Position numbers and translations under genes: made by a program. The notes under the pieces are model-generated. The model saw nothing but the letters and a program-made list of their open reading frames with translations. It had not been told where the DNA came from and made no database searches. This document shows, piece by piece, positions 1-64,000 of a DNA stretch of 64,000 nucleotides. Positions within the stretch are counted from its first letter, which is position 1, and each line of letters begins with the position of its first letter. The stretch comes from Candidatus Collierbacteria bacterium (lineage in GTDB: Bacteria; Patescibacteriota; Microgenomatia; UBA1400; MFAQ01). The stretch lies in contig CAISLM010000014.1 in NCBI GenBank assembly GCA_903886255.1, positions 13,562-77,561 of the forward strand, given 5' to 3'.

Positions 1-1
1 A

Positions 2-448
2 AATGAACTTATCGAAAAGCTTAGAGGGGAACTACCCCTACTACCCGATCAGTTAATCTCGGATTTAATTGGTAGAGGTATCGATGTGAAATACGCCAAA
101 ATCATAGTTGGAAACGAAGAAGCCTTATCTATCTTAAATAATTATAAAGACGATAGCGACATCGAGCCAAATAAGCTCGCCAGTTTATTAGCCAACAAAA
201 AAATAGACACAAAGGGGGATATAAAAGGGGAGTATCAAAAGGCTACAAAAGTTGGAAATACAAATATAGAAGAATTAAAATCGGTTGTCGAAAAAATCAT
301 CTCGTCAAACCCCAATGTCGTCGCCGAATTTAAAAAAGGTAAAACCGGTGTTGCCGGATTCTTTGTGGGTCAGGCGATGAAAGAAACTAAAGGCCAAGCC
401 GATCCCAAGACACTCAATAAAATAGTCATAGAACTGCTGAACAGTTAA
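2..448 (+). CDS. gatB: Asp/Glu-tRNA(Asn/Gln) amidotransferase subunit B, C-terminal part (5' end outside window)
   Basis: Frame open from base 2 with no upstream stop. The translation (...NELIEKLRGELPLLPDQLISDLIGRGIDVKYAKIIV...FFVGQAMKETKGQADPKTLNKIV) matches the GatB/YqeY C-terminal domain. Confidence 0.7.
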   Translation, partial: NELIEKLRGELPLLPDQLISDLIGRGIDVKYAKIIVGNEEALSILNNYKDDSDIEPNKLASLLANKKIDTKGDIKGEYQKATKVGNTNIEELKSVVEKIISSNPNVVAEFKKGKTGVAGFFVGQAMKETKGQADPKTLNKIVIELLNS

Positions 449-1314
449 GATTTAAAACATATCGCCCCTTCCTTAATCCAGCTATAAGCGACAGTTCCGT
501 CTTGGAAAACAACCAGCTGGCGGACAAAATCTTTCTTGGGGTCATGCTTCGTCACATAGTCTGTTATCCTCACCAAAGTACCATTGTAATCATAAACACC
601 ACCACCCCAAACATGACCATGACAGAGAATTGCATTATTTTTTAACCAAAGTCTGATTCTAAATAGATTCCAACGAGAAGGCGTACTCTCGTTTCTACTA
701 TTGTCAGGATTTCCGATTGGCCATGAAGAAATATTTTCACAACCACAACTCTTCAATTTTTCAATAATATTCAAATACGATTCCGGAGTGTCAATTCCTC
801 CTTTTCTCAGGAGTACAGTGGCTCTACATTGCAAACCATGTTTCCGGATATTCTTAAATATTTCCTCATATTTTGGATATTTGGGAATTCCATATACGGA
901 AGCCTGATCCTTCTCCGAAATTTCATGTATAGATACGGCTATAGCTGTTAGCCCCAGATTCTTCCAAACTGGTAAATATTTATCGCAGAACTTCTCGTTT
1001 CCCAATAATATTCCATTCGTAAATAGATTTACATTGGTGAAATATGCTCCTTCTTTTGCAACGTCTTGGTAATCCTTCAAGGCGTTTGCAACCGCTATGG
1101 GCGAACAAGTTGGTTCACCACTACTTGTTAGTGATAGTGACCATCCACCATATCTTGCGGACAATCTGAGGGCGCTTTTGAAAGTACTCGGCATTAGATT
1201 GTCTGTAGGCGCTACCTTTTTTAACTCCTTCGCCGCACAGAAAGCACAATTTCCATTACATACATTACTACCGAGTAAGGCGCTAACACTGTAAATCTTT
1301 TCTATACAGGCCAT
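445..1314 (-). CDS. radical SAM domain protein (NrdG/QueE-like core, subtype unknown)
   Basis: N-terminal CNGNCAFC (CX3CX2C) radical-SAM cluster motif and a downstream SGEPT glycine-rich SAM motif. 289 aa. Divergent from nrdR. Confidence 0.7.
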   Translation of the reverse strand: MACIEKIYSVSALLGSNVCNGNCAFCAAKELKKVAPTDNLMPSTFKSALRLSARYGGWSLSLTSSGEPTCSPIAVANALKDYQDVAKEGAYFTNVNLFTNGILLGNEKFCDKYLPVWKNLGLTAIAVSIHEISEKDQASVYGIPKYPKYEEIFKNIRKHGLQCRATVLLRKGGIDTPESYLNIIEKLKSCGCENISSWPIGNPDNSRNESTPSRWNLFRIRLWLKNNAILCHGHVWGGGVYDYNGTLVRITDYVTKHDPKKDFVRQLVVFQDGTVAYSWIKEGAICFKS

Positions 1315-1446
1315 TTGTATATTAATTGATAACTAATAAATCTTAAAAACCCCTCGACAGAATTGGTACGACATCATCCATGTATAAAATTATAAAAAAT
1401 TAATAAAAACATCAATATCTTGACATTTATTTGTATAATCTTAAAT

Positions 1447-1899
1447 ATGAAATGTCCATTTTGTGATAGCGATCAATTGATCGTCACCAATTCCAGACCT
1501 ACGAATAATGAAATGGAAATTTGGCGGAGAAGAAAATGTCTTCATTGTGGTGGCTTGTTAACTACCCACGAGAAAATTGATCTATCTTTCATAACAGTGA
1601 TAAAAAGATCAGGCAAAAGAGTTAAATACAATCGTGCCAAATTATATTCAAGTATTTATCACGTTGTTTCCGCAACAAAGAAAATCGATAGGGGAACTGC
1701 CGGCGATATTTCAGAAAAACTAATGGAAAAGGCTGAAAAGGAAATAATAAACCTTAAAATAAGAGAATTAAGCTCAGAAACAATTTTTTTAATTGTCTCT
1801 GAAATACTCAAGAGTTCATATCCGGACAGCTTCTTGAGGTACGTCGCCTATTTTTCGAAATCAATCATCCCGAAAGATTTACTCCTCAGTGGGTTCTAG
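1447..1899 (+). CDS. nrdR: transcriptional repressor NrdR (zinc ribbon + ATP-cone)
   Basis: MKCPFCDS...CLHCGG zinc ribbon followed by an ATP-cone-like region. The ORF track begins at a TTG at 1420; the ATG at 1447 gives the canonical NrdR N-terminus. Confidence 0.85.
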   Translation: MKCPFCDSDQLIVTNSRPTNNEMEIWRRRKCLHCGGLLTTHEKIDLSFITVIKRSGKRVKYNRAKLYSSIYHVVSATKKIDRGTAGDISEKLMEKAEKEIINLKIRELSSETIFLIVSEILKSSYPDSFLRYVAYFSKSIIPKDLLLSGF

Positions 1900-2523
1900 A
1901 GAAAACTTTACACCCATGTCGTCCAACTCCTGAGATAATTTGTCGTTTTTTTCCTCAGTTGATAGCAGATGTATGTGCGCATCCGACAGGTGAACTGATT
2001 TTTGAAGTACTCTCGCGTGCAGTTGGCCGAAAAGTTCAACTACCCTTTTCATATCTTTTTTGTCGAGAGTCATCATGTAAGTATTGCCCTTTGTCCCAAA
2101 TTTATATTGCAAAGCCGCCATAGGATTAAGCATCAAAACCAAGAAAACTGTTGTTGCCGCAGGAATGTAAAAACCTGAACCAATCGCCACGCCTATTGCC
2201 GCAGTAGTCCAAATAGTAGCAGCGGTAGTCACTCCTGAAAGTCTATTTCCGTTTTTAAGAATAACTCCGGCACCCAAGAAACCGACTCCGGATACAATCT
2301 GCGCCATGATTCTTGTAGGGTCTTGCCCCAAAACACCCAAACTGTTGGCGACATAAATAGAAAGTCCTGCAAACAGCGCCGAGCCAACACAGACCAGCAT
2401 TTGGGTTCTAAGGCCGGCCACCTTTCCGCTTCTTTCTCTATCGTAACCAATAAGTATTCCTGCAAAAAAAGCTATTAGTAAACGGAAAGCTATCGTCATT
2501 TGGATAGAATAATCAATTACCAT
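1879..2523 (-). CDS. MgtC/SapB family membrane protein
   Basis: GLRTQMLVCVGSALF...SGVTTAATIWTTAAIGVAIGSG matches MgtC family signatures. Hydrophobic N-terminal half. Confidence 0.8.
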   Translation of the reverse strand: MVIDYSIQMTIAFRLLIAFFAGILIGYDRERSGKVAGLRTQMLVCVGSALFAGLSIYVANSLGVLGQDPTRIMAQIVSGVGFLGAGVILKNGNRLSGVTTAATIWTTAAIGVAIGSGFYIPAATTVFLVLMLNPMAALQYKFGTKGNTYMMTLDKKDMKRVVELFGQLHARVLQKSVHLSDAHIHLLSTEEKNDKLSQELDDMGVKFSLEPTEE

Positions 2524-2592
2524 AACAAAAGTTTACACTACTTGATAATTCGACTCAAACAATTGAAGATATGTAAGTAGTAACATAAATCA

Positions 2593-5500
2593 ATGCCAAA
2601 GTTTACCCACCTTCATGTCCATACGGAATTTTCACTTTTGGACGGTCTTTCCAAGATCGGTAAGCTTGTTGCCAAAACAAAAGAATTTGGTCAAACACAT
2701 TTGGCAATTACAGATCACGGCACAATGTATGGTGCGATAGAATTTTATAAAAAAGCTACAAAAGAGGGTATTGTACCCATCATAGGTTGCGAAGTATATC
2801 TGGCTAAAAAATCACGTTTCGATAAAGAAAAACAAGATGCCAATCACTTGATTCTTTTATCCGAAAACTTTGAGGGTTACCAAAACCTAATGAAAATTGT
2901 AACTACCGGTTTCATGGAGGGTTTCTATTACAAGCCAAGAATCGACAAAGAAACTCTTGAGAAATATTCGAAAGGAATAATTTGTGCAACAGCATGTCCG
3001 GCGGGAAGAGTCCAGAAACTTTTAATCGAAGACAATTACGAAGCCGCCAAAACAGAGCTTCAGGAATATGAACGAATTTTTGGTCCCGACAACGTTTTTG
3101 TAGAACTTCAACGGCACCATTACGACCGATACGCACAGCTGCCTTCGGTTCCGCCGGAAATAAAACCAAAACTTCTGGAAATGTATGATAACCAGATCAA
3201 GGGAGAAAAAGGACTTATTAAGTTGAGTCGAGAGCTGGGAATTCCCCTAATCGCCACCAACGACTCACACTATATTAACCAAGACGATGCGGCTGCCCAA
3301 GATGCTCTTGTCTGCGTCCAGTCGGGTAAAATGCTTTCCGACACAAATCGAATTCGATATATCGATACTCCGGATTTTTACTTAAAATCACCTGAGGAAA
3401 TGGCTGTCGAATTTGAAGATCTTCCTGAGGCTATCGAAAACACTCAAAAATTAGCTGATCGTTGTAAGGTTGAAATCGTAATTGGTCAATGGTATTTTCC
3501 CAAAATTAAAATCCCTGCAGGAAAAACTGCCGGAGAAACCCTAAGAGACATGGCTTATGGTGGTGCCAAAGAAAGGTTCCCCGAAATTACCGAAGATATT
3601 TCCAAACGTTTGGAATACGAGCTGGAAATAATTGAGAAGAAAGGATACTCACCTTACTTTTTACTTGAGTCCGGCATTGTTAATTATGCCGATGAAGTCG
3701 GTATCTACACAAATACTAGAGGTTCTGCGGCCGGCTCTCTAGTTTCTTATTGTTGTGGAATTACGACAGTCGATCCGCTTCGATTTAGACTTCCATTTGA
3801 GCGTTTTCTGAATCCTTTCCGTCCATCTCCTCCCGACATTGACCTTGATGTTGCTGATATCCATCGTGACGATCTCATCAGGTATCTCGCTAATACTTAC
3901 GGAAAAGAAAAAGTCGGTCAGATCTGTACCTTTGGGACAATGAAAGCTAGGGCTGCAGTTCGCGATATCGGTCGAGTCATGGGAATGCCATACTCAAAAG
4001 TAGATTTGATAAGCAAGACAATCCCTGAAGGTAGTCAAGGTTTCCCCATGACGCTAAAAAAAGCCCTAGAGACTACTCCGGAATTGAAAAAAATGAAAGA
4101 CAGCGACCCCGAAGTTAGCAAGCTTTTGGAAATGGCTCAGAAGGTGGAAAGCAATGCTCGCCATATTTCTGTTCATGCCGCTGCCGTTATCGTCGGCCCG
4201 GATGATTTAGTAAAATTTACTCCTTTGCAAAAAGAAACCGGTGGAGGTGAACGCATCATCACTCAATACGAAATGCATGCTTGTGAAGATGTAGGTTTAA
4301 TAAAGCTTGATATCTTAGGCATTTCCAATCTTACGATTCTCGCTAATGCCGTAAAAATTGTTGAAGCCATTCATAATGTCAAAATTCTGATTAAAAAGTT
4401 ACCCCTAGATGATAAAGAAACTTATGAAATGTTAGCTAGAGGTGAGACATTTGGTGTTTTTCAGATGGCCGGCGGGGGAATGACAAAATACCTAATGGAT
4501 CTTCACCCGGAAAGAATTGAAGATCTTATGGCCATGGTAGCATTGTATCGTCCCGGCCCCATGGGATCTATTCCGGAGTATATCGCTAGAAAAAGGGATC
4601 CAAAGTTAATTAAATACTTTGTTCCCGGTTTGGAAAATATTCTTGACATGTCATATGGAATCATCACTTATCAGGATGACGTTTTATTCATGGCAATTCA
4701 GCTCGCCGGATACAACTGGGAAGAAGCCGACAAATTTAGAAAAGCCATTGGTAAAAAGATTCCTGAGGAGATGGAGAAGCAACACTCAAAATTTGTTGAT
4801 GGTTGTGTTGAATTTAGTCATATCCCCCGTGACAAAGCTGAGGAATTGTTCAAACAAATAGAAACATTTGCAGCTTATGGATTCAACAAGGCTCACGCTG
4901 CTTCTTACGGAGTTGTTTCTTACTGGACTGCTTACGTGAAAGCTCATTATCCGGTTGAATATATGACCGCGCTAATGTCCGTTGAGGCAGCCGACACGGA
5001 CAAGGTAGTTACTGCGATAGGAGAATGTGAAAATCTTGGAATAAGAGTTCTTTCGCCGGACATAAACGAGTCCAGAACAGACTTTACGGTTATCGACCTG
5101 CCTGAAGATCAATGGTTGCCTGAAGGAAGAGCCAGGGATACAGGAAGAGCTATTCGTTTTGGTCTTTCAGCAATCAAAAATGTCGGCGAATCGGCAATCA
5201 CCGCGATTTTGTCGGCGAGAGACAAAGGCGATTTTAAATCTTTTACAGACTTCCTACGTCGTGTCGATCTATCAAAGGTGAATAAAAAAGTTGTCGAATC
5301 TCTTATCAAAGCGGGAGCTTTGGATCGTTGGGGAAACCGGGCACAACTTTTAGCTGCACTACCGATTATTCGCGACAATACAGTCAAGCTGCAAAAAGGC
5401 AAAGATGCCAGCCAGGTTAGTTTATTTGCTAATGTTGCCCACACTGAGGATACAACCGACAATCTGCCTGATATTCCCGAAATGCCGCTTGATGAAAAGT

Positions 5501-6096
5501 TAAAGCTCGAGAAACAATTGCTTGGATTTTATTTAACTGATCATCCTGTTAAAAAAATCGTTCGAATTGTCGCCAATCAAATTAGCCACAAAATTAATCA
5601 GCTTGATCCAACGCTTCATCTAAACCAAACTGTCACCCTTGCCGGAGTTATTTCGAGGGTACGATTGGTGAATACTAAAAAAAATAACTCAAAAATGGCT
5701 TTTATCACCCTTGAAGACGACACAAAAAGCATTGACTGCGTAGTTTTCCCAAAACTTTATGCCGAAAACCCCCTCTATTACGTTGAAGATAATGCTGTCC
5801 TGCTTAAGGGAAAAGTCGACAACCGAGACGACAAACTACAAATTGTTGTTGATTCTGTGTCGCCCATAGACACAAAACTGACACCGCAAGACATGATTCA
5901 CGAGATTTTCGTCAAAAATGGCACTCCCAAGGATCGCCTGGAAAGGGTCAGTGAGCTTTTAAAGACTCACAAAGGCGACCATGAAATCATTATTGCCATT
6001 GAGTCCGGAAATAATTTGAAGAAAATTGTTCTACCCTATAAGGTTGACTACACTCCTGAACTTGAGAAAGAAGTGGAAAAAACCCTTCAAGGCTGA
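2593..6096 (+). CDS. dnaE: DNA polymerase III subunit alpha
   Basis: 1167 aa. N-terminal PHP domain (HLHVHTEFSLLDG...ITDHG), polymerase core, and OB-fold region near the C-terminus. Confidence 0.95.
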   Translation: MPKFTHLHVHTEFSLLDGLSKIGKLVAKTKEFGQTHLAITDHGTMYGAIEFYKKATKEGIVPIIGCEVYLAKKSRFDKEKQDANHLILLSENFEGYQNLMKIVTTGFMEGFYYKPRIDKETLEKYSKGIICATACPAGRVQKLLIEDNYEAAKTELQEYERIFGPDNVFVELQRHHYDRYAQLPSVPPEIKPKLLEMYDNQIKGEKGLIKLSRELGIPLIATNDSHYINQDDAAAQDALVCVQSGKMLSDTNRIRYIDTPDFYLKSPEEMAVEFEDLPEAIENTQKLADRCKVEIVIGQWYFPKIKIPAGKTAGETLRDMAYGGAKERFPEITEDISKRLEYELEIIEKKGYSPYFLLESGIVNYADEVGIYTNTRGSAAGSLVSYCCGITTVDPLRFRLPFERFLNPFRPSPPDIDLDVADIHRDDLIRYLANTYGKEKVGQICTFGTMKARAAVRDIGRVMGMPYSKVDLISKTIPEGSQGFPMTLKKALETTPELKKMKDSDPEVSKLLEMAQKVESNARHISVHAAAVIVGPDDLVKFTPLQKETGGGERIITQYEMHACEDVGLIKLDILGISNLTILANAVKIVEAIHNVKILIKKLPLDDKETYEMLARGETFGVFQMAGGGMTKYLMDLHPERIEDLMAMVALYRPGPMGSIPEYIARKRDPKLIKYFVPGLENILDMSYGIITYQDDVLFMAIQLAGYNWEEADKFRKAIGKKIPEEMEKQHSKFVDGCVEFSHIPRDKAEELFKQIETFAAYGFNKAHAASYGVVSYWTAYVKAHYPVEYMTALMSVEAADTDKVVTAIGECENLGIRVLSPDINESRTDFTVIDLPEDQWLPEGRARDTGRAIRFGLSAIKNVGESAITAILSARDKGDFKSFTDFLRRVDLSKVNKKVVESLIKAGALDRWGNRAQLLAALPIIRDNTVKLQKGKDASQVSLFANVAHTEDTTDNLPDIPEMPLDEKLKLEKQLLGFYLTDHPVKKIVRIVANQISHKINQLDPTLHLNQTVTLAGVISRVRLVNTKKNNSKMAFITLEDDTKSIDCVVFPKLYAENPLYYVEDNAVLLKGKVDNRDDKLQIVVDSVSPIDTKLTPQDMIHEIFVKNGTPKDRLERVSELLKTHKGDHEIIIAIESGNNLKKIVLPYKVDYTPELEKEVEKTLQG

Positions 6097-6130
6097 TAAA
6101 ATAGCTAGTCGCAATAATTAAACCAAAAAA

Positions 6131-6652
6131 ATGGCAAATCAAATCAAATGGCAGGATAAAATTGAGTTCGGTGTCGGAGACACAATAAAGGTGTCACAGA
6201 CCATTAAAGAAGGTGATAAAACTCGTACCCAGGCTTTCCAGGGTATCGTTATAGCTATCCGTGGCGATGGTCAAGGTAAAAACTTCATCGTGCGCAAAAT
6301 CGCTGTTGGCGGCGTCGGAGTCGAAAAAATCTACCCTATAAATACTCCCACAGTTACCGGAATTGAAATCATCAAAAAAGGCAAAGTCAGACGTGCCAAA
6401 CTTTATTACCTCAGAAACCTTCTTGGCAAAAAAGCTACAAAAATTAAAGACGTTTTTGTTCGCAAGGGCCAATCCGCTTCAGTTGAAGTTCCTGTCGAAA
6501 CTCCCAAAATTGAAACAGAAACCAAAGAAGAGAAACAAAGACCTGAACCTGTCAAGGTAAAAAACGCTCCTAAGGTGGAAGTCGTCAAAGAAAAGAAGGT
6601 CAAAAAAGGACCAAAAAAAATCGTCCGTAAAGAACGACAATTTACCCGCTAA
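6131..6652 (+). CDS. rplS: 50S ribosomal protein L19 with ~75-aa Lys/Glu-rich C-terminal extension
   Basis: Core GDTIKV...QAFQGIVIAIRG...FIVRKIAVGGVGVEKIYPINTP...RRAKLYYLR is L19. The tail is K/E/V-rich low complexity. Confidence 0.85.
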   Translation: MANQIKWQDKIEFGVGDTIKVSQTIKEGDKTRTQAFQGIVIAIRGDGQGKNFIVRKIAVGGVGVEKIYPINTPTVTGIEIIKKGKVRRAKLYYLRNLLGKKATKIKDVFVRKGQSASVEVPVETPKIETETKEEKQRPEPVKVKNAPKVEVVKEKKVKKGPKKIVRKERQFTR

Positions 6653-6681
6653 AAATAAAACCCCGGGAGTTACCCGGGGAA
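6650..6681. terminator. hairpin terminator between convergent rplS and pyrH
   Basis: CCCCGGGagttaCCCGGGG perfect 7-bp GC stem. On the minus strand it is followed by TTTTATTTTT, so it serves pyrH strongly and rplS weakly. Confidence 0.6.
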
Positions 6682-6687
6682 GAGATT

Positions 6688-7410
6688 TTAGCTTACTAGC
6701 GTTCCAATATTTTCGCCATTTAGAATTCGTTCAATGTTGTTCAAGTCCTCAACGTTGAAGACAATAATTGGAATTTTCTGATCCTTACAGACGGCAAACG
6801 CTGTGCTATCCATAACCATTAGTCCCTGAACCAGAGCTTCTTGAAAAGTTAGGGTAGAAAACATTTTTGCGTCTTTGTCGACTTTAGGATCGGCAGAATA
6901 AACTCCATCGACGCCACTACCCTTTAAAAGTATTTCACAATCCAATTCCGCTGCAAGCAACGCCGCGGTTGTGTCTGTTGTAAAAAATGGTCGGCCGGTA
7001 CCGCCTACCAGTATTACGACTCGGCCCACATCCAAGTGATGCATAGCCTTTAGCCTGATATATGGTTCGCAGGCCTGATCCAGACGAAGTGACGACATTA
7101 CGCGGGATTCAACATTGAGAATATTTAGTTCTCCCTGCAAGGCCAATCCGTTCATGATAGTTCCCATCATTCCAATGAAATCTGCTTGAGCCCTATCAAA
7201 GTTATCACCGCGAATATTTCTTCCCCGAAACAAATTACCGCCACCAATAACTATGGCAAGATCGGTATCGTGCACTTTGCGTAAATGAGCCAAATACTCT
7301 GCAATCCTCTTAACTACTACGAAATCAATACCGGTTCTACCTTTTTCACAAAAAAGTTCCCCTGTAAGCTTCAATAGGACTCTCTTATAACGGGGCAAAG
7401 GAACCTCCAA
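6688..7410 (-). CDS. pyrH: UMP kinase
   Basis: YKRVLLKLTGE...IVIGGGNLFRG...VDGVYSADP are typical PyrH motifs. GGAGG SD sits upstream of the ATG. Confidence 0.9.
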   Translation of the reverse strand: MEVPLPRYKRVLLKLTGELFCEKGRTGIDFVVVKRIAEYLAHLRKVHDTDLAIVIGGGNLFRGRNIRGDNFDRAQADFIGMMGTIMNGLALQGELNILNVESRVMSSLRLDQACEPYIRLKAMHHLDVGRVVILVGGTGRPFFTTDTTAALLAAELDCEILLKGSGVDGVYSADPKVDKDAKMFSTLTFQEALVQGLMVMDSTAFAVCKDQKIPIIVFNVEDLNNIERILNGENIGTLVS

Positions 7411-7508
7411 TTAAGAATTTAATGTTCAAAACCTGAATATCTTAACACTCCCTCCCATAATTACTCTATATTCAGCAATTATTAAGCAAGAAAGTATAAT
7501 CTAAGAGC

Positions 7509-8183
7509 ATGAGAATACTAATAGTAGAAGACGAACATAGGATCGCGACCTCCATCAAGAAAGGTTTGGAGCTGGAAAAATACGCCGTTGATGTTGCTTT
7601 TGATGGTCGGGATGGTTTTGATTTAGCTTCGACAGAAGAATATGACTGCATAATCCTAGACTTAATGTTGCCGGGAATGGACGGGCTTGAAATTTGTAAA
7701 AAACTGAGAGAAAAACAGATTCATACTCCAATATTGATCTTAACAGCCAGGAGCCAGACCGAAAACAAAATCGAAGGGCTCGACTCGGGTGCAGACGATT
7801 ATCTGACCAAACCATTTTCGTTTGAAGAGCTCCTCGCCCGCCTCAGAGCGCTAATTAGAAGACCAAATGGAACACAAGGAACGGTTCTTAAAGTCGGCAA
7901 TCTCGAGCTGGATACAGTAAGTTATAACGTCAAGAGGGGAGAGAAGGCCATTCAACTTTCAAGCAAAGAATATGCATTACTTGAATACCTTATGCGCCAA
8001 TCGGGGAACATAGTTTCTAAGGACAAAATAGTCACTCATGTCTGGAACTACGATGATGATGTTCTTCCAAATACAGTCGAGGTTTACATTAGAAAACTAC
8101 GACAAAAAATTGATATTCCTTTTAAAAATGAAAAATCGCTAATTAATACAATTAGAGGGTTCGGTTATAAAATCGAAAGTTAA
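7509..8183 (+). CDS. OmpR-family two-component response regulator
   Basis: Receiver domain (MRILIVEDE...DLMLPGMDG) plus a winged-helix C-terminus (LTKPF...VYIRKLRQKI...GFGY). Confidence 0.85.
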   Translation: MRILIVEDEHRIATSIKKGLELEKYAVDVAFDGRDGFDLASTEEYDCIILDLMLPGMDGLEICKKLREKQIHTPILILTARSQTENKIEGLDSGADDYLTKPFSFEELLARLRALIRRPNGTQGTVLKVGNLELDTVSYNVKRGEKAIQLSSKEYALLEYLMRQSGNIVSKDKIVTHVWNYDDDVLPNTVEVYIRKLRQKIDIPFKNEKSLINTIRGFGYKIES

Positions 8184-9196
8184 TGTTTCAAAAAGCAAGA
8201 CTAAAACTCACGGCTTGGTATCTCCTTATTATTATGCTGGTTTGCTTTTGCCTAAGTGCCGTAATTTTTAGGATTCAAATGTCCGAAGTTGATAGATTTG
8301 CCAGAGCCCAAAGAGTTAGGATGGAAAGTCAATTTCCTCCCGGAATATTTGCTAATCAAGTTCCCGTCGCAGTTGATCCGGATCTTATCGCGGAAACGCA
8401 AATGCATTTATTGTTTAATTTATTGACACTAAACGGAATAATCATTGTTATTGCCGGCGGCCTAGGTTATCTCTTGGCGGGTAAGACACTTTATCCAATT
8501 AAAATAATGTTGGAAGACCAAAATCGTTTTATATCAGATTCCTCCCATGAGTTACGAACACCCTTAACATCGCTTAAGAGCTCCATGGAAGTCGCCATGA
8601 TGGACAAAAACCTAACACTTACCGAAGCCAAAAATCTTATTATTGAGAATCTAGATGATGTTAATAGACTACAAAAACTATCTGACTCGCTTATACAGCT
8701 AACGAAAGGTAAAAACAATTCGGCTCAGAATCTTGACCTGGAAGTGGCCTCAACAACATTCCTGGTTAAAACCTCTATTGATCAACTCAAAGCCCAAGCA
8801 AGTATCAAGAAAATAAAAATCAGATCGTTAATTAAAAATGCATCATTGAAAGTAGATAAAAACAAAATCGTAAATTTATTGGTTATCCTTTTGGATAATG
8901 CAATCAAATACAGTCCTGAAAAAAGTACTGTTGTAGTCAAATCATGGAAGACCAAACATTTTGTCTTCTTCTCAATTAAAGATCAGGGTGTCGGAATTGC
9001 GGAAAAAGATCTTCCCCATATATTTGATAGATTCTATCGGGCTGATGCCTCGCGTTCAAATGCAAATACCCCCGGTTACGGACTTGGTTTGTCAATTGCA
9101 AAACTAATTGTAAATGAACACAAAGGCTCCATTTCTGTGAAAAGTTTTACTAAAAATGGTACGATTTTCTTGGTTAAGCTCCCTTCAAAAAACTAA
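8183..9196 (+). CDS. sensor histidine kinase
   Basis: Two N-terminal TM segments, an H-box SHELRTPLTSL, and a HATPase G-box GYGLGLSIAK. The start overlaps the RR stop (TAATG). Confidence 0.8.
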   Translation: MFQKARLKLTAWYLLIIMLVCFCLSAVIFRIQMSEVDRFARAQRVRMESQFPPGIFANQVPVAVDPDLIAETQMHLLFNLLTLNGIIIVIAGGLGYLLAGKTLYPIKIMLEDQNRFISDSSHELRTPLTSLKSSMEVAMMDKNLTLTEAKNLIIENLDDVNRLQKLSDSLIQLTKGKNNSAQNLDLEVASTTFLVKTSIDQLKAQASIKKIKIRSLIKNASLKVDKNKIVNLLVILLDNAIKYSPEKSTVVVKSWKTKHFVFFSIKDQGVGIAEKDLPHIFDRFYRADASRSNANTPGYGLGLSIAKLIVNEHKGSISVKSFTKNGTIFLVKLPSKN

Positions 9197-9265
9197 CCGG
9201 TATAAACATTTCAGCTACATTTAAGTTTCATAAACTAAATTACCAGCGTAACTAATAAAAATATT

Positions 9266-10552
9266 ATGCCGACTATAATAATCAATCTAAAAAACAAAAT
9301 TGTTGGTCTTCCCATTGCAGCCAAAATAATTATCGGTCTGGTCATTGTTGGTGGAGGCTGGTTAGCTTATTCAAAAATTGCTGCTAGCAAGGCGGCGGCT
9401 CCCACTTATCAAACAGCCCAAGTTGAAAAGGGAACCTTAATTACATCTGTCACTGCCTCGGGGAATATTACTACCGGTAACAACCTAACCATCTCCACAA
9501 CAGCTACGGGAACCGTAAACAAAGTTTATGTTCAAAACGGAGACACAGTAACAGCCGGACAAAAAATTGCCGATATTACTCTAGATCAGGATGGTCTGCA
9601 GAGACAAGCTTCCGCCTGGTCTCAATACATTTCTGCACAAAATAGTGTTAAATCACAAACCGACAATTTAAACTCTCTTCAGGCAGCCGAATTTACCGCC
9701 AATCAAAAATTCATGAACGATGCTGTTGTCAGAGGACTTGATACCTCGGACCCAACCTACATTGAAGAAAATGCTACTTGGCTCCAGGCAGAGGCTAATT
9801 ACACCAACCAATTTAGTTCGATTGCTCAAGCAAAAGCCAATCTAACTAGCGCCTGGTATGCATACCAACAAGTTGCCCCATCCGTCGTTTCTCCGGCCAA
9901 CGGAATTGTATCTAACCTTATGATTGCCAGTGGAACTGTAATTACAGGATCAACATCCGGTTCTTCAAATTCTGTTTCTTCTCAACAACTTGGTTCTATC
10001 AAACGACCTGATGAAAATACCCAAGCAATAGTTTCTCTTTCGGAACTTGACGCAGGTAAAGTTAATCCCGGCCAGAAGGTAACAATTACTATGGATGCTT
10101 ATCCTGATAAAACTTTCACCGGTAAAGTTCTCGTTGTAAACACAAATGGTGCCGTTAGCTCGGGAGTCACCACATACCCTGCCACAATTCAATTTGATAC
10201 GGCCACAGGGAACATCTATCCCAATATGGCAACCACAGCCAAAATCATTACCCAAGTAAAGAACGACGTACTCTTGGCACCATCGACAGCGGTACAAACT
10301 ACCAACGGGTCAACATCTTTAAGAGAATTAGTTAATGGTGTCCTTACAAACGTTCCTGTTGTAGTTGGAGATTCAAATGATACGCAAACAGAAATAGTTT
10401 CCGGCGCTAACGAGGGGGACATGGTAGTTACCAGTATTAGATCAACAAGCGCAACCACAACCAGCACCAATGCCACCTCAATATTTGGGGCTCTAGGTGG
10501 AGCTGCAAGGGGAGGTGTTGGTGGTGGAGCTGCGGTTAGATTCGGAAACTAA
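9266..10552 (+). CDS. efflux transporter periplasmic adaptor (HlyD/MacA-like membrane fusion protein)
   Basis: N-terminal TM anchor and a biotinyl/lipoyl-like hairpin (VQNGDTVTAGQKIADI). Sits immediately upstream of the ABC ATPase + FtsX-like permease. Confidence 0.65.
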   Translation: MPTIIINLKNKIVGLPIAAKIIIGLVIVGGGWLAYSKIAASKAAAPTYQTAQVEKGTLITSVTASGNITTGNNLTISTTATGTVNKVYVQNGDTVTAGQKIADITLDQDGLQRQASAWSQYISAQNSVKSQTDNLNSLQAAEFTANQKFMNDAVVRGLDTSDPTYIEENATWLQAEANYTNQFSSIAQAKANLTSAWYAYQQVAPSVVSPANGIVSNLMIASGTVITGSTSGSSNSVSSQQLGSIKRPDENTQAIVSLSELDAGKVNPGQKVTITMDAYPDKTFTGKVLVVNTNGAVSSGVTTYPATIQFDTATGNIYPNMATTAKIITQVKNDVLLAPSTAVQTTNGSTSLRELVNGVLTNVPVVVGDSNDTQTEIVSGANEGDMVVTSIRSTSATTTSTNATSIFGALGGAARGGVGGGAAVRFGN

Positions 10553-10553
10553 A

Positions 10554-11270
10554 ATGACAGAAAAACCAATAATTGTAACCAGGCACCTGTCTAAGATTTA
10601 CAAGACGGAATCGCTCGAAACTGTTGCCCTAGCGGATGTATCGATCCAAATTAATAAAGGTGAATTTGTGGCCATCATGGGTCCATCCGGGTCAGGAAAA
10701 TCAACCTTAATGCACATACTTGGTGCCCTTGATAAACCGACACAGGGAGAATATATTCTTGATGGAGAAAATGTTGAGAAACTATCTGATGATGAACTGG
10801 CCGACATTAGAAATCGTAAAATTGGCTTTGTTTTTCAAGCCTTTAATCTTCTTCCGCGAACCACGGCTTTAAAAAATGTTATGTTGCCCATGGTTTACGC
10901 GGGAATTCCCAAAGAAGAAAGATTAAAAATAGCCCAAAAATATTTAACCATGGTAGGCCTTGCAGATCGAATGAACCACACTACAAACCAGATTTCCGGT
11001 GGTCAGCAACAACGTGTAGCAATAGCCCGCGCCCTATGTTTGAATCCTGCCATGATTCTTGCAGATGAACCTACCGGAAATATAGCTTCAGCTCAAGCCG
11101 AGGAAATCATGGACATCTTTCAAAAATTAAATCGTGAAGGCCACACTATCGTCATGATTACCCACGAGCCGGACATCGCCGAACACGCTCAGAGAATTAT
11201 TCACATTAAAGACGGAAGAATTGTTTTGGATTCCACCTCACACAAACAAAGATTAATCAACAAAAAATGA
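10554..11270 (+). CDS. ABC transporter ATP-binding protein (MacB/LolD/FtsE-like)
   Basis: Walker A GPSGSGKST, signature LSGGQQQRVAIARAL, Walker B ILADEPTGN. ATG at 10554 directly after the adaptor stop. Confidence 0.85.
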   Translation: MTEKPIIVTRHLSKIYKTESLETVALADVSIQINKGEFVAIMGPSGSGKSTLMHILGALDKPTQGEYILDGENVEKLSDDELADIRNRKIGFVFQAFNLLPRTTALKNVMLPMVYAGIPKEERLKIAQKYLTMVGLADRMNHTTNQISGGQQQRVAIARALCLNPAMILADEPTGNIASAQAEEIMDIFQKLNREGHTIVMITHEPDIAEHAQRIIHIKDGRIVLDSTSHKQRLINKK

Positions 11271-12505
11271 TCAAAAAAAGTATAGACTACGCCGAGGTAC
11301 TTTCGGAAGGCATCGGAACACTAACCTTAAATAAAACCAGAACAGGTCTGGCTATTTTAGGAATTGTTATCGGGATTGGTAGTGTGATTGCTTTAGTTTC
11401 TCTTGGCCAAGCTACACAAGCAAGTATTTCTGCCAGGATAGAATCTTTAGGATCTAATCTTCTCACAATAAATCCGGGTGCCCAAAACACAGGGGCAGTT
11501 AGAGGTGCGGCCGGCAGTCGAACCACTCTCACTTTAGATGACGCTAATGCCATCGCCAATTCGCCTGATATAACTACGATAAATAGTGTCTCCCCCGAAT
11601 TTTCCAGAAGAACACAAATTATTACCGGCGCCAATAACACAAACACTCAAGTTGTTGGTGTTGCGGATACATATACTGAGGTTCATAAAGTCGCCATTGA
11701 TCAAGGAAGCTTCATCACACAAAGAGATGTTGCCGCCATAAATAAGGTGGCCGTGCTCGGCTCTCAAGTGGTTACCGATTTATTTGGTGCCGGCGCTAAC
11801 CCAATAGGACAAACGATTCGGATAAGCGGAAAAACATTTACTATTGTTGGTACTACAGTATCAAAAGGCGGAACCGGTTTCGGGAATCAAGACGACATTG
11901 TTTATGTACCAATTTCAACCGCCCAAAAAGAATTATTTGGTGTAAATTATTTAAGCTCAATCGCACTTGAGGCAAAATCTGCTTCAGTTATGACTGCCGC
12001 CCAAGATGAAGTTGGCTACTTTTTACTCACACGCCATCATCTAAGTGATCCCACCCAAGCTGATTTCTCCATTCTTTCTCAGCAAGACATCCTCAACACA
12101 GCCTCTGCGACAACATCAACCTTTACCTCTTTACTTTCTGGTATCGCTGCCATTTCGCTATTAGTCGGAGGAATCGGCATCATGAATATTATGCTCGTTA
12201 CCGTTACGGAAAGAACTAGGGAGATCGGCTTAAGAAAAGCACTCGGTGCCCAAAAAAGAAATATTATTGCTCAGTTTTTAACTGAATCAATTATTCTCAC
12301 CTTTACCGGTGGAATTATTGGTATATTTTTCGGAATCGCAGCCTCCTATATCATTTCTCGCCTCACAAGCTCAGGTTTTGTCATCTCACCCTCATCAATT
12401 CTTCTGGCATTTGTAGTTTCAGCAGGTATCGGAATTTTATTTGGATGGTACCCTGCCCAAAGAGCTGCAAATCTTCAACCGATTGAGGCTCTTAGATATG
12501 AATAA
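11267..12505 (+). CDS. ABC transporter permease, FtsX/MacB-type
   Basis: N-terminal TM segment, large periplasmic domain, C-terminal 3-TM FtsX-like bundle (GIGIMNIMLVTVTERTREIGLRKALGA). ATGA overlap with the ATPase. Confidence 0.8.
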   Translation: MIKKSIDYAEVLSEGIGTLTLNKTRTGLAILGIVIGIGSVIALVSLGQATQASISARIESLGSNLLTINPGAQNTGAVRGAAGSRTTLTLDDANAIANSPDITTINSVSPEFSRRTQIITGANNTNTQVVGVADTYTEVHKVAIDQGSFITQRDVAAINKVAVLGSQVVTDLFGAGANPIGQTIRISGKTFTIVGTTVSKGGTGFGNQDDIVYVPISTAQKELFGVNYLSSIALEAKSASVMTAAQDEVGYFLLTRHHLSDPTQADFSILSQQDILNTASATTSTFTSLLSGIAAISLLVGGIGIMNIMLVTVTERTREIGLRKALGAQKRNIIAQFLTESIILTFTGGIIGIFFGIAASYIISRLTSSGFVISPSSILLAFVVSAGIGILFGWYPAQRAANLQPIEALRYE

Positions 12506-12524
12506 TTATTAATTAATAAAATAT

Positions 12525-12965
12525 ATGAACAAAAATCTCACTACAACTATTATCGTTGCAGTAATTGCTATTGCGATTGGCTTTTTCGCGGGCACCAAAT
12601 ATCAAGCATCTAAAGCCACATCTGCTGCCGCTACTCTTCGAGCTCAGTTTGCAGCGGGAGGGACAGGACGAGGAACGGGTGGAGGAAGATTGGGTGCCGG
12701 TGGCGGTCAGGTAACCGGAACGATACTAAGCGCGGATAGTGGTTCGATTACTGTGAAGCTTCAAGACGGGAGCTCAAAGATCGTAATCATAAGCGGGTCA
12801 ACTGCCATTGATAAAACGGCTGTTGGATCGATGAATGATCTCTCTGTCGGCACACGAGTCGGCGTGTTTGGCACCACTAACTCTGATGGTAGCGTAACGG
12901 CTCAAAATGTTCAGGTAAACCCTGCTATGAGAACGGCAACGCCCAGTGCTGCGCCAACAAAATAG
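12525..12965 (+). CDS. membrane-anchored Gly-rich beta-rich small protein (DUF5666-like?)
   Basis: N-terminal TM anchor and a GGTGRGTGGGRLGAGGG linker, followed by repetitive beta-strand-like segments (ITVKLQDGSSKIVIISGSTAIDKT...). Confidence 0.45.
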   Translation: MNKNLTTTIIVAVIAIAIGFFAGTKYQASKATSAAATLRAQFAAGGTGRGTGGGRLGAGGGQVTGTILSADSGSITVKLQDGSSKIVIISGSTAIDKTAVGSMNDLSVGTRVGVFGTTNSDGSVTAQNVQVNPAMRTATPSAAPTK

Positions 12966-12984
12966 CATTGACTATCTGCCTAAC

Positions 12985-13012
12985 AAAAATCTCCCATTTC
13001 GGGGGATTTTTG
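12985..13012 (+). terminator. rho-independent terminator
   Basis: ATCTCCCatttcGGGGGAT stem-loop followed by TTTTGTT, downstream of the 12525..12965 gene. Confidence 0.55.
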
Positions 13013-13057
13013 TTATTGATAAGACACCAAACAAGCAATTTATGTTAATCTTAATTA

Positions 13058-15907
13058 ATGAGAGATTTGCGTGGGTTATTTTCGCCAAAATCCGTAACAA
13101 TAATTGGAGCATCGAAGTCCCCGGAAAAAGTAGGAGCAATCGTTTTAAAAAATATTATTGACTCCGGTTTCAAGGGAGCCGTGTACCCTGTTAATCCCAA
13201 AGAAACTGACATCTCCGGACTAAAGTGTTTCCCAAATGTAAATAGTCTCCCGGAAATTCCTGATTTGGCTGTGTTTGCTATTCCTTCTTCCGTTGCCATT
13301 GGTGTCCTGGAAGAAGTCGGAATAAAAGGCATAAAAAATGCAGTCATTTTTACCGCCGGATTTAAAGAGATTGGCAGAGAAGGGGAGATCTTAGAAAAAG
13401 AGCTTGTAGACGTTGCCAATAAATATCAAATTAATGTGTTGGGACCAAATTGTTTAGGATTTGCGAATAATAATTTGCCAATAAATGTTACCTTCGGACA
13501 AGTAGTCAAGGAACAAGGTAATCTTCGGATTATTTCTCAATCCGGAGCTATTGCTGCCAGTCTCTTTGATTGGTGTCAAACAACAAAGCTTGGATTTGGT
13601 GAATTCATCACAATCGGAAATAAAGCTGTAGTGACCGAAAATGACGTCTTAAATTACTGGGCGTCAAATCCTCAACCCATCATCGATCAGCCGGGAATTT
13701 CCAAAGTTTCACCTATTGGCTTATATTTAGAATCAATCGCCCAAGGCGAGGATTTTGTTAAAATCGCCACAGAAATTTCCAAAACAACACCCATATTTGC
13801 ACTTAAACCCGGTAAATCTATCGCAGCCGCATCAGCTATGCATTCGCACACCGGAGCTATCGCCGGTGTTGATAGCGTTCTTGACATCGCACTAAAACAG
13901 TCAGGGGTTATTCGATGTGCAGATTTAAATGTATTTTTTGATTTGGCGAGAGCCTTTTCTTGGGAAAATGTTCCTAAAGGCCCAAGAGTCGCTGTTGTAT
14001 CCAATGCCGGTGGTCCAGCTGTTCTTAGTACTGACTCTATTGAAGAATTTGGTTTACAAATGGCCCAGTTTGGATCAGAAACTCAAAAAAAATTAGCCGC
14101 CTTTTTGCCAAGGATGGCCAGCTTCCTTAATCCCGTTGATGTTTTGGGAGATGCTTTGGCAGACCGGTTTGGTCATGCCCTTGAAGCTGTTTTGCAGGAG
14201 CCGACTGTCGATGCCGCTATCGTCATTCTTACTCCTCAGTTAATGACTCAGATAGAAAAAACTGCCGAAATAATCGGCAATATGTCCGCCAAATTTTTTC
14301 AGCCGATTTTATGCTCATTTATTGGAGGAAGTTTGGCCGCGGTAGGAGAAAAAAAATTAAATGAATGTAAAATTCCTTCGTTCCCCTTTCCCGAAATGTC
14401 TATAAAAACACTTTCGTTGATGTGGAAATGGCAAGATTGGAGAAACAAAAACATCACTTTACCAACGCCCGAAGAATCTCTCTCTCAAAATACTGATACA
14501 GTAAAAAATATTTTATCTTCAGCCAGAGCCAATCGCCAACTAAATCTTGATAGCTTTGCGGCAAACGATGTCATGGTTGCCGCCGGGATCTCAACACCAC
14601 CCACACTCTCGGTGTCAGACTCATCCCAAGCACAGCAATTTGCCGACAAAGAAGGTTGGCCGGTCGTCCTAAAAATTTCGTCACCCAATCTATTACATAA
14701 GGCAGACGTTGGCGGGGTCATTGCACATATCCACAACACAAACGAGTTGTTGATTGCAGGAAATAAAATAATCCAACAAATTAGAACATTAGATCAGGAA
14801 ACAAAAAGTGGTGCCAAAATTCAAATTCAAAAAGAAATCATTGGCGGTGTCGAAGTAATCGTCGGAGTCAAAAGAGATCCTAATTTCGGACCGGTTATTT
14901 TGTTTGGAGCCGGAGGAAAATTCGCAGAGCTGCTGGTAGACAGGAACCTTCATCTTTTGCCTATCAACCGCGAGCAAGCCAAGCAATTAGTTGCCGGCTC
15001 AAAAGTTTATACGTTATTAAACGGATTCCGAGGGGATGAATCATACGATCTAGAGCCTTTGTACAGTACGATAATTCGTCTTGGACAGCTTGCTGAAATG
15101 GTCCCCGATATTGCTGAAATAGAAATCAATCCACTAATTATTACTCACAACGGAGTTTGGGCGGTAGACAGTAAGGTTGTCTTAACACAGCCAACCGACC
15201 GACCACTCAACATTCCTAAATTTAACTCTGCAACGGCTATTTCTCACAATATTCTTTCTCCAAATATTCACGAAATCGAGTTTCAAACTCAACTTCCAAT
15301 AGTAATCAAGTCCGGACAATTTATCAGTGTTAGAGTTAGTGATCAAAGAATCAACGCCTACTCAATCGCTGGGTCAACCGACCCAAATCATTTCCAACTA
15401 TTGATAGATGTCAGTCCTCAAGGCGTCGGTTCAAAATATTTTGAAAATTTGAAAGTAGGAGAAACAATTACTTTCTTAGGACCGGTCGGTTTATTTAATC
15501 TAAAGCCGGACGATGGCTCCCAACAACTTCTTTTCTTAGGAACAGGGTCGGGAATTGTTCCCCTGAAATTTATTATTGAAGATGCTCTAAAAAACAAAAA
15601 TATCACTCAACCAATCTCGCTTTATTTTGGCTTAAGATACAAAGAAGATATTTTTTGGCAAGATATTTTCGATGATTTAACCGGTAAATATCCCAATTTT
15701 CATTACAAACTTTGCTTGTCCAAACCAACGGAAGATTGGACAGGATACAAAGGGCATATCACCGACCTCGTTCACCAAGAGTTTCCTGACACTTCGCGAT
15801 GCGGTGCCTATTTGTGTGGCGGCAAGACAATGGTAGAAGAATCATCTAATATATTACTTAGCTCTGGTTGTCCGGCCGAAAGGATATATTCAGAAAAATT
15901 TAATTAA
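13058..15907 (+). CDS. acetate--CoA ligase (ADP-forming), fused alpha+beta, with C-terminal ferredoxin-NADP reductase-like FAD/NAD(P) domain
   Basis: N-terminal CoA-binding/ligase-CoA region (SVTIIGAS...VNP...NVLGPNCLG), central ATP-grasp-like part, C-terminal ~230 aa with FNR motifs RINAYSIAGS (RxYS), LFLGTGSGIVPL, YLCGGKTMVE, ERIYSEKF. Confidence 0.8.
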   Translation: MRDLRGLFSPKSVTIIGASKSPEKVGAIVLKNIIDSGFKGAVYPVNPKETDISGLKCFPNVNSLPEIPDLAVFAIPSSVAIGVLEEVGIKGIKNAVIFTAGFKEIGREGEILEKELVDVANKYQINVLGPNCLGFANNNLPINVTFGQVVKEQGNLRIISQSGAIAASLFDWCQTTKLGFGEFITIGNKAVVTENDVLNYWASNPQPIIDQPGISKVSPIGLYLESIAQGEDFVKIATEISKTTPIFALKPGKSIAAASAMHSHTGAIAGVDSVLDIALKQSGVIRCADLNVFFDLARAFSWENVPKGPRVAVVSNAGGPAVLSTDSIEEFGLQMAQFGSETQKKLAAFLPRMASFLNPVDVLGDALADRFGHALEAVLQEPTVDAAIVILTPQLMTQIEKTAEIIGNMSAKFFQPILCSFIGGSLAAVGEKKLNECKIPSFPFPEMSIKTLSLMWKWQDWRNKNITLPTPEESLSQNTDTVKNILSSARANRQLNLDSFAANDVMVAAGISTPPTLSVSDSSQAQQFADKEGWPVVLKISSPNLLHKADVGGVIAHIHNTNELLIAGNKIIQQIRTLDQETKSGAKIQIQKEIIGGVEVIVGVKRDPNFGPVILFGAGGKFAELLVDRNLHLLPINREQAKQLVAGSKVYTLLNGFRGDESYDLEPLYSTIIRLGQLAEMVPDIAEIEINPLIITHNGVWAVDSKVVLTQPTDRPLNIPKFNSATAISHNILSPNIHEIEFQTQLPIVIKSGQFISVRVSDQRINAYSIAGSTDPNHFQLLIDVSPQGVGSKYFENLKVGETITFLGPVGLFNLKPDDGSQQLLFLGTGSGIVPLKFIIEDALKNKNITQPISLYFGLRYKEDIFWQDIFDDLTGKYPNFHYKLCLSKPTEDWTGYKGHITDLVHQEFPDTSRCGAYLCGGKTMVEESSNILLSSGCPAERIYSEKFN

Positions 15908-15916
15908 ATCATATTT

Positions 15917-17635
15917 ATGTCAAATAAAGTCTACTCAATAAAAATAGGAGGAATGGCGGGTCAAGGTATAAAAAGTGCCGGATTAAATTTTGCCAAAGTT
16001 GCAGCCAGATCAGGTTATAACATCTACAACTATATTGAGTACCCTTCATTAATCAGGGGTGGCCACAATGTTATGCAAACTACTTTCTCTTTGGATGAGG
16101 TTCATTCACAGATTCAGTCTGTTGATTTTTTAATTGCTCTCAATCAAGAAACAATTAACCTTCATAAAGACGAATTAGTTTCAGGAGCAGGTATCATCTT
16201 TGAAGACGAAGGGAAAATTGATGCAACCGCCTGTAAAGACAAATGCCGACTTTTCGCAGTCCCTCTAAAAAAACTGGCCACTGAAGCCGGAGGTCAGGAA
16301 ATAGTTTCAAACAATGTTGCTCTTGGAGCATCTATTTCCTTAATGGGAGGAGACATAAAATATCTATTCGACTTAATCGATGAGGATTTTTCTTTCAAAC
16401 CGGAAATTGCCGAAATAAATAAAAAAGCTGCTCAATCCGGTTATGAATATGCCCAAACAAATTTCCCCAATAAATTTGATTCGTTGCTTACACCCCAAAA
16501 AAACGCCAATAAAAAAATTGTAGTCAATGGTACTGATGGAGTGGCCTTCGGTGCAATTGCGGCCGGACTTCAATATACAGCTATATATCCCATGTCACCG
16601 ACCTCAAACATTCTAACCATTCTCGCCGCCAATCAACGCGAATATGGATATATATACAAACAAGCAGAAGATGAAATTGCTGCCATAAATATGTCTCTTG
16701 GAGCCTCTTTTGCCGGAGCAAGAGCTATGACAACCACATCTGGTGGCGGGTTTTGTCTTATGACCGAAGGTTTTGGCTTAGCTGGGCAAACTGAAACGCC
16801 TATTGTCATTGTCGAGGGCATGAGAGGAGGCCCCGGTACCGGTTTGCCAACCTGGAGTGAACAGGGTGACTTGCGTATGGTGCTTCACGCGCACCAAGGT
16901 GAATTTCCCAGAATCGTAGTTGCCGCAGGCGATGCAGAGGAAGCTTTCCATCAAATAATGCTCGCCTTTAATCTTGCCGAAAAGTATCAAACGCCTGTTG
17001 TACTTTTGGTAGATAAAAATATTTTGGACGATGAACAAACATTCCCTAAATTCGACTATTCTTCATATCAGATTAATCGTGGCAAGATGGTCAGAGAAAA
17101 GGATCCTGAATACCACCGCTATGTCGTTACAGATGACGGCATTTCTCCTAGAACCATTCCGGGAGTAGGAAATCACCTTGTCGCCAATTCTGATGAACAT
17201 AACTCCTATGGTTATTCCAGCGAAACAATCTCCGACCGAAATGAACAAGTTCAAAAAAGATTGAGAAAACTAGAAACCTGTGCCAAAGAAGATATGGGAA
17301 AACCCATACTTTTTGGTCCTGAAAATGCAGAGATAACTATTGTTTCCTGGGGTAGTTGCAAAGGACCAATTTTGGAGGCTATGAAGGATTATCCCTTTGT
17401 AAATTACCTTCACATAAATTGGATTAATCCGTTCCCGGCAGACGCAATTAAAGCCATTCTTTCACGTTCCACGTACCTTTTAGATATCGAGTGCAACAGC
17501 ACGGCTCAGATGGCTGGTTTAATTAGGGAAAAAACGGGTATTGACATACTTGATAGATTTTTAAAGAACGACGGCCGTCCATTTTTCCCGGAAGAGATTA
17601 AAGATAAAATTAACAGTATTATAAAAACACGATGA
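15917..17635 (+). CDS. 2-oxoacid:ferredoxin oxidoreductase subunit alpha (gamma-alpha fused)
   Basis: N-terminal POR/KOR gamma-type domain (GGMAGQGIKSAG), then the alpha domain (TDGVAFGAIAAG...PMSPTS...GGGFCLMTEG). Confidence 0.85.
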   Translation: MSNKVYSIKIGGMAGQGIKSAGLNFAKVAARSGYNIYNYIEYPSLIRGGHNVMQTTFSLDEVHSQIQSVDFLIALNQETINLHKDELVSGAGIIFEDEGKIDATACKDKCRLFAVPLKKLATEAGGQEIVSNNVALGASISLMGGDIKYLFDLIDEDFSFKPEIAEINKKAAQSGYEYAQTNFPNKFDSLLTPQKNANKKIVVNGTDGVAFGAIAAGLQYTAIYPMSPTSNILTILAANQREYGYIYKQAEDEIAAINMSLGASFAGARAMTTTSGGGFCLMTEGFGLAGQTETPIVIVEGMRGGPGTGLPTWSEQGDLRMVLHAHQGEFPRIVVAAGDAEEAFHQIMLAFNLAEKYQTPVVLLVDKNILDDEQTFPKFDYSSYQINRGKMVREKDPEYHRYVVTDDGISPRTIPGVGNHLVANSDEHNSYGYSSETISDRNEQVQKRLRKLETCAKEDMGKPILFGPENAEITIVSWGSCKGPILEAMKDYPFVNYLHINWINPFPADAIKAILSRSTYLLDIECNSTAQMAGLIREKTGIDILDRFLKNDGRPFFPEEIKDKINSIIKTR

Positions 17636-18489
17636 TAACCGCTGCAGAATTAGCCACTCCAAATTTTCCGAACTGGTGCCCGGGTTGTGGCAACTTTGGT
17701 ATTTGGGCTGCTTTTAAAAACGCCGCCGTCACATCAGACTGGGACAATACAAATACCGCTTTTGTCGCCGGCATAGGCTGCCATGGGCATATGGTCAATT
17801 TTGTTAAACTTACCTCGTTCGAGGGACTGCACGGAAGACCAATTCCTGTGGCAACAGGAATAAAGATGGCTAATCACAGATTAAATGTTTTTGTTTTTAC
17901 CGGTGATGGCGATTGTCTCGGTGAAGGCGGAAATCATTTTATCAACGCAGCCCGGAGAAATCACAACATTACAGTCCTCTTACACAACAATAATATTTAT
18001 GGTCTGACCACCGGCCAAACCTCTCCCACCACCAGGAAAGATTTCCCAACCAAATCCACCCCGGACGGCAATCCCGATGAACCGTTTAAAGTTTTAAATC
18101 TGGCCATCGCCGCCGGAGCCACTTTTGCAGCCAGGGTCTACGCCAATGATATTGCCGGTCTTTCGGCCATGATCATTAAAGCTAATGAGCATCAGGGATT
18201 TTCTGTCGTGGAAATGCTCCAGCCCTGCATTACCTTCAACAAAGAATGTTCTCCCACTTTCTTTACGGATAATACTTATAAACTTCCCGATTCTTACGAT
18301 CCGACCAATATTGCTGCCGCTCTAGAAAAAACCTTGGAATTCGGTGAAAAACAAATTCCGGTAGGACTATTTTATAAAGTTGACAAACCAACTGCCGAAT
18401 CAGAATTTCCTCAGATAGATGCAAAGCCTTTAGTTGATAATCAAGTTGAAAAAAGAGATGTTTCCGAACTTTTGCAAACCCTTTATTAA
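17632..18489 (+). CDS. 2-oxoacid:ferredoxin oxidoreductase subunit beta (TPP-binding)
   Basis: WCPGCGNFG...GIGCHG...FTGDGDCLGEGGNHF TPP/Mg-binding pattern. ATGA overlap with the alpha subunit. Confidence 0.85.
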   Translation: MITAAELATPNFPNWCPGCGNFGIWAAFKNAAVTSDWDNTNTAFVAGIGCHGHMVNFVKLTSFEGLHGRPIPVATGIKMANHRLNVFVFTGDGDCLGEGGNHFINAARRNHNITVLLHNNNIYGLTTGQTSPTTRKDFPTKSTPDGNPDEPFKVLNLAIAAGATFAARVYANDIAGLSAMIIKANEHQGFSVVEMLQPCITFNKECSPTFFTDNTYKLPDSYDPTNIAAALEKTLEFGEKQIPVGLFYKVDKPTAESEFPQIDAKPLVDNQVEKRDVSELLQTLY

Positions 18490-18541
18490 TTAACAATGTC
18501 ATTCCCGACCGAGGTCGTGGAATCTATACAAATTACAAAAT

Positions 18542-18805
18542 ATGGATAATCAAACGCCAGCAACAGATAAAGAAGTCATGGTCGGTAAATACAAAGTTAA
18601 AGTTGTTCGCAATATGTGCATCGGAGCAGCCACTTGTGTCGCAGTAGCCGCCGCCAATTTTCAGCTGGATTCGGAAAACAAAGCAGTCCCGGCAGAAGGA
18701 GGAGCCGATTTGGAAGCAGCGGTTCTTTTGGCCGCCCAATCATGTCCCACCAAAGCCATTGTGATTATTGATACCACCACCGGCAAACAAGTCTGGCCCG
18801 ACTAA
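18542..18805 (+). CDS. small single-cluster ferredoxin
   Basis: CIGAATC...CP spacing typical of mono-cluster [3Fe/4Fe-4S] ferredoxins. The real start is possibly the internal MVGKYKV (~18578). Confidence 0.6.
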   Translation: MDNQTPATDKEVMVGKYKVKVVRNMCIGAATCVAVAAANFQLDSENKAVPAEGGADLEAAVLLAAQSCPTKAIVIIDTTTGKQVWPD

Positions 18806-19527
18806 ATACTTTCAGCCACCTTCCTTGTCCAAAACCTAAGCCTTTCGCTTTGATTTTGTGTGAGTTTGGCAGCCAAATAACCTAGATGGACCGCGATATC
18901 ATTTCCAATGTTCAGCCCATGGGTTAGATCAGGATCAATTCGCACCTCTTGTTTTCTGGAATTTACTTCATATTTACCATCGTTTTTGACATTTATAATT
19001 TCTCTCTCCACGGATGCCTTCGCATTATTTGTATCTAGTGCTATTACTTTTCCATATGCCACCATACAGTTATTTATTCTATTTTCCTTTTCCGCATTTT
19101 CATAATCGGCTGCTGCAATTAAAATTACCTGTGAAAGGTGGGTTAAATATAATTTTTCCGGCAGTTGTTTTTCAAGGCCTTTTGCAAATCCGCCCGGCAG
19201 TTGTTTTTCATATTGATCTACTAACGCCTCTCCAGCATTATCGGCAGCTATTTCAGTTAGATCTTCACCCAGCCAATACGACTCAACAACATGTTCGTCA
19301 AACATATCCAAGCCACTAGTTTGAGAAATTGCTCTAAGAAAAGCATTCAAATGTGGAAAACCATGGTTGCAAAGAGTTTCTCTAACCAAATCGTAATCTA
19401 ATTCTTTTTCCGATACGAGGTTCCTTAATATTACCTGGCTAGCATCCTCTCCACAAAAACCCCACATATTTGGCTGTATTGCAAATCTCGCAGCATTTTC
19501 CAGTCCATCCATTATATTTTCCTTCAT
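18802..19527 (-). CDS. hypothetical protein; C-terminal ~95 aa resembles a HypC/HupF-like beta-barrel
   Basis: CMVAYGKVIALD...EVRIDPDLTHGLNIGNDIAVHLGYLAAKL parallels the HypC consensus (MCLAIPxKVIxID...VxLxLVP...VGDYVLVHVGFA). Its Cys is internal, not N-terminal. Confidence 0.45.
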   Translation of the reverse strand: MKENIMDGLENAARFAIQPNMWGFCGEDASQVILRNLVSEKELDYDLVRETLCNHGFPHLNAFLRAISQTSGLDMFDEHVVESYWLGEDLTEIAADNAGEALVDQYEKQLPGGFAKGLEKQLPEKLYLTHLSQVILIAAADYENAEKENRINNCMVAYGKVIALDTNNAKASVEREIINVKNDGKYEVNSRKQEVRIDPDLTHGLNIGNDIAVHLGYLAAKLTQNQSERLRFWTRKVAESI

Positions 19528-19564
19528 TACTGAGATTATATTACTTTCGTTATAATGAACCTAA

Positions 19565-19963
19565 ATGAATATCTTAGTTTTTGGCAACCAAGACCACCCT
19601 GATGATAATCTTGCATTTAAAGTCTCGGAAAAACTAAGCGGCTTAGCCAATATTTCCTTTCAGGTCATTAATCCAAATTCAGATATTCCACTTCCGGACA
19701 ATAAAAAGATATATCTAATCGACACAGTAGTCGGAATTGATAATGTGACACTTATTACGGAAAATGATCTCAATAAAATACTTCTCTCTCCAAGAACAAC
19801 CGCACATGATTATGACTTGGGATTTCAACTCAAATATTTAACAAAAATTGGCAAAATAAAAAAAGTCTTCATTATCGGCTTGCCCATTAGCGGAAATGTG
19901 GATTACGATCTAATCCACTTGATCTTAAGAAAGTTGGTTGCGCAAGACATGCAAGGATCATAA
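19565..19963 (+). CDS. hydrogenase maturation endopeptidase (HycI/HoxW/HybD family)
   Basis: MNILVFGNQDHPDDNLAFKV N-terminus matches the family ILVLGxGNxLxxDDGxGxxV. Its 3' end overlaps the large-subunit 3' end by 61 nt (convergent). Confidence 0.7.
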   Translation: MNILVFGNQDHPDDNLAFKVSEKLSGLANISFQVINPNSDIPLPDNKKIYLIDTVVGIDNVTLITENDLNKILLSPRTTAHDYDLGFQLKYLTKIGKIKKVFIIGLPISGNVDYDLIHLILRKLVAQDMQGS

Positions 19964-21204
19964 GCTCGTATTATCTTTTCGGCGTTTAATTTCAAAGTTT
20001 GTTCATCTTTATCCAGGTTTGCTCCGAAATATTTTTTAAGATCGTTTTCTATGTTAATTTGGTTTTGTGCCGTCGGTACAATCACGTCGTAGTTTTTTAT
20101 TCTGCCCTTACTGTCAGTTTCAACATGATGATATAGTGTTCCTCTCGGAGCTTCTACAACCCCAACTCCTACACCTGCTTTTGGGGGCTGGGTAATTGGT
20201 TTTTCTTCCACTAATTTTATCGATTTTAATATTTCGATCGAATCGTCTACACAATTAAGTATTTCGATAGCTTGAGCCAAATTATTGTGATAAACGTTAT
20301 TTGAAGGAAATATGTCCAAATATTTTGCCGCATCTGTTTTAGTTCTTTGATTCAACAGTTCTTTTTCCAAATTTATTCTGGCTAGAGCCCCCACTAAATA
20401 ATCATCGTGTGTATCGGAAAAGATATAACCTTCCGACTGAGAATAAGGAATAATTACAGAATGTAGAAAATCGTGAAAATGTTCTTCCGTAGTGATTCTG
20501 CCACTACTATTAACAATATTTCCTTCCAAGAAATCATAATGATCGGAATTTTTTAAGCAAAGATAGTCTGAATTTCTCACGAGAACATCCGGCATTTTTG
20601 AAAAAGCTTCAATACCTCTTAATACTTGAACACGAATTTTTTCCAGTCGATCAATCATTGTTGGGAATAACGAGGGATCAGGCATCTTTAAGAATCCTCC
20701 CACTGTCGGAAGTGGCGCATGAATAGCTGCTCCGGAGATCATAACCGAAAGATCGGATCCGACCTCCTTTATGTCAAACGAGTCGTGTAACAATTGGTGG
20801 CCGAGATTTCCGTCTTCGTCCGGAATATCCAATATTGAATCGATACCCAGCAGATCCGGCAATACAAAAAAATATAAGTGGAGTGCATGATCACGTATCA
20901 TCAAGCCGTTGTAGGTTAATCTTCTCAGTAATTTTGTCTGATCTGAAGGAATAATTCCTTGAGATTTTTCAATCGCCTCAATGGAGCAAAGCAAATGGGC
21001 TATCGAACAAGTTCCGCAGATTCTCGAAATAAATGAAGGAACTGCCACAAAAGGTTTTCCTTCGACTGCTTTTGCATAGAAACGTCGATAATCCTTAATC
21101 ATAAATTTCAGATCAACTACCTTATCATCTACTATTTTTACCTTCAAACCGGCCGTGCCTTCGATCTTAGTAATATTTTCGATCGTGATATCTGCTGTAT
21201 GCAT
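19903..21204 (-). CDS. [NiFe] hydrogenase large subunit (433 aa, short group 3/4-like form)
   Basis: L1 motif RICGTCSIAH near the N-terminus and L2 motif DPCMSCATN with a 9-aa C-terminal extension. Confidence 0.85.
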   Translation of the reverse strand: MHTADITIENITKIEGTAGLKVKIVDDKVVDLKFMIKDYRRFYAKAVEGKPFVAVPSFISRICGTCSIAHLLCSIEAIEKSQGIIPSDQTKLLRRLTYNGLMIRDHALHLYFFVLPDLLGIDSILDIPDEDGNLGHQLLHDSFDIKEVGSDLSVMISGAAIHAPLPTVGGFLKMPDPSLFPTMIDRLEKIRVQVLRGIEAFSKMPDVLVRNSDYLCLKNSDHYDFLEGNIVNSSGRITTEEHFHDFLHSVIIPYSQSEGYIFSDTHDDYLVGALARINLEKELLNQRTKTDAAKYLDIFPSNNVYHNNLAQAIEILNCVDDSIEILKSIKLVEEKPITQPPKAGVGVGVVEAPRGTLYHHVETDSKGRIKNYDVIVPTAQNQINIENDLKKYFGANLDKDEQTLKLNAEKIIRAYDPCMSCATNFLKIKWIRS

Positions 21205-21209
21205 TATTT

Positions 21210-21698
21210 TTAAATTATGTTAAACAATTTTAAATATTTATCGACTATTTTGACAAATATATCCGGATTCATCGGACAACCATTAACTTCATCATCTACC
21301 TTTACGAAATCGGAAATCTTTTGTACATCCTTACTGTAGTCGAAGTGACACATATAAAATGCAATCTTGTAATTAATTTCTTCAGGCATAAAAGCATTCC
21401 TGCTGGATGAAGGTTGTCCTGTGCATGCACAAGCACCGATCGTTACCAAATATTTACAATTCTCTCTAATTTTCTTTAAATCCGCTTCTTGTAATTCTGA
21501 TGAGATTGCACCTTCTACAAAAGCAACATCCAAACCCTCAATGCTATTATTGGTTTTTAAAGCTTTGAAATGCTGAAAATCAATCACTTTTTTCCATTCG
21601 TCCAGATGTCTATTAAGCATTTCTGTCAGTAGGATTGTGCTGTCTTCACAACAAGTAAACGAAAACCAGCCAATTTTAAGTTTCTGTTTATTATCCAT
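21210..21698 (-). CDS. [NiFe] hydrogenase small subunit, minimal (proximal-cluster domain only)
   Basis: FTCCEDS, GACACTGQP, GCPMNP are the proximal [4Fe-4S] ligands. Only ~160 aa with no medial/distal cluster domain. Start chosen at MDNKQK; the ORF track extends to 21791. Confidence 0.7.
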   Translation of the reverse strand: MDNKQKLKIGWFSFTCCEDSTILLTEMLNRHLDEWKKVIDFQHFKALKTNNSIEGLDVAFVEGAISSELQEADLKKIRENCKYLVTIGACACTGQPSSSRNAFMPEEINYKIAFYMCHFDYSKDVQKISDFVKVDDEVNGCPMNPDIFVKIVDKYLKLFNII

Positions 21699-21715
21699 GC
21701 TAATATCCATTATAT

Positions 21716-21925
21716 ATGTGTCTAGCATACCCAGGAATAGTAAAAGAAATAAATGGTTTAAAAGCAACTGTCGAATATCCATCTTTTTCAAAAAATGTGC
21801 TGGTAGGCGACCAATATGTAAAGGTTGGGGACAGGGTATTGGTTCAAATGGGGATAATCATAAAAACTATTTCCACAAAAGAGTCCAAGCTAATCACAAA
21901 AGCGTGGGATGAAATTTCAAAATAA
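21716..21925 (+). CDS. hypC: hydrogenase maturation factor HypC/HupF
   Basis: MCLAYPGIVKEINGLKATV...VKVGDRVLVQMGIIIK matches HypC, with Cys2 N-terminal after Met removal. Confidence 0.8.
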   Translation: MCLAYPGIVKEINGLKATVEYPSFSKNVLVGDQYVKVGDRVLVQMGIIIKTISTKESKLITKAWDEISK

Positions 21926-22636
21926 TTAAAATCCTCTAGCATCTCTAAGCGCCTTTATGTTCATTTGAATTCTCGTAAATGCGGTTACCGAACTGTATAA
22001 ATAAAATTTATTATTTTTTTTGGCATCAGAAGGCAAGTCTCTTGGCTTTGCATATATCCTCACCTTACCAATATCCAAAAGCATCAGATACCAACTTGAA
22101 TCAGCATTAACAACAATGTGAAATGGTCCGTCAGGCATTAGTTCAATGCCTGACTTATTTGCCAAATAGAGAATATTCTCCGCTTCTTCTTGAAGCATTT
22201 TTCGAGGGATCTTTACAAACTCCTTATCCATAGGAAAAGTATCCCTTACCTCGGAAGCATCGATCTTTTGATCATAAACACTGGTCACCTCGTCGGCAGA
22301 CAGGTTTGTTGTTGCTACAGTGTTATCATCGACTTTTCGAACAGTTGGGACGACAGTAAATCCACGTTCTCTTAAAGTCTTCCACGCCAAATCATAAGTA
22401 TCCGAGTATGAGAGCGATCTATCAAAGTCGAAACCGGTCAGAGTCGGCAAACAAAAATCTTCGACCTTTCTAGTTAGTACACTAGCTTTATGTTTTTCTC
22501 CAAGATCAAAATATATAAAACTTTTATTTTCTGCGGCTTGTCTTGTTTTTGGAATATGATATTCGAATCTAATAGGGAAAACCGACACTTTTTCCGGAAG
22601 TCCAAATTTTTTCAAATTTATTGATTTTTCTACCAT
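21926..22636 (-). CDS. hypothetical protein
   Basis: 236-aa ORF with no recognised motif. Tightly packed between hypC and ppdK. Confidence 0.45.
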   Translation of the reverse strand: MVEKSINLKKFGLPEKVSVFPIRFEYHIPKTRQAAENKSFIYFDLGEKHKASVLTRKVEDFCLPTLTGFDFDRSLSYSDTYDLAWKTLRERGFTVVPTVRKVDDNTVATTNLSADEVTSVYDQKIDASEVRDTFPMDKEFVKIPRKMLQEEAENILYLANKSGIELMPDGPFHIVVNADSSWYLMLLDIGKVRIYAKPRDLPSDAKKNNKFYLYSSVTAFTRIQMNIKALRDARGF

Positions 22637-22709
22637 ACAGCCGTATATTCTACTCCAAATTCATTTGCTAATTGCCAAAAAGGTCCTTAACCATTAAAGT
22701 ATTATCTGT

Positions 22710-25349
22710 ATGAAAAAATATGTCTATTCTTTTGGGAGTCAGTCGACTGAAGGCTCAGCCGATATGAAATATATTTTGGGTGGTAAAGGAGCTAACCTTG
22801 CCGAGATGAGTAAAATCGGAATCCCGGTTCCCCCAGGATTCACGATTTCGACTGAGGTTTGTAAAGATTTCAGCAATAACGGAAATAAATATCCATCAGG
22901 TTTGGAAACGGAAGTCGAAGACTACTTGGTCAAACTGGAGATTGTCACCGGAAAAAAATTTGGAGACGTCAAAAATCCTCTTTTAGTCTCCGTTCGTTCC
23001 GGGGCTGCCTCATCTATGCCGGGAATGATGGATACAATTTTGAATCTTGGTTTAAATGAAGAAGTAGCATCTAGTATTGCAAACAGCACCGACAATCCTC
23101 GCTTCGCTTGGGATTCATATCGCAGATTTGTCCAAATGTATGGAAACGTCGTTGAAGGTATCGAGCACGAAAAATTCGAAACTGTAATTGATGAAATAAA
23201 GTCCGGTAAGGGAATAAAAGGCGACACAGATATGACAGCAGACGATTGGCAGGCTGTTGTAAAAGGCTATAAAAAATTATTCAAAATAGAAAAAGGCAGA
23301 GATTTCCCTGACGATGCCAAAGAACAGCTCTGGGGTGCTATCAAGGCGGTAATTGGTTCTTGGAATAATCAACGCGCCATAACCTATCGTCGTCTCAATC
23401 ATATTGATGAGAATAAAGTTTTCGGCACAGCCGTTAACATTCAATCAATGGTTTTTGGCAATCTAGGTAGTGATTCCGGAACTGGTGTCGCTTTTACCCG
23501 TAATCCCGCAACCGGAGAAAACGTTCCTTATGGAGAGTATCTAATGAACGCCCAAGGCGAAGACGTTGTCGCCGGAATTCGTACTCCCAAACATTTAGAC
23601 TCTCTTAAAGAAGACAATGAAGTTGTTTACAAACAGCTCATCGATATTTTTTCCACACTGGAAAAACACTATAAAGACATGCAAGATGTTGAATTTACAA
23701 TAGAAAATGGGAAACTCTTCATTCTTCAAACCCGCAATGGCAAAAGAACTGCTCCTGCATCTGTAAAAATAGCAGTTGATTTAGTTAAAGAAAAAAGAAT
23801 TACCGAGAAAGAGGCCATACTCCGTGTAGAACCGGAAAAATTAGAGCAACTTCTTCACCCAACTCTAGATCCAAAATCAAAATCTAAATTCAAAATGATA
23901 GCAAAAGGTTTACCTGCTTCTCCTGGTGCAGGGGTTGGTCAGGCGGTTTTCAATGCGCAGACCGCTGTTGACTGGAAAGAAAACGGCAAGAAAGTTATCT
24001 TAGTTCGTGCCGAAACATCTCCGGAAGATATCTCTGGAATGGATGCTGCAGAAGGAATACTAACCGCAAGAGGAGGTATGACCTCTCATGCTGCAGTTGT
24101 AGCAAGAGGCATGGGAAAGTGCTGTGTCGCTGGTTGTGAAGTGTTAACAGTGTCAGAGATAGAAAAGAAATTCCGTGTCGGAGAAATAATCGTCAACGAA
24201 GGTGATGTCATAACCCTTGATGGTTCCACCGGAGAAGTTTTCTTGGGGCAGGTCCCCACAATTGACCCTGAGTTGTCAGGATACTTTGGCACTATCATGG
24301 AATGGTCGGATAAATATAAAAAGCTAGGTGTTCGCACTAATGCAGATACACCAAGAGATGCGAAAGTTGCTAGAGACTTCGGAGCTGCAGGTATCGGTCT
24401 TTGTCGTACGGAACATATGTTTTTCCAAGCAGACCGAATTTTTGCTGTCCGTCAAATGATTGTTTCCGAAACTCTTGATCAGCGAAAGGCTGCTCTATCC
24501 AAAATCTTTCCCATGCAAAAGAATGATTTCATCGAACTATTTAGAATTATGAAGGGTTTTCCGGTAAAGATTAGACTTCTTGATCCACCTCTACATGAAT
24601 TTTTACCTAAGACCAAAGAAGAGATAGAAGATATTGCCAAAGAAATGGGAATTTCTGCAGAAAAGTTAACCGAAAAAGTTGAATATCTTCATGAATTCAA
24701 TCCCATGATGGGGCATCGTGGTTGCCGATTGGGGGTTACCTTCCCGGAAATATTCGAAATGCAAGTTGAGGCAATTGCGCAGGCAGCTTGCGAGCTAATC
24801 AAAAAAGGGGAATCTATTGTTCCCGAAATCATGATCCCCTTAGTCGGAGAATTCAATGAATTAAAGTGGTTAAAAGATCGTTTAGTTCCGGTAATAGAAT
24901 CCACAATTAAAAAATATGGTGTAAAAATGGTTTATGAAATTGGTACCATGATTGAAATTCCACGTGCGGCACTAACCGCCGACACTATCGCCACTGAGGC
25001 TGATTTCTTTTCCTTTGGAACTAACGACTTGACCCAAATGACTTACGGCTTCTCTCGCGATGACGCAGGGAAATTCTTAAAAGATTACCTCGAAAAGAAA
25101 ATTCTTCCCGAAGACCCATTTAAGAGTCTCGATACAGTTGGAGTAGGGAAATTAATGAAAATGGCAGTCGATCTAGGCAGAAGTACGAAGAAAAATCTAC
25201 ATATCGGAATTTGCGGCGAACAGGGTGGCGATCCGGCAACAATAAAATTTTGCCATCAAATAGGCTTAAATTATGTTTCTTGTTCACCATATCGCGTTCC
25301 GATTGCGCGACTCGCCGCCGCCCAGGCTGCAATTGAGTCGGAAAAATAA
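22710..25349 (+). CDS. ppdK: pyruvate, phosphate dikinase
   Basis: 879 aa. N-terminal LGGKGANLAEM, central phosphohistidine domain GGMTSHAAVVARGMGKCCV, C-terminal PEP-utilising TIM barrel (CGEQGGDP). Confidence 0.95.
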   Translation: MKKYVYSFGSQSTEGSADMKYILGGKGANLAEMSKIGIPVPPGFTISTEVCKDFSNNGNKYPSGLETEVEDYLVKLEIVTGKKFGDVKNPLLVSVRSGAASSMPGMMDTILNLGLNEEVASSIANSTDNPRFAWDSYRRFVQMYGNVVEGIEHEKFETVIDEIKSGKGIKGDTDMTADDWQAVVKGYKKLFKIEKGRDFPDDAKEQLWGAIKAVIGSWNNQRAITYRRLNHIDENKVFGTAVNIQSMVFGNLGSDSGTGVAFTRNPATGENVPYGEYLMNAQGEDVVAGIRTPKHLDSLKEDNEVVYKQLIDIFSTLEKHYKDMQDVEFTIENGKLFILQTRNGKRTAPASVKIAVDLVKEKRITEKEAILRVEPEKLEQLLHPTLDPKSKSKFKMIAKGLPASPGAGVGQAVFNAQTAVDWKENGKKVILVRAETSPEDISGMDAAEGILTARGGMTSHAAVVARGMGKCCVAGCEVLTVSEIEKKFRVGEIIVNEGDVITLDGSTGEVFLGQVPTIDPELSGYFGTIMEWSDKYKKLGVRTNADTPRDAKVARDFGAAGIGLCRTEHMFFQADRIFAVRQMIVSETLDQRKAALSKIFPMQKNDFIELFRIMKGFPVKIRLLDPPLHEFLPKTKEEIEDIAKEMGISAEKLTEKVEYLHEFNPMMGHRGCRLGVTFPEIFEMQVEAIAQAACELIKKGESIVPEIMIPLVGEFNELKWLKDRLVPVIESTIKKYGVKMVYEIGTMIEIPRAALTADTIATEADFFSFGTNDLTQMTYGFSRDDAGKFLKDYLEKKILPEDPFKSLDTVGVGKLMKMAVDLGRSTKKNLHIGICGEQGGDPATIKFCHQIGLNYVSCSPYRVPIARLAAAQAAIESEK

Positions 25350-25393
25350 GCAAATGGCTATTTTTATAGGCTCAATTATGGTAAAATTTAACC

Positions 25394-26278
25394 ATGCTTC
25401 TAAAATTTAGTTCTAACCTGGACAAACAAGAAATATGGGCAACCGGTGCGGAATTAACCGGGATTATGGGAAAGAGCAAGGAGGGTGGCAATCTTCTTGT
25501 CCACATCTTCGAAAACCCGGTTTTGGTCACAGATAATTATCGGATTTCAAAGCTAAACCCGACTCTTAGGGACACTTTGTTTGCTATTTTAAACAGCCGT
25601 CCAAGAATCGTTGAATATGACGATGTCAGTGTTCATTGGGATGATTCCCATAAACGCGTTTGGAGTCCGTCTATTGATACCATTTTACTTGCCAAAACAC
25701 TTAGAAAAATCTTGCCTGCAAATCCACAAATCAAATCGGCAATTGAACTGGGTTGCGGCTCAGGATTTATCAGCAAATACATTTTGGCTAAATCCGATTC
25801 GTTAAAAACAATGGTCATTAACGACATCAGTCCTTTTGCCATCAAATGTGCCAAAGATAATATCAGTGATACGAGAGCCGATTTTAGAGAAGGGGATGGT
25901 CTTAAAGAGTTGGAAGGTAAGACATTTGATCTAATTACCTGCAACCCACCATACATCCCAAGACCCAATAGTGATGCCAGCAACCCCTACGAGGGAATCG
26001 GTATTCTTAATTATCTTGTTCACAATGGTCAAAAACATTTAAATAAAGGTGGCATTATCGTCATCAGTATGTCAAATTTATCAAACGATCCTGTTTTTAA
26101 TGATCCCTCTGAGCTGGTAATCAAAAATGTAGAAGAAATGGAAGTTCCTCTAAAAATAAATAATATCTTAAACAATCAGGAATGGATGGAGTATTTACAA
26201 AAACACGGGTTGGCAAAAAACTATCATGACGGATATGAATATTGGCACCGAATTAAGACAATTGCTTGTAGAAAATAA
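25394..26278 (+). CDS. class I SAM-dependent methyltransferase, HemK/PrmC-like (NPPY motif)
   Basis: SAM motif I ELGCGSGFIS and catalytic FDLITCNPPYIP. The N-terminal region resembles PrmC/PrmB substrate-binding helices. Confidence 0.7.
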   Translation: MLLKFSSNLDKQEIWATGAELTGIMGKSKEGGNLLVHIFENPVLVTDNYRISKLNPTLRDTLFAILNSRPRIVEYDDVSVHWDDSHKRVWSPSIDTILLAKTLRKILPANPQIKSAIELGCGSGFISKYILAKSDSLKTMVINDISPFAIKCAKDNISDTRADFREGDGLKELEGKTFDLITCNPPYIPRPNSDASNPYEGIGILNYLVHNGQKHLNKGGIIVISMSNLSNDPVFNDPSELVIKNVEEMEVPLKINNILNNQEWMEYLQKHGLAKNYHDGYEYWHRIKTIACRK

Positions 26279-26286
26279 GCATATTT

Positions 26287-26604
26287 TCAGCAATTTATGG
26301 ATCGTTCAATCCATTCGATAAGTTTTCCTTCGTCACTGAATATCTCATCCGGTAATGTCCAATAAGGCAAAAATACGATTTTCCCTTGGCGTGAAAAAGA
26401 GAATGGATGAGAGCCATTTTCCTCAAAATATTTCAAGTTGTTCTCATTTGTTTTGAAATATAATTCGTCGTCGATAATTATCCCAAAAATTTTTCCGTAT
26501 TTATAAATTCCCCAGCCACTAAATAATTTTTTAGACGCTATCCCGGGTATGTCTCTCAGTACATCCATTAAAATATAATCTCGATATTCATGTTTTCTTG
26601 ACAT
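26287..26604 (-). CDS. TfoX N-terminal domain protein
   Basis: GIASKKLFSGWGIYKYGKIFGIIIDDELYFK matches the TfoX/Sxy N-domain consensus (GIxxKKMFGGxGLY...DDxLYFK). Confidence 0.65.
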   Translation of the reverse strand: MSRKHEYRDYILMDVLRDIPGIASKKLFSGWGIYKYGKIFGIIIDDELYFKTNENNLKYFEENGSHPFSFSRQGKIVFLPYWTLPDEIFSDEGKLIEWIERSINC

Positions 26605-26707
26605 ATCAATGCATTATACATTTACTATTTACTTTATTGATTTCTAGGACGTAAAATATCTGTGGTATTTAATACAATTAATTATTCATTTATGTTATCG
26701 TAGTTAT

Positions 26708-27076
26708 ATGATCAAAAAAACAATTTTCGCTATCACTTTGGCGCTACTCCTTTCGGCTTGTACTCTCTATGGAGGAAATTCATCTGCCGCTCCTGTTCAA
26801 AATCCATCTTCCACCACTCATGCACAGGGAGACATCACAATTATGAATTTTGCCTTTTCACCACAGTCTATTACAGTGAAGCCGGGCCAAACAGTCACGA
26901 TCGTAAATAACGACTCGGTTACCCACACTTTTACGAGCGACGATGGTACCTCGTTTAATACCAACAGCATTGAGCCGGGAGCCACAGCCACCATTACAGC
27001 GCCCAGTGCATCAGGAACTTATGGATTTCACTGCAATATCCACAAGAGCATGACCGGCACCCTTATCGTACAGTAG
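26708..27076 (+). CDS. cupredoxin (blue copper) domain lipoprotein
   Basis: Lipobox LLLSAC. Type-1 Cu ligands: H in VTHTFTS and C/H/M in HCNIHKSMTGTL (C-x2-H-x4-M). Confidence 0.7.
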   Translation: MIKKTIFAITLALLLSACTLYGGNSSAAPVQNPSSTTHAQGDITIMNFAFSPQSITVKPGQTVTIVNNDSVTHTFTSDDGTSFNTNSIEPGATATITAPSASGTYGFHCNIHKSMTGTLIVQ

Positions 27077-27082
27077 TTAAAG

Positions 27083-28423
27083 ATGGAAAATAATGAGATT
27101 TTTTCTTCAGTCACGAACTTTCATACTGCTTTTATAAATGGTCTGGACAAAATTTTAAGCAGTGAAGATCTCAAACCAGCCTCATTCAATTTGGTTTTTG
27201 GTAATGCCATCTATCATCACCAAGAAAGAGAATTCCTGGAAAGGCTTGAGTCGGCAAAAGCCAAATTAGCTGCAGCAATCGACCCAAACTCCACCGACGA
27301 CGACTCAGTCATTTTCTTGAAGTTAAAGGACATGAAGTTGGATTGGCAAAACTGGACTATGTTGGAAGATCGGAAAATTAATTCCTGGAATGTTCAGCTG
27401 AATAAATTTAGAGTCTTAAAACCAAGGGGATTTTCCGACCTATTAATTACTCAAGTTCATTTGCCCTTCAATGGAAACGACTTTAATTTCAATAAAATAT
27501 CGGATCCTACACTCTGGTCCGGTGAAATAATCGGTAGAAAAGTCTCACTCTATTACAACAAATTCCCCAACAAAGACCTTCAAACGCTTCTTGTTCTTGA
27601 TCCGGACCAGAATAAGGAACAATTCCTCACGGAAGAAGACCATAATTTTGTCTTTGAAATGACAAGTTCACTTAGCCGTCTTTACAACGTTTCTTTTGGA
27701 TACAATTCCCTGGGCGCTTCCGCATCCATTAATCACCTTCATTTTCATCTTATGATTGGTATAGAAAAGCTTCCGGTGGCCGAAGACGAATGGCTGCACA
27801 ACGGCGGCAGCAAAACATATCCTGCCAACATTTATGTCTTTAATAATCCTGAGGAATCCTGGAAACTAATCGACAAACTCAATCAAAAGAATGTTGCCTA
27901 CAACATTCTTTATCTTCCCGGGAAAGTCTTTATCTTTCCAAGAAAATTCATGGGTACATATAAAGCAGTACCTTGGTCTACAAGTTTTGGCTGGCTTCAA
28001 TTTTCCGGTAACTTTACAGTCTATGATGAAGACGCAGTCAATCGGCTAACTGAAGATATTATTAACGAAGCATTGCAAGATGCATCAATAAAACTGGAGG
28101 AACAAACGGGTATGGGAACATATATTACAATAGCCAAATTAGAGGACGTAAAAGAAGGTAAACCGCATTGTGTGGACGTGGAGGGCAAAAGTCTCGCAGT
28201 GTTCAAGGTGGGTGATGAATATTTCGCCACTACCGGAATTTGCACACATGCAGGAGGACCTTTGTGTCAAGGGGAAATAGTTAATGGAGTTGTAACCTGC
28301 CCCTGGCATGGTTCACAATTCGACGTAAAAAATGGTAAGGTCGAAAGAGGTCCTGCCAAGGATCCAATAAAGACATACAAGTTGCGAAAAACAGACACGA
28401 CACTGGAAGCAGATCTTGTTTAA
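27083..28423 (+). CDS. fusion protein: HIT-superfamily GDP-sugar phosphorylase-like domain (VTC2/GDPGP1-like) + C-terminal Rieske [2Fe-2S] domain
   Basis: SINHLHFHLM closely resembles the VTC2/GDPGP1 HIT motif (NHLHFQ). The C-terminus has CTHAGGPL-x16-CPWHG Rieske CxH...CxxH. Confidence 0.6.
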   Translation: MENNEIFSSVTNFHTAFINGLDKILSSEDLKPASFNLVFGNAIYHHQEREFLERLESAKAKLAAAIDPNSTDDDSVIFLKLKDMKLDWQNWTMLEDRKINSWNVQLNKFRVLKPRGFSDLLITQVHLPFNGNDFNFNKISDPTLWSGEIIGRKVSLYYNKFPNKDLQTLLVLDPDQNKEQFLTEEDHNFVFEMTSSLSRLYNVSFGYNSLGASASINHLHFHLMIGIEKLPVAEDEWLHNGGSKTYPANIYVFNNPEESWKLIDKLNQKNVAYNILYLPGKVFIFPRKFMGTYKAVPWSTSFGWLQFSGNFTVYDEDAVNRLTEDIINEALQDASIKLEEQTGMGTYITIAKLEDVKEGKPHCVDVEGKSLAVFKVGDEYFATTGICTHAGGPLCQGEIVNGVVTCPWHGSQFDVKNGKVERGPAKDPIKTYKLRKTDTTLEADLV

Positions 28424-29205
28424 GGATATTTCTGTCTTAGCCAATAAAAAACTAAATTCCCCACAAGCAAACTAACCAGAAGTGTATCTGGTAGGAAGAA
28501 GAAAGGGAAAAAGTTAAAAAACGCTGCCAAAATTCCCACAAAGGCGCCAAAGAAAATCTGAAGCCTCCTATTATTCGGAGAAGTCATTGGTTCCGGAAGC
28601 ATCACCATACTAAAAAAGAGAACCAGGGGTGATAATAGTGTACTAAAAACAACTTTTGGAGTGTCAGCAGAATTAAACCTAAGTAAAATTTCCGTTAAAG
28701 TAAAAATAATCAAAAAACTAACAATCAACCTCCCTCTCCTCATTCTGAAAATCGAAATATAGCCGGGAACAAGAATCAGTATGAATAAAAAGATTGATAG
28801 TGGGTTCAACTTTAAAGATTGGAAGATTACACCCCACCAAGAAACATTTTGACTAAAGATCAATCCCCCTACAACCAATCCGAAGGCAGCCGGGTTGAAC
28901 ACATGCCGATTGTTCATCTTTAAAAAGTTTTTGCTTGCCATGGCCAACAGACAGACAGATACGAGATAATACCAGGGGAGAAGGGGATACGCCAAAAGCC
29001 CTATGATAAGTCCGGATACCAATGCTGCAGATAAAACGAATGGTTGGATTTTTCTCAGGCGTATAAAACAATAATCAGCAATAAAAGTTGTCCCAACTGC
29101 CAGAATGACGGATAAAAATGCACCATTTTGACCGCTGAAAAATATCGCTCCCAACGCAATAAACCCAAGGAATATTGCCATCTGTATCTTAGGTAAATTA
29201 ATCAT
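28420..29205 (-). CDS. polytopic membrane protein, unknown function
   Basis: At least 7 hydrophobic helices. The ORF track extends to 29370; the ATG at 29205 (MINLPKIQMAIFLG) avoids overlap with the divergent 29283 gene. Confidence 0.45.
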   Translation of the reverse strand: MINLPKIQMAIFLGFIALGAIFFSGQNGAFLSVILAVGTTFIADYCFIRLRKIQPFVLSAALVSGLIIGLLAYPLLPWYYLVSVCLLAMASKNFLKMNNRHVFNPAAFGLVVGGLIFSQNVSWWGVIFQSLKLNPLSIFLFILILVPGYISIFRMRRGRLIVSFLIIFTLTEILLRFNSADTPKVVFSTLLSPLVLFFSMVMLPEPMTSPNNRRLQIFFGAFVGILAAFFNFFPFFFLPDTLLVSLLVGNLVFYWLRQKYP

Positions 29206-29282
29206 TATTTTAAGTTTACTACTATTAGAAAAGTTACAAAAAATATTTTTAGCAGTTTTACGATGTAAAATTACGGCACACA

Positions 29283-29843
29283 ATGAAAAACAAATTGAAT
29301 ATATCAAAAGAACTAGAATATACACGAGAAGACTGGCTTCACTATTCTTACCATTTCCGAACTGCAACAAACTATGCCTATTTCCGTTGCTTTTTCTTTG
29401 GTTTTTTGACCCCCATGATTTTGGCCGGCCTCTTAACCAAACCCGATTTAAGTACTTTGTTTTATTCCTTGGTGTTTATCCTTATGATCTTTCCCGGACT
29501 TATCCTCACGCCAATCGTCTGGATAAAAAGTATGATTAAGAAACCGGAGAAAAAGGTTTATTCATTCGAATTCACCGAATCCTATTTAAGCTTTAAAAAA
29601 GGTGGAATCACCACTAAAATTATGTGGGAGGAATTTACGGGAAGGATTATCGAAGATAAATACGCCTTCGTATTTCTTCGTGAACGCTCTTATACATTAC
29701 CCAAAAGACTATTTACAGATCAAGAATGGCAAGATTTGATTCGGCTAATAACTGCCAAAGTAAATCCGAAGAAGCTCCCTACTATCGGTAAAAAAATTCT
29801 CTGGGTGTTGATCGGTTTGGCTCTACCCTTCCTTCTTCCGTAA
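29283..29843 (+). CDS. small membrane protein (YcxB-like architecture: 2 TM + cytosolic domain), unknown function
   Basis: Two hydrophobic helices (FFFGFLTPMILAGLL / LVFILMIFPGLILTPIVW), a soluble region, and a C-terminal TM segment. Confidence 0.45.
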   Translation: MKNKLNISKELEYTREDWLHYSYHFRTATNYAYFRCFFFGFLTPMILAGLLTKPDLSTLFYSLVFILMIFPGLILTPIVWIKSMIKKPEKKVYSFEFTESYLSFKKGGITTKIMWEEFTGRIIEDKYAFVFLRERSYTLPKRLFTDQEWQDLIRLITAKVNPKKLPTIGKKILWVLIGLALPFLLP

Positions 29844-29916
29844 CAAAAAACAGAAATACAAATTTCAAATTGTGACCCCGGCGGAATCCTCTCGGTAAAA
29901 TTCAGCTGAATTTTCC

Positions 29917-29975
29917 TCAAGACCTGGCTCGACAAGATCGTTACTAGCTTGTCTCCGCCCTTCGATTCCCTGCGT
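29917..29975. repeat. ~58-nt direct repeat, copy 1 (downstream of tRNA-Glu)
   Basis: AGACCTGGCTCGACAAGATCGTTACtAGCTTGTCTCCGCCcTTCgAtTCC. Near-identical to the copy at 30150..30208 (about 5 mismatches). Confidence 0.7.
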
Positions 29976-29982
29976 TTGACAA

Positions 29983-30012
29983 ATAAAAAAGGTTGGACTA
30001 GCCAACCATTTT
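29983..30012 (-). terminator. rho-independent terminator downstream of tRNA-Glu
   Basis: aaaaaaGGTTGGactagCCAACCattttt perfect 6-bp stem flanked by A/T runs; potentially bidirectional. Confidence 0.65.
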
Positions 30013-30018
30013 TACTTG

Positions 30019-30092
30019 TGATCCCGGCGGGAATCGAACCCGCGATATTCAGGATGAAAACCTGACGTCCTAGGCCGCTAGACGACGGGACC
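30019..30092 (-). tRNA. tRNA-Glu (anticodon TTC)
   Basis: Hand-folded cloverleaf: acceptor GGTCCCG/CGGGATC, D-stem GTCT/GGAC, anticodon stem TCAGG/CCTGA with loop TTTTCAT, T-arm GCGGG-TTCGATT-CCCGC, discriminator A. Confidence 0.85.
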
Positions 30093-30149
30093 AAATTTTA
30101 ACAAATACGATTTCCGAGGGACTTCTCAAAATAATTTTCTTCTGAAAAT

Positions 30150-30208
30150 TTTTTGAGACCTGGCTCGACAAGATCGTTACGAGCTTGTCTCCGCCTTTCA
30201 AGTCCACT
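30150..30208. repeat. ~58-nt direct repeat, copy 2 (downstream of tRNA-Lys)
   Basis: AGACCTGGCTCGACAAGATCGTTACgAGCTTGTCTCCGCCtTTCaAgTCC. Same spacing (~45-50 nt) from the tRNA 3' end as copy 1. Confidence 0.7.
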
Positions 30209-30256
30209 AAAAGATCATTATTAGTATTTTTACCGCTAGGTTAAAAATACTAATAG

Positions 30257-30330
30257 TGGGTCAGGTGGGACTTGAACCCACGACACCCTGCTTAAAAGGC
30301 AGGTGCTCTAACCGACTGAGCTACTGACCC
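30257..30330 (-). tRNA. tRNA-Lys (anticodon TTT)
   Basis: Acceptor GGGTCAG/CTGACCC, D-arm GCTC-AGTCGGTTA-GAGC, anticodon stem CCTGC/GCAGG with loop CTTTTAA, T-arm GTGGG-TTCAAGT-CCCAC. Confidence 0.85.
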
Positions 30331-30392
30331 ATACGAGGCATATTTTACCATGATTACCCTCGGATTATCTATAAAATAGGCTAAGATAGACT

Positions 30393-30872
30393 ATGAAAGT
30401 TTTAGGCATCGACCCTGGTACAGGAAGGGTTGGTTGGGCATTTGTTAGCCATGAAAAGGGGATTGATTCTCTTATCGAATGCGGTTGTTTTGAAACAAAA
30501 GTTAATTCGGAGCTTCCCGATAGACTTCAAAAAATATATATTTTTCTAAAGGAACTAATTAAAGAGAACAAACCTGATGTTCTGGCAGTTGAGTCTTTGT
30601 TTTTTGCTACAAACGTAAAGACTGCTTTTGATGTTGGAGCTGCTAGGGGAGTGATCCTTTTGGCAGGACAAGAAGCGGGTTTACCGATTTTTCAGTACAC
30701 ACCTCTTCAGGTTAAATCGTCTCTCACCGGTTATGGGAAAGCAGAAAAAAATCAAATTCAATTTATGGTTACCAAAATCCTCCATCTTCAAGAAATTCCC
30801 AAACCCGACGACGCAGCCGACGCAGTTGCCATATCTCTTACTCATATTTTTCATCATCCCCACAAGATGTAA
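30393..30872 (+). CDS. ruvC: crossover junction endodeoxyribonuclease RuvC
   Basis: MKVLGIDPGTGRVGWA..., LAVESLFF, and the C-terminal acidic catalytic residues of the RuvC family. Confidence 0.9.
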   Translation: MKVLGIDPGTGRVGWAFVSHEKGIDSLIECGCFETKVNSELPDRLQKIYIFLKELIKENKPDVLAVESLFFATNVKTAFDVGAARGVILLAGQEAGLPIFQYTPLQVKSSLTGYGKAEKNQIQFMVTKILHLQEIPKPDDAADAVAISLTHIFHHPHKM

Positions 30873-30875
30873 AAA

Positions 30876-30900
30876 ACCCTCCATCAAGGAGGGCTTTTGT
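30876..30900. terminator. bidirectional hairpin terminator after ruvC
   Basis: aaaaaCCCTCCatcaaGGAGGGcttttg. Confidence 0.6.
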
Positions 30901-30904
30901 CGAA

Positions 30905-31312
30905 CTAATTTGAATATCTCCGGCGCTGATTGGAGTTGGATTTGGATTTGCACAGAAAGCTGATGAAAGCAAATGCAAAGCCGATTAAAATTGCTTCCCA
31001 CCAGGCAGAGCTCAATATCCAAGGGACGCTGAGCTTGGCGATCCACAGGGAAGCAAGATATAAGCTGGCGTACTTGAAAACGCCTTCGATTATCCAGCCA
31101 ACCCATCCGGCGGTTAAACAAGACAAGGGCAGCGCGGCCAGCTCAATTAAAAATTTCACGCCCAATAGCAGCAAGTCGATCAGGCCCATGGCTAGAATCA
31201 CCAGGAAAGCAATCCAGAAAATATCGTTGCCGGGGAAGATCACAATCCAGCCGAGCAAGCTGAAGCCGAATAAAGCCAAAACAGTTAGTAAAAATTTCGC
31301 TAAACAACCCAT
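30905..31312 (-). CDS. small integral membrane protein, unknown
   Basis: Four hydrophobic helices. Preferred over the overlapping plus-strand ORFs, which are low complexity. Confidence 0.4.
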   Translation of the reverse strand: MGCLAKFLLTVLALFGFSLLGWIVIFPGNDIFWIAFLVILAMGLIDLLLLGVKFLIELAALPLSCLTAGWVGWIIEGVFKYASLYLASLWIAKLSVPWILSSAWWEAILIGFAFAFISFLCKSKSNSNQRRRYSN

Positions 31313-31427
31313 TTACGCCTCCAATTTGAATGTCCAGGATAAGAAAGTACCCTATAATAGCACACCAAGCGTATTTTGTCAACTATACCCATTAAAAAAC
31401 CGAAACTAGCCATGCTATACTGGCTAT

Positions 31428-31985
31428 ATGATCGGCTACCTAGAAGGCTCAGTTAAGTATGCAACTACAGGGAAAATAATCCTATTTGCCGGTGGAGTCG
31501 GGTTTATGGTCCACCTCCCAAGCAACGTAATTTTTCTCGAAAATCAAAAAGCTGTTCTTTATATTCACACCCATCTGCGGGAAGATAATTTGTCCTTATT
31601 TGGTTTCAAAACTCCACAAGACCTGGATATTTTTGAACTTCTTCTCACTGTTTCCGGAGTAGGGCCCAAAATTGCCCTTGCTTTGCTTTCATCCTCAACC
31701 GAAGAAAATATCAAAAAGGCCATTACCGAAAGCAATCTTGCCTTCTTCTCCTCAATTTCCGGAGTTGGCAAAAAGACTGCCCAAAAAATTATTCTCGATC
31801 TTAAATCAAAAATTGGCAAAGGCGACGTTAATATGGGAAACTTGGAAGGAAACTCGGAATTAATCGACTCACTAACTGCTCTAGGTTTCCAAAAAGGAGA
31901 AATTTCCTCAATTTATTCTCAAATTGATTCATCATTACCTTTAGGGTCACAAGTTAAATCGGCTTTGAAGCTTTTGCGCAAATGA
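31428..31985 (+). CDS. ruvA: Holliday junction DNA helicase RuvA
   Basis: MIGYLEG N-terminus, OB-fold, and HhH motifs ([16 protein letters not shown] ... [12 protein letters not shown]). Confidence 0.9.
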
Positions 31986-32947
31986 CCAATCAACCGGAAA
32001 CATCAACTATCCGACCATCACAGTGGAAAGATTTTACCGGCCAGCCCCAAGTGGTTAGGTCGCTCCAAATCGCCATTCAAGCCGCCAAATCCCGTGAAGA
32101 ACCCATGGAACACACTCTTTTGTATGGACCACCGGGTTTGGGAAAAACCACCCTTGCTCACATCATCGCCAACGAGATGGGTGTAAATCTTAAAGTCACT
32201 TCGGGACCGGCACTAACAAGAGCCGGAGACTTGGCGTCAATTCTCACAGCTCTGGAACCGGGTGACGTTTTATTTATTGACGAAATCCATCGACTCAACA
32301 AACCTGTTGAAGAAGCACTTTATCCCGCCATGGAAGATTTTGCTATCGATATCATTCTTGGTAAAGGTCCGGCTGCCAAAAACCTTCGTCTTGATCTGAA
32401 TCCGTTCACTCTTATTGGCGCTACAACCCAGGCCGGAAAAATCAGTTCACCACTAAGGGATCGTTTTGGAATTGTCCACCGACTGCGTTTCTATGAGCCG
32501 ACAGAGTTAAAAGGAATCATTCTTAAAGCAGCCAAAAAAATAAATTTGGTTCTTGATGATGAATCTGCACTCGAAATAGCTAAGCGATCCAGAGGAACTG
32601 CCCGTATTGCTCTTAAACTTCTTAGGCGCGTTCGGGATTTTAATCTGGTAGAACACGATTCAAAATCAAACGTTGACATCACAAAAAAGTCACTAGATTT
32701 TTATGAGGTGGATGATGAAGGGCTTGATGCCACAGACCGCAGATTGCTAGAAGCAATAATTCTTCAGCATAATGGCGGTCCGGTTGGCTTGGAGACTTTA
32801 GCTGCCCTTATTTCCGAATCTGTCGACACCATTTCCGATCTCTATGAACCATATTTGCTTCAGTCTGGATTTTTATCTAAAACCAGCCGTGGAAGGGTTG
32901 CAACCGATAAGGCCTATTCACATCTCGGTGTTTCAAAAAAAGAATAA
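31982..32947 (+). CDS. ruvB: Holliday junction DNA helicase RuvB
   Basis: AAA+ Walker [16 protein letters not shown], Walker [10 protein letters not shown], sensor GATT. Confidence 0.95.
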
Positions 32948-34132
32948 GTGACCTATGTTAAGGAGTGTTCTTGTGTTTTGCCATATAATAATGTTGTGTC
33001 AATTTTTGCAATCCTAATTAGCTTCCTAATTTTTATATCTTTTCCTGTTAAAACATTTGCCATATCAGATCCACTTTCTGTGCCGAACAACAAGATAGGT
33101 ATCCATATTTTGTTTCCTGATGAGGTGGACCCGGCCTCAAAAATAATTAATAATAACGGAAAAGGAGGCTGGGGTTACGTCACAATTCCCATTCAGGCCT
33201 CAGACCGAGACCGCATAAAATGGCAACGTTTTTTTGATCAATGTAAAAATGATAAAGTCATTCCCATCATTAGAGTGGCTACTGTGCCGGACGGATCAAA
33301 CTGGGTTCAGCCAAACAGCTTTGATCTAGTGGATTTTGCTAACTTTCTTGGGGATTTGAATTGGCCTACGGAAAACCATTACGTTGTTATTTTTAACGAG
33401 GTTAATCGTTCTGACGAATTTGGTGGATTTGTATCACCGGAAAATTATTCTGACATATTAAATAACGCTATTGATATATTTAAAGCTAAATCGGACAATT
33501 TTTTCATACTTCCGGCCGGTCTGGATAACGCTGCATCAAATAGCCGCTCTTCACTGAACTGGCGAGTCTACATCGAAAGAATGTATCTTCAACATCCCGA
33601 TATTTTCAACAAAATCGATGGCTGGACTTCTCATGCTTATCCTAATCCCGGATTTTCGGCCAGACCTGATTTATCGGGTTCAAACAAAATTGATTCATTT
33701 AGAAGCGATCTAAATTACATCCGTTTTTTTACTACCAAAAAACTTCCTGTTTTCATCACGGAAACAGGATGGTCTGATTCCAACTTATCTGAGCACCAGG
33801 TCGCTTTATATTATCAATATGCACTTACACATCAATGGACAGATGCAAACATTGTAGCCATAACCCCATTTTTGTTAAATGCCCAGGACGGACCATTTGA
33901 ACAATTTAGTTTCAAGAAAAACGACGGCACTTGGAAAGAATTCACTACAACTCTAAGCTCATTTGCCACCATTGGTCAGCCGAACCCATCGATAATTCAA
34001 ATCAAACCAATCGCTACACCATCTGCCGAACTCTTTCCCGCTGAAAGCCCATCAAGTCAGGGAAACGCACTATCTCTACTTCAAAGGTTCTACAATAGTT
34101 TAAAGTCAATTATAGGATTATTTGGAAAATGA
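32948..34132 (+). CDS. secreted/anchored glycoside hydrolase, clan GH-A TIM-barrel type
   Basis: N-terminal TM/signal. VIFNEVN (acid/base NEP-like) and FITETGW (nucleophile) motifs about 110 aa apart. Confidence 0.55.
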   Translation: MTYVKECSCVLPYNNVVSIFAILISFLIFISFPVKTFAISDPLSVPNNKIGIHILFPDEVDPASKIINNNGKGGWGYVTIPIQASDRDRIKWQRFFDQCKNDKVIPIIRVATVPDGSNWVQPNSFDLVDFANFLGDLNWPTENHYVVIFNEVNRSDEFGGFVSPENYSDILNNAIDIFKAKSDNFFILPAGLDNAASNSRSSLNWRVYIERMYLQHPDIFNKIDGWTSHAYPNPGFSARPDLSGSNKIDSFRSDLNYIRFFTTKKLPVFITETGWSDSNLSEHQVALYYQYALTHQWTDANIVAITPFLLNAQDGPFEQFSFKKNDGTWKEFTTTLSSFATIGQPNPSIIQIKPIATPSAELFPAESPSSQGNALSLLQRFYNSLKSIIGLFGK

Positions 34133-34812
34133 TCATACTGCACGGCGAAGACGCCAACAAATCATATGCTAGGTTAGCAGCCATTACCGATGACTTAAAG
34201 TCAAAACAGGTTGAAGTAGTTACTCAAGATGCAGCCGAAATAGATATTACCAATCTCCGTCAAGAAATTGGTTCTTCCGGACTATTTGGTTCGACAAAAT
34301 GTTTCGTTATTAAAAATTTGTTAAGTGGCACCAAATCAAAAAATAAAGATAAGTTAATTGATGTATTAAATCAAGACACCAGTCATGAAATTATTCTTTG
34401 GGAAAACAAAGGACTTGGAGTCACCATTTTAAAAAAATTCCCCAAAGCAAAAATAGAAAGCTTTTCTATAAGCCCGGTTATCTTTAAGTTTCTTGACTCA
34501 CTTCGCCCAAATAATTCTAGGAACATACTTCTTTCCTGGAAAAAACTTGTAAGTGAAAATACAGAGCCGGAGTTCGTATTTGCCATGATTGTCCGGCAAA
34601 TCAAACTTCTATCCCAAGCAAAATCTGATCCGGCATTTATCAAACTAGCACCTTATCCGGCCAGGCTGATAAAGGTGCAATCAACATACTTCACATTAGA
34701 CCATTTGCTTGATTTATATCACCGGCTTTATGAAATTGATCTAAAAATTAAAACAGGTTCCGGAGGAAATACGATAGACAATCTATTAGTAAATTTTTTC
34801 CAAAAAATATAG
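34129..34812 (+). CDS. holA: DNA polymerase III delta subunit-like (HolA, short form)
   Basis: The MIILHGEDANKSY N-terminus resembles delta-subunit LYGEE starts. Helical C-terminal half. Weak call. Confidence 0.45.
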   Translation: MIILHGEDANKSYARLAAITDDLKSKQVEVVTQDAAEIDITNLRQEIGSSGLFGSTKCFVIKNLLSGTKSKNKDKLIDVLNQDTSHEIILWENKGLGVTILKKFPKAKIESFSISPVIFKFLDSLRPNNSRNILLSWKKLVSENTEPEFVFAMIVRQIKLLSQAKSDPAFIKLAPYPARLIKVQSTYFTLDHLLDLYHRLYEIDLKIKTGSGGNTIDNLLVNFFQKI

Positions 34813-34849
34813 TAGTAAGATAAGAAAAGTATTATTAATTACGAAAAAT

Positions 34850-35143
34850 ATGTCCGGCAAAATAAATAAAGGTCAAGGAGTAATTTGGATAATCCTAATA
34901 ATAGCAATCATCGGCATCATCGGTTTCTGGCTTTCTCGGAATCGATCAACTTCACTTACAGTCACAGCGCCTATATTATCCGTGACATTGACTCCAACGA
35001 TGCAAGCAGCTGCCACTCCAACCATTTCGCCGACTCCAACACAGACATTAAACGATATTAACAAATCTCTTAATGATTTAAATTCTTCATCTACGAATGT
35101 AGATAAGGCTTTAAACGATTCTCAAATAAATATTAATCAATAA
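34850..35143 (+). CDS. small membrane-anchored secreted protein, unknown
   Basis: N-terminal TM (VIWIILIIAIIGIIGFWL), PT-rich linker, Asn-rich tail. Confidence 0.4.
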   Translation: MSGKINKGQGVIWIILIIAIIGIIGFWLSRNRSTSLTVTAPILSVTLTPTMQAAATPTISPTPTQTLNDINKSLNDLNSSSTNVDKALNDSQININQ

Positions 35144-35147
35144 AACC

Positions 35148-35795
35148 ATGAAGAAACAAATAATAATTACATTCTCATTAATACTCTTAGGAGTAATTAG
35201 CTACCCAAAGTTAGCCAATGCCGCCGTACTTTCTCCTACAGCCGTAGCAATCCCGCTTAGGAGGGCTGAGATCAAAGTAGCTCTCAAAAAAACTAATGCC
35301 ATAAAGGAAATTGATCGGAGATTGGCTAGTTTAACTAACATAACAACACGAATAAACGGGATTACCAGAATAACAGACGCCCAAAAACAAAGCTTGTTGA
35401 CACAGGTCCAGAACGAAATAAATAATCTCAATGATTTAAAAACTAAAATTCAAGCCGAGACTGATGCCACAGCTCTCCAAGCCGAAAAAACTTCTATCGT
35501 CCAGTCTTATCGCGTTTACGCCTTATTCGTCCCAGAAATAGAAATAATTGCTCAAGCAGACAAAATTATGGATATTGCAGACGCGATGTCGAGTAAAACC
35601 ACCGACGCCACGCTACTCAGCAAAATCGCAGACGCAAAATCAAAGGCACAAAATGCAATAGATTTAGTTTTGCCACTTACACCCGAAGGATATCCTGGCA
35701 ATAGATCCGTTCTTCTATCCGCAAGAGATACCCTAAAGACAGCCCGAGTCAATTTAACCGGATCTTTTGCTTTACTAAAGGCAAACAGCAAATAA
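35148..35795 (+). CDS. secreted coiled-coil protein, unknown
   Basis: Signal peptide (LILLGVISYPKLANA), then helical heptad-like A/K/Q/T-rich sequence. Confidence 0.45.
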   Translation: MKKQIIITFSLILLGVISYPKLANAAVLSPTAVAIPLRRAEIKVALKKTNAIKEIDRRLASLTNITTRINGITRITDAQKQSLLTQVQNEINNLNDLKTKIQAETDATALQAEKTSIVQSYRVYALFVPEIEIIAQADKIMDIADAMSSKTTDATLLSKIADAKSKAQNAIDLVLPLTPEGYPGNRSVLLSARDTLKTARVNLTGSFALLKANSK

Positions 35796-35834
35796 TGGTA
35801 GCGTCTTAATAACTCGTAGAGTTACAATAAATTT

Positions 35835-35999
35835 ATGAGGTGGACAAAAACAATAATTGTGGTTGTGCTAATAATCTTGGCTATTATCTTTGGAATAAGA
35901 ATGTTAACACCTGAGGATACCTGGATTTGTCAAAAAGGGAACTGGGTCAAACATGGTCACCCTAAGGCTCCGATGCCAACCACTCAATGCGTCAAATGA
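35835..35999 (+). CDS. possible 54-aa small membrane protein (not in ORF track)
   Basis: ATG at 35835. MRWTKTIIVVVLIILAIIFGIRML TM helix, then CQKGNWVKHGHP...C. Its end overlaps the DUF2207 start. Confidence 0.25.
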   Translation: MRWTKTIIVVVLIILAIIFGIRMLTPEDTWICQKGNWVKHGHPKAPMPTTQCVK

Positions 36000-37828
36000 A
36001 AAGGATACTCTTACCATTGCTATTTCTTATCTCTTTTTTGTTTTCTACAAAACCTTGCTTCGCCAAAAGCTATTCGATAGATAAAGCAAATATCGATATC
36101 CAAATAAATAAGGACGGAACAGCTAATATTTCTGAAACAAGAACTTATACTTTTTTGGGACAATTTACTAGTGGTTGGTGGTCTACCGGTCTAAAAAAAG
36201 CCTGTACATCAGACAATTGTGACTCTTTGCAAATTACCGACGTCAAAGTTCTCGAGGGTACTAAAACTATTCCTTCAACAATTACGACGGAAAATAATCA
36301 ACGTGTTGTAACGTGGAGCTATTCAGCTCTGAATGAAACAAAAGATTTTACCATCACCTATAAAGTAGTCAATCCCATCAACAACTATCAAGATACTGCA
36401 GAATTTTATTGGCAATTAATTCAAGATGGTTGGGGAGTAGGCACCAAGCAATTGTTGGCAACAGTCCACTTACCATATCCTGCTCCAAATAGTGCTTTGA
36501 AAGCTTGGGGTCACGGACCACTAGCCGGAAAAGTCTCAATTCCCGACAATCAGACGATTATATTTTCTGCCGATAATATCCCCAGTAATACATTTGTAGA
36601 AGCCAGAATAATTTTTCCACCACTAGCCGGTCTTCCTACAATTAAAGAGAACGCTATAGAAAGAATTAATCAAGAAGAGGCCAATTTTATTAATCAGACT
36701 ATTGCCGGAACTAAAGCAACCTTGCCAAATTTAAAATTTGTATTCACAGTACTTTTGACAATCGGGTTGTTATTGATTGCAAGAATAATTTATTGGATAA
36801 CTGAATGGAAACAATTCGGCAAAGATCTTCCTCTTCCTGAAATCAATCTTGCCGGTAGTCTTCATGAACCACCTTCAGACACAGAACCATCACTGGTTGA
36901 AGCCTTAGTCAGCTCAAACTATACTCCCAGTGCAAATTCAATTACAGCAACAGTTCTTGATCTCTGTCGTTTGAAATTTCTTAAAATTTCTCAAGAAAAT
37001 CGCGGCCCACTTTTGGGTATATTCCACCAAGACCCCGAAATATGGTTTGAGCTTCAAAGCAATAACGAATCTAAATATACTCAAAACCAACAAGACATTA
37101 TTAGCATGCTTTATTTGGATGTGCTCCCCAAAATTTCCAAAACAGTGATGCTTGGTAAACTTCGTACCGACTCAGGTGCCAAATTAAGATATAAAACTTG
37201 GCAAGCAGGATTCGAAAAATTAATGCTAAAAATAAATTTGGTCGATCAGGATAGTAATAAAGAAAAAAATAAAATGGCAATTGACGTTGTTATCTCCATT
37301 GCCATCTCAATAATCCTTTTTATTCTTCTCACAAAATCCTTCTTCAAAGATACAACCTCTGTTGTAACGGCTATCGGTGTTTTGATTGAATGCGTTTTGT
37401 TTTCATTTACTACAGGCATAATTAGTAACTTTATGGAAAGACTTACCTCTGAAGGAGCCAAACAAAAATCATCATGGCTTGCTTTTAAAAAATATCTAAA
37501 AGATTATTCAGTTACGAAAAGTTCTCCACTGGAATCGGTAATTATTTGGGAAAAATACATCGTTTACGGCGCAGCTTTAGGAATCTCCCTGAAAGCTTTA
37601 TCCGAACTTCCCATCAAATTTGGATCGGAAGCCCAGAATTCATTTGTTTATTTGGCAGGTGTAAGCGCAGCCGGAAATTCATTTAATTTTTCACAAATAG
37701 GTACCGGTCTGGAGTCTGTTAGCTCTTCGTTTGCCAGTTATGGTGCATCAGGAGCCGGAGGGGGTGGAGGATTTTCAGGCGGCGGTGGGGGTGGGGGAGG
37801 CGGTGGGGGTGGGGGGGGCATGGGTTGA
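35987..37828 (+). CDS. DUF2207-family membrane protein with C-terminal poly-Gly tail
   Basis: Signal peptide, large extracytoplasmic N-domain, TM segments, and the typical FSGGGGGGGGGGGGGG tail. Confidence 0.65.
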   Translation: MRQMKRILLPLLFLISFLFSTKPCFAKSYSIDKANIDIQINKDGTANISETRTYTFLGQFTSGWWSTGLKKACTSDNCDSLQITDVKVLEGTKTIPSTITTENNQRVVTWSYSALNETKDFTITYKVVNPINNYQDTAEFYWQLIQDGWGVGTKQLLATVHLPYPAPNSALKAWGHGPLAGKVSIPDNQTIIFSADNIPSNTFVEARIIFPPLAGLPTIKENAIERINQEEANFINQTIAGTKATLPNLKFVFTVLLTIGLLLIARIIYWITEWKQFGKDLPLPEINLAGSLHEPPSDTEPSLVEALVSSNYTPSANSITATVLDLCRLKFLKISQENRGPLLGIFHQDPEIWFELQSNNESKYTQNQQDIISMLYLDVLPKISKTVMLGKLRTDSGAKLRYKTWQAGFEKLMLKINLVDQDSNKEKNKMAIDVVISIAISIILFILLTKSFFKDTTSVVTAIGVLIECVLFSFTTGIISNFMERLTSEGAKQKSSWLAFKKYLKDYSVTKSSPLESVIIWEKYIVYGAALGISLKALSELPIKFGSEAQNSFVYLAGVSAAGNSFNFSQIGTGLESVSSSFASYGASGAGGGGGFSGGGGGGGGGGGGGGMG

Positions 37829-37851
37829 TGCGTATAATGTAAGATTAATAT

Positions 37852-40260
37852 ATGAAATGGCGTGGCTTATCTGATCAGGAAGCGAAAGAGGGTAAAAAAA
37901 AATATGGCGACAATTCTCTCCCTGAAAGAGAACCATTGATTTGGACTAGGATTCTCATAAATCAATTCAAAAGTCCTCTGATTTATATACTTTTGGCTGT
38001 TATCACGATTTCCCTTATCCTTAAAGAAATAAACGACGCCATTTTGGTATCTGCTGTTGTCATTTTAAATGTGATCATGGGATTCGTTCAGGAATTCGGT
38101 GCCCAAAAAACATTAAAAAGTCTAAAAAATATTGTTCACGACACAGTGACAATAATTAGAAATGACCAAAGAGCGATATTGGAAACGATCGATCTCGTTC
38201 CTGAAGATATTGTCCTCCTGGGATCAGGAGATAAGGTTCCCGCAGACTGTGAAGTTGTTGAAGGATCGGTTTTGGTGAGCGAAGCAATTCTCACAGGCGA
38301 AGAAGAACCTGTTAGTAAAAACGAGGCCGGTTCAAAAGAATTATTTATGGGAACAATTATTCTGTCTGGAAGATGTACTGCTATCGTGAAAAAGATTGGC
38401 ACAAAAACAGAAATTGGCCAGATCGGTCAAAGCCTTTCCGAAATTAAAGAAAGAGAAACTCCACTCCAAAGAAGATTAGAAAAATTCTCAGGAAGTCTGG
38501 CTATTCTCGTTGTGTTTATTGGATTGATTATTTTTATAATCGGCATTTTATCTCATCACAACATTATCGAAATGCTCACTTTTTCCATTATTCTCTCAAT
38601 CGCAGTTATTCCTGAGGGTTTGCCTATCGCCGTCACGGTTATTTTATCGATTGGTATGAAACGGGTTCTACGGCAAAAAGGATTAGTAAAAAAATTAATT
38701 TCAATTGAAACGCTCGGATCCACATCAGTCATCTGCACCGACAAAACCGGAACACTTACAGAGGGCGTGATGAAGGTAGTTCGTGTGGAAACCGACGATC
38801 AAAAAAAACTTCTTTACGGCCTAAACATATTAAATTCACAACGGACCAGCCTTGAAATCGCTATTTGGAAATATCTTAAGGAAAATATAAACGTTGACCC
38901 GCAGGTTGTTTTAGATAAGGCCAAAATTTTATACGAAGAAACCTTTGAAAGTGAGAAGAAATTTGCCTTGTGTATAGTACAAACGGACAACACAAAAGAA
39001 TCGTTCATTTTAGGAGCTCCGGAAATAATCATAAATTTTTGCAAAATTACCCCGGCGGAAAAACAAAAAATTACCGACAAATTTCAAAAATGGACAAAGG
39101 AAGGCAATCGTGTTGTCGGACTAATTCACAAAAATAGTGTGGATAAAGAAAAATCAGGTTATTCCTGGTTAGGTCTTCTCGGAATTGAAGATCCGATAAG
39201 ACCGGGTGTAAAAGAAGCAATTGAAAAGGCATTTAATGCAGGGATAAAAGTAAAAATTGTTACGGGAGATTACAAAAACACAGCAGTAAAGGTGGCAGAA
39301 AGTATTGGTATTCAAGTTTCTGATGATTCTGTAATGGATGGGGAACAGCTTGACAAAATTTCTAGCGAAAATCTCAGAGAGTTAATTGACAAAATTAATC
39401 TTTTTTGTCGAGTTTCGCCGCACCAAAAACTAAAAATAATTACAGCTTTACAGGCCAATGGTGAGGTAGTTGCCATGACCGGAGATGGCGTAAACGATGC
39501 ACAAGCCATAAAGAAAGCAGATATTGGTGTCGTCGTTGGCACAGCGACGGATGTTGCCAAAGATTCTGCAGATCTGATTCTCTTAGACAATAACTTCAAA
39601 ACTATTGTTGCTGCCTGTGAAGAAGGAAGAATCATTTACCAAAACATTGTCAAGGTTGTTGGCTATGTTCTTTCAAATTCTCTGGTAGAAATTGTCCTCA
39701 TTGTCGGCGCCCTGATTATGGATATACCATTTCCCCTTACTGTTGTTCAGATTCTCTGGCTCCACTTGATTTGCGATGGACCTCCGGACATTGCTTTGGG
39801 GTTCGAGCCCGGTGATCCTGAGATTATGAAAGATAAACCCAACAAAAATAATGGCAACATCTTGGGCTGGCCGATGGTTTTTCTCATTTTTGCCATAAGC
39901 CTTACTGCCGGTATTGCTTCTTTGGTTCTTTTCAACAAAGAATTATTTGGAGGCAATATTGATCACGCACGGACAATGGTATTTGCCATTGTAGGCTCAA
40001 TTGATCTCATCTATATTTTTGCCTACAAAGATCTTTCTAAGACAATTCTGAAGCTCAGACGTCTGCTCGACAATAAATATCTGATTCTCAGTGTCGTTTA
40101 TGGATTTGCTCTTCTGCTATTTGGAATCTACAGTCCATTAGGCAATCGGGTTTTAAACACTACGCCACTTGAGCTGACTGCATGGCTAATAATCATTGGT
40201 GTAGCTTTGATAACAACACTTTGGGTAGAAGTTGTTAAAAGATTCAAGAAGTTTACATAA
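37852..40260 (+). CDS. cation-transporting P-type ATPase (type II, Ca2+/Mg2+-like)
   Basis: ICTDKTGTLT phosphorylation site, TGDGVNDAQAIKKADIG hinge, about 10 TM segments. Confidence 0.9.
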   Translation: MKWRGLSDQEAKEGKKKYGDNSLPEREPLIWTRILINQFKSPLIYILLAVITISLILKEINDAILVSAVVILNVIMGFVQEFGAQKTLKSLKNIVHDTVTIIRNDQRAILETIDLVPEDIVLLGSGDKVPADCEVVEGSVLVSEAILTGEEEPVSKNEAGSKELFMGTIILSGRCTAIVKKIGTKTEIGQIGQSLSEIKERETPLQRRLEKFSGSLAILVVFIGLIIFIIGILSHHNIIEMLTFSIILSIAVIPEGLPIAVTVILSIGMKRVLRQKGLVKKLISIETLGSTSVICTDKTGTLTEGVMKVVRVETDDQKKLLYGLNILNSQRTSLEIAIWKYLKENINVDPQVVLDKAKILYEETFESEKKFALCIVQTDNTKESFILGAPEIIINFCKITPAEKQKITDKFQKWTKEGNRVVGLIHKNSVDKEKSGYSWLGLLGIEDPIRPGVKEAIEKAFNAGIKVKIVTGDYKNTAVKVAESIGIQVSDDSVMDGEQLDKISSENLRELIDKINLFCRVSPHQKLKIITALQANGEVVAMTGDGVNDAQAIKKADIGVVVGTATDVAKDSADLILLDNNFKTIVAACEEGRIIYQNIVKVVGYVLSNSLVEIVLIVGALIMDIPFPLTVVQILWLHLICDGPPDIALGFEPGDPEIMKDKPNKNNGNILGWPMVFLIFAISLTAGIASLVLFNKELFGGNIDHARTMVFAIVGSIDLIYIFAYKDLSKTILKLRRLLDNKYLILSVVYGFALLLFGIYSPLGNRVLNTTPLELTAWLIIIGVALITTLWVEVVKRFKKFT

Positions 40261-40380
40261 AAGTATGTTACAATATCCCATATTGTTCTTAGGCCGAGTA
40301 ATTAGCTCGTCTTGCTTGACGCTCTCACGATTGTCCAGCCAGTATATTCCATAGGACAATCGGGGAAATCCCCATAAAAT

Positions 40381-41598
40381 ATGTTTAATCGTCGCCCTTC
40401 TGGCGGCCATGGCGCAAGCCAGGGCTTCAATCGTGGTGGTGCCAGCCACTCATTTAATAGAAATTCTTTTGGAAACAAGAGAGCTAGGTTTATGCCTAAA
40501 GCCCTCGATCCACGTATGTTTGTTCGCCCTGCTATGCCGGAAACACAAGAGGATGTAACCACACAGCATACTTTTGAAGACTTTAACATCTCCAAGCAAA
40601 TGCTGTTAAATGTCCAATCAAAAGGTTACAAGACTCCTACACCAATTCAAGACCAGGCTCTTGAAGCTGCTTTAGCAGGTAGAGACGTATTAGGTCTAGC
40701 CGATACGGGAACAGGAAAAACAGCCGTATTCGCTTTGTCTGTAATCAAAAACATTTTGGAGAATCCCAACGATACGGCTTTGGTAGTTGCACCCACAAGA
40801 GAATTGGCTGTTCAAATTAGAGATGAAATTAGGTCTCTTTCAACAGGACTTCAAGTCTATTCAAGCTTGTTTATCGGCGGTTCTGATATCCGCAGGCAGC
40901 TTGACGAGCTTAGACGCCGTCCAAATGTATTTATTGGCACTCCTGGCCGTCTACGTGACCTCTACAACCGCCGTGCTCTCCGTCTGGACAATACGAGGAC
41001 AGTCGTGCTCGATGAAGTCGACAGAATGCTTGATATGGGATTTGTTCACGAAATTACCGAGCTTCTTTCATTCCTACCTCAAGATCACCAAACCCTTCTA
41101 TTTTCAGCCACGATTGATCAAAAAGTTGAAGGAATTGCTTTGAAATTCATGAATAACCCAGAAAAAATTTCTGTTAAAACCAATGCCGGTTCATTAAATG
41201 TGGAGCAAAATATTATCAGAGCTTCAGGTAAACAAGGCAAAATCGCGGTCTTGAATGATTTACTTTCTAAGGATACTTTCAGAAAAGTGCTTATTTTTGG
41301 TCGAACAAAATATGGTGTTGAAGAAATCGCTGTCAGCCTGCAAAAATCAGGTTTTAGCGCCGACTCTATCCATGGAGACAAACGCCAAAATCAGCGTGAG
41401 ACAGTTTTGAGAAAATTCAAGGATAATCAGCTTCGAATTCTGTGTGCCACAGATGTTGCCGCTCGTGGAATCGACGTCAAAGATATTACCCATGTCATTA
41501 ACTTCGACCAGCCAGCAACCTATGACGACTATATTCATAGAATCGGCCGTACAGGCAGAGCGGGAAAATCCGGAATTGCTCTAACCTTCGTTGATTAA
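40381..41598 (+). CDS. DEAD-box ATP-dependent RNA helicase
   Basis: Q-motif region, motif I ADTGTGKT, motif II DEVD, SAT, HRIGRTGRAG. Gly/Arg/Asn-rich ~50-aa N-terminal extension. Confidence 0.9.
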   Translation: MFNRRPSGGHGASQGFNRGGASHSFNRNSFGNKRARFMPKALDPRMFVRPAMPETQEDVTTQHTFEDFNISKQMLLNVQSKGYKTPTPIQDQALEAALAGRDVLGLADTGTGKTAVFALSVIKNILENPNDTALVVAPTRELAVQIRDEIRSLSTGLQVYSSLFIGGSDIRRQLDELRRRPNVFIGTPGRLRDLYNRRALRLDNTRTVVLDEVDRMLDMGFVHEITELLSFLPQDHQTLLFSATIDQKVEGIALKFMNNPEKISVKTNAGSLNVEQNIIRASGKQGKIAVLNDLLSKDTFRKVLIFGRTKYGVEEIAVSLQKSGFSADSIHGDKRQNQRETVLRKFKDNQLRILCATDVAARGIDVKDITHVINFDQPATYDDYIHRIGRTGRAGKSGIALTFVD

Positions 41599-41601
41599 AA
41601 A

Positions 41602-41631
41602 TTTGCCCTCCTTGCGGAGGGCTTTTTTTAT
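41602..41631. terminator. rho-independent terminator after the helicase gene
   Basis: GCCCTCCttgcGGAGGGC followed by TTTTTTT. Confidence 0.7.
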
Positions 41632-41635
41632 ACCA

Positions 41636-41902
41636 TTACTGGTTAATATTGAAGCGAGTAATATCTGCAACAGTCAATTCTTCCCCAGCCTCAAGTTTTT
41701 GCAGTCCCTTTACGAGCCAGGGTGCCGGCTGTGGGTCAAGGGTGCATATGCGTACACCCTTTTCATAATAATCCAGTACCAGTTGCAATAATTCTTCATC
41801 CGAACTTTGTTCACTACCAACATGACGAATCACTATTGACTCCTTTAAAGCTAAGATAGCCGTGATTATAGTGCTTGAAAAGTAAAACAGCAAGCTGTAC
41901 AA
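41636..41902 (-). CDS. small hypothetical protein
   Basis: 88-aa ORF. The real start is possibly the internal GTG, giving (M)IRHVGSEQSSDEELLQLVLDYYEKGVRICTLDPQPAPW... No recognised family. Confidence 0.3.
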   Translation of the reverse strand: MYSLLFYFSSTIITAILALKESIVIRHVGSEQSSDEELLQLVLDYYEKGVRICTLDPQPAPWLVKGLQKLEAGEELTVADITRFNINQ

Positions 41903-41903
41903 T
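41875..41903 (+). promoter_or_regulatory. sigma70-like promoter for pncB (-35 TTGAAA, 17-nt spacer, -10 TACAAT)
   Basis: TTGAAAagtaaaacagcaagctgTACAAT. Followed by a ~55-nt leader with GTGCTgatgaAGCAC hairpin and AGGAGG SD 5 nt before the ATG. Confidence 0.5.
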
Positions 41904-41964
41904 ATAGGCTACTAATCAACACATTCGTGCTGATGAAGCACTCTTAAATTCACAGGAGGATCAA

Positions 41965-43227
41965 ATGTCTAGAACAACCAGCAGAAAAATTAACAGAAGT
42001 TCAGGTACCGACATAGTTCGTGACGTTCTGGAAACAGATGTCTACGACTGTTCACAGATCAATGCAGTTATACAACTTTACCCTGATGCTTGGGCTTGGT
42101 ATGTAGCGCACGATCGCGATCACGCGATTTACCCAAAAGGCTTCGCGGGACTCATTACTGAAAAATTTCAAGATCTTCGTAGTTTGCACTCTGACACGGA
42201 ACTCCGAAAATTTCTTCGAGAAAAATGGGGATTCCTTGCTCAAGAGTTTTTTGACTGGCTGGAGAAATATCGGTTTATTCCTGAGTACATCAAAACATGG
42301 CAGGACGAAGAAGGACATTTGTTCGCAAAAATCCTCGGACCTTGGGCCGATATAATTTTTGATGAACAGATCTTTATGGCAGTCGTCTCTCAAACCAGGA
42401 ATGAAGAACTCGGGTTCTATCCTGACGAAAACTGGATCGATGTACTGCTCCAAAATATCTACAACATGAGAGCTTCGAATCTCCACACATCCGAATTCGG
42501 GATGCGTCGACGCGCCTTTAATTGGATGCAGGATATCGTTACCGATAAGCTTATTCAATATGGTGGAGACATGTATGTTGGTAGTAGCTCACCATATCAC
42601 GCCAAAATGTCCGGCCTGTCTCCGAAAGGCACAGTCGCTCACCTCTGGTACCTCTTCCACGGTGCCAAATATGGGGTAGAAAATGCAAACTTGGCTGCAT
42701 CCGTCGCCTGGAGAGCCATTTATGGACCAAACGTTGGTACAGCATTACCCGATACGTGGGGATTGAAGTTCTTTTTGGCGACGCTTACACCGGGAATGGG
42801 AAGACTGATAAAAAGTTATCGTCATGATAGTGGAGACCCTGTTGAGTTCGTTGATAATATTCGTCGATTTTACGCACACCCCAAGAACAAGATCGATGAT
42901 CTTTCCGAGATCACTCTTATGTTCTCTGATTCCTTATCAATTGATGCCGCCAAAAAAATCGATAAATACGCATCACAATGGTTCAAAACAGCGTATGGCA
43001 TCGGCGGATTTTTCACCAACAATAAGGACTATTTCAGGAACACACCAGCATACAGCCCTCTGAATATGGTTGTAAAACCATGGGGATTCAGTTTTGATCA
43101 TGGAGAAACCTGGATTCTTGTTGCTAAAGTTCCGGACGGAAATGGTAAAAATGTCGGCGACCCTGACGTCATCGCCAAGATCATCGAGATAAAAAAGAAA
43201 TATCCATTTCTCTACAACACTTTCTAG
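41965..43227 (+). CDS. pncB: nicotinate phosphoribosyltransferase
   Basis: EFGMRRR (FGTRRR motif), AYGIGGFFTN (GIGT motif), and overall NAPRTase length and pattern. Confidence 0.75.
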   Translation: MSRTTSRKINRSSGTDIVRDVLETDVYDCSQINAVIQLYPDAWAWYVAHDRDHAIYPKGFAGLITEKFQDLRSLHSDTELRKFLREKWGFLAQEFFDWLEKYRFIPEYIKTWQDEEGHLFAKILGPWADIIFDEQIFMAVVSQTRNEELGFYPDENWIDVLLQNIYNMRASNLHTSEFGMRRRAFNWMQDIVTDKLIQYGGDMYVGSSSPYHAKMSGLSPKGTVAHLWYLFHGAKYGVENANLAASVAWRAIYGPNVGTALPDTWGLKFFLATLTPGMGRLIKSYRHDSGDPVEFVDNIRRFYAHPKNKIDDLSEITLMFSDSLSIDAAKKIDKYASQWFKTAYGIGGFFTNNKDYFRNTPAYSPLNMVVKPWGFSFDHGETWILVAKVPDGNGKNVGDPDVIAKIIEIKKKYPFLYNTF

Positions 43228-43234
43228 CTTAACA

Positions 43235-43262
43235 GGAGGCACATTCGTGCCTCCATTTTTTA
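43235..43262 (+). terminator. rho-independent terminator after pncB (bidirectional with pgm)
   Basis: GGAGGCACattcGTGCCTCC followed by ATTTTTTATTT. Confidence 0.65.
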
Positions 43263-44699
43263 TTTCAAAAAATCCAAATTCACACATAGCTCATCTTTCC
43301 AAATCATCTCCGGATATTTCTTTAACATTTCCCGCACATAGGTTCGTCTTTCCTCAAAAACTTCATTACTTTTTGCCTCAAATTTAATTGTTATGTATGG
43401 ACCATTCTGTGAATACCGAAAAACCATCATGCCATCATCAAAGTCAGCCCTTACGCCATCGTCACCGGGAATTACATTATCGTCCGTAATCTGAGCATTA
43501 GGGAAATCTGCTCTAAATTTTATAGCCAAATCATTAATTACACCAACCTTCTTGTTATCAGGACAACCGATTTTGATTTCCGGTGATGAAATATATTTAG
43601 GAAAGCTTTCATAAACAGTACTAAGCGAAACATTTTTATCCGACAGATATTCCAAAATTCTTAGTGCAGCCAAAGTTCCATCATCAAAACCATACGCATC
43701 GTCGGCAAAAAAGAAGTGTCCGGACAATTCACCACCCAAGGCCGCACCCTCCGCCGACATTTTTTCCTTAATAAATGTATGTCCTGTTCTCCAAATAATC
43801 GGTATGCCTTTATGTTTTTCTACAATCTCACTTACTACCCGAGAACAAAGAGTATTAAAAATAATTTTAGAACCAGGTTTTTTTTCGAGAAGCTCATCTG
43901 CAAAAATTGCCAGTACAAAATCATTCCATAAAACATTTCCTTTTTCGTCAACAATTCCCATCCGGTCACCATCACCATCAAAAGCGAAACCTATATCTGC
44001 GATATTTGAGACGACTTTATTTGCTAGGATATTCATTAATTTCGCGTCAGTTGGATCTGGGGTTCCCATCGGAAACGAACCATCAACTTTCGTATTCATC
44101 CCAATTACCTCACAACCGGCTCTTTGTAGAATTTCAGGATTAAAATTCCCCGTCGTACCACAGTGTGTATCAACAACTACTCTAAACTTTTTCTGAATTT
44201 TTACGCGTTTCAGTACATCCTGTATATAATCTTCTTTTACATCCATCTTTGTTAAAACGCCGGGGTTGTTAGAAACAAAATATTTTTCGGTTTGGGTTAA
44301 GTCTTTAATTTCGCGAAGTTCCTCCGGTCCGGTAGTTTGCGAGTAGCCGGTTGCCAGTTTAAAGCCATTGTAATTTTTTGGGTTATGAGATGCAGTTATC
44401 ATTGCCCCGCCGGCGGTTTGGAATTTGTATTGACCAAAATACATCATTTGTGTCATAACCATTCCCAAATCTATTACACATACCCCAGCGCTTAGCACAC
44501 CATTTGTAAAAGCAATTTGATAGGACTCACTGCTCAATCTACAATCCCTTCCGCAAACAATCTTTTCAATATTTCTATAATGTAAAAAGGTGCCGTATGC
44601 CTTTCCAATAGCCTCTACGTTTTCCGGATTTAAATCGGTTCCGGCTATTCCACGTATATCATAATTACGAAATATTTCAGGATTAATTTTCATATTCAA
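43260..44699 (-). CDS. phosphoglucomutase/phosphomannomutase (alpha-D-phosphohexomutase)
   Basis: Active-site ITASHNPKNYNGFK, metal-binding FDGDGDR, sugar-binding GGELSGH. Confidence 0.85.
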   Translation of the reverse strand: MNMKINPEIFRNYDIRGIAGTDLNPENVEAIGKAYGTFLHYRNIEKIVCGRDCRLSSESYQIAFTNGVLSAGVCVIDLGMVMTQMMYFGQYKFQTAGGAMITASHNPKNYNGFKLATGYSQTTGPEELREIKDLTQTEKYFVSNNPGVLTKMDVKEDYIQDVLKRVKIQKKFRVVVDTHCGTTGNFNPEILQRAGCEVIGMNTKVDGSFPMGTPDPTDAKLMNILANKVVSNIADIGFAFDGDGDRMGIVDEKGNVLWNDFVLAIFADELLEKKPGSKIIFNTLCSRVVSEIVEKHKGIPIIWRTGHTFIKEKMSAEGAALGGELSGHFFFADDAYGFDDGTLAALRILEYLSDKNVSLSTVYESFPKYISSPEIKIGCPDNKKVGVINDLAIKFRADFPNAQITDDNVIPGDDGVRADFDDGMMVFRYSQNGPYITIKFEAKSNEVFEERRTYVREMLKKYPEMIWKDELCVNLDFLK

Positions 44700-44758
44700 C
44701 CTAAGGTTAACAGAATCACATTCTTGATGTCAAACAATAATACGTATATATTGACCTA

Positions 44759-46075
44759 ATGGGCAGAGAAATCGTTATAGGTTTGCATTTTTATCAACCG
44801 CCTCGTGAAGCCGTTCACCCCTTATTATCCAAAATATCTACCGATCCAGAAGGAAAGAATTGGACCGAGATTATAGATCATCAATGTTACGAGCCGCTTG
44901 CGGCGGAAGGAGTACTGGAAAAGGTGACTTTTGATATATATCAGTCTCTATTGATCCAGTTGGAAAAAATTAGTCCGGAAACAGCTGCAATCTACAAAAA
45001 ATCTATGATGGAAAATGGTGTCGGAGAATCCTTTATTCACCCCATTCTTCCCGATCTTTCCAAAGTTGATAAAGAAATTATTATTTCCGCAGGTGTAAAC
45101 AGATTCAAAGAAATCACAGGACAAAATCCAAAAATATTTTGGCCTCCTGAAACTGCCATCGACACCGAAACTTTAGAAGTGCTTTCGGAAAACGGCTACG
45201 AAGGATTTGTCTGCGCTCCCGAACAAATAATACAGCAAGATGGAGGCAACTCAGACAATCGTCCTACAATGATCGGGTTGCCAAATGGCAAAAGAATTGT
45301 TGCCTATCCTTTTGATCGTACAATTAGCAGCTTGCTTGCATTCGATCCTAAACAAAATGCCGACGTTTTCACCCAAAACTATCTCAGACCCAAAAGAGAT
45401 TCCATTGCTTCGAATCAAGTTATCATTGCCTGGACAGACGCCGAAACATTTGGTCACCATTACAAAAATGGTGATAAATTTTTAGATTACTTTCTTGACT
45501 CATCACTTCCAAGCATTGGCTTATATCCAACATCAATAAACAAGTTAAATTTTACCGATAAAACATTTTCCTGTGGAAAAATAAGAGAAAGATCGGCCTG
45601 GAGCTGTCCACATGGTAATCTTATTCGATGGTCAGGATCATGCGATTGTGGCTGGGGAGAAGATACTTCTTGGAAACAACCATTTTCACAATCAATGGAT
45701 TTCTTGAATGCTGAAGTCTCAAAAATTATTCAGAAAGAACTTGGACAGAGGTATTGGGAGTTTACGGCAAATAAGTTTTATGAAAATTACGCTCATCCCG
45801 AGACTGTAAATAATCCACAAAAGGCTCTTATTTCCGCCAAAATTTCCTCACTTATAGCCAAAACCAGTTGTGCTACATTTTTTAGCTCTCCCGAAGTCTC
45901 TGGAAAAATAAATCTACTCTATGCATACCAGTCACTACTATATTTAAAAGATGCCGGTTTGGAAACTGTATCAAACGATCTTGGGAAAAATTTTTTCGAA
46001 AAATTGTCCAAAATTATCTATCCCAATAGCGAGGAAACAGCACTTACCACACTGCAAGACATGCTTGAGGCTTAG
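44759..46075 (+). CDS. glycoside hydrolase family 57-like protein
   Basis: N-terminal HFYQPPR (GH57 HQP-type motif) and WTDAETFGHH (Glu nucleophile region). Tentative. Confidence 0.5.
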   Translation: MGREIVIGLHFYQPPREAVHPLLSKISTDPEGKNWTEIIDHQCYEPLAAEGVLEKVTFDIYQSLLIQLEKISPETAAIYKKSMMENGVGESFIHPILPDLSKVDKEIIISAGVNRFKEITGQNPKIFWPPETAIDTETLEVLSENGYEGFVCAPEQIIQQDGGNSDNRPTMIGLPNGKRIVAYPFDRTISSLLAFDPKQNADVFTQNYLRPKRDSIASNQVIIAWTDAETFGHHYKNGDKFLDYFLDSSLPSIGLYPTSINKLNFTDKTFSCGKIRERSAWSCPHGNLIRWSGSCDCGWGEDTSWKQPFSQSMDFLNAEVSKIIQKELGQRYWEFTANKFYENYAHPETVNNPQKALISAKISSLIAKTSCATFFSSPEVSGKINLLYAYQSLLYLKDAGLETVSNDLGKNFFEKLSKIIYPNSEETALTTLQDMLEA

Positions 46076-46099
46076 GATGTTGGTATACTAAATTAGCCA

Positions 46100-47170
46100 A
46101 TGAAAACTTTTCTCGATGATCCGAAAACATACAGTCAACTTGACACACGTGGGGTCTATGACTCAATTATGTCCTTTGGCCAACAGTTTGAATCTTCTTG
46201 GCACGATACTCAGTTCATTAGTCTAAACTTTGAGCCGGACAAAATTAAAAATGTTGTATTTGTCGGAATGGGTGGGTCAAATCTTCCCGCTTTCGTAATT
46301 CAATCATTATCTCCGCTACTCCTAAAAATACCATTTGAAATTGTTGCAAACTATCGGCTCCCGCAATACACGTCCAAAGAAACTTTAGTAATTCTCTCCA
46401 GTTATTCGGGGAAAACAGAAGAGATACTTTCTTGTGCCCAGGATGCTATCAAGCGTCAATGTAAGACTGTGGTTATTACAACCGACGGAAAATTAAAGGA
46501 CCTGGCGATTAGTGAACACTGGCCTCTCGTTTTATTGGATGCAAAATTAAATCGTTCACATGATCCGCGTTTTGGAATTGGTTTGTCGCTCGGTGCTGCA
46601 ATGGGGCTAATCGTTCGTTTAAATCCGGACGCTTTTCGTTTTGTTGATCCAAAGGAGATCGAAAGAGTTCTTGAAAGATCACTCGAGCTGCTTAGATCAG
46701 ATAAACCGACCTCGGATAATCCAGCCAAAACTTTTGCTCTAAAAAATAAAGGTCAAGCAATTATAATTTTTTCTGCCAATCATCTTTCCGGTGTCGGTAA
46801 TATATTCGTTAACTATTTAAACGAGACCGCCAAAACTTTTGCGACTCATTTTGTTATCCCTGATCTAAATCACCATCTTTTGGATGGACTTTCTTTCCCC
46901 ACAACATTAAAAGATCATACCCGGTTTATTTTGTTAAATTCTTCTCTGTATCCGGAAATAATTCAGAAAAGATTTCAAATCACGAAGGATATTTTGATTA
47001 AGCAAAACTACCAATTGACAGTTATCAAGCCTGAATCCTCTGACATTGTCTCACAGGTATTTGAGTCATTAGCATTTTTAATCATGATTAGCTATTATTT
47101 GAGTATAATAAATAAGCAAGACCCTGGAACAAACCCTTGGGTGGAATATTTTAAAAAACAACTAATATAA
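46100..47170 (+). CDS. bifunctional phosphoglucose/phosphomannose isomerase (SIS domain, archaeal-type PGI/PMI)
   Basis: VFVGMGGSNL and ILSSYSGKTEE SIS motifs, about 350 aa. Confidence 0.65.
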   Translation: MKTFLDDPKTYSQLDTRGVYDSIMSFGQQFESSWHDTQFISLNFEPDKIKNVVFVGMGGSNLPAFVIQSLSPLLLKIPFEIVANYRLPQYTSKETLVILSSYSGKTEEILSCAQDAIKRQCKTVVITTDGKLKDLAISEHWPLVLLDAKLNRSHDPRFGIGLSLGAAMGLIVRLNPDAFRFVDPKEIERVLERSLELLRSDKPTSDNPAKTFALKNKGQAIIIFSANHLSGVGNIFVNYLNETAKTFATHFVIPDLNHHLLDGLSFPTTLKDHTRFILLNSSLYPEIIQKRFQITKDILIKQNYQLTVIKPESSDIVSQVFESLAFLIMISYYLSIINKQDPGTNPWVEYFKKQLI

Positions 47171-49447
47171 ATGCCAAATATACCTGCCCTGGTATTACCA
47201 TTCAGTAAAATTCGCAAAGAAGATATACCTTTAGTCGGAGGAAAAGGCGCCAATCTGGGCGAAATGGTTAGTTTTGGCATCCCCGTACCCAATGGTTTCG
47301 TAATTACTGCTCAAGCCTACGAAAAAGTTATTGAGCACAATGGTCTTCAGCCTGTTATAAGAGAAATAATTCGCCAAACGGAAGTCACCAACGAAAAAGA
47401 ACTTGAAAAGGCAGCTATTAAAATTCAAAGATTAATACACACTGCTGATATACCTGACGAACTTGTTAAGGAAATATTTTTTAATTACACCCATCTAAAG
47501 CCTGGAGATAGTAGTCCCTTGGTAGCAGTTCGATCGTCGGCTACGGCCGAGGATCTACCCGACGCTTCGTTCGCCGGACAGCAAGAATCATATCTGGATA
47601 TAAAGGGAGAATCAAACCTTATTCAAGCCATTCGTAGTGCTTGGGGATCGTTATGGGGAGGTAGGGCAATTTTTTACCGAGCCACTAAAGGTTATGATCA
47701 TTTTAAAGTTCTTCTTGCCATTCCGGTTCAGCTCATGGTTCAATCCGATGTGTCCGGAGTTATGTTTTCTGTAAATCCTGTCACCAGAAATAAAAATCAG
47801 GTTGTAATTGAAGCTGTTTGGGGGCTTGGCGATTTCATGGTTCAGGGAGTTGTCAATCCTGATCACTACATAGTAAACAAAAAGGATTTAACGATCCATT
47901 CACGTCAACATGTTTCTCAATCAGTCATGGAGATTCGAGAATATCCCAGTGGCGTCAAGAAGGTAAAAGTTCCGGAAAGAATGATTAACGCTCCAAAATT
48001 AACGGACGAACAGGTAATTGAGTTGGCAAAGCTGTCAATCAAGATTCATCAACATTATTTCTTTCCCCAGGATGGTGAGTTCGCTATAGAAAATGGAAAA
48101 ATATTCTTGGTGCAAACCAGGCCAATCACCACTCTTGATATGGAAAAAGGAACCAAGCGAATTTCCGAAAGTCAAATTGCCAATTTAAAACAAATAATTC
48201 AAGGAGAACCTGCATCTTTTGGAATTGGCTTCGGAAAAGTAGTCAAAATAAAATCGGCCAAAGAAATCGATAAAGTTAAGGCTGGAGACGTGTTAGTTAC
48301 AGAAATGACTGCCCCGGATTTCGTTCCGGCCATGAAAAGAGCCAGCGCCATCGTTACCGACAAGGGTGGTCAAACATCACATGCAGCCATCGTCTCTCGT
48401 GAACTTGGTATTCCCGCTGTTGTTGGTACAAAAGTTGCCACAAAAACGCTTAAAGAAGACCAGCTCATTACTGTTAATGGTTCAACCGGTGCAGTTTTTA
48501 ACGGCGTTCCCGAAAAGGGCAAGGCGATTGCTGTAAAAGAATTTAAAGAGGAAGAATTTCCTCAAACAGCAACAAAGGTATATGTTAATTTGGGCGAACC
48601 GGCACTTGCGCCTATCGTTGCCCAGGGTAACGCCGATGGTGTTGGTCTACTTCGCGCTGAGTTTATGATTGCCGAAATTGGCACGCATCCCAAAAAAATG
48701 ATCCGTGATGGAAAAAGCCAAATTTTTATCGACAAGCTTGCCGAAAATCTCATGAAATTTACATATAGTTTTGGAGATAGACCGGTTGTTTACAGAGCCA
48801 CAGACTTCAAGTCTAATGAGTACAAAAACTTAATCGGTGGTCAAAATTATGAACCGAATGAGCCCAATCCGATGTTAGGTTTCAGAGGTTGTTATAGATA
48901 CATAAAAGATGAATCTGTTTTTAATCTAGAGCTCGAAGCAATTAAACAAGTTAGAAATAAATATGGATTCAAAAATCTTCACTTAATGATTCCTTTCGTC
49001 AGAACAGTTGACGAACTAATTAAAGTTAAAAGAATTATTTCGGCGTCCGGTCTTTCCAGATCAAACACTTTCAAGCTTTGGATGATGGTAGAAATTCCGT
49101 CAAACGTAATCCTTCTCGAAGACTTTATCAATGCCGGAATTGATGGTGTCTCTATCGGTTCAAATGATTTAACTATGCTCATCTTGGGGACTGATCGCGA
49201 TAATGAGACAGTTGCTTCAGAGTTTGATGAAAGAAACCCTGCTGTTTTGTGGGCACTCGAACATGTGGTCAAAACAGCGGCCAAACACAATGTCACATGT
49301 TCGCTTTGTGGACAAGCAGCGAGTTTATACCCTGACCTTGTCGATAAATTAGTCTCATGGGGAATAACTTCCGTATCGGTTAGTCCGGATGCTGTAGACA
49401 ACACCAGGAGAGTAATTTCACTCATCGAGAAAAGGCTACTCAAATAA
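47171..49447 (+). CDS. ppsA: phosphoenolpyruvate synthase (pyruvate, water dikinase)
   Basis: N-terminal PPDK_N-like ATP-grasp (VGGKGANLGEM), phosphohistidine domain (GGQTSHAAIVSRELGIPAVVG), C-terminal PEP-utilising domain. 758 aa. Confidence 0.9.
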   Translation: MPNIPALVLPFSKIRKEDIPLVGGKGANLGEMVSFGIPVPNGFVITAQAYEKVIEHNGLQPVIREIIRQTEVTNEKELEKAAIKIQRLIHTADIPDELVKEIFFNYTHLKPGDSSPLVAVRSSATAEDLPDASFAGQQESYLDIKGESNLIQAIRSAWGSLWGGRAIFYRATKGYDHFKVLLAIPVQLMVQSDVSGVMFSVNPVTRNKNQVVIEAVWGLGDFMVQGVVNPDHYIVNKKDLTIHSRQHVSQSVMEIREYPSGVKKVKVPERMINAPKLTDEQVIELAKLSIKIHQHYFFPQDGEFAIENGKIFLVQTRPITTLDMEKGTKRISESQIANLKQIIQGEPASFGIGFGKVVKIKSAKEIDKVKAGDVLVTEMTAPDFVPAMKRASAIVTDKGGQTSHAAIVSRELGIPAVVGTKVATKTLKEDQLITVNGSTGAVFNGVPEKGKAIAVKEFKEEEFPQTATKVYVNLGEPALAPIVAQGNADGVGLLRAEFMIAEIGTHPKKMIRDGKSQIFIDKLAENLMKFTYSFGDRPVVYRATDFKSNEYKNLIGGQNYEPNEPNPMLGFRGCYRYIKDESVFNLELEAIKQVRNKYGFKNLHLMIPFVRTVDELIKVKRIISASGLSRSNTFKLWMMVEIPSNVILLEDFINAGIDGVSIGSNDLTMLILGTDRDNETVASEFDERNPAVLWALEHVVKTAAKHNVTCSLCGQAASLYPDLVDKLVSWGITSVSVSPDAVDNTRRVISLIEKRLLK

Positions 49448-49448
49448 C

Positions 49449-50717
49449 ATGGCAAAAATAAAATCGGTTTATTCTAGAGAAATTCTAGATTCGAGAGGAA
49501 ATCCAACTGTTGAAACGACAATCTGGACCGACAACAATCACGGAGCCGTTTCTTCTGTCCCCAGTGGCGCTTCCACCGGTAGATTGGAAGCAATGGAGCT
49601 AAGAGATGGTGACCCTCAAAGATTTGAAGGAATGGGAGTGCTTAAAGCCGTTGCTAATGTAAACCAGATAATAAGTAAATACGTCATTGGCCAAGATCCC
49701 AGCAAACAAAACAATATTGATCAAATACTACTTAATCTGGATGGCACGGAAAATAAATCAAGGCTGGGTGCCAATGCCATACTTTCGGTTTCGCAAGCAT
49801 GTTTTGAGCTAGGGGCCGCCTGTGAAGAAATGCCCACGTTCCAATATACCGTCGAAAAATATGGATTTGCCAAGCCAACTGCACTACATTTACCAACTCC
49901 AATATTCAATCTTATCAATGGTGGAAAACATGGTGCAGGGAATTTAGACTTCCAAGAGTTCCATGTAATACCCAGCAGTCAAAAAAAATTTTCCGAAGCA
50001 CTGGAAATGGGTAGCGAGCTTTATCATAATCTCAAAAATATTTTGGTTGAAAAAAAAGCGATTCATTCCGTCGGAGATGAAGGGGGTTTTGCTCCAAATC
50101 TTTTTAGCAACACAGATGCGATTGAACTTCTTGTAGAAACTATTGATTCTAGTCCTTATAAGCTCAACAAAGATGTTTTCCTAGGGCTGGATGTTGCAGC
50201 TTCAACTTTATACAAAAACGGAAAATATAAAATAAGCGATGTTAAGGAAAACATGTCAGGGGAACAGCTGCGTGATTTTTTAATTGACTTAAATAAGAAA
50301 TACAGTTTACTGTCGATTGAGGATCCCTTTGATCAGGAGGCTTGGAAAGACTGGGCAGAGTTAACTCAAAATATAGGAAAACAAGTCATGATTGTGGGAG
50401 ACGACCTACTTGTAACAAACCGCAAACGTCTTGAAGAAGCAATACAAAAAAATGCATGCAATGCAATTTTAATTAAACCCAATCAAATTGGAACCATATC
50501 CGAAACAGCCTCGGTGATCAAGCTTGCCAAGAAAAACAACTTTTCGATTGTCGTTTCTCACCGTTCCGGTGATACCGATGAAGATTTTCTGGCTGATTTT
50601 GCAGTCGGAGTAGGGGCAGATTTTGTGAAATTTGGTGCACCGGGAAGAGGCGAGAGAGTAGCAAAATACAATCGTCTATCCTTCATTCAAGAATATCTCA
50701 CAAGTTTAAATGGATAA
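49449..50717 (+). CDS. eno: enolase
   Basis: SREILDSRGNPTVE N-terminal signature and the IKPNQIGT C-terminal signature. Confidence 0.95.
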   Translation: MAKIKSVYSREILDSRGNPTVETTIWTDNNHGAVSSVPSGASTGRLEAMELRDGDPQRFEGMGVLKAVANVNQIISKYVIGQDPSKQNNIDQILLNLDGTENKSRLGANAILSVSQACFELGAACEEMPTFQYTVEKYGFAKPTALHLPTPIFNLINGGKHGAGNLDFQEFHVIPSSQKKFSEALEMGSELYHNLKNILVEKKAIHSVGDEGGFAPNLFSNTDAIELLVETIDSSPYKLNKDVFLGLDVAASTLYKNGKYKISDVKENMSGEQLRDFLIDLNKKYSLLSIEDPFDQEAWKDWAELTQNIGKQVMIVGDDLLVTNRKRLEEAIQKNACNAILIKPNQIGTISETASVIKLAKKNNFSIVVSHRSGDTDEDFLADFAVGVGADFVKFGAPGRGERVAKYNRLSFIQEYLTSLNG

Positions 50718-52239
50718 GAAATCCGTAATTCTTTGTATTTTGGATGGTTGGGGAATCGCTCCAAGTAGCCCAGGAAATCCTATTACTCTAGCAAACCCAA
50801 AAGTTTATAGGCATTTGCTCAACAGCTATCCCTCAACAAAGTTGCTCGCCTCTGGGGCCGCTGTAGGGTTACCAGAAGGGCAGGATGGTGATAGCGAAAC
50901 CGGTCACTTAAACATTGGAGCCGGAAGAATCGTCTTTCAAGATTTATCTCTGATCAACATGGCAATCGCCGATGGGAGTTTTTTCACCAACAGAGCTCTT
51001 CTTGATACAGCAAAGCACATTAATTCATTTCAATCAAGCCTTCATCTCATCGGACTAATCGGAAGTTCTGGTGTCCATGCATACAATGAGCATTTATATG
51101 CATTGTTGATTTTTGCAAAAAAACATAATATTTCCAATGTCTATCTGCATTTAATAACTGATGGAAGGGATAGTCCTCCCGACAATGGTATAGAACAGTT
51201 AAGAACTGTACAGGAAAAAATAAATAAAATCGGAGTAGGCAAAATCGTTTCGATTTCCGGTCGGTATTATGCTATGGATAGAGACCAAAGATTGGATCGA
51301 ACCAAACGAGAATTTGACTGTCTAACAAAAGAAAATCAAAATTCAGTTTCAAATCCGGAAATTTATCTTCAAAAATCATATGCCAATCAAATATTTGATG
51401 AGTTTATTGAACCATCACCAATAGGAGATAACGTAAACGTCTCAAGAATAAAGTCTGGGGACGCAGTTATATTTTATAACTTTAGGACTGATCGCCCAAG
51501 ACAGCTAACTGAGATGTTTTTAAACTCAGGAATTCCCAACCTTCGATTTGTTACTATGACAAAATATCGTAAAGATTTCCAAAATCCGGTAATGTTTGCA
51601 ACCACCGATATAAAAAATACCTTAGGTGAAATCATTTCAAAAAACAACTTTAATCAGCTTAGGGCCGCAGAAACAGAAAAAATTGCCATGGTTAGTTATT
51701 ATTTCAACGGCCTAAACGAAAACATCTTTCCCGGAGAAACACATTTATATGTTGATTCACAAAAGGTTGCCACTTACGATCTCACTCCCCGTATGTCAAC
51801 CGATAAACTAATTGATGAATTTTGCCGAAAAGTCAAAGACGATAACCTAACTTTATCGGTAGTGAATATCGCCTGTCCGGACATGGTTGCCCATACCGGC
51901 AAGATTGATAAAACCATTGAGGCGATATTTGCTGCAGACGATGCTATGGGGAATCTAGTTAATCTTGCCAAAGAGACAAATTCATATTTAATTATTACAG
52001 CCGATCACGGGAATGCCGAAGAATTGCTGGACATAAAAACCGGAGCGGTTAACACTCAACACTCAACTAATCCTGTACCATTGATCATTTATCATCAAAC
52101 AGATACAAAGTTTCAGCTTCAGCCAGGTAAACTAGGGGACATTGCTCCAACTATATTAAATTTACTCGAACTTCCAATTCCATACGAAATGAACGGAAAA
52201 GACTTAATTGTTCGAGATGTTGAGACTAAGCTCCAATAG
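50710..52239 (+). CDS. gpmI: 2,3-bisphosphoglycerate-independent phosphoglycerate mutase
   Basis: ILDGWGI start, catalytic Ser region, ITADHGNAE metal site. 509 aa. Confidence 0.9.
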   Translation: MDKKSVILCILDGWGIAPSSPGNPITLANPKVYRHLLNSYPSTKLLASGAAVGLPEGQDGDSETGHLNIGAGRIVFQDLSLINMAIADGSFFTNRALLDTAKHINSFQSSLHLIGLIGSSGVHAYNEHLYALLIFAKKHNISNVYLHLITDGRDSPPDNGIEQLRTVQEKINKIGVGKIVSISGRYYAMDRDQRLDRTKREFDCLTKENQNSVSNPEIYLQKSYANQIFDEFIEPSPIGDNVNVSRIKSGDAVIFYNFRTDRPRQLTEMFLNSGIPNLRFVTMTKYRKDFQNPVMFATTDIKNTLGEIISKNNFNQLRAAETEKIAMVSYYFNGLNENIFPGETHLYVDSQKVATYDLTPRMSTDKLIDEFCRKVKDDNLTLSVVNIACPDMVAHTGKIDKTIEAIFAADDAMGNLVNLAKETNSYLIITADHGNAEELLDIKTGAVNTQHSTNPVPLIIYHQTDTKFQLQPGKLGDIAPTILNLLELPIPYEMNGKDLIVRDVETKLQ

Positions 52240-52930
52240 AAATAAGTAAAACCAGCTCCCCCTTGATCCTTTTTTCTTTAACCATTGTAAGTAACTGACC
52301 GAGATTGCCACGGAGCACTTTTTGAGAAACCTTGGTCAAATCTATTGCTAAACAAGACTGGGCTTCTTCTCCAAATATTGAAATTGCTTCCGGAAGAATT
52401 TTTTGTATTCTCATGGGGGATTCGTAAATTACGGCAGTCATTTTGCTGTGTTCTCCCATTTCCTTGAGAGTTGTTAGTGTCGAAGTTCTCTTACCTATCT
52501 TTTTTGGCAAAAATCCCACAAATATATATCTGTCAGTGGGTAAGCCGGAAACAGCTAGAGCAGCACTTTCTGCAGTGGGGCCGGGAACAACATCGATCTC
52601 CCATCCCATTTCGATAGCCTTATTGACGAGCTTAAACCCAGGGTCAGAAATAAGTGGCATGCCGGCATCCGATACTAATACTACAGACTCAAGAGAACAA
52701 ATCTCGGCAAATATTCGAGGCAATATCCGCGCTTCGTTAAAGTCGTTAACAAATCGAATTGTTCCACTGAATTTTTGTGCGTGGCCAAGCTGTATCAGCT
52801 TAGTCCACAAATTATTAAACATTCGACTGTCCTCACAAATCAAATACTTAGCCTCCTGTAGAGTTTTCAAAGCTCTTAAAGAAATATCATCGATATTGCC
52901 GATGGGTAGACCAACTATTGTTAGTTTCAT
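52226..52930 (-). CDS. rsmI: 16S rRNA (cytidine1402-2'-O)-methyltransferase
   Basis: LTIVGLPIGN...ISLRAL...ICEDSR tetrapyrrole-methylase-fold N-terminus typical of RsmI. Confidence 0.8.
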   Translation of the reverse strand: MKLTIVGLPIGNIDDISLRALKTLQEAKYLICEDSRMFNNLWTKLIQLGHAQKFSGTIRFVNDFNEARILPRIFAEICSLESVVLVSDAGMPLISDPGFKLVNKAIEMGWEIDVVPGPTAESAALAVSGLPTDRYIFVGFLPKKIGKRTSTLTTLKEMGEHSKMTAVIYESPMRIQKILPEAISIFGEEAQSCLAIDLTKVSQKVLRGNLGQLLTMVKEKRIKGELVLLISIGA

Positions 52931-52933
52931 TAA

Positions 52934-53551
52934 TTAAAACTTACGAATAACACCAACGCACTTTCCCTGTACTTTAACATTAATTGCAAAAATAGGGGAC
53001 ATGGATGAGTTCGCAGGCTCAAGACGGACTCTGGTTCTTTCGCGGAAGAACCTTTTCAAGGTTGCCAATCCGTTTTCCAGTAGCGCTACAACAATATCTC
53101 CATCTTTAACACCGGTAGCATCACACTCTTCAATAATTACATAATCATGGTCGAAAATGCCTTCTTCAATCATGGAATCGCCCTTAACCTGTAGCACAAA
53201 TGCCCGCTTTTTTCCCGAAACCATTGACGACGCGACTTTCATAGATGCGTTTGGATCAGTTAAGGGTTCGATTGGCCTTCCGGCAGCTATAAACCCAAGA
53301 ATTGGAAGCTCGATTGAATTCGTCTCCACATTACCATGATCAACTAGAGAAATTCCTCTAATTGCTCCTTCAAATTTTTTAATTATATTTTTCTTTTCCA
53401 AAGCCTGAAGATGTTCGTGCACTGTGGCCAAAGAGGAAACGCCTATAGCTCCGGCAATTTCTGAAAGAGTTGGGGAATAACCATTTTTTTGAATAAACTG
53501 AGAAATAAACTCAACAATTTGTCTTTGTCTTCTGTAAAGTGTTACCGTCAT
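52934..53551 (-). CDS. lexA: LexA repressor
   Basis: HTH (LSEIAGAIGVSSLATVHEHLQALEKK), cleavage site region (IAAG), S24 peptidase Ser/Lys (VKGDSM...). ATG at MTVTLYRRQ preferred over the TTG start at 53593. Confidence 0.85.
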   Translation of the reverse strand: MTVTLYRRQRQIVEFISQFIQKNGYSPTLSEIAGAIGVSSLATVHEHLQALEKKNIIKKFEGAIRGISLVDHGNVETNSIELPILGFIAAGRPIEPLTDPNASMKVASSMVSGKKRAFVLQVKGDSMIEEGIFDHDYVIIEECDATGVKDGDIVVALLENGLATLKRFFRERTRVRLEPANSSMSPIFAINVKVQGKCVGVIRKF

Positions 53552-53710
53552 ATTTTCATTATTACCAAATATTACCCAAATGTCAACAAACAATACCCAA
53601 AACTTGCTAGCCCATTAGCCATATTCTATAATGCAGCTCTTATCTAAAAATTGAAATGTTTTGATGAATAGATAAAATTTGTTCCTTGACAAGTTTTGGA
53701 ATAGGAGGCT

Positions 53711-54310
53711 ATTACGAAGAAGCTTACATTCACGACTCTACTTATTATATTTTTTCTCTCAGCCTGTTCCCCTACATCTTCCCAGATCCAACTTGCGATA
53801 GCTCAAACACAAACAGCGGCGCCATACCCAACACAGACACAGTTGCCAACACCTACTGCATATCCTACTCTAACGCAGTATCCAACCAACACCACAGTTC
53901 CTGCAACAGCTACGCCTAAATCCGGGAAGCTTGCTTGGGCAGAGTTAATAGATTTTATCCTTAATGACCATACCAATTGGAATACCTATAGTGATATATA
54001 TAATTGTGTTAATTTTTCAATAGATTTGGTTTCAGGTGCGAGACAAAAGGGAATTCAGGCCTGGATTGTTTCAGTAAGTTTTGTAGGAAAAACAATAGGT
54101 CACAGTTTTGTAGCCTTTCCGACAAAAGATCGAGACGAAATATGGATTGAACCACAAAGTGATGAGGCCTATACAATTTCTCAAGTAGGACAACCTTTGT
54201 GTCTTGCTAATAATCCTAATCTTTGTTGGGACCAGGGGATTATTTCTCAAATCATCGAACCGGCAGAATGTGATCCTGTGACACATGAGTGTTGGCAAGG
54301 AAATCAATAG
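53711..54310 (+). CDS. lipoprotein with PT-rich linker and transglutaminase-like (Cys-His-Asp) core; apparent non-ATG (ATT) start
   Basis: Frame 2 reads (I)TKKLTFTTLLIIFFLSAC|S, a textbook lipoprotein signal with lipobox LSAC, right after AGGAGG. Downstream: YNCVNFS (Cys), GHSFVAF (His), DEIWIEP (Asp). The ORF track only begins at a TTG at 53843. Confidence 0.5.
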   Translation: MTKKLTFTTLLIIFFLSACSPTSSQIQLAIAQTQTAAPYPTQTQLPTPTAYPTLTQYPTNTTVPATATPKSGKLAWAELIDFILNDHTNWNTYSDIYNCVNFSIDLVSGARQKGIQAWIVSVSFVGKTIGHSFVAFPTKDRDEIWIEPQSDEAYTISQVGQPLCLANNPNLCWDQGIISQIIEPAECDPVTHECWQGNQ

Positions 54311-54392
54311 ACATGAAGTGATATACTACGTATACGTTTTTTACAAAGAAAAACGTGAACGTTTACACCACCCAATTCCTTAAGGAGGAGAA

Positions 54393-54947
54393 ATGAAGAT
54401 TCGTCTTTTGTCTGTGGTTTTGGTAATTGCTTTTGCCATGTCGGCTTGTGGAGTTTTCCCCCCTGCGGCAACTCCCACCCCCCAGCCGACCTATACCCCC
54501 CAGCCGACCTATACCCCTCAACCTACCTATACCCTTCAGCCGACTTTCACCCCGATTCCCACCAACACCCCAGTTCCTGCTCGGCCCGGCATCGACACAC
54601 CAATTACGGTCATGGGTGTTGACTTCACTGTTACCGATGTAAAAGTCTTAACTTCATATTTCTATCCAATTGAGGGAAAACCTTATTCACCGAATTCAAC
54701 CTCCGACAGGTTTTATTCGGTCGAGATGAACTTCGCCGGTGATATTGATCCTATATTTAATCTTCCGGACGGAGCGTTTTATTTCACTGACAGTCAGGAA
54801 ACGAGCAAATATTATAGTGGGTTTTGGTATTCAAAACGCAGTTTAAGCCTGTTTGCACTGACCTTTGTCTGCCCGGCAAATTTGAGTCAACTTTTGGTCG
54901 TGTTTCCAGACGGACAAAAGATTGACGTTAGTTCATTCCTTAAGTAA
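54393..54947 (+). CDS. lipoprotein with (PQPTYT)n linker and beta-rich C-terminal domain (DUF4352-like?)
   Basis: Signal with lipobox AMSAC, AAGGAGG SD, four 18-nt tandem repeat units encoding PQPTYT. Confidence 0.6.
   Translation: MKIRLLSVVLVIAFAMSACGVFPPAATPTPQPTYTPQPTYTPQPTYTLQPTFTPIPTNTPVPARPGIDTPITVMGVDFTVTDVKVLTSYFYPIEGKPYSPNSTSDRFYSVEMNFAGDIDPIFNLPDGAFYFTDSQETSKYYSGFWYSKRSLSLFALTFVCPANLSQLLVVFPDGQKIDVSSFLK
54475..54546 (+). repeat. 4 x 18-nt tandem repeat (coding PQPTYT units)
   Basis: cccagccgacctataccc x2 perfect, then ctcaacctacctataccc and ttcagccgactttcaccc degenerate. Confidence 0.7.
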
Positions 54948-54963
54948 TAAACATTTACACCAC

Positions 54964-54990
54964 GCCCCGGCTTCATGCCGGGGTTTTTAT
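54964..54990 (+). terminator. rho-independent terminator
   Basis: CCCCGGCttcatGCCGGGG followed by TTTTTATTT. Confidence 0.7.
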
Positions 54991-55014
54991 TTGTAAATCG
55001 GTTAAAATATAGAC

Positions 55015-57063
55015 GTGGAGTTCAAAATAAAGTCCGATTATCAGCCGATGGGAGATCAACCTCAAGCAATTGAGAAGCTTTCTGCTGCAATTTCTAAAGG
55101 AAATCCACACCAAACTCTTCTCGGTGTTACCGGATCAGGAAAAACATTCACTGTTGCCAAAGTCATCGAAAAGACACAGCTTCCCACACTAATCATTTCT
55201 CACAACAAAACTCTAGCCAGCCAACTCTATCAAGAATTCCGTGATTATTTCCCGGATAACGCCGTTAGTTACTTTGTTAGTTACTACGATTACTATCAGC
55301 CGGAAGCTTATCTACCTCAAACAGACACATATATTGAAAAAGAGGCTGACATTAACCCCGAAATTGATAAACTTCGTCTCACTACTACTGCCAATCTTCT
55401 TTCTCGTCCCGACAGTATTGTTATCGCCTCAGTCTCGTGTATTTACAACATCGGTTCTCCCGTAGATCAAGAAAAAAACATTCTTACTCTTGCTCGAGGC
55501 CAAATAATTGCCCGTGATACTGTATTGATGAGACTCGGTGATCTTCAGTACACCAGGACAAACGCCGAACTTTCTAGAGGCATGTTTAGAGCCGTCGGTG
55601 GAAACGTTCAGCTTTACCCCTCATACAAAGATATCGTCATTTCTATGGTCTTCGAAGGTACTGTCCTCAAAACAATAGATATCCTTGACCCATACAATTT
55701 TACTAAAATTGAAGATCCGGATTTGGAAAACACAGGTTGGATCACGATAAACCCTGCCAAATTGTTCATTACCGATCCAAAAACTCAAGGTCAGGCCATT
55801 GACAACATTCGCGTCGATCTCCAAAAACAAATTGAAAAATTCAAAAGTGAAGGCAAAACCATCGAAGCATATAGATTGGAACAAAAAGTTAACTATGACT
55901 TGTCTATGCTCGAAGAGGTTGGCTATGTTAATGGTATCGAAAATTACTCACGCTATTTTGACGGCCGCAACCCCGGAGATCCGCCGTATTCTTTAATGGA
56001 ATATTTCCATTACAACGTTAAAAAATTCCATAAATCGAATTTCCTAACTGTAATTGATGAGTCACATATTAGTCTTCCTCAAATAAGGGGAATGTACAAT
56101 GGCGACCAGGCCAGAAAAGAAAATCTAATTAATTATGGTTTTCGTTTACCCAGTGCCAAAGACAATCGGCCTCTAACCTTCACAGAATTTCTTTCACGCA
56201 CGCCACAAAAATTATATTGTTCGGCAACACCTTCAGAATATGAACTTTCTTTATCCAGATCAAGCGCCATCCCCACAATTGCCGAGCAATTAATCCGCCC
56301 CACAGGACTTCTCGATCCTGAAGTTTTCGTTCGCCCCGTTGAAGGTCAAATCGAAGACATAAGCAGAGAAATACTTGAAAGAAAAGCCAAAGGAGAAAGA
56401 ACATTAGTCCTCACTATGACCAAAAAAATGGCCGAGGATTTATCGGAGCATCTAAAAGATAAATACAAAATATTGGTAGAGTATCTCCACTCAGACATAA
56501 AAACACTTGACCGGGCCGATATTCTTGAAAAACTTCGTTTGGGAAATTTTGATTGTTTAGTAGGTATTAATCTTCTTCGTGAGGGGCTTGATCTACCTGA
56601 AGTTTCATTGGTTGCCATTCTGGATGCCGACAAAGAAGGTTTCCTGCGTACACCTACAGCTCTTATTCAAACAATGGGAAGGGCGGCTCGACACATCAAT
56701 GGTCAAGTAATTCTTTACGCGAACAAAATCTCCGCCTCCATGGACATTGCCATGAAAGAAACCGCCAGAAGAAGAATTACTCAAGCTGAATACAATCTCA
56801 AAAACGGAATAACACCTGTCGGTATCATTAAACCAATTCGGGAAGCTCTTATGCACAGAGAGGCATCAGCTCCCGCTCCCAGAATAAAAGAACTCGCTGA
56901 GTTTGGTTGGACGGAAATAGAAGATGTAAACCCACAATCTCTTACACCACAAAAAAAGAAGGCTCTTGTGACCAAACTAAAAAAAATGATGACAATTGCT
57001 GCTAACTCCTGGAACTTCGAATTGGCCGCTCGATATCGTGATACTATCAAAAGACTCCAATAA
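55015..57063 (+). CDS. uvrB: excinuclease ABC subunit B
   Basis: GTG start. MEFKIKSDYQPMGDQPQAI, helicase motifs GVTGSGKT and DESH, the beta-hairpin region, and a C-terminal UvrB/UvrC interaction helix. Confidence 0.95.
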   Translation: MEFKIKSDYQPMGDQPQAIEKLSAAISKGNPHQTLLGVTGSGKTFTVAKVIEKTQLPTLIISHNKTLASQLYQEFRDYFPDNAVSYFVSYYDYYQPEAYLPQTDTYIEKEADINPEIDKLRLTTTANLLSRPDSIVIASVSCIYNIGSPVDQEKNILTLARGQIIARDTVLMRLGDLQYTRTNAELSRGMFRAVGGNVQLYPSYKDIVISMVFEGTVLKTIDILDPYNFTKIEDPDLENTGWITINPAKLFITDPKTQGQAIDNIRVDLQKQIEKFKSEGKTIEAYRLEQKVNYDLSMLEEVGYVNGIENYSRYFDGRNPGDPPYSLMEYFHYNVKKFHKSNFLTVIDESHISLPQIRGMYNGDQARKENLINYGFRLPSAKDNRPLTFTEFLSRTPQKLYCSATPSEYELSLSRSSAIPTIAEQLIRPTGLLDPEVFVRPVEGQIEDISREILERKAKGERTLVLTMTKKMAEDLSEHLKDKYKILVEYLHSDIKTLDRADILEKLRLGNFDCLVGINLLREGLDLPEVSLVAILDADKEGFLRTPTALIQTMGRAARHINGQVILYANKISASMDIAMKETARRRITQAEYNLKNGITPVGIIKPIREALMHREASAPAPRIKELAEFGWTEIEDVNPQSLTPQKKKALVTKLKKMMTIAANSWNFELAARYRDTIKRLQ

Positions 57064-57065
57064 AA

Positions 57066-57092
57066 AGCGGAGTTCTCTTGAACTCCGCTATT
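57066..57092. terminator. hairpin terminator after uvrB
   Basis: AGCGGAGTTctcttgAACTCCGCT 9-bp stem with a weak T tract. Confidence 0.5.
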
Positions 57093-57100
57093 CAATTTCT

Positions 57101-57292
57101 TTAATCGTTCTTTTTTACACGCCCCGCAGACAATGCTTCGTCCAACTCTTTCTGGGTCACATTCGTGGCTGGCACAACGCCGTCACAATCCAAACAAGCA
57201 ACTCCATCAATAATCCAAAGGTTCCTCAATTTAGCCTCCAAACACAAGAATTTGATACCCTGGAGTATATTACAAAGAGATATATTTGTCAA
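57101..57292 (-). CDS. possible 63-aa Cys-containing small protein
   Basis: C7, C17, and CLDC pattern. Lone minus-strand ORF between two plus-strand genes. Confidence 0.2.
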   Translation of the reverse strand: MTNISLCNILQGIKFLCLEAKLRNLWIIDGVACLDCDGVVPATNVTQKELDEALSAGRVKKND

Positions 57293-57356
57293 GAAACAAG
57301 GCTAATCTAAAAATAGCGGCTGGACAAAGTCAGAGATCAGTTTAGAATAAATAGAT

Positions 57357-58853
57357 ATGGACACGCAAGAAATCAACCTTATCCCGGCAGATCAAGCATT
57401 AGATAGTCAAAGAGACGAAGGTTTGCCCAGATCGGCTGAGGAAAAAAATGCTTTGCTGGAAAGGCAATATAACGACGGATTAGACACTGCGGCAAAAAAT
57501 AGTTTGCTGGAAATCGGGATTAACCCGGACGACAACGGACGATTTTCGCCAGAAACTTTTACCTTTGTTAGGAGAATTCTCAAGGAGCGCACAACTCCAT
57601 CAAAGCGAGGGAAACAATATTTGGCATCTGATTCACATTCAAAACGAATTGCCAATCTTATGTACCCATCTATAAAAACTGAGGATCCAAAAACTAAAAA
57701 AAGGTATGACAACTTCGTAACAAATGAAAGAATAATTTTGGAAGAAGGTCATCCCAACAAAAAAATAATAGAGATTCATTATGGTGCAGGAGAAACCGAT
57801 AAAGATTTGGAATTTATTGACCAAATTATTTCTGACCCAGAAAGTTTTGTGAAGGAAACTCTTGGAATTAACAGGCGGATTGGCGAACCATTAGAGTTAA
57901 GTTTAAATCTACGTTATCCCGCTGACATACCCCAAAATGAAAATGTTTTGCGGGAAATCAAAGAAAAAATAGAAGAAAATTCCAAAGATAAATTTAAGAT
58001 TTCTTTAGATTTATCTGTAAAAAATTTACCTTTCACTACTGAACAAATAAAAAAACTTGATGGGGTGATTGATAAACACAAAAAGGAGGTTGGAAGACAT
58101 CCATCTGAACAATATCTGGAAATAAGAGAAGCATCAGTTCGGAATGTTGTCGAAAATATATTAAGTGAACTTCCTGAAACATCAACCCTTTCAAAACTAA
58201 TTAAAATGGACTCCGATTTTGTCATCAAACAGATATATGAAAGTGTCAAAAACTATAAAGGCGGCAACCTCGAAGAAGCCATGGGATACGTTTTTGAGGC
58301 TGCGGTTGCAATTGAAATGAGAGATAACGTCTTTGACGATCAAATGTCCGAATTAATCTGGGGTGCGATGAATGCCAACAAATCAGCCAAAGGAGGAATC
58401 CTGGACCTCACCAGTTCAGACTTTAGAACCCTAAACAGTGAATATCAAAAGTATATGTCTGCTCACTGGTTAGGCCATGGCGACTTCGTTATTGATGAAA
58501 AAATTGCCGGAATTCCTACTGTCACAGCAATAATCGAATGTAAGGTTTCACCAAATGAACACATGCAGGATAGCGTAAGAGGTCAGATTTTAAACGAACT
58601 GGCAAATGTTCAGAAATTTATAGATAAGCACAGTGAAACCGGAAAAGGTGAACTAAGAACACTTTCGGAAAAAGATCTAAGAGTGATAGTCATAAGGCCG
58701 TTACCTGCAGGAAAGGACAATATTCCTAAAAACAGAATGGTCGGTTCAGAAATACTGGGCTCAAGTGTGGTCACAACAATCAGATCAGCAATTTCAACCG
58801 AGGATATGAACATCGTTCGCAAATACATGGGGGGGATCGAGCCGGCGGCTTAA
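57357..58853 (+). CDS. hypothetical 498-aa protein with candidate C-terminal PD-(D/E)xK nuclease-like core
   Basis: No TM or signal. Acidic/Lys-rich helical N-half. In the C-half, ...GYVFEAAVAIE...GGILDLT...HGDFVIDEK-x15-IIECKVS fits helix-E / beta-D / beta-ExK spacing. Confidence 0.5.
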   Translation: MDTQEINLIPADQALDSQRDEGLPRSAEEKNALLERQYNDGLDTAAKNSLLEIGINPDDNGRFSPETFTFVRRILKERTTPSKRGKQYLASDSHSKRIANLMYPSIKTEDPKTKKRYDNFVTNERIILEEGHPNKKIIEIHYGAGETDKDLEFIDQIISDPESFVKETLGINRRIGEPLELSLNLRYPADIPQNENVLREIKEKIEENSKDKFKISLDLSVKNLPFTTEQIKKLDGVIDKHKKEVGRHPSEQYLEIREASVRNVVENILSELPETSTLSKLIKMDSDFVIKQIYESVKNYKGGNLEEAMGYVFEAAVAIEMRDNVFDDQMSELIWGAMNANKSAKGGILDLTSSDFRTLNSEYQKYMSAHWLGHGDFVIDEKIAGIPTVTAIIECKVSPNEHMQDSVRGQILNELANVQKFIDKHSETGKGELRTLSEKDLRVIVIRPLPAGKDNIPKNRMVGSEILGSSVVTTIRSAISTEDMNIVRKYMGGIEPAA

Positions 58854-58924
58854 TCTTTCCATTATCATTTTTGAAAACAAGCATTTCGGGTATTGTTGGG
58901 TGATAGATGATAAAATAGAGCATT

Positions 58925-61849
58925 ATGCCCGAAATCTCACCATCCACTCATTTAATTATTCACGGGGCTCGTCAACACAATCTTAAAAATGTTGATCTGA
59001 CCATCCCAAAGAACAAACTTGTGGTTTTTACCGGAGTTTCAGGCAGTGGCAAATCTAGCATGGCTCACGACACGATCTACGCAGAAGGCCAACGCCGTTA
59101 CGTTGAGTCGCTAAGCTCATATGCTCGCCAATTCTTGGGTGTCATGGACAAGCCGGATGTTGACTCAATTGAAGGTTTATCACCGGCGATTCTCATTGAT
59201 CAGAAACAAGGCAGTCACAACCCAAGAAGCACTGTTGGTACAGTTACTGAAGTCTACGATTATCTCCGTCTCTTATTCGCCAGAATTGGCCATCCACATT
59301 GTCCCAAGTGTGGTCGCGAAATCATGCCCCAAGATATCAACCAGATATATAAATCTGTAGTTGAGCTAGCCGTTTCTCATCCTTTGTATCATAAACAAAA
59401 GGGGACACGTATTTTAATTTTGGCTCCCATTGTCAAAAACCAAAAAGGTGAATTTGCTGACCTTTTTCCCAATTTAAACAAACAAGGAATTGCGGAGGTG
59501 CGTGTTGATGGAAAAATTATTTCAACTCAATCAACACTTTCCCTTTTTAAAAATAATCGTCACAGCATTGAAGCAGTAATTGATAAATTAGTTATTGGAC
59601 AAGTTAATGGTGTTACAGAATATGAGAAACAACGCTTAATTGATTCAATTGAGCAATCAATAAAAATGGCTGATGGCGAAAGTATCATCAGTATTATCGG
59701 TGATGCTTCGCTTTCATTTCCGGAAAACCCGGAAATAATGGAGGACCATTTATTCTCACAAAAGTTGGCTTGTCCGGTCGACAACATTTCCATTCCCGAA
59801 CTAGAACCCCGATACTTTTCTTTTAATGCACCCGACGGCGCCTGTCCCGAGTGTACCGGTCTTGGTACAAAAATGGTTCTTGACACAGAAAGTATTATTT
59901 CTCCAACTCTAACTCTATATGAAGGAGCAATAATTCCATTAGCAGCTCAATTCGAAATGAGGACCTGGTTGGCCAAGCTCATTGTTGAAGCCATGCAATC
60001 GGTTGATTTTTCACCCACAACGCCTCTTTCGCAGATGACAGAAAAACAAAGTCACGCATTATTTTCCGGAACGGGAGATAAAATTTTCGCCGTAAAAGGG
60101 ATAAATCGTCACGGAAAAAACGTAGCATGGAAAAGTCGGTATGAAGGACTCGCAAAAGAATTTGAAAGAAGATATACCGAAAGCTCGTCTGAAGCCTTGA
60201 AAGAAGAAATCGAAAAATATTTAATTAAAAAAACATGTCCGGTCTGTAATGGTACTAGGTTAAAACCGGAAGTTCTGGGGGTCACTGTAGACGGAAAATC
60301 TATTAGTGATGTCACTTCACAATCAATTGAAAATACTGTTATATTTTTCGAAAATCTCGACGCTAAGCTCACAGTATCTGAAAAACAAATTAGTGAGCCA
60401 ATAGTAAAAGAAATTCAAGATAGATTAAGTTTCCTCGTATCTGTGGGACTGGACTACCTCACTCTCGGTAGAGAGTCAGGAACACTTTCAGGAGGAGAAC
60501 TTCAGCGTATTCGCTTAGCTAGTCAAATTGGTTCCCGCCTTACCGGAATACTTTATGTTCTTGATGAACCAACTATTGGATTGCATCAAAGAGACAATGC
60601 AAAGCTCATCAAAACCCTTCAGGAACTTGTTAATTTGGGAAACTCACTTGTTGTCGTGGAACATGACCAACAAACAATGGAGTCAGCTGATCACTTAGTC
60701 GAATTCGGTCCTCATGCCGGAGAAAAAGGCGGAGAGGTTACTTTTCAAGGAACACTCGAAGAAATGAAAAAGTCCGGATGTCTCACTGGTGAATATATAT
60801 CCGGAAAAAAGAAAATCATTGCCAATAAACCCAAAAATATTCCTGAAAGCCAAGGTTCAATTCGTCTCACCGGCTGTAATCATCACAACCTGAAAAAAAT
60901 AGATGCAGAATTTCCCTTAAATCGCTTTATCGCCATAACAGGAGTTTCCGGATCGGGAAAATCATCTTTAATTGTTGACACTTTATATGAGGCCCTTTCT
61001 CAAAAACTAAATTTAATGCACAGGAAGCAAGATATTCCTTACGGATCAATTCTAATCCCGGATATTGTTAAAAGAGTTTCTTTAATTGATCAAAGTCCTA
61101 TTGGGAAAACACCCAGAAGTAATCCCGCCACCTACACAAAAGTTTTCGATCACATTCGACAATTATTTTCAAATACACAAGAGGCTCGTTTCCGTGGATA
61201 CGGTCCGGGAAGATTTAGCTTTAATGTCAAAGGTGGCAGATGCGAAACCTGTCAAGGAGATGGTCAGCTTAAAATCGAGATGCAATTTATGGGAGACATA
61301 TATATCACATGCGAAACCTGTAAAGGTGCCAGATTTAATGAACCGACTCTCGAAGTAGAGTACAAAGGCAAAAATATTGCCGACGTTCTCAATATGACCA
61401 TGGATGACGCAGCTGTCTTTTTCAAAAATATTCCGGTAATCAGCAAAAAACTAGACACAATCAGAAAAGTCGGTCTTGGTTATATAAAACTCGGCCAATC
61501 CGCCCCCACATTATCGGGAGGAGAGGCCCAGCGTGTTAAGCTGGCAACCGAGCTTGCCAAAACGGGAAATGGCCACACAGTTTACATTCTCGATGAACCC
61601 ACAACGGGTCTTCACTTTGACGACTTAAACAAACTTGTTCAAACATTAGTCGATCTTGTAAATCAAAACAATACGGTAATTGTTATCGAACACAACCTTG
61701 ATGTCATTAAAAATGCCGACTACATCATCGACATGGGTCCCGAAGGGGGAGACGAAGGGGGAGAGATAATCGCTACAGGGAATCCACAGAAAGTTGCCGA
61801 TCATTTTGACACGCCAACCTCGCAGGAATTGCGAAAGCTTCTGTTGTAA
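58925..61849 (+). CDS. uvrA: excinuclease ABC subunit A
   Basis: Two ABC modules (GVSGSGKSS x2, LSGGE signatures) and zinc-finger cysteines (CPKCG, CPVCNG, CETCQGDG...CETCKG). Confidence 0.95.
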   Translation: MPEISPSTHLIIHGARQHNLKNVDLTIPKNKLVVFTGVSGSGKSSMAHDTIYAEGQRRYVESLSSYARQFLGVMDKPDVDSIEGLSPAILIDQKQGSHNPRSTVGTVTEVYDYLRLLFARIGHPHCPKCGREIMPQDINQIYKSVVELAVSHPLYHKQKGTRILILAPIVKNQKGEFADLFPNLNKQGIAEVRVDGKIISTQSTLSLFKNNRHSIEAVIDKLVIGQVNGVTEYEKQRLIDSIEQSIKMADGESIISIIGDASLSFPENPEIMEDHLFSQKLACPVDNISIPELEPRYFSFNAPDGACPECTGLGTKMVLDTESIISPTLTLYEGAIIPLAAQFEMRTWLAKLIVEAMQSVDFSPTTPLSQMTEKQSHALFSGTGDKIFAVKGINRHGKNVAWKSRYEGLAKEFERRYTESSSEALKEEIEKYLIKKTCPVCNGTRLKPEVLGVTVDGKSISDVTSQSIENTVIFFENLDAKLTVSEKQISEPIVKEIQDRLSFLVSVGLDYLTLGRESGTLSGGELQRIRLASQIGSRLTGILYVLDEPTIGLHQRDNAKLIKTLQELVNLGNSLVVVEHDQQTMESADHLVEFGPHAGEKGGEVTFQGTLEEMKKSGCLTGEYISGKKKIIANKPKNIPESQGSIRLTGCNHHNLKKIDAEFPLNRFIAITGVSGSGKSSLIVDTLYEALSQKLNLMHRKQDIPYGSILIPDIVKRVSLIDQSPIGKTPRSNPATYTKVFDHIRQLFSNTQEARFRGYGPGRFSFNVKGGRCETCQGDGQLKIEMQFMGDIYITCETCKGARFNEPTLEVEYKGKNIADVLNMTMDDAAVFFKNIPVISKKLDTIRKVGLGYIKLGQSAPTLSGGEAQRVKLATELAKTGNGHTVYILDEPTTGLHFDDLNKLVQTLVDLVNQNNTVIVIEHNLDVIKNADYIIDMGPEGGDEGGEIIATGNPQKVADHFDTPTSQELRKLLL

Positions 61850-61858
61850 TATCAATAG

Positions 61859-63667
61859 ATGAAGAGAATTTCAGGGACAATACAAATAATTCTTCTTCTT
61901 ATTGTTACGCTAACTATTCCCCATAAAGTTTTCGGAATAGATAAGTTTAATACTGATTTCCAGAACTATTATCGAGTAGATCCAAATGGAAATACTCATG
62001 TTACTTTCCTAATAAACCAAACTAACAATCTCTCGGTCGTTTACGCCACCGACTTTGGCTTTAATATCAACGAGACAAAAATTAGCAACGTTAAAGTCAC
62101 AGATGAAGGTACAACGATAATTCCGGATATTGTAAAGACATTAAATCAAACTACAATTTCTTTTCCTTTTGCCAATAAAATAGTCGGCAAAGACAAAGTT
62201 CACACTTTCATCATTGAGTACGATACATCAGATATAGCTACAGAATTTGGAAACACCTGGCAGATAAATATTCCTCGACTGGAAACCGATGAAAATGTAT
62301 CAAGTCGAGAGGTTATACTGACAGTTCCCGGCAGCTTTCCAACTCCGGCATATATAGATCCAAAACCGGATACGATAAATAAAAATGCCTACTATTTTAG
62401 TGGTGATAGATTAAGTAACAAAGCGATTAGCGCCGTTTTTGGACAGACACAATTTTACAAAGGGTCCATTTCCTATCATTTGGTAAACGATTCCGATTCG
62501 CCAGTAACAACCGAGATCGCAATTCCTCCTAACACAGCTTATCAAACCATATTTATAGAAAAAATAGACCCCAAACCTCTTCAAATATCTTCCGACGAAG
62601 ATGGGAATTTTCTGGCAAAGTATCGTTTAGAGAGCAATTCTAAGACTGACGTAAATCTATCGATTTATATAAAACTAAACTTCATCCCCAAGCCAACAAC
62701 CATAATTCCCTCTGATAAACTTCTTCTGTCAAACGATATCTGGAACTTCGACAATGGTGTCTTTACTACCCCCGATATAAAAAATTTAATATCGGCAAAA
62801 TCAATTTATGATTTTGTTGCAGACAAACTGAAATATGATTATGAAAAGGTCAATCGTCAACAATCCCAAAAAACACCCGCGGCAGAGTCGTTAATAAATA
62901 GTCAGAGTGCTATCTGCACTGACTTCGCTAACGTCTTTGTCGCAATAGCGCGGAAGTCCGGTATTCCGGCTCGGGAATTGGAAGGCTTTGGTATATCGGA
63001 AAATCAAGACCTCAAACCTCTTTCGTTAACCCAAGATGTTTTGCATGCTTGGCCGGAATATTTTGATAGAAACAACAGTACGTGGATACAGATAGATCCA
63101 ACTTGGTCTAATACCACAAGGGGTATTGATTACTTTAACAAACTCGATTTTAACCATATCGTTTTTGCCATTCATGGAGTTAGCCCAGATTATCCAATTC
63201 CCGCAGGAGGCTACAAATACAAGGATGAAAAATCAAAAGACGTTTCTATTGAGCCGACAGATCCTGTCACCTTTCCGGAACCAACCTTCACAATTTTGTC
63301 CAGCAATCAAGAGGACAATAGTCTCAAAATTAATGTCAGCAACAATACCGGGGTTTCATATTCAGGCAATACCATAGCCGAGAAAGGCGATTATATAAAT
63401 GAAACAGAACAGCAAATAAACATTCCACCATTCGGAACTACAGAGATGAAATTTAAAGTCATTAAACAGCCACTCATCGGCCAAATTAAAACAAAAGCTA
63501 TAATCTATATCAATGGACAGCGTTTCGAACAAACAATTACTATCGAGCCAATCATCCCGCAGATTGCGTTTTTCTCCGTCATCGGAGTCATTTTGGCAGG
63601 GATTACCTTCCTTGCCAGGCATTTATATCTTCGAAGACAAAAACAAAAAACCATTATATATCGGTAA
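61859..63667 (+). CDS. transglutaminase-like domain protein, signal peptide + C-terminal TM anchor
   Basis: AICTDFANVFVAIARKSGIPAR (Cys), LHAWPEYF (His), WIQIDPT (Asp) form the canonical TGase-like triad. C-terminal IAFFSVIGVILAGITFLA helix. Confidence 0.7.
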   Translation: MKRISGTIQIILLLIVTLTIPHKVFGIDKFNTDFQNYYRVDPNGNTHVTFLINQTNNLSVVYATDFGFNINETKISNVKVTDEGTTIIPDIVKTLNQTTISFPFANKIVGKDKVHTFIIEYDTSDIATEFGNTWQINIPRLETDENVSSREVILTVPGSFPTPAYIDPKPDTINKNAYYFSGDRLSNKAISAVFGQTQFYKGSISYHLVNDSDSPVTTEIAIPPNTAYQTIFIEKIDPKPLQISSDEDGNFLAKYRLESNSKTDVNLSIYIKLNFIPKPTTIIPSDKLLLSNDIWNFDNGVFTTPDIKNLISAKSIYDFVADKLKYDYEKVNRQQSQKTPAAESLINSQSAICTDFANVFVAIARKSGIPARELEGFGISENQDLKPLSLTQDVLHAWPEYFDRNNSTWIQIDPTWSNTTRGIDYFNKLDFNHIVFAIHGVSPDYPIPAGGYKYKDEKSKDVSIEPTDPVTFPEPTFTILSSNQEDNSLKINVSNNTGVSYSGNTIAEKGDYINETEQQINIPPFGTTEMKFKVIKQPLIGQIKTKAIIYINGQRFEQTITIEPIIPQIAFFSVIGVILAGITFLARHLYLRRQKQKTIIYR

Positions 63668-64000
63668 ATCCATAAGCCTAAGGACCAGAATTAAACAACA
63701 CTTCGAAGGCTTCAAGGACGGCTCAACTAGTGCCGCAAGCTTTATTCCCCAAACAAAATTCTTATATTTCAAAATCGTAAATAACGACTTGGAAGCTGTC
63801 ATCACCGAAGCAAATTACATAAAGACATATTTACCCAGATATAACGTAATCACCAAAGATGGCAGGTCAAACATTTACATCATTTTCACAAACTCTCCCG
63901 ACACAAAAATAAAAATTATCCACGCAACCGACATCCAAACACTAGAATTGGATGATTACAAAAAACAAGTATTCGGTCCATACACTTCAACCAAAACTGC
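63612..64000 (+). CDS. uvrC: excinuclease ABC subunit C, N-terminal GIY-YIG domain (3' end outside window)
   Basis: A different frame from the upstream gene reads LPGIYIFEDKNKKPLYIGKSISLRTRIKQHF...YLPRYN (GIY-YIG). Start is TTG 63612 or ATG 63513, overlapping the upstream CDS. Not in the ORF track. Confidence 0.8.
   Translation, partial: MPGIYIFEDKNKKPLYIGKSISLRTRIKQHFEGFKDGSTSAASFIPQTKFLYFKIVNNDLEAVITEANYIKTYLPRYNVITKDGRSNIYIIFTNSPDTKIKIIHATDIQTLELDDYKKQVFGPYTSTKT

Follow-up and report, generated by a model that had tools for sequence, protein, structure and literature searches.

Why should a bacterium join an acyl-CoA synthetase and a ferredoxin-NADP reductase (FNR)-like module in one polypeptide? 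The gene that raises this question (13058..15907, forward strand) lies in a stretch of 64,000 nucleotides from a Candidatus Collierbacteria bacterium, referred to here as the window. It encodes 949 amino acids in a single open reading frame, with an ATG start and no internal stop codons, and a Pfam search places six domains on this one chain, all of them with matches above the gathering score. The initial annotation had proposed an NDP-forming synthetase fused to an FNR module, and this architecture is borne out by Pfam, NCBIfam, alignment to the solved structure 8wzu, AF2 modeling and Foldseek; as it had also supposed, the architecture appears to be uncharacterized, our literature search having found no paper on the fusion. 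If our interpretation is correct, this protein, ACD-FNR, unites in one chain the enzyme that makes ATP in fermentation and a small module for NAD(P)H-flavin electron transfer.

The synthetase half

The NDP-forming acyl-CoA synthetase part (ACD; 13058..15184, forward strand) spans residues 1 to about 710, as judged from Pfam and the 8wzu alignment, and has the complete set of five subdomains, fused in the order 1-2-5-3-4, with matches to CoA_binding_2 (residues 11-137, 2.5e-23), Succ_CoA_lig (153-300, 2.8e-37), Ligase_CoA_2 (311-458, 7e-8) and ATP-grasp_5 (489-709, 2.6e-60). The fused ADP-forming 4-hydroxybutyrate-CoA ligase 8wzu aligns to it end to end (query residues 7-699, E 1e-132), and conservation together with this alignment locates two key motifs. 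One is the SHTGA loop (13844..13858, forward strand) with the putative phosphohistidine His264; S263, H264, T265 and G266 are invariant among 42 fused homologues and pair with SHTGA of 8wzu. Residues 253-260, just before this loop, are the sole low-pLDDT stretch within the ACD part of the full-length AF2 model, as expected of a mobile loop. The other, LHKADVGGV in the ATP-grasp part (14693..14719, forward strand), pairs with IHKSDAGGV of 8wzu and contains His547, which we take to be the His71-beta of the literature; His547 is invariant among the same homologues, and G552 and G553 vary little or not at all. With its motifs intact, invariant and alignable to a solved relative, the ACD part looks active, and its sequence assigns it at family level to the NDP-forming acyl-CoA synthetase superfamily. 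The family assignment of the initial annotation thus stands, but the acetyl specificity implied by its name for the enzyme does not: none of the NCBIfam equivalog cut-offs is reached (TIGR02717, 483.6 against 567; NF045493, 510 against 1300; NF045494, 416 against 1200), so that specificity for acetyl-CoA is not established.

In subdomain order, SHTGA loop and ATP-grasp His, the protein resembles ACD1 of Ca. Korarchaeum (4xyl) and the Nitrosopumilus enzyme (8wzu), whereas the additional C-terminal FNR module of 228 residues is absent from all matched solved chains of the ACD family. The protein acetyltransferases Pat/PatZ (9it0, 9isq) likewise consist of an ACD-type scaffold of some 700 residues with another catalytic domain, a GNAT, attached at the C-terminus; the alignment of 9it0 covers query residues 2-705 (E 2.5e-90), and the similarity stops there. 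The ACD-like domain of Pat is regarded as regulatory. ACD-FNR, in contrast, keeps the catalytic His of its ACD part and ends in an FNR-type domain, with no GNAT match in the Pfam search. What separates its two halves is a variable linker (residues 710-720; 15185..15217, forward strand), the only gap-rich and unconserved stretch between them in the homologue alignment. Unfused ACD relatives terminate at this very position (...KVVL(x)), and pLDDT drops below 50 at residues 714-719. As the linker is disordered and the full-length model reaches a pTM of 0.70, docking of the halves onto each other has no support in the AF2 model, according to which the "physical coupling" initially proposed would consist only of a tether of about ten residues.

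The FNR-type module

By Pfam, AF2 and Foldseek, residues 722-949 (15221..15904, forward strand) form an FNR-type FAD/NAD(P)-binding module composed of FAD_binding_6 (residues 728-813, 1e-10) and NAD_binding_1 (residues 826-928, 2.9e-17). In its AF2 model (pLDDT 91.9, pTM 0.87) we find the predicted two-domain fold of the FNR superfamily, a six-stranded FAD barrel and a Rossmann-type NAD(P) domain, and Foldseek matches it to NqrF, cytochrome b5 reductase (b5R), GcoB, BenC and Fre with a probability of 1.00 and E-values of 1e-22 to 1e-17. An absence of a [2Fe-2S] domain had been noted from the outset; indeed, Pfam detects neither Fer2 nor any other Fe-S domain in the 949-residue protein, and residues 711-949 hold just four scattered cysteines (886, 915, 920 and 938).

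The FNR motifs quoted in the initial annotation were correctly located: RINAYS at residues 764-769 (15347-15364), GTGSGIVP at 828-835 (15539-15562), YLCGGKTM at 918-925 and EKFN at the C-terminus. RINAYS, however, is not the canonical RxYS it was taken for, as Asn766 stands at the Arg position of RAYS (NqrF) and RQYS (GcoB) in profile alignments, and the Arg of RINAYS lies two residues upstream of that position. The remaining hallmarks are in place, with GVGS (789-792) as the G-x-x-S/T phosphate-binding motif and CGGKTM (920-925) as the CGxxxM motif, alongside GxGxxP and a C-terminal aromatic residue, F948, which pairs with F406 of NqrF in the profile alignment. Across the fused set, Y768, S769, G789/G791/S792, G830/G832, G921/M925 and E946 are invariant, and C920, P835 and F948 show little or no variation. 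Members that possess the canonical Arg (VVRAYS, LVRSYS, TRRSYS) mostly have no Arg or Lys two residues upstream, and most members without it have a basic residue there, Arg or sometimes Lys; to judge from this pattern, the Arg seems to have been relocated instead of lost. Given the Asn at the canonical position, the flavin could be bound less tightly, or in the manner of Fre. No preference for NADH or NADPH is readable from the sequence of the module.

Among NCBIfam models, those of the BenC/MmoC/NqrF/Fre group score 80-115 bits, as opposed to 30-41 bits for hydrogenase gamma models; the MmoC model is matched at positions 115-340 and the BenC model at 121-330, that is, over their FAD/NAD halves only. 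The BenC, MmoC, T4moF and GcoB reductases and the FAD domain of NqrF are thus the best matches in both sequence and fold, and share with the module a short FAD-binding barrel, GxGxxP, CGxxxM and a C-terminal Phe. Unlike the module, with its Asn in place of the RxYS Arg, they carry a plant-type [2Fe-2S] domain of their own in cis; the Fe-S partner here is presumably a separate ferredoxin with three cysteines. Fre and LuxG are similar in having about 230 residues and no Fe-S domain (NCBIfam matches at 1.7e-22; target-normalized TM-score of 0.87 to E. coli Fre, 1qfj), but the scores remain below both NCBIfam cut-offs (Fre, 79.9 against 230; LuxG, 79.7 against 340), and the module differs from them in its fusion to ACD and its place in an operon with a 2-oxoacid:ferredoxin oxidoreductase (OFOR) and a ferredoxin.

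Distribution of the fusion

The ACD-FNR gene is real and is conserved widely among uncultivated bacteria of the Microgenomates (CPR). Full-length homologues of 936-975 residues, sharing 52-100% identity, form more than 100 clusters at 90% identity and come from ENA, JGI, NCBI and Logan assemblies, and GTDB species representatives contribute 21 complete, uninterrupted open reading frames of 941-972 residues. A chimeric assembly, against which the initial annotation had advised a check, or a frameshift joining two genes is refuted by these independent fusions and intact reading frames. One syntenic contig (L004) does have ACD and FNR as separate calls, but its two ACD matches lie in different frames, the second in frame with FNR, so that the "split" is itself a single frameshift.

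The fusion is present in 22 of 33 species-level loci, the other 11 having a separate FNR gene. Where it stands alone, the module is encoded by a gene of about 230 codons, which in five loci (L005, L006, L017, L036 and L044) follows an AMP-forming synthetase, in the slot that the fused module takes elsewhere. A relative of 79% identity (L058) has lost exactly the FNR module and kept OFOR, ferredoxin and hydrogenase; close relatives at L003 are devoid of the entire stretch from FNR through the hydrogenase small subunit. The separate genes and the clean loss in L058 speak against a need for the tether, and the fusion is therefore favored, not obligatory. As a fusion partner of this FNR subfamily, ACD is the only one among the best 150 of 1.84 billion representatives.

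Genomic neighborhood

That the gene heads an operon with OFOR alpha and beta and a ferredoxin, as initially annotated, is supported by Pfam, TIGR03710/TIGR02177, gene order and spacing. OFOR alpha (15917..17635, forward strand; 572 residues, gamma-alpha fused, Pfam POR and POR_N) begins 9 nt after ACD-FNR and overlaps by 4 nt (17632-17635) with OFOR beta (17632..18489, forward strand; 285 residues, Pfam TPP_enzyme_C and PFO_beta_C), which is followed after 52 nt by the ferredoxin; this order and spacing fit an operon. Both subunits exceed their NCBIfam subfamily cut-offs (alpha, TIGR03710, 614 bits against 483; beta, TIGR02177, 290 bits against 262), and a gene for a Fer4-containing delta subunit is absent both between them and next to them, the only ferredoxin present, of 87 residues, being a separate protein; the OFOR of the window is a delta-less two-subunit type. 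The ferredoxin (18542..18805, forward strand; Pfam Fer4_13, Fer4_15) is of the single-cluster kind with three cysteines (C-I-G-A-A-T-C ... C-P). Its pattern, with a non-ligand residue at the position of the second Cys, recurs in 28 of 31 related loci, in 27 of them as Ala, which suggests a [3Fe-4S] cluster.

Beyond the ferredoxin follow a DUF6390 protein (18802..19527, reverse strand; 1.6e-21), which is a conserved member of the block (19 of 25 loci), and a 132-residue protein (19565..19963, forward strand) whose copy in the window has no Pfam match. Its position and an orthologue at L006 with a weak match to HycI (PF01750) make it probably a HycI-type hydrogenase maturation protease; the gene is kept beside the hydrogenase large subunit across loci. 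This [NiFe] large subunit (19903..21204, reverse strand) has the Ni-Fe ligand motifs RICGTCSIAH and DPCMSC and is related to group 3b, of the CPR "hyd2" type, with sub-cut-off NCBIfam matches to HydA/ShyA (2.8e-65 and 2.4e-60). The small subunit (21210..21791, reverse strand; an open reading frame of 193 residues) is truncated, covering just positions 3-151 of the 261-position HydD model. Homologues match it from about residue 35, and its orthologues, at 163-172 residues, agree in size with the hyd2 mean of 164 (PMC7304191). No beta or gamma subunit genes were found among the genes examined around the hydrogenase, in keeping with the description of hyd2 as lacking co-located beta and gamma subunits and being of uncertain function (Jaffe et al., 2020; PMC7304191). 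A PPDK gene (22710-25349) adjoins the cluster.

Across loci, OFOR alpha lies downstream of the FNR module in 27 of 29, its start within 200 nt in 26 of these 27; a ferredoxin copy is found within about 6.5 kb of FNR in 24 of 28 loci, and an NiFe large subunit within 10 kb in 18 of 23. FNR and ferredoxin stay adjacent even with no OFOR between them at L033, L037, L040, L041 and L046. The five loci of sufficient flank that have no hydrogenase are L009, L017, L025, L030 and L034. The constant neighbor of the FNR module is accordingly the block of OFOR, ferredoxin and hydrogenase and not ACD, a point that is new here and had escaped the initial annotation. The module belongs to a portable cluster of OFOR, ferredoxin and a stripped-down hydrogenase.

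Proposed function and alternatives

What, then, could ACD-FNR do in this setting? The reading that we favor, and hold to be reasonably probable, is a bifunctional enzyme that clears both products of OFOR, converting acyl-CoA into ATP and delivering the electrons of ferredoxin to NAD(P)+. OFOR would turn a 2-oxoacid, probably pyruvate, and CoA into acyl-CoA, CO2 and reduced ferredoxin. From acyl-CoA, ADP and Pi the ACD half would form the acid, CoA and ATP, thereby regenerating CoA, and the FNR half, as a flavoprotein that links NAD(P)(H) to a small iron-sulfur carrier by electron exchange, would draw electrons off ferredoxin to make NAD(P)H, thereby regenerating oxidized ferredoxin; here we infer that the module binds flavin and has ferredoxin as its partner, along with the way the electrons run, the use of NADH or NADPH, the acyl substrate and any physical complex. 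With one half clearing acyl-CoA and the other the electrons, both co-substrates of OFOR would be regenerated by a single polypeptide at a ratio of 1:1, and through the hydrogenase this ferredoxin pool would gain another outlet or inlet, in the form of H2. NqrF, GcoB, BenC, MmoC, T4moF and b5R, the closest solved relatives of the module, are NADH-oxidizing reductases that donate electrons to Fe-S centers, and so run opposite to the proposed flow. A [3Fe-4S] cluster, moreover, may not reach a potential low enough for the reduction of NAD(P)+ or protons. Re-oxidation of ferredoxin via FNR is already assumed in a Microgenomates genome paper (PMC7143001).

The FNR module may also be the diaphorase that hyd2 lacks. 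Taken further, hyd2 would be a "disaggregated" group-3b hydrogenase in which the module and the three-Cys ferredoxin together do the work of the absent subunits gamma (FAD/NAD(P)) and beta (Fe-S), mainly serving exchange between NAD(P)H, ferredoxin and H2, with OFOR just a second user of ferredoxin. We judge this possible but rather unlikely; it overlaps with the bifunctional reading and does not exclude it. The frequent nearness of hyd2, its large and truncated small subunits lying within 10 kb in 18 of 23 loci, agrees with it, as do the shortened small subunit and missing beta and gamma genes, shared with CPR hyd2 at large (PMC7304191), and one locus (L012) in which ACD-FNR adjoins hyd2 with neither OFOR nor ferredoxin between. 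In the vicinity of certain hyd2 genes, but on the opposite strand, Jaffe et al. moreover noted an "NAD-binding motif (gamma subunit)", without settling which partners the enzyme has (PMC7304191). The gamma subunit of P. furiosus SHI (9nf0_C; group 3b) has the FNR fold in common with the module and is among its Foldseek matches, but it possesses a C-terminal Fe-S domain that the module lacks, and the gamma models (HydG/ShyC) score far below cut-off (PRK08345, 40.8 against 395; ShyC, 30.5 against 600) and below the BenC/MmoC/NqrF/Fre group. Further, the tightest linkage is to OFOR alpha, in whose operon the module resides, while the hydrogenase is encoded on the opposite strand and is missing from five of the 23 loci.

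The pathway could also run in the assimilatory direction, from acetate to acetyl-CoA (by ACD or ACS), on to pyruvate with OFOR as synthase and to PEP by the adjacent PPDK, with ferredoxin reduced from NAD(P)H or H2 by the FNR module, hyd2 or both. In its favor are the AMP-forming synthetases, usually acid-activating, that stand in for ACD at five loci, the NADH-oxidizing relatives of the module, the presence of PPDK, and distant homologues whose neighbors are a cysteine desulfurase and a ferredoxin, a setting in which electrons pass from NAD(P)H to ferredoxin; 8wzu, the best PDB match of ACD, is a ligase working in the CoA-ester-forming direction. Carboxylation of acetyl-CoA, however, requires about -500 mV, and driving it from NAD(P)H via ferredoxin is strongly unfavorable unless bifurcation or a membrane potential assists, and neither is encoded here. 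So low a potential is unlikely for a three-Cys cluster, and a Microgenomates bacterium has been reconstructed as an acetate-producing fermenter (PMC7143001), all of which makes the assimilatory direction improbable. Slightly more improbable still is a general, Fre-like NAD(P)H:flavin or flavodoxin reductase for defense against oxygen and oxidative stress or for reductive enzyme activation, fused to ACD merely through adjacency and loss of a stop codon. The Fre and LuxG matches in sequence and structure would fit, the replaced RxYS Arg might suit a loosely bound flavin, genes for flavodoxin, Pyr_redox_2 and flavodiiron proteins flank FNR at L028, L039 and L034, and the module is dispensable in L058; against this stand the scores far under the Fre and LuxG cut-offs, the near-constant, tightly spaced linkage to OFOR alpha and ferredoxin, and the retention of the fusion even among homologues only about 52% identical, the FNR half being strongly conserved. 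A regulatory domain through which ACD activity responds to the NAD(P)H/NAD(P)+ ratio, to be compared with the ACD-like domain of Pat/PatZ, would accord with the short tether and with the different C-terminal domain that Pat-type proteins (9it0, 9isq) bear on the same scaffold. It is very unlikely, since every redox-catalytic residue of the module is conserved, the ACD half retains its own catalytic His, and the same module occurs as a stand-alone gene at the same operon position.

For the bifunctional reading, a parallel is offered by the pyruvate:NADP+ oxidoreductase (PNO) of Euglena and Cryptosporidium, whose oxidoreductase carries a flavoprotein of the P450-reductase type (FMN plus FAD/NADP) in the same chain. 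The arrangement here would follow its logic, tying an oxidoreductase of the 2-oxoacid:ferredoxin type to a flavoprotein of the FNR family so that oxidation of the 2-oxoacid yields NAD(P)H; it differs in that the flavoprotein is a minimal FNR module borne by ACD, which acts next in the pathway, and in that the operon supplies a free ferredoxin.

A Genuine and Conserved Fusion Gene

Is the fusion of an NDP-forming (ADP-forming) acyl-CoA synthetase (ACD) with a ferredoxin-NADP reductase-like FAD/NAD(P) module (FNR), as proposed in the initial annotation, a true gene or a product of assembly? Positions 13058-15907 of the plus strand form one ATG-initiated open reading frame of 949 codons without an internal stop, and six Pfam domains, all above their gathering scores, lie on the single chain: CoA_binding_2 (residues 11-137), Succ_CoA_lig (153-300), Ligase_CoA_2 (311-458), ATP-grasp_5 (489-709), FAD_binding_6 (728-813) and NAD_binding_1 (826-928). 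The proposed architecture is thus borne out on one polypeptide. A search of 5.8 billion proteins found the full-length ACD-FNR architecture again in over 100 groups clustered at 90% identity, whose members are 930-975 residues long and 52-100% identical to the window protein. They derive from ENA, JGI, NCBI and Logan assemblies and, where named, are mostly assigned to Roizmanbacteria, Levyibacteriota or Woesebacteria, which belong to the Microgenomates of the Candidate Phyla Radiation (CPR). Among GTDB species representatives, 21 loci carry a complete, uninterrupted fused frame of 941-972 codons; at locus L038 the frame is interrupted by the contig end, and at L024 it is an in-frame fragment missing its 5' end.

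A chimeric assembly or a frameshift as the origin of the fusion, against which the initial annotation had advised a check, is ruled out by the recurrence of the same fusion in these independent assemblies and by the 21 intact frames, none of which, like that of the window, holds a frameshift or stop between the halves. On one syntenic contig, L004, with an ACD part 91% identical to that of the window, ACD and FNR are called as two genes. Here, a single frameshift lies within the ACD part (7848-8018), and the downstream frame continues into the FNR module; sequencing error or recent pseudogene formation would account for it. The gene is therefore real and conserved, and it is uncharacterised: existing database labels are generic, such as 'acetate--CoA ligase family protein' and, in one case, 'acyl-CoA synthetase (NDP forming)/NAD(P)H-flavin reductase', and our literature searches, with most subscription journals outside their coverage, turned up no paper describing or testing the fusion or the partners of the neighboring hydrogenase, in keeping with the lack of characterized precedent suspected before. 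Both halves come from well-known superfamilies.

Features of the Two Halves

Over their full length, the N-terminal 700 residues align with 8wzu, a fused ADP-forming acyl-CoA ligase of solved structure (E 1e-132), and also with the separate α and β subunits of ACD1 from Ca. Korarchaeum (4xyl). Together with the Pfam domains, this agrees with their original description as a normal fused α/β synthetase. The catalytic loop S263-H264-T265-G266 and His547 (in LHK-D-GGV) are invariant in 42 fused homologs, so that the ACD half, judged by these residues, appears catalytically competent, in contrast to ACD-like domains with a regulatory role only. Its scores fall under the NCBIfam equivalog cut-offs, which supports assignment to the family but to no particular acyl substrate.

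The C-terminal 230 residues match the FAD/NAD halves of MmoC, BenC, AntC and NqrF as well as Fre and LuxG, each with a score under the respective family cut-off. The FNR fold itself is well supported, by the two Pfam matches, by an AF2 model of residues 701-949 (pLDDT 91.9, pTM 0.87) and by Foldseek searches with this model, which retrieved NqrF, cytochrome b5 reductase, GcoB, BenC and Fre at E-values of 1e-22 to 1e-17. Likewise, the absence of a [2Fe-2S] domain holds: the fusion protein has no Fer2 match in Pfam, and residues 711-949 contain four scattered cysteines only. The FNR half is as conserved as the ACD half, including Y768, S769, G-x-G-S, GTGSGxxP, YLCGxxxM and the terminal E-K-F, whose phenylalanine aligns with the gating Phe406 of NqrF. 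While all motifs named in the initial annotation are found where it placed them, its reading of RINAYS as the FAD motif RxYS has to be amended, as Asn766 occupies the canonical arginine position and the arginine stands two residues earlier. Most family members have a basic residue either at the canonical position or at this upstream alternative, which suggests that the phosphate-binding arginine was relocated rather than lost. The fusion protein is thus a member of both the NDP-forming acyl-CoA synthetase family and the FNR fold family; where tested, the defining features of the two are mostly present, with the RxYS arginine as the exception. In the NAD domain, the second strand is followed by a conserved GLR, which lines up with GARS of NqrF, an enzyme that we take to be NADH-specific; this alignment does not discriminate between NADH and NADPH.

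Between the halves, residues 710-720 form a variable, gap-rich stretch of about ten residues. In the full-length AF2 model (pLDDT 88, pTM 0.70), confidence is low only in this linker and in the mobile loop preceding His264, so that the tether is real but flexible; with the linker disordered, the model is uninformative on how the two halves dock.

The Surrounding Gene Cluster

The operon that the fusion gene had been thought to head, with 2-oxoacid:ferredoxin oxidoreductase (OFOR) and ferredoxin, fits the gene order and spacing. An OFOR γ-α subunit (15917-17635, plus strand) begins 9 nt past the fusion gene and overlaps by 4 nt with the β subunit (17632-18489, plus strand), both scoring above NCBIfam subfamily cut-offs, and an 87-residue ferredoxin follows at 18542-18805 on the same strand; no δ subunit is encoded in the neighborhood of the OFOR genes. 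The ferredoxin has three cysteines only (C-I-G-A-A-T-C ... C-P), a pattern seen in 28 of 31 related loci, with alanine (27) or valine (1) at the position of the second cysteine. This position is aspartate in L030 and L046, and the match in L040 is too short to be read. Known CxxAxxC ferredoxins carry a [3Fe-4S] cluster; by analogy, the three-cysteine protein is probably a carrier of this type, a point that matters for the direction in which electrons flow.

Next to the operon lies a two-subunit [NiFe] hydrogenase (19903-21791, minus strand). Its large subunit has both Ni-Fe cysteine motifs, and its small subunit is truncated to the proximal-cluster part and matches the HydD model over the initial 150 positions only; the surrounding genes that were examined include none for a β or γ subunit. 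The enzyme thereby fits the CPR clade 'hyd2', in which small subunits average 164 residues and co-located β/γ genes are absent (Jaffe et al., 2020; PMC7304191). The same study noted a 'NAD-binding motif' on the other strand near hyd2, called its function 'uncertain' and left the partners of hyd2 open. A DUF6390 protein (18802-19527, minus strand), encoded between the ferredoxin and the hydrogenase in 19 of 25 related loci, may serve the hydrogenase as an accessory or partner protein. A 132-residue protein is interleaved with the hydrogenase block, and its ortholog in L006 has a weak HycI match. These genes and the hydrogenase converge on the OFOR operon from the opposite strand or interleave with it. 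Upstream of the fusion gene, a histidine kinase, a MacAB-type ABC exporter with HlyD-like adaptor and a DUF5666 protein (8183-12965, plus strand) occur in an order conserved in L004, separated from the fusion by a weak terminator-like hairpin (12990-13005). A promoter scan gave no signal (26 sites, 26.7 expected).

Fusion, Loss and Replacement in Related Loci

The comparison of fused and separate forms that the initial annotation had suggested was made over 33 species-level loci, with denominators varying by feature: the FNR module is fused in 22 and stands alone in 11. OFOR α lies downstream of the FNR in 27 of 29 loci, within 200 nt in 26 of these 27; ferredoxin is present in 24 of 28 and the NiFe large subunit in 18 of 23. 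A search with the FNR module only returned dozens of stand-alone genes of 228-251 residues and 37-57% identity, besides a 78% match (P0121) that is the frameshifted L004 copy. Several related loci (L013, L032, L033, L034, L037, L039, L041, L042), and the homolog P0012, come from metagenome-assembled genomes labelled Gammaproteobacteria, Pseudomonadales, Saccharibacteria, Woesearchaeota or Methanoperedens; for a locus of Microgenomates type, such labels probably reflect wrong taxonomy or mis-binned contigs.

The synthetase ahead of the FNR varies: it can be an ADP-forming enzyme, either fused or encoded separately, or an AMP-forming one. In L005/L044, L006/L007, L017 and L036, a stand-alone FNR is placed between an AMP-forming acyl-CoA synthetase and OFOR α-β, in L005 with a gap of 2 nt after the synthetase; since the AMP-forming enzyme takes the position of the ACD, this amounts to a non-orthologous swap of synthetase kinds within one operon. 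In L028, L032, L034 and L039, the ACD is a separate gene 1.8-3 kb upstream of the FNR, and the intervening genes in L028 (8264-9955), L039 (4461-5750) and L034 (7375-8556) encode pyridine-nucleotide-disulfide oxidoreductase, flavodoxin or flavodiiron proteins, a hint of some connection with the detoxification of O2 or NO. The module can also be missing. In L058, an ACD 79% identical to ours (107-2245) terminates with ...KVVLA, OFOR α begins 42 nt on, and OFOR, ferredoxin, DUF6390 and hyd2 are all retained, so that the FNR module, and nothing else, has been cleanly lost. In L003 (8001-10854), an unfused ACD of 74% identity is followed directly by a homolog of the window gene at 21926-22636, and the entire stretch from FNR to hydrogenase small subunit (compare window 15190-21900) is absent; this stretch thus behaves as a single unit of insertion or deletion.

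When the ACD parts are placed in a neighbor-joining tree, the 12 unfused forms (about 712 residues) all fall within the fused clade, pointing to secondary losses of the FNR module. In the corresponding tree of the FNR parts, stand-alone proteins form a basal grade, and a single derived clade contains all fusions plus some nested stand-alone lineages. Neither tree has support values, which makes any count of fusion and fission events tentative. The closest unfused ACDs, P0040 and P0055, were considered as products of a Rosetta-stone split with an FNR gene alongside, but neither has an FNR or OFOR gene nearby and both nest in the fused clade.

A Proposed Ferredoxin-Centered Hub

The constant association in these loci is that of FNR, OFOR and ferredoxin, usually joined by hyd2, and its most economical reading is a hub centered on ferredoxin. 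OFOR would reduce ferredoxin and generate acyl-CoA, from which the ACD half would produce ATP and return CoA; the FNR half would connect the ferredoxin pool with NAD(P)(H), and hyd2, with its proximal cluster only, would connect it with H2. This would let the fusion protein recycle CoA and oxidized ferredoxin, the two co-substrates of OFOR, in fixed stoichiometry, for a net conversion of 2-oxoacid, ADP, Pi and NAD(P)+ to acid, CO2, ATP and NAD(P)H. The architecture, motifs, fold and linkage are observed; we infer the flavin content of the module, its redox partner, which way electrons run, which nucleotide is used, what the substrate is and that a complex forms. In its most far-reaching form, ACD-FNR would dock directly onto the δ-less OFOR, with or without the three-cysteine ferredoxin as a shuttle, as a self-contained machine turning 2-oxoacid into acid, CO2, ATP and NAD(P)H, in effect a prokaryotic, non-covalent equivalent of pyruvate:NADP+ oxidoreductase (PNO) joined to substrate-level phosphorylation, while the same FNR and ferredoxin would act as the missing 'γ/β' partners of hyd2. 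We regard this extended proposal as unlikely. If true, one portable cassette of about 7-9 kb would give minimal cells ATP, NAD(P)H and H2 exchange.

Several points count against a simple flow from ferredoxin to NAD(P)+: the closest solved relatives of the FNR module are all NADH-oxidizing reductases, the three-cysteine cluster may not be of low potential, an AMP-forming synthetase can replace the ACD, and the FNR module is dispensable in L058. An assimilatory direction, from acetate to pyruvate, seems distinctly unlikely to us. Pyruvate phosphate dikinase (22710-25349, plus strand), which lies beyond the hydrogenase and adjoins the cluster in L001 and L002 too, is compatible with a PPi-based last step of glycolysis or with gluconeogenesis from pyruvate. 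That the FNR module is the diaphorase of a disaggregated 3b-type hydrogenase is a doubtful but serious reading, which overlaps with the ferredoxin-centered one; the hydrogenase lies close by, and the scores of the module, far under the cut-offs for hydrogenase γ subunits, exclude it from that class and leave a descent from it unsupported. Scores equally far under the cut-offs for Fre and LuxG set the module apart from these, and a Fre-like general reductase, for which the structural match to Fre would speak, appears improbable. Still more so is a regulatory sensor, despite the ACD scaffold being known in regulatory form, given the intact catalytic residues of that half.

Relation to Known Systems

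The lack of a [2Fe-2S] domain separates the fusion's FNR module from reductases of the BenC/MmoC type, and the lack of a GNAT domain separates the protein from the Pat acetyltransferases, in which a GNAT is combined with an ACD-like scaffold; the FNR module is thus a new C-terminal partner of this scaffold. In PNO, the nearest functional precedent, it is the oxidoreductase that bears the FNR-family flavoprotein, whereas here the module is fused to the ACD; alongside PNO, this is a second natural case in which such a flavoprotein is tied to a system for 2-oxoacid oxidation. The CPR account for a large part of bacterial diversity, and what is known of their energy metabolism comes from gene lists only, with the re-oxidation of ferredoxin and the source of NAD(P)H poorly defined. 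The OFOR-ferredoxin-hyd2 cluster, which is acquired, lost and reshuffled as one unit, almost always includes an FNR-type module, usually fused to ACD; this offers a concrete, testable wiring diagram of four or five small soluble proteins and candidate partners for the unexplained hyd2 hydrogenase.

Among the 150 best matches of 1.84 billion representatives, ACD is the sole fusion partner of this FNR subfamily, other combinations, such as with an AMP-forming synthetase, not being found there. Distant FNR homologs (32-37% identity) in L040 (6744-10908) and L046 (2793-5655) adjoin a cysteine desulfurase (Aminotran_5) and a small ferredoxin, an arrangement that would suit a supply of electrons from NAD(P)H to ferredoxin for Fe-S cluster assembly.

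What the first reader, a model, noticed from the sequence alone, without database searches (positions are those of the whole stretch)
18802..19527. Hypothetical protein whose C-terminal third looks like a HypC domain with an internal (non-N-terminal) cysteine
The 241-aa protein divergent from the hydrogenase maturation protease ends with CMVAYGKVIALD...VRIDPDL...GLNIGNDIAVHLGYLAAKL. This tracks the HypC/HupF consensus (MCLAIPxKVIxID...LVP...VGDYVLVHVGFA) almost position by position. It sits behind a ~145-aa N-terminal domain of unknown function, so the essential Cys2 would not be N-terminal. A genuine hypC exists 2 kb away. This could be a HypC-derived chaperone/scaffold paralogue specialised for the minimal hydrogenase.
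Basis: inference. Interest (0 to 1): 0.5.

Follow-up and report, generated by a model that had tools for sequence, protein, structure and literature searches.

The report
HypC-like hydrogenase maturation factor, internal cysteine
This gene encodes a member of an uncharacterised but widespread protein family (DUF6390) whose C-terminal third is a true relative of the hydrogenase-assembly chaperone HypC, fused behind a new helical domain so that HypC's normally N-terminal cysteine is internal; the family almost always sits beside [NiFe]-hydrogenase genes in ultra-small bacteria and archaea.

Summary
ORF 18802-19527(-) encodes 241 aa and matches Pfam DUF6390 end to end.

**Family.** There are at least 543 clusters at 50% identity, nearly all full-length two-domain proteins, in Patescibacteria and at least one Micrarchaeota archaeon. 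Cys25, His130, Cys154 and His214 are all present in 288 of 297 members. The N-domain (eight helices) has no structural relative.

**Genomic context (13 independent loci).**
- A stand-alone hypC lies next door in 13/13, and none of the 12 inspected has the canonical His51.
- [NiFe] small and large subunit genes are adjacent in 12/13.
- An EamA transporter gene is adjacent in 9/13.
- hypB/D/E/F appear in 0/13.

**Best reading.** It is a HypC-family maturation factor with a composite Cys2His2 metal site, working together with the His-less HypC. It is not specific to the "minimal" hydrogenase. The mechanism is inferred, not shown. No paper mentions DUF6390.

The parts
18802..19527 (-). DUF6390 gene (241 aa): two-domain HypC-like hydrogenase accessory protein
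   Evidence: ORF. PF19927 E 1.6e-21, 77.3 bits, covering residues 7-236. AF2 model pLDDT 90.6, pTM 0.89.
19069..19527 (-). N-terminal all-helical domain (residues 1-153) carrying near-invariant Cys25 (19453-19455) and invariant His130 (19138-19140)
18802..19068 (-). C-terminal HypC-homologous OB-fold domain plus terminal helix (residues 154-241). Cys154 (19066-19068) is the HypC Cys2 equivalent and His214 (18886-18888) the HypC His51 equivalent.
21716..21925 (+). Stand-alone hypC (69 aa), the presumed partner. It keeps Met-Cys but has Gln at the His51 position (VLVQMG).
   Evidence: PF01455 E 8.9e-12, 45.4 bits. Sequence and alignment. A hypC lies next to DUF6390 in 13/13 loci.
19903..21204 (-). 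[NiFe]-hydrogenase large subunit (433 aa), the presumed client. All four cofactor cysteines are present (RICGTCSIAH, DPCMSC), followed by a 9-residue C-terminal tail.
   Evidence: PF00374 E 1.8e-27. Best NCBIfam match is the group-3b sulfhydrogenase alpha subunit, below the equivalog cut-off. Motifs.
21210..21698 (-). Minimal [NiFe]-hydrogenase small subunit. The likely start is Met32 of the 193-aa ORF, giving 162 aa as in relatives.
   Evidence: PF01058 E 3.6e-18. Orthologues are 162-169 aa in L001, L004 and L008. The choice of start is an inference.
19565..19963 (+). Protease-like gene (132 aa), divergent from the DUF6390 gene. Probable large-subunit C-terminal endopeptidase.
   Evidence: Weak HycI hit, E 0.0081, below cut-off. 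It is conserved in 7/13 loci. It is present in all six loci whose large subunit was seen to carry a C-terminal extension, and absent from the five whose large subunit ends at DPCxxCxxH.

Best explanation
The gene encodes a DUF6390-family protein, which is a [NiFe]-hydrogenase maturation accessory factor of the HypC superfamily.

Its C-terminal domain (residues 154-241) is a HypC OB-fold. It keeps both residues that handle the iron in HypC: Cys2 as Cys154 and His51 as His214.

An N-terminal eight-helix domain of new fold is rigidly packed onto it. This makes the cysteine internal, and it contributes a further near-invariant Cys25 and an invariant His130. In most of the family His130 lies in a His-rich PHHSFHV helix.

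The most likely mechanism (inferred) is that these four residues form one composite Cys2His2 metal site. That site would hold the iron, or its Fe(CN)2CO form, destined for the hydrogenase large subunit. The N-domain would play, within one chain, the role that a second protein (HypD Cys41) plays for ordinary HypC. The protein would act together with the adjacent stand-alone HypC, which in these clusters has lost His51 and so probably keeps only the large-subunit chaperone function.

Shown: HypC homology, residue register and conservation, the conserved fusion, and the gene linkage.
Inferred: metal binding, which metal, and the division of labour with HypC.
For: Homology and fold:
- hhalign 96.4% (E 1.1e-9) against 8 HypCs and 91.5% against E. 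coli HypC, with Cys154=Cys2 and His214=His51; controls <=0.7%.
- 23/24 homologues hit PF01455, and three reach the gathering score.
- The top three PDB profile hits are HypC.

Conservation:
- Cys25 291/297, His130 297/297, Cys154 293/297, His214 297/297; the full quartet in 288/297.
- The fusion is conserved in at least 543 clusters.
- pTM is 0.89. Helix 144-154 is ordered only when the OB domain is present, which indicates a fixed interface.
- His130 and Cys154 sit at the same end of an antiparallel helix hairpin (130-141 and 144-154). Their proximity is an inference.

Context:
- hypC adjacent in 13/13 loci and [NiFe] subunits in 12/13. The gene lies inside the hydrogenase operon in L009, L012, L013, L015 and L016.
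- Partner HypCs have Gln (10), Asn (1) or another residue (1) at the His51 position, and never His.

The roles of HypC C2 and H51 and of HypD C41 are taken from the review PMC12134894.
Against: - No coordinates were available, so the spatial clustering of the four residues was not measured. Cys25 lies in a low-confidence loop (pLDDT <50 at residues 20-26).
- The window protein itself fails the curated HypC models.
- A Cys2His2 site with a His-rich helix would suit Ni or Zn as well as Fe.
- An internal Cys lacks the free N-terminal amine of mature HypC, and the attached domain should block the canonical HypD docking mode. The chemistry may therefore differ from HypC's.
- Two close homologues have Asp at position 154.
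- There is no experimental or literature support.
Confidence: 0.6

Rival explanations
1. It is a nickel (not iron) metallochaperone. The Cys2His2 / His-rich site would store or deliver Ni to the large subunit, substituting for HypB/SlyD-type functions that are not encoded nearby. It might receive the metal from the co-transcribed EamA-family transporter.
For: - The His-rich PHHSFHV helix plus Cys/His quartet resembles Ni/Zn sites.
- No hypB was found in about 277 kb around 13 loci.
- hypA is absent from the window clade.
- The EamA gene overlaps the DUF6390 start in five loci, with a 4-nt gap in L007.
Against: - The conserved residues on the OB domain are exactly the iron-handling pair of HypC.
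- HypA co-occurs with DUF6390 in 5-6 loci, so it is not a HypA replacement.
- EamA-type transporters are not established Ni importers (own knowledge).
- The window clade lacks the EamA partner.
Confidence: 0.15
2. It replaces the HypC-HypD scaffold. In genome-reduced Patescibacteria and DPANN archaea, DUF6390 together with the His-less HypC would build or carry the Fe site without HypD, and perhaps without HypE/F.
For: - No hypD/E/F was found in the 64-kb window or in any +-10 kb flank of 12 other loci, whereas hypC (and often hypA) are always adjacent.
- The N-domain supplies a Cys next to the HypC-like Cys, as HypD Cys41 does (and PMC12134894).
Against: - hyp genes are often scattered in other organisms, and whole genomes could not be inspected.
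- The N-domain has no [4Fe-4S] cysteine motif and no similarity to HypD.
- The large subunits keep all four Cys ligands, so they presumably still need CN/CO ligands, for which no alternative source is evident.
Confidence: 0.12
3. It is a stable structural or regulatory subunit of the hydrogenase, not a transient maturation factor. For example, it could be a HypC-derived lid that remains bound.
For: The gene lies directly upstream of the small-subunit gene, inside the structural operon, in L009, L012, L013, L015 and L016.
Against: - In the window clade it is transcribed separately and divergently.
- The invariant Cys/His pair of HypC argues for cofactor handling.
- Maturation genes (hypC, hypA) are interleaved in the same operons.
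Confidence: 0.06
4. The similarity is a chance or generic OB-fold resemblance, or the HypC-like part is made separately from an internal start.
- The window protein alone has no PF01455 hit.
- Met155 directly follows the Cys and is invariant in the close clade.
Against: - Sequence-profile evidence is independent of fold.
- The Cys/His register, the C-terminal helix and the gene neighbourhood all match HypC.
- Met155 is Arg in 161/297 members.
- An internal start would lose the Cys.
- The C-terminal-only entry that was looked up (P0080) is a contig-edge fragment.
- Promoter-like sites are not above the shuffle expectation.
Confidence: 0.03

Closest known systems
HypC / HybG (PF01455, TIGR00074), [NiFe]-hydrogenase Fe(CN)2CO chaperone
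   Same: Homologous OB-fold plus C-terminal helix. The Cys2 and His51 equivalents are conserved and in register. The gene is encoded next to [NiFe]-hydrogenase genes.
   Different: - HypC is a 70-90 aa stand-alone protein whose Cys becomes the N-terminal residue. Here the Cys is residue 154, behind a 153-aa helical domain.
- There is an extra insertion between strands 2 and 3.
- The window protein is below the curated family thresholds.
- It co-exists with, rather than replaces, a stand-alone HypC.
HupF / HoxL (HypC paralogues of O2-tolerant hydrogenase systems)
   Same: An additional HypC-family paralogue with an appended region, dedicated to a particular hydrogenase and working alongside HypC (PMC12134894).
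   Different: - HupF's extension is C-terminal and short, and its N-terminal Cys is retained.
- HupF occurs in Pseudomonadota with HupK/HoxV.
- DUF6390 has an N-terminal folded domain and occurs in anaerobic Patescibacteria and DPANN with group-3-type enzymes.
HypC-HypD scaffold complex
   Same: A HypC Cys/His pair is complemented by a Cys (and His) from a second module to make a shared metal site. This is the proposed analogy.
   Different: - HypD is a separate 370-aa alpha/beta [4Fe-4S] protein with CGxHxH, GPGCPVC and GFETT motifs.
- The DUF6390 N-domain is all-helical, has one conserved Cys, has no Fe-S motif and shows no detectable similarity.
Pfam DUF6390 (PF19927)
   Same: The protein is a full-length member (77.3 bits against a cut-off of 25).
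   Different: The family is catalogued only as 'unknown function'. The HypC homology of its C-terminal part, the Cys-His-Cys-His signature and the hydrogenase/hypC/EamA linkage are not described in any searchable paper.

Membership tests
DUF6390 (PF19927) | Full-length match above Pfam's gathering score | tested here: met
   77.3 bits against a cut-off of 25, E 1.6e-21, residues 7-236 on profile positions 4-232 of 244. All 24 homologues match.
HypC/HupF (PF01455, TIGR00074) | Match to the curated family model at its threshold | tested here: not met
   The window protein has no PF01455 or TIGR00074 hit at E<=1. Among relatives, P0003 (29.6 bits), P0030 (28.8) and P0060 (30.5) pass the 28.5-bit cut-off; the others score 15-27 bits.
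HypC/HupF (PF01455, TIGR00074) | Homology of the domain (profile-profile) and an OB-fold barrel plus C-terminal helix | tested here: met
HypC/HupF (PF01455, TIGR00074) | Cysteine at position 2, N-terminal after Met removal (essential C2) | tested here: not met
   The homologous Cys is residue 154, internal in all full-length members (293/297 conserved). The role of C2 is from PMC12134894.
HypC/HupF (PF01455, TIGR00074) | Conserved histidine (E. coli H51) in the GDxVLVHxG motif | tested here: met
   His214 is present in 297/297 members, within GDxV[SA]xHWG, and aligns to E. coli H51.
HypC/HupF (PF01455, TIGR00074) | Small stand-alone single-domain protein (about 70-100 aa) | tested here: not met
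   241 aa in two domains. The fusion is conserved in nearly all of the 150 best representatives.
HypC/HupF (PF01455, TIGR00074) | Binds HypD and the large-subunit precursor, and carries Fe(CN)2CO | not testable with these tools
   Needs biochemistry. Only gene linkage to the large subunit (12/13 loci) was shown.
HupF subfamily | C-terminal extension on a HypC core with retained N-terminal Cys | tested here: not met
   The extension here is N-terminal. The C-terminus ends with the HypC-type helix.
HypD | Alpha/beta fold with CGxHxH, GPGCPVC and [4Fe-4S] cysteine motifs | tested here: not met

The most novel reading that the evidence does not exclude
In Patescibacteria and DPANN archaea, DUF6390 together with a His51-less HypC (and, in most lineages, a translationally coupled EamA-family transporter) constitutes a streamlined route for assembling or acquiring the hydrogenase iron site. 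This route would not use the canonical HypD scaffold and possibly not HypE/F. If so, the 'universal' six-protein Hyp pathway would not be universal.
Probability: 0.12. Interest if true: 0.85.

Novelty: new variant of a known kind. Interest (0 to 1): 0.6.

Why it matters
HypC's N-terminal cysteine is treated as a defining, essential feature of [NiFe]-hydrogenase maturation. This work describes a large natural family (at least 500 sequence clusters) that keeps the HypC iron-handling Cys/His pair but buries the Cys inside a two-domain protein.

The family adds a second conserved Cys/His pair from a new domain. It is always paired with a HypC that has lost the histidine.

That gives a testable handle on three questions:
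- how the iron site is held during assembly;
- whether the free N-terminus matters;
- how genome-reduced, uncultured bacteria and archaea mature their hydrogenases, given that no hypD/E/F was found near any of 13 clusters.

It also gives a functional annotation to a Pfam DUF.

Tried and rejected
- Direct BLASTP of the protein against the local HypC gave no alignment.
- Single-sequence Pfam, NCBIfam and PDB searches gave no HypC hit. Only profile and structure methods reveal the relationship.
- The afdb50 fold library was unavailable.
- The reference-genome scan returned only one locus, so taxonomy rests on a few source names.
- Internal translation start at Met155: rejected.
- Short C-terminal-only database entries as stand-alone versions: rejected for P0080, which starts 13 bp from a contig end. 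P0054 was not looked up.
- The promoter/terminator scan around the gene was not above the shuffle expectation.
- Rfam found only two tRNAs in the window and no metal riboswitch.
- Literature searches for DUF6390, for Patescibacteria/DPANN with HypC, and for CPR with hypD/E/F found nothing relevant.
- hhalign of the protease-like family against the single E. coli HycI sequence failed (2%). Its assignment rests on a weak Pfam hit and on co-occurrence.

Full report
**1. What is at the coordinates**

ORF 18802-19527 on the minus strand encodes 241 aa. It is divergent from a 132-aa gene at 19565-19963, with 37 bp between them. It converges on a small ferredoxin gene (18542-18805).

The quoted C-terminal sequence is present. 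From the DNA, Cys154 is codon 19066-19068 (followed by Met155 at 19063-19065) and His214 is codon 18886-18888.

Neighbouring genes:
- a [NiFe]-hydrogenase large subunit (19903-21204, minus strand; its best NCBIfam match is the group-3b sulfhydrogenase alpha subunit, below the equivalog cut-off);
- a minimal small subunit (21210-21698 or 21791, minus strand);
- a bona fide hypC (21716-21925, plus strand; PF01455 E 8.9e-12).

**2. Family assignment**

The whole protein matches Pfam DUF6390 (PF19927, 77.3 bits against a cut-off of 25, residues 7-236). Alone, it has no NCBIfam hit, no PF01455 hit at E<=1, no BLASTP alignment to the local HypC and no PDB sequence match.

**3. Is the C-terminal third HypC-like?**

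Yes. Four independent lines support this.

(a) Single-sequence scans. Twenty-three of 24 close homologues (46-74% identical) hit PF01455 individually, the best at 7.5e-7. Three family members exceed Pfam's own 28.5-bit gathering score (P0003, P0030, P0060).

(b) Profile against PDB sequences. The top three hits of the family profile are HypC entries 3d3r, 2z1c and 3vyr (E about 0.05).

(c) Profile-profile comparison. hhalign of residues 146-241 (176 sequences) against eight stand-alone HypCs taken from this window and related loci gives 96.4% probability, E 1.1e-9. Against the single E. coli HypC sequence it gives 91.5%, E 8.5e-7. Both alignments place Cys154 on Cys2 and His214 on His51. One reversed alignment, 20 column-shuffled HypC alignments and the N-domain all score <=0.7%.

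(d) Structure. The AF2 model (pLDDT 90.6, pTM 0.89) has helices up to residue 154, then five strands and a terminal helix.
- The best Foldseek PDB hits are T. kodakarensis HypC (2z1c, 3vyr, 3vyt; TM up to 0.85 normalised to HypC; 26-27% identity).

**4. The N-terminal domain**

Helix 144-154 is confident in the full-length model but disordered when the OB domain is removed. This suggests a fixed domain interface.

**5. Breadth and conservation**

A profile search of 1.84 billion representatives finds 543 clusters at E<=1e-3 and 294 at E<=1e-10. Nearly all are 220-260 aa and cover the full profile. The word-index search finds 497 clusters at 90% identity. The C-terminal-only entry that was looked up (P0080) is a contig-edge fragment.

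Named sources are Patescibacteria (including Nealsonbacteria and Zambryskibacteria) and one Micrarchaeota archaeon.

In 297 distinct members:

| Residue | Present in |
|---|---|
| His130 | 297/297 |
| His214 | 297/297 |
| Cys154 | 293/297 |
| Cys25 | 291/297 |
| All four together | 288/297 |

The family motifs are PNxLG[FY]CGP, PHHSFHV, DxC[RM]IxWGKV and GDxV[SA]xHWG. Met155 is Arg in 161/297, so there is no conserved internal start.

**6. Genomic context**

Thirteen independent loci were examined: the window, L001, L003, L004, L005, L007, L008, L009, L010, L012, L013, L015 and L016.

- A stand-alone hypC lies within 3 kb in 13/13.
- [NiFe] small and large subunit genes are adjacent in 12/13. 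The exception, L007, is a truncated contig.
- An orthologous EamA-family transporter gene is adjacent in 9/13. Its end overlaps the DUF6390 start by 14-29 nt in seven of them.
- hypA is present in 5-6 loci.
- A protease-like gene is present in 7 loci.
- E. coli HypB, HypD, HypE and HypF find nothing in about 277 kb, which includes the whole 64-kb window. Window ORFs of the right sizes are unrelated proteins.

The linked hydrogenases are of three kinds:
- the two-subunit minimal type (window, L001, L003, L004, L008);
- the four-subunit group-3b type (L005, L009, L010, L013, L015);
- one cluster with NuoE/F/G-like genes (L012).

The protein is therefore not specific to the minimal enzyme.

**7. 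The partner HypC**

All 12 inspected partner HypCs start with Met-Cys. At the His51 position they carry Gln (10), Asn (1) or another residue (1), and never His. By contrast, the E. coli, T. kodakarensis and Shewanella HypCs have His there. According to the 2025 review PMC12134894, C2 is essential and H51 is a probable iron ligand, together with HypD C41.

**8. Mechanism (inference)**

The HypC-type Cys/His pair is kept in DUF6390 and lost in the neighbouring HypC. A second conserved Cys/His pair comes from the fused domain.

His130 and Cys154 lie at the same end of a helix hairpin, and Cys154 and His214 are neighbours in the HypC fold. I therefore propose a composite Cys2His2 site that holds the iron (or its Fe(CN)2CO form) for the large subunit, with the His-less HypC acting mainly as large-subunit chaperone.

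The rivals are a nickel chaperone, a HypD-independent scaffold, a permanent subunit, or chance resemblance. They are listed with their tests.

**9. Novelty**

The family exists in Pfam as a DUF, and a few JGI entries are auto-named 'hydrogenase maturation factor'. No searchable paper mentions DUF6390 or such a fusion. The review lists only the C-terminally extended HupF as a HypC variant. I rate it a new variant of a known kind.

Noticed in passing
window 21716-21925 (+); also hypC genes in L001, L004, L005, L007, L008, L009, L010, L012, L013, L015, L016: Every stand-alone HypC next to a DUF6390 gene keeps the Met-Cys start but lacks the canonical His51. Ten have Gln (VLVQMG), one has Asn and one another residue; none of 12 has His. 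DUF6390 keeps that His in 297/297 members. This looks like a division of labour or co-evolution between the two paralogues.
   Followed up: partly
L005 9109-10014, L008 9133-10029, L010 9052-10014, L012 9106-10014, L013 9100-10014, L015 9100-10014, L016 9106-10029; L007 9082-9996; L004 10676-11611: An orthologous EamA (DMT-superfamily) transporter gene is adjacent to DUF6390 in 9/13 loci. It usually ends 14-29 nt inside the DUF6390 start, which suggests translational coupling, in the order hypC-eamA-DUF6390-small subunit. It is absent from the window and its closest relatives. Its substrate and its role in hydrogenase maturation are unknown.
   Followed up: partly
window 19565-19963 (+) and 19903-21204 (-): The 132-aa protease-like gene has only a weak HycI hit. 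It is present in the six loci whose large subunit was seen to carry a tail after DPCxxCxx[H/N], and absent in the five loci whose large subunit ends at ...CxxH. In the window, L001 and L004 the usual cleavage-site His is Asn (DPCMSCATN|FLKIKWIRS). The 3' ends of the two convergent genes overlap by 55-65 nt in the window, L003, L004 and L008.
   Followed up: partly
window 21210-21791 (-): The hydrogenase small subunit is minimal: about 162 aa if it starts at Met32 of the ORF, with an Oxidored_q6 domain only. In four-subunit relatives it is 246-329 aa. The longer TTG-start ORF would overlap hypC by 76 nt, so the short form is more likely. No beta or gamma subunit genes are adjacent.
   Followed up: partly
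window 13058-15907 (+): A 949-aa fusion of an ADP-forming acetyl-CoA synthetase (CoA-binding / ATP-grasp domains) with a C-terminal FNR-like NAD-binding domain. It is followed by 2-oxoacid:ferredoxin oxidoreductase alpha and beta genes (15917-18489) and a ferredoxin gene (18542-18805). The fusion and the ferredoxin are conserved next to DUF6390 in L001. The FNR-like module may stand in for the missing hydrogenase gamma subunit.
   Followed up: no
window 21926-22636 (-): A 236-aa ORF directly downstream of hypC has no Pfam or NCBIfam hit and no counterpart in any of the related loci.
   Followed up: no
L012 11700-12548: A Peptidase_M10 (metzincin) gene is inserted between the hydrogenase small- and large-subunit genes in a NuoE/F/G-linked cluster that lacks the usual protease-like gene.
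   Followed up: no
window 18802-19527 (-), start codon: The public gene call for this protein (P0001) is 236 aa and starts at Met6. The MKE... start used here is conserved among close homologues (M1 and E3 nearly invariant), so the 241-aa form is more likely.
   Followed up: partly

What the first reader, a model, noticed from the sequence alone, without database searches (positions are those of the whole stretch)
19565..21925. Two-gene [NiFe] hydrogenase with a minimal proximal-cluster-only small subunit and no co-encoded electron-transfer subunits
The large subunit (433 aa; RICGTC / DPCMSC) and the ~160-aa small subunit (only the three proximal-cluster Cys motifs, no medial/distal cluster domain) are the only structural genes. 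Maturation protease and hypC flank them. No diaphorase (FAD/NAD), FeS-rich or membrane subunits are encoded nearby, unlike group 3b/3c/4 systems. Candidate partners in the window are the mono-cluster ferredoxin (18542) and the FNR domain fused to acetyl-CoA synthetase (15200-15907). The protease gene and the large subunit converge with a 61-nt overlap that encodes the cleaved C-terminal extension.
Basis: partly seen in the sequence, partly recalled or inferred. Interest (0 to 1): 0.55.

Follow-up and report, generated by a model that had tools for sequence, protein, structure and literature searches.

The report
Minimal two-subunit CPR NiFe hydrogenase
This is a real, intact two-subunit nickel-iron hydrogenase of the "hyd2" type already described in Candidate Phyla Radiation bacteria in 2020. 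Its conserved neighbours (a 2-oxoacid oxidoreductase, a small ferredoxin and an NAD(P)-binding flavoprotein module) suggest that it releases fermentation electrons as hydrogen gas.

Summary
Window 19565-21925 encodes a 433-aa [NiFe] large subunit with all four active-site cysteines, and a 162-aa small subunit that is only the N-terminal, proximal-cluster domain. A divergent HycI-family protease and HypC flank them. The protease and large-subunit genes converge with a 61-nt overlap.

The short small subunit is not an assembly artefact. The identical locus recurs on independent contigs, and the 120 homologues listed, of 1,936 found, are 160-203 aa (all but one at most 179).

The architecture is already published. 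Jaffe et al. 2020 (PMC7304191) named it "hyd2": a group-3b-related CPR clade with a truncated small subunit and no co-located beta or gamma subunits. They left its function uncertain.

Comparison of 79 related genome loci adds the following:
- A conserved convergent block next to the hydrogenase: [ADP-forming acyl-CoA synthetase-FNR fusion, 2-oxoacid:ferredoxin oxidoreductase alpha and beta, 3-Cys ferredoxin].
- A conserved DUF6390 gene that is a HypC-like fusion protein.
- A non-canonical first Cys motif in the small subunit (TC[C/S]EDS in place of CxxC).
- Asn in place of the usual His/Arg at the expected cleavage site.

The best reading is a ferredoxin-linked, H2-evolving heterodimer. Interest is moderate and the core finding is already known.

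The parts
19903..21204 (-). [NiFe]-hydrogenase large subunit, 433 aa (RICGTCSIAH; EAPRG; DPCMSC-AT-N + 9-aa tail FLKIKWIRS)
   Evidence: Pfam NiFeSe_Hases E 1.8e-27. Best NCBIfam match is the 3b HydA model, 221 bits against a cut-off of 880. Best PDB matches are the 3b alpha subunits 5yxy_A (200 bits) and 9nez_D (196 bits). The four Cys are present in every sequence covering those columns.
21210..21698 (-). Small subunit, 162 aa; single flavodoxin-like domain for the proximal cluster only; motifs TCCEDS, GACACTG, GCPM
   Evidence: Pfam Oxidored_q6. Aligns with residues 12-153 of the 266-residue SHI delta chain. AlphaFold2 pLDDT 84.7. Foldseek matches: SHI delta TMq 0.71/TMt 0.46, HydS 7t2r_E 0.71/0.64, HoxY 5xf9_C 0.70/0.64. 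The 120 listed homologues are 160-203 aa.
19565..19963 (+). Divergent HycI/HybD-family maturation endopeptidase, 132 aa, antisense between the large subunit and DUF6390
   Evidence: 13 of 14 family members hit Pfam HycI (best E 1.4e-6). G7, N8, D14, D53, H81 and D82 are invariant. The only PDB profile hit is the endopeptidase 5ija_A, E 0.44. Present in 49 of 49 close loci.
19903..19963 (.). 61-nt convergent overlap of the 3' ends of the protease and large-subunit genes (covers YDPCMSCATNFLKIKWIRS* on one strand and DYDLIHLILRKLVAQDMQGS* on the other)
   Evidence: Sequence. Exactly 61 nt in 43 of 55 close loci.
21716..21925 (+). HypC chaperone, 69 aa, divergent from the small subunit; the two start codons are 17 nt apart
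   Evidence: Pfam HupF_HypC E 8.9e-12. Cys2 is invariant. Present in 42 of 46 close loci.
18802..19527 (-). DUF6390 protein, 241 aa: helical N-domain plus a HypC-like OB-fold C-domain. Same strand as, and downstream of, the large subunit. Probable hydrogenase-specific chaperone.
18542..18805 (+). Single-cluster ferredoxin, 87 aa, CxxAxxC...CP (three invariant Cys); candidate redox partner
   Evidence: Pfam Fer4_13 and Fer4_15. Cys pattern. Present in 30 of 47 close loci and, by clustering, in 10 distant-clade loci in other arrangements.
15917..18489 (+). Two-subunit 2-oxoacid:ferredoxin oxidoreductase (572-aa subunit with POR and POR_N domains; 285-aa TPP-binding beta subunit)
   Evidence: Pfam POR, POR_N, TPP_enzyme_C and PFO_beta_C. 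Present in 28 of 38 (alpha) and 28 of 42 (beta) close loci.
13058..15907 (+). ADP-forming acyl-CoA synthetase fused to a C-terminal FNR-like FAD/NAD(P)-binding module (residues 726-949, about 15212-15907); no Fe-S domain
   Evidence: Pfam CoA_binding, Succ_CoA_lig, ATP-grasp_5, FAD_binding_6 and NAD_binding_1. NCBIfam. Fused or split FNR in 28 of 33 close loci.

Best explanation
The locus encodes a cytosolic heterodimeric [NiFe]-hydrogenase of the CPR "hyd2" type.

The 433-aa catalytic subunit is related to group 3b. The 162-aa small subunit carries a single proximal Fe-S cluster. That cluster would have to exchange electrons directly with an external carrier, because the medial and distal clusters and the beta and gamma diaphorase subunits of true 3b enzymes are missing.

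The most likely carrier is the 87-aa single-cluster ferredoxin encoded about 1 kb away. The proposed flow is inferred, not shown:
1. The two-subunit 2-oxoacid:ferredoxin oxidoreductase oxidises pyruvate or another 2-oxoacid and reduces the ferredoxin.
2. The ADP-forming acyl-CoA synthetase turns the acyl-CoA into ATP.
3. The hydrogenase re-oxidises the ferredoxin by making H2.
4. The FNR module fused to the synthetase equilibrates ferredoxin with NAD(P)(H). Hydrogenase, ferredoxin and FNR together would then do in three pieces what a 3b tetramer does in one.

The locus also encodes maturation factors: HypC, a HypC-like DUF6390 protein that is probably a second, large-subunit-specific chaperone, and a divergent HycI-type endopeptidase.

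What is shown: gene identities, domain content, completeness, conserved synteny and motif conservation.

What is inferred: the electron partner, the direction of catalysis, cleavage of the tail and the DUF6390 role.
For: **Identity and completeness**
- The catalytic motifs are kept in every relative compared. These are the proton-relay Glu in KIEG, RICGTC, EAPRG and DPCMSC.

**Published match**
- Jaffe 2020 describes hyd2 with a mean small-subunit length of 164 aa and no co-located beta or gamma subunits.

**Link to the partners**
- In the window, ACS-FNR, OFOR alpha, OFOR beta and ferredoxin form a tightly spaced string on one strand. It converges on the small subunit, large subunit and DUF6390 genes.
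- The block is kept across large subunits of 63-84% identity. Counts among loci with enough flank: FNR 28 of 33, OFOR alpha 28 of 38, OFOR beta 28 of 42, ferredoxin 30 of 47. The genes on the HypC side are not conserved.
- In the 45-52% clade, ferredoxin and FNR reappear in other arrangements. In L073, FNR and ferredoxin lie upstream of the hydrogenase genes on the same strand.
- FNR occurs fused to the synthetase, split next to it, or free.

**Biochemical precedent**
- An engineered alpha-delta heterodimer of P. furiosus SHI is active, cannot use NADPH, and takes electrons directly from pyruvate:ferredoxin oxidoreductase (PMC3200332).

**Maturation set**
Against: - There are no biochemical or expression data.
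- The synteny could reflect a shared fermentation island rather than direct electron transfer.
- Ferredoxin is absent from about a third of the close loci with enough flank.
- The ferredoxin has only three Cys (CxxAxxC...CP). It may therefore hold a [3Fe-4S] cluster whose potential could be too positive for proton reduction.
- The proximal-cluster ligands of the small subunit are non-canonical. Ser replaces the second Cys of CxxC, and only C16, C90 and C141 are invariant. The type and potential of that cluster are unknown.
- hypA, B, D, E and F were not found in the window, in the flanks read beyond its ends, or as a recurrent family within 10 kb in the 79 related loci. Maturation capacity is therefore unverified.
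- Beta or gamma subunits encoded elsewhere in the genome cannot be excluded with these tools.
Confidence: 0.6

Rival explanations
1. NAD(P)-linked bidirectional hydrogenase assembled from separate parts. The physiological couple would be H2/NAD(P)H, as in group 3b. The FNR module would act as the diaphorase and the small ferredoxin as a bound or diffusible wire. The OFOR linkage would be secondary.
For: FNR, fused or free, is the best-conserved redox neighbour (28 of 33 loci). It recurs in the distant clade, where in L073 FNR and ferredoxin lie just upstream of the hydrogenase genes on the same strand, and FNR is also near the hydrogenase in the DPANN loci L056 and L057. The large subunit is closest to NADP-linked 3b enzymes.
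Against: The FNR domain resembles BenC/MmoC/Fre-type reductases (115 bits) much more than the 3b gamma subunit (41 bits), and it has no Fe-S domain. In most loci it is covalently fused to the acyl-CoA synthetase rather than placed next to the hydrogenase. The engineered alpha-delta SHI dimer cannot use NADPH.
Confidence: 0.2
2. Direct OFOR-hydrogenase coupling. The heterodimer would dock on the 2-oxoacid oxidoreductase and take electrons from its Fe-S cluster without a free ferredoxin.
For: This is the behaviour reported for the engineered P. furiosus SHI alpha-delta dimer with POR (PMC3200332). OFOR is found in 28 of 38 (alpha) and 28 of 42 (beta) loci, about as often as ferredoxin in 30 of 47.
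Against: The engineered delta subunit still had all three clusters, whereas this one has only the buried proximal cluster. A ferredoxin gene follows OFOR beta directly in the window. The distant clade keeps ferredoxin but not OFOR near the hydrogenase.
Confidence: 0.1
3. Ordinary tetrameric group 3b hydrogenase whose beta and gamma subunits are encoded elsewhere in the genome.
For: The large subunit is most similar to 3b alpha subunits. The whole genome could not be searched.
Against: The small subunit lacks the C-terminal half that carries the medial and distal clusters. No beta or gamma gene lies in the 64-kb window, in the flanks read beyond its ends, or within 10 kb in the 79 related loci. 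Jaffe 2020 did not find them consistently in hyd2 genomes.
Confidence: 0.05
4. Artefact or relic: a small subunit truncated by misassembly, or a decaying, non-catalytic hydrogenase-like pair.
For: None beyond the unusual shortness, the non-canonical Cys motif, and the lack of hyp genes nearby.
Against: The identical locus is on at least 19 independent contigs. The 120 listed small-subunit homologues, of 1,936 found, are 160-203 aa. All active-site motifs are kept across clades that have diverged to 45-84% identity. Dedicated HypC, a HypC-like protein and a protease are retained.
Confidence: 0.03

Closest known systems
[quoted passage not shown] 2020, BMC Biol 18:69, PMC7304191)
   Same: CPR host lineages. 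Large subunit related to 3b. Small subunit consistently truncated (published mean 164 aa; 162 aa here). No co-located beta or gamma subunits. A HypC-like neighbour. An NAD-binding protein nearby but not on the same strand.
   Different: Nothing essential; the window is a member. This analysis adds several points that the paper's hydrogenase section does not spell out: the conserved ACS-FNR/OFOR/ferredoxin block, the HypC-like nature of DUF6390, the non-canonical first Cys motif, Asn at the expected cleavage site, and the fixed 61-nt overlap.
Group 3b sulfhydrogenase SHI/SHII of Pyrococcus furiosus and the Thermococcus kodakarensis cytosolic hydrogenase (PDB 9nez, 9e15, 5yxy)
   Same: Best sequence and structure matches for both subunits. 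Cytosolic. Alpha subunit of similar size (428 against 433 aa). Short C-terminal tail.
   Different: The 3b enzymes are alpha-beta-gamma-delta tetramers. Their delta subunit is about 260 aa, and their gamma subunit binds NAD(P). Here delta is 162 aa and beta and gamma are absent. The scores lie far below the NCBIfam equivalog cut-offs (221 against 880 bits). The residue before the tail is Asn rather than His, and the tail is 9 rather than 4 residues.
Engineered alpha-delta heterodimer of P. furiosus SHI (Hopkins et al. 2011, PMC3200332; structures 9e15 and 9e1j)
   Same: A two-subunit 3b-type enzyme that is active, does not use NADPH, and accepts electrons from pyruvate:ferredoxin oxidoreductase. 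It is the nearest functional analogue of what is proposed here.
   Different: It is man-made and keeps the full-length delta subunit.
Single-cluster small subunits HoxY (group 3d, 5xf9_C) and HydS (HydABCSL, 7t2r_E)
   Same: Small subunits of the same size class and fold that carry only the proximal cluster (Foldseek TMq 0.70-0.71, TMt 0.64).
   Different: Those enzymes are wired to NuoE/F/G-like diaphorase or bifurcating modules, and none is present here. Sequence similarity is weak (HoxY 22 bits, HydS 34 bits).
Group 4 ferredoxin-dependent hydrogenases (Ech, Mbh) and complex I NuoB/NuoD
   Same: A ferredoxin-coupled enzyme with a proximal-cluster-only, NuoB-like small subunit. The fold matches complex I PSST (TMq about 0.6).
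   Different: Those are membrane-bound, ion-translocating complexes. The large subunit here scores only 18 bits against the NuoD model, and no membrane subunits are encoded.

Membership tests
[NiFe]-hydrogenase (catalytic heterodimer) | Large subunit with the N-terminal RxCGxCxxxH motif and the C-terminal DPCxxC motif (four Ni-Fe cysteines) | tested here: met
   RICGTCSIAH and DPCMSC are present in every sequence covering those columns in the 76-sequence alignment. Pfam PF00374 E 1.8e-27.
[NiFe]-hydrogenase (catalytic heterodimer) | Small subunit with four Cys ligands for the proximal cluster (CxxC ... GxCxxxG ... GCP) | tested here: inconclusive
   The GxC and GCP motifs are present. In CxxC, the second Cys is Ser20 in 181 of 188 sequences, and an extra Cys16 is invariant. 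183 of 188 still have at least four Cys, counting C17 and/or C92. Cluster type cannot be tested here.
Group 3b (NADP-coupled sulfhydrogenase) | Large subunit clusters with 3b sequences | tested here: inconclusive
   The best hits are 3b (HydA 221 bits, ShyA 205, against FrhA 137 and VhuA 128; PDB 3b 200 bits against Mvh 161 and Hox 110). All are far below the equivalog cut-offs. No HydDB run or phylogeny was possible.
Group 3b (NADP-coupled sulfhydrogenase) | Delta small subunit of about 250-260 aa, including the C-terminal part that carries the medial and distal clusters | tested here: not met
   The small subunit is 162 aa and aligns with residues 12-153 of the 266-residue SHI delta chain only.
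Group 3b (NADP-coupled sulfhydrogenase) | Co-encoded beta (AsrA-like Fe-S) and gamma (AsrB/PyrK-like FAD-NAD(P) plus [2Fe-2S]) subunits | tested here: not met
   Absent from the window and from the flanks read beyond its ends. Absent within 10 kb in the 79 related loci. The rest of the genome could not be searched.
CPR hyd2 clade (Jaffe 2020) | CPR host; 3b-related large subunit; small subunit of about 164 aa; no co-located beta or gamma subunits; HypC-like neighbour | tested here: met
   The closest relatives are Patescibacteria/Microgenomates, WWE3 and Dojkabacteria records. The small subunit is 162 aa. Context. Published description.
CPR hyd2 clade (Jaffe 2020) | Placement inside the hyd2 branch of the published large-subunit tree | not testable with these tools
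   The reference alignment and tree are not available here. Membership is inferred from features and from homologues named after the genome sets used in that study (for example P0040, from an Uhrbacteria RIFCSPLOWO2 genome).
Group 3d (HoxHY plus diaphorase) / HydABCSL | NuoE/NuoF/NuoG-like flavin and Fe-S diaphorase subunits next to the hydrogenase genes | tested here: not met
   No such genes in the window or in related loci.
Group 4 (Ech/Mbh-type) | Membrane-integral NuoH/NuoL-like subunits and a NuoD-like large subunit | tested here: not met
   The NuoD model scores only 18 bits. No membrane subunits are adjacent.
HycI/HybD maturation endopeptidase | Family profile match and the acidic/Asp/His metal-binding triad | tested here: met
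   13 of 14 members hit PF01750 (best E 1.4e-6); the window protein alone scores 16.5 bits, below the cut-off of 23. D14, D53 and H81 are invariant. Assigning these to the triad rests on my own knowledge of HybD.
HypC/HupF chaperone (for DUF6390) | OB-fold with the essential Cys at the N-terminus (residue 2) | tested here: inconclusive
   The OB-fold and profile match are met. The invariant Cys154 aligns with HypC Cys2, but it is internal, preceded by a 153-residue helical domain. A free N-terminal Cys is therefore not available unless the protein is processed.

The most novel reading that the evidence does not exclude
Hyd2 could be a naturally minimal, soluble, non-bifurcating, ferredoxin-dependent [NiFe]-hydrogenase, an enzyme class with no characterised representative that I know of. 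On this reading:
- It has an atypically ligated proximal cluster (Cys16/Cys17 or Cys92, Cys90, Cys141, with Ser in place of the canonical second Cys).
- It has its own maturation pair: HypC plus a HypC-fusion DUF6390 protein.
- It is genetically wired to a self-contained 2-oxoacid-to-acid + ATP + H2 module, whose acyl-CoA synthetase carries a fused ferredoxin:NAD(P) reductase.
Probability: 0.4. Interest if true: 0.6.

Novelty: already known. Interest (0 to 1): 0.38.

Why it matters
Hyd2 is widespread in CPR bacteria. The search found 5,807 large-subunit homologue clusters at E <= 1e-10, a figure that includes relatives outside hyd2, and relatives also occur in DPANN archaea. It is routinely annotated as an NADP-dependent "sulfhydrogenase", yet it lacks the subunits that give 3b enzymes that activity.

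If it is ferredoxin-linked, then hydrogen production by these ultra-small fermenters is tied directly to 2-oxoacid oxidation and substrate-level ATP synthesis. That would change how H2 budgets and syntrophic roles are inferred from metagenomes.

The conserved ferredoxin, FNR and OFOR genes give concrete partners for a reconstitution experiment. A natural 595-residue catalytic pair would also interest those engineering minimal hydrogenases.

Tried and rejected
- **Assembly artefact or truncated small subunit.** Rejected. The identical locus lies on at least 19 contigs, and the 120 listed homologues of 1,936 found are short.
- **Extra hydrogenase subunits just outside the finding.** Rejected after reading the gene calls for the whole window plus about 10 kb upstream and 6 kb downstream.
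- **Recurrent neighbour families as hidden subunits or hyp genes.** None qualified. They were an EamA transporter, SUF proteins, Nramp, Fur, RuBisCO, a type IV coupling protein and GNAT.
- **Either/or use of Cys17 and Cys92 as the fourth cluster ligand.** Not supported. Six sequences lack both, against 9.6 expected by chance.
- **The conserved large-subunit tail as a by-product of dual coding with the protease.** Rejected as the sole cause. The tail is equally conserved in the distant clade, which mostly lacks the overlap.
- **Promoter and terminator scans of 18400-22800.** No more sites than in shuffled sequence, so uninformative.
- **PDB profile search with the protease family.** One weak hit only (E 0.44). 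The assignment rests on Pfam hits across the family.
- **Metagenome scan seeded with DUF6390.** Returned only two loci. Both carry the hydrogenase cluster, but two are too few for an independent linkage test.
- **Literature searches.** Searches for DUF6390 and for hypD, hypE and hypF in CPR returned nothing. One search that combined ADP-forming acetyl-CoA synthetase, ferredoxin, hydrogenase and CPR returned nothing whose title or abstract bore on the fusion.


Full report
**1. What is in the sequence**

The stretch 18.8-21.9 kb carries these genes:

| Coordinates | Strand | Product |
|---|---|---|
| 21210-21698 | minus | Small subunit, 162 aa as called in public assemblies |
| 19903-21204 | minus | Large subunit, 433 aa |
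| 18802-19527 | minus | DUF6390 protein, 241 aa |
| 19565-19963 | plus | 132-aa protease, lying antisense between the large subunit and DUF6390 |
| 21716-21925 | plus | HypC, 69 aa |

- The HypC start codon is only 17 nt from the small-subunit start codon, and the two genes diverge.
- Pfam assigns NiFeSe_Hases, Oxidored_q6, HupF_HypC and DUF6390 with good E-values.
- The protease scores below the HycI cut-off on its own (E 0.008). However, 13 of 14 relatives hit HycI (best E 1.4e-6), and G7, N8, D14, D53 and H81 are invariant.
- The two 3' ends overlap by 61 nt (19903-19963). One strand reads YDPCMSCATNFLKIKWIRS*. The other reads DYDLIHLILRKLVAQDMQGS*.

**2. The locus is real and complete**

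- The identical large subunit, with the same neighbours, lies on at least 19 contigs from independent samples.
- 1,936 small-subunit homologues were found, and the 120 listed are 160-203 aa, 119 of them at most 179.
- In 49 of 49 close genome loci the small subunit is short, and it directly precedes the large subunit.
- The small subunit aligns with residues 12-153 of the 266-residue P. furiosus SHI delta chain.
- Its AlphaFold2 model (pLDDT 84.7) covers less than half of SHI delta (TMt 0.46). It covers most of the single-cluster subunits HydS and HoxY (TMt 0.64).
- The large subunit keeps RICGTCSxAH and DPCMSC in every relative compared. The window protein also has the KIEG Glu and the EAPRG Arg.

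**3. Who carries it**

- The closest relatives (63-84% identity) come from Patescibacteria: Shapirobacteria, Collierbacteria, Woesebacteria, Daviesbacteria, WWE3 and Dojkabacteria. Some MAG records in this set carry other taxon names (Gammaproteobacteria, Saccharibacteria, Rubrobacteraceae).
- A second clade at 45-52% identity comes from Peregrinibacteria, Parcubacteria and DPANN archaea.
- Both clades have the short small subunit. Neither has beta or gamma genes nearby.

**4. Prior knowledge**

- Jaffe et al. 2020 (PMC7304191) split the CPR 3b-related hydrogenases into hyd1 and hyd2.
- They also noted a HypC-like family nearby, and that NAD-binding proteins occur in the vicinity but are neither proximal nor on the same strand.
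- They concluded that the function "remains uncertain".

**5. What the comparison of 79 loci adds**

Counts among close-clade loci with enough flank:

| Gene | Loci that have it |
|---|---|
| Protease | 49 of 49 |
| HypC | 42 of 46 |
| DUF6390 | 42 of 49 |
| Ferredoxin | 30 of 47 |
| OFOR beta | 28 of 42 |
| OFOR alpha | 28 of 38 |
| ACS-FNR or free FNR | 28 of 33 |

- The genes on the HypC side of the window (a 236-aa unknown, PPDK) match at most a few of the related loci.
- In the window, ACS-FNR (13058-15907), OFOR alpha and beta (15917-18489) and ferredoxin (18542-18805) form a tight string on one strand. It converges on the hydrogenase unit.
- The FNR module takes several forms:
  - It is fused to the synthetase in about 24 loci.
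  - It is split into adjacent genes in L025 and L047.
  - It is free in L021, L028, L031, L035 and L037.
- In the distant clade, ferredoxin recurs in 10 loci in other arrangements. In L073, FNR and ferredoxin lie upstream of the small and large subunit genes on the same strand. Recurrence in shuffled contexts is the strongest evidence here for a functional link.
- The FNR domain resembles BenC/MmoC/Fre-type reductases (115 bits) far more than the 3b gamma subunit (41 bits), and it has no Fe-S domain. It is an analogue of gamma, not a displaced copy.

**6.

a. The first Cys motif of the small subunit is TC[C/S]EDS.
   - Against SHI delta (SCYGC) and Mvh-type subunits (CSGC), the canonical pair maps to positions 17 and 20.
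   - Position 20 is Ser in 181 of 188 sequences.
   - Cys16 is new and invariant. C17 and C92 are each present in roughly 70-85%.
   - 183 of 188 sequences still have at least four Cys, and five have three.

b. The residue before the C-terminal tail is Asn in the close clade (56 sequences) and His in the distant clade (19). The 9-residue tail (F, L, K, W) is 84-99% conserved in both clades. Overlap with the protease gene therefore cannot be the only reason for its conservation. Cleavage is assumed, not shown.

c. The 61-nt overlap is fixed in 43 of 55 close loci.

d. DUF6390 is a two-domain protein.
   - It has a helical N-domain with no informative structural match, followed by a HypC-like OB-fold.
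   - hhalign gives probability 93.6% and E 2e-7, with invariant C154 aligned to HypC Cys2.
   - 22 of 23 members hit HupF_HypC.
   - It is most simply read as a second, enzyme-specific chaperone, comparable in role to HupF or HoxL. That comparison rests on my own knowledge.
   - No paper in the library mentions DUF6390.

**7. Mechanism**

- With a single proximal cluster and no internal wire, the heterodimer would have to be served directly by an external carrier.
- The conserved neighbours point to the 3-Cys ferredoxin, reduced by the two-subunit OFOR.
- The ADP-forming synthetase would harvest ATP. The FNR module would couple ferredoxin to NAD(P)(H).
- An engineered alpha-delta dimer of P. 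furiosus SHI gives a biochemical precedent. It is active, ignores NADPH, and accepts electrons directly from POR (PMC3200332).
- The rivals are an NAD(P)-linked "split 3b", direct OFOR docking, remote beta and gamma subunits, and a relic. They are weighed in the Rival explanations section.

**8. Caveats**

- No hypA, B, D, E or F genes were found in the window, in the roughly 10 kb upstream and 6 kb downstream that could be read, or recurrently near related loci.
- The whole genome could not be searched.
- No HydDB run or phylogeny was possible.
- The types and potentials of the clusters in the ferredoxin and the small subunit are unknown.
- There are no expression or activity data.

**9. Verdict**

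- The kind of system is already described as hyd2, with its function left open.
- The synteny, the DUF6390/HypC relationship and the non-canonical cluster ligands turn that open question into a set of direct experiments.
- Interest is moderate.

Noticed in passing
window 13058-15907 (FNR module about 15212-15907): An ADP-forming acyl-CoA synthetase carries a C-terminal FNR-like FAD/NAD(P)-binding domain with no Fe-S domain. The roughly 950-aa fusion is conserved in about 24 related CPR loci. It is split into adjacent genes in L025 and L047. One literature search combining ADP-forming acetyl-CoA synthetase, ferredoxin, hydrogenase and CPR found nothing relevant by title or abstract.
   Followed up: partly
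window 18802-19527: The DUF6390 protein is a helical N-domain fused to a HypC-like OB-fold. Its invariant internal Cys154 aligns with the essential Cys2 of HypC. It is conserved next to hyd2 in 42 of 49 close loci, and no paper in the library mentions it.
   Followed up: yes
window 21698-21716: The HypC and small-subunit start codons diverge with only 17 nt between them, and related loci show the same spacing. Both promoters must therefore lie inside the neighbouring coding sequence.
   Followed up: partly
window 26708-28423: A secreted-looking cupredoxin (122 aa) is followed by a 446-aa fusion of a GDP-L-galactose-phosphorylase-like N-domain (GDPGP1_N) with a C-terminal Rieske [2Fe-2S] domain. 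This is an unusual domain combination for a presumed fermentative CPR bacterium.
   Followed up: no
window 28420-29205 (minus strand): A lone 261-aa membrane protein has a weak RnfD/NqrB-family hit. No other Rnf or Nqr genes are nearby.
   Followed up: no
window 22710-25349 and 43260-52239: There are two PPDK/PEP-synthase-type genes. There is also a compact sugar-metabolism block of phosphoglucomutase, GH57, PGI, PEP-utilising enzyme, enolase and iPGM. Both fit a fermentative lifestyle that would feed the OFOR/hydrogenase module.
   Followed up: no
related loci, e.g. L029:3317-4240; absent from the window: An EamA/DMT-family transporter of about 307 aa sits between DUF6390 and the ferredoxin gene in 32 close loci. 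It is missing at that position in the window and in its nearest relatives (L003, L005, L007), and no copy was found anywhere in the window.
   Followed up: partly
related loci L009, L017, L025, L041, L072, L080; L005: SUF Fe-S assembly genes (SufC, SufBD, SufS, NifU-like) lie next to the hydrogenase cluster in several related loci, and an Nramp metal transporter in a few. Neither is in the window.
   Followed up: partly
L058, L060, L064, L065, L076 (Peregrinibacteria-type loci): In the distant clade the two-gene hydrogenase lies a few genes from a form II/III-like RuBisCO, a Fur regulator, and a 4-Cys single-cluster ferredoxin (CxxCxxC...CP).
   Followed up: no
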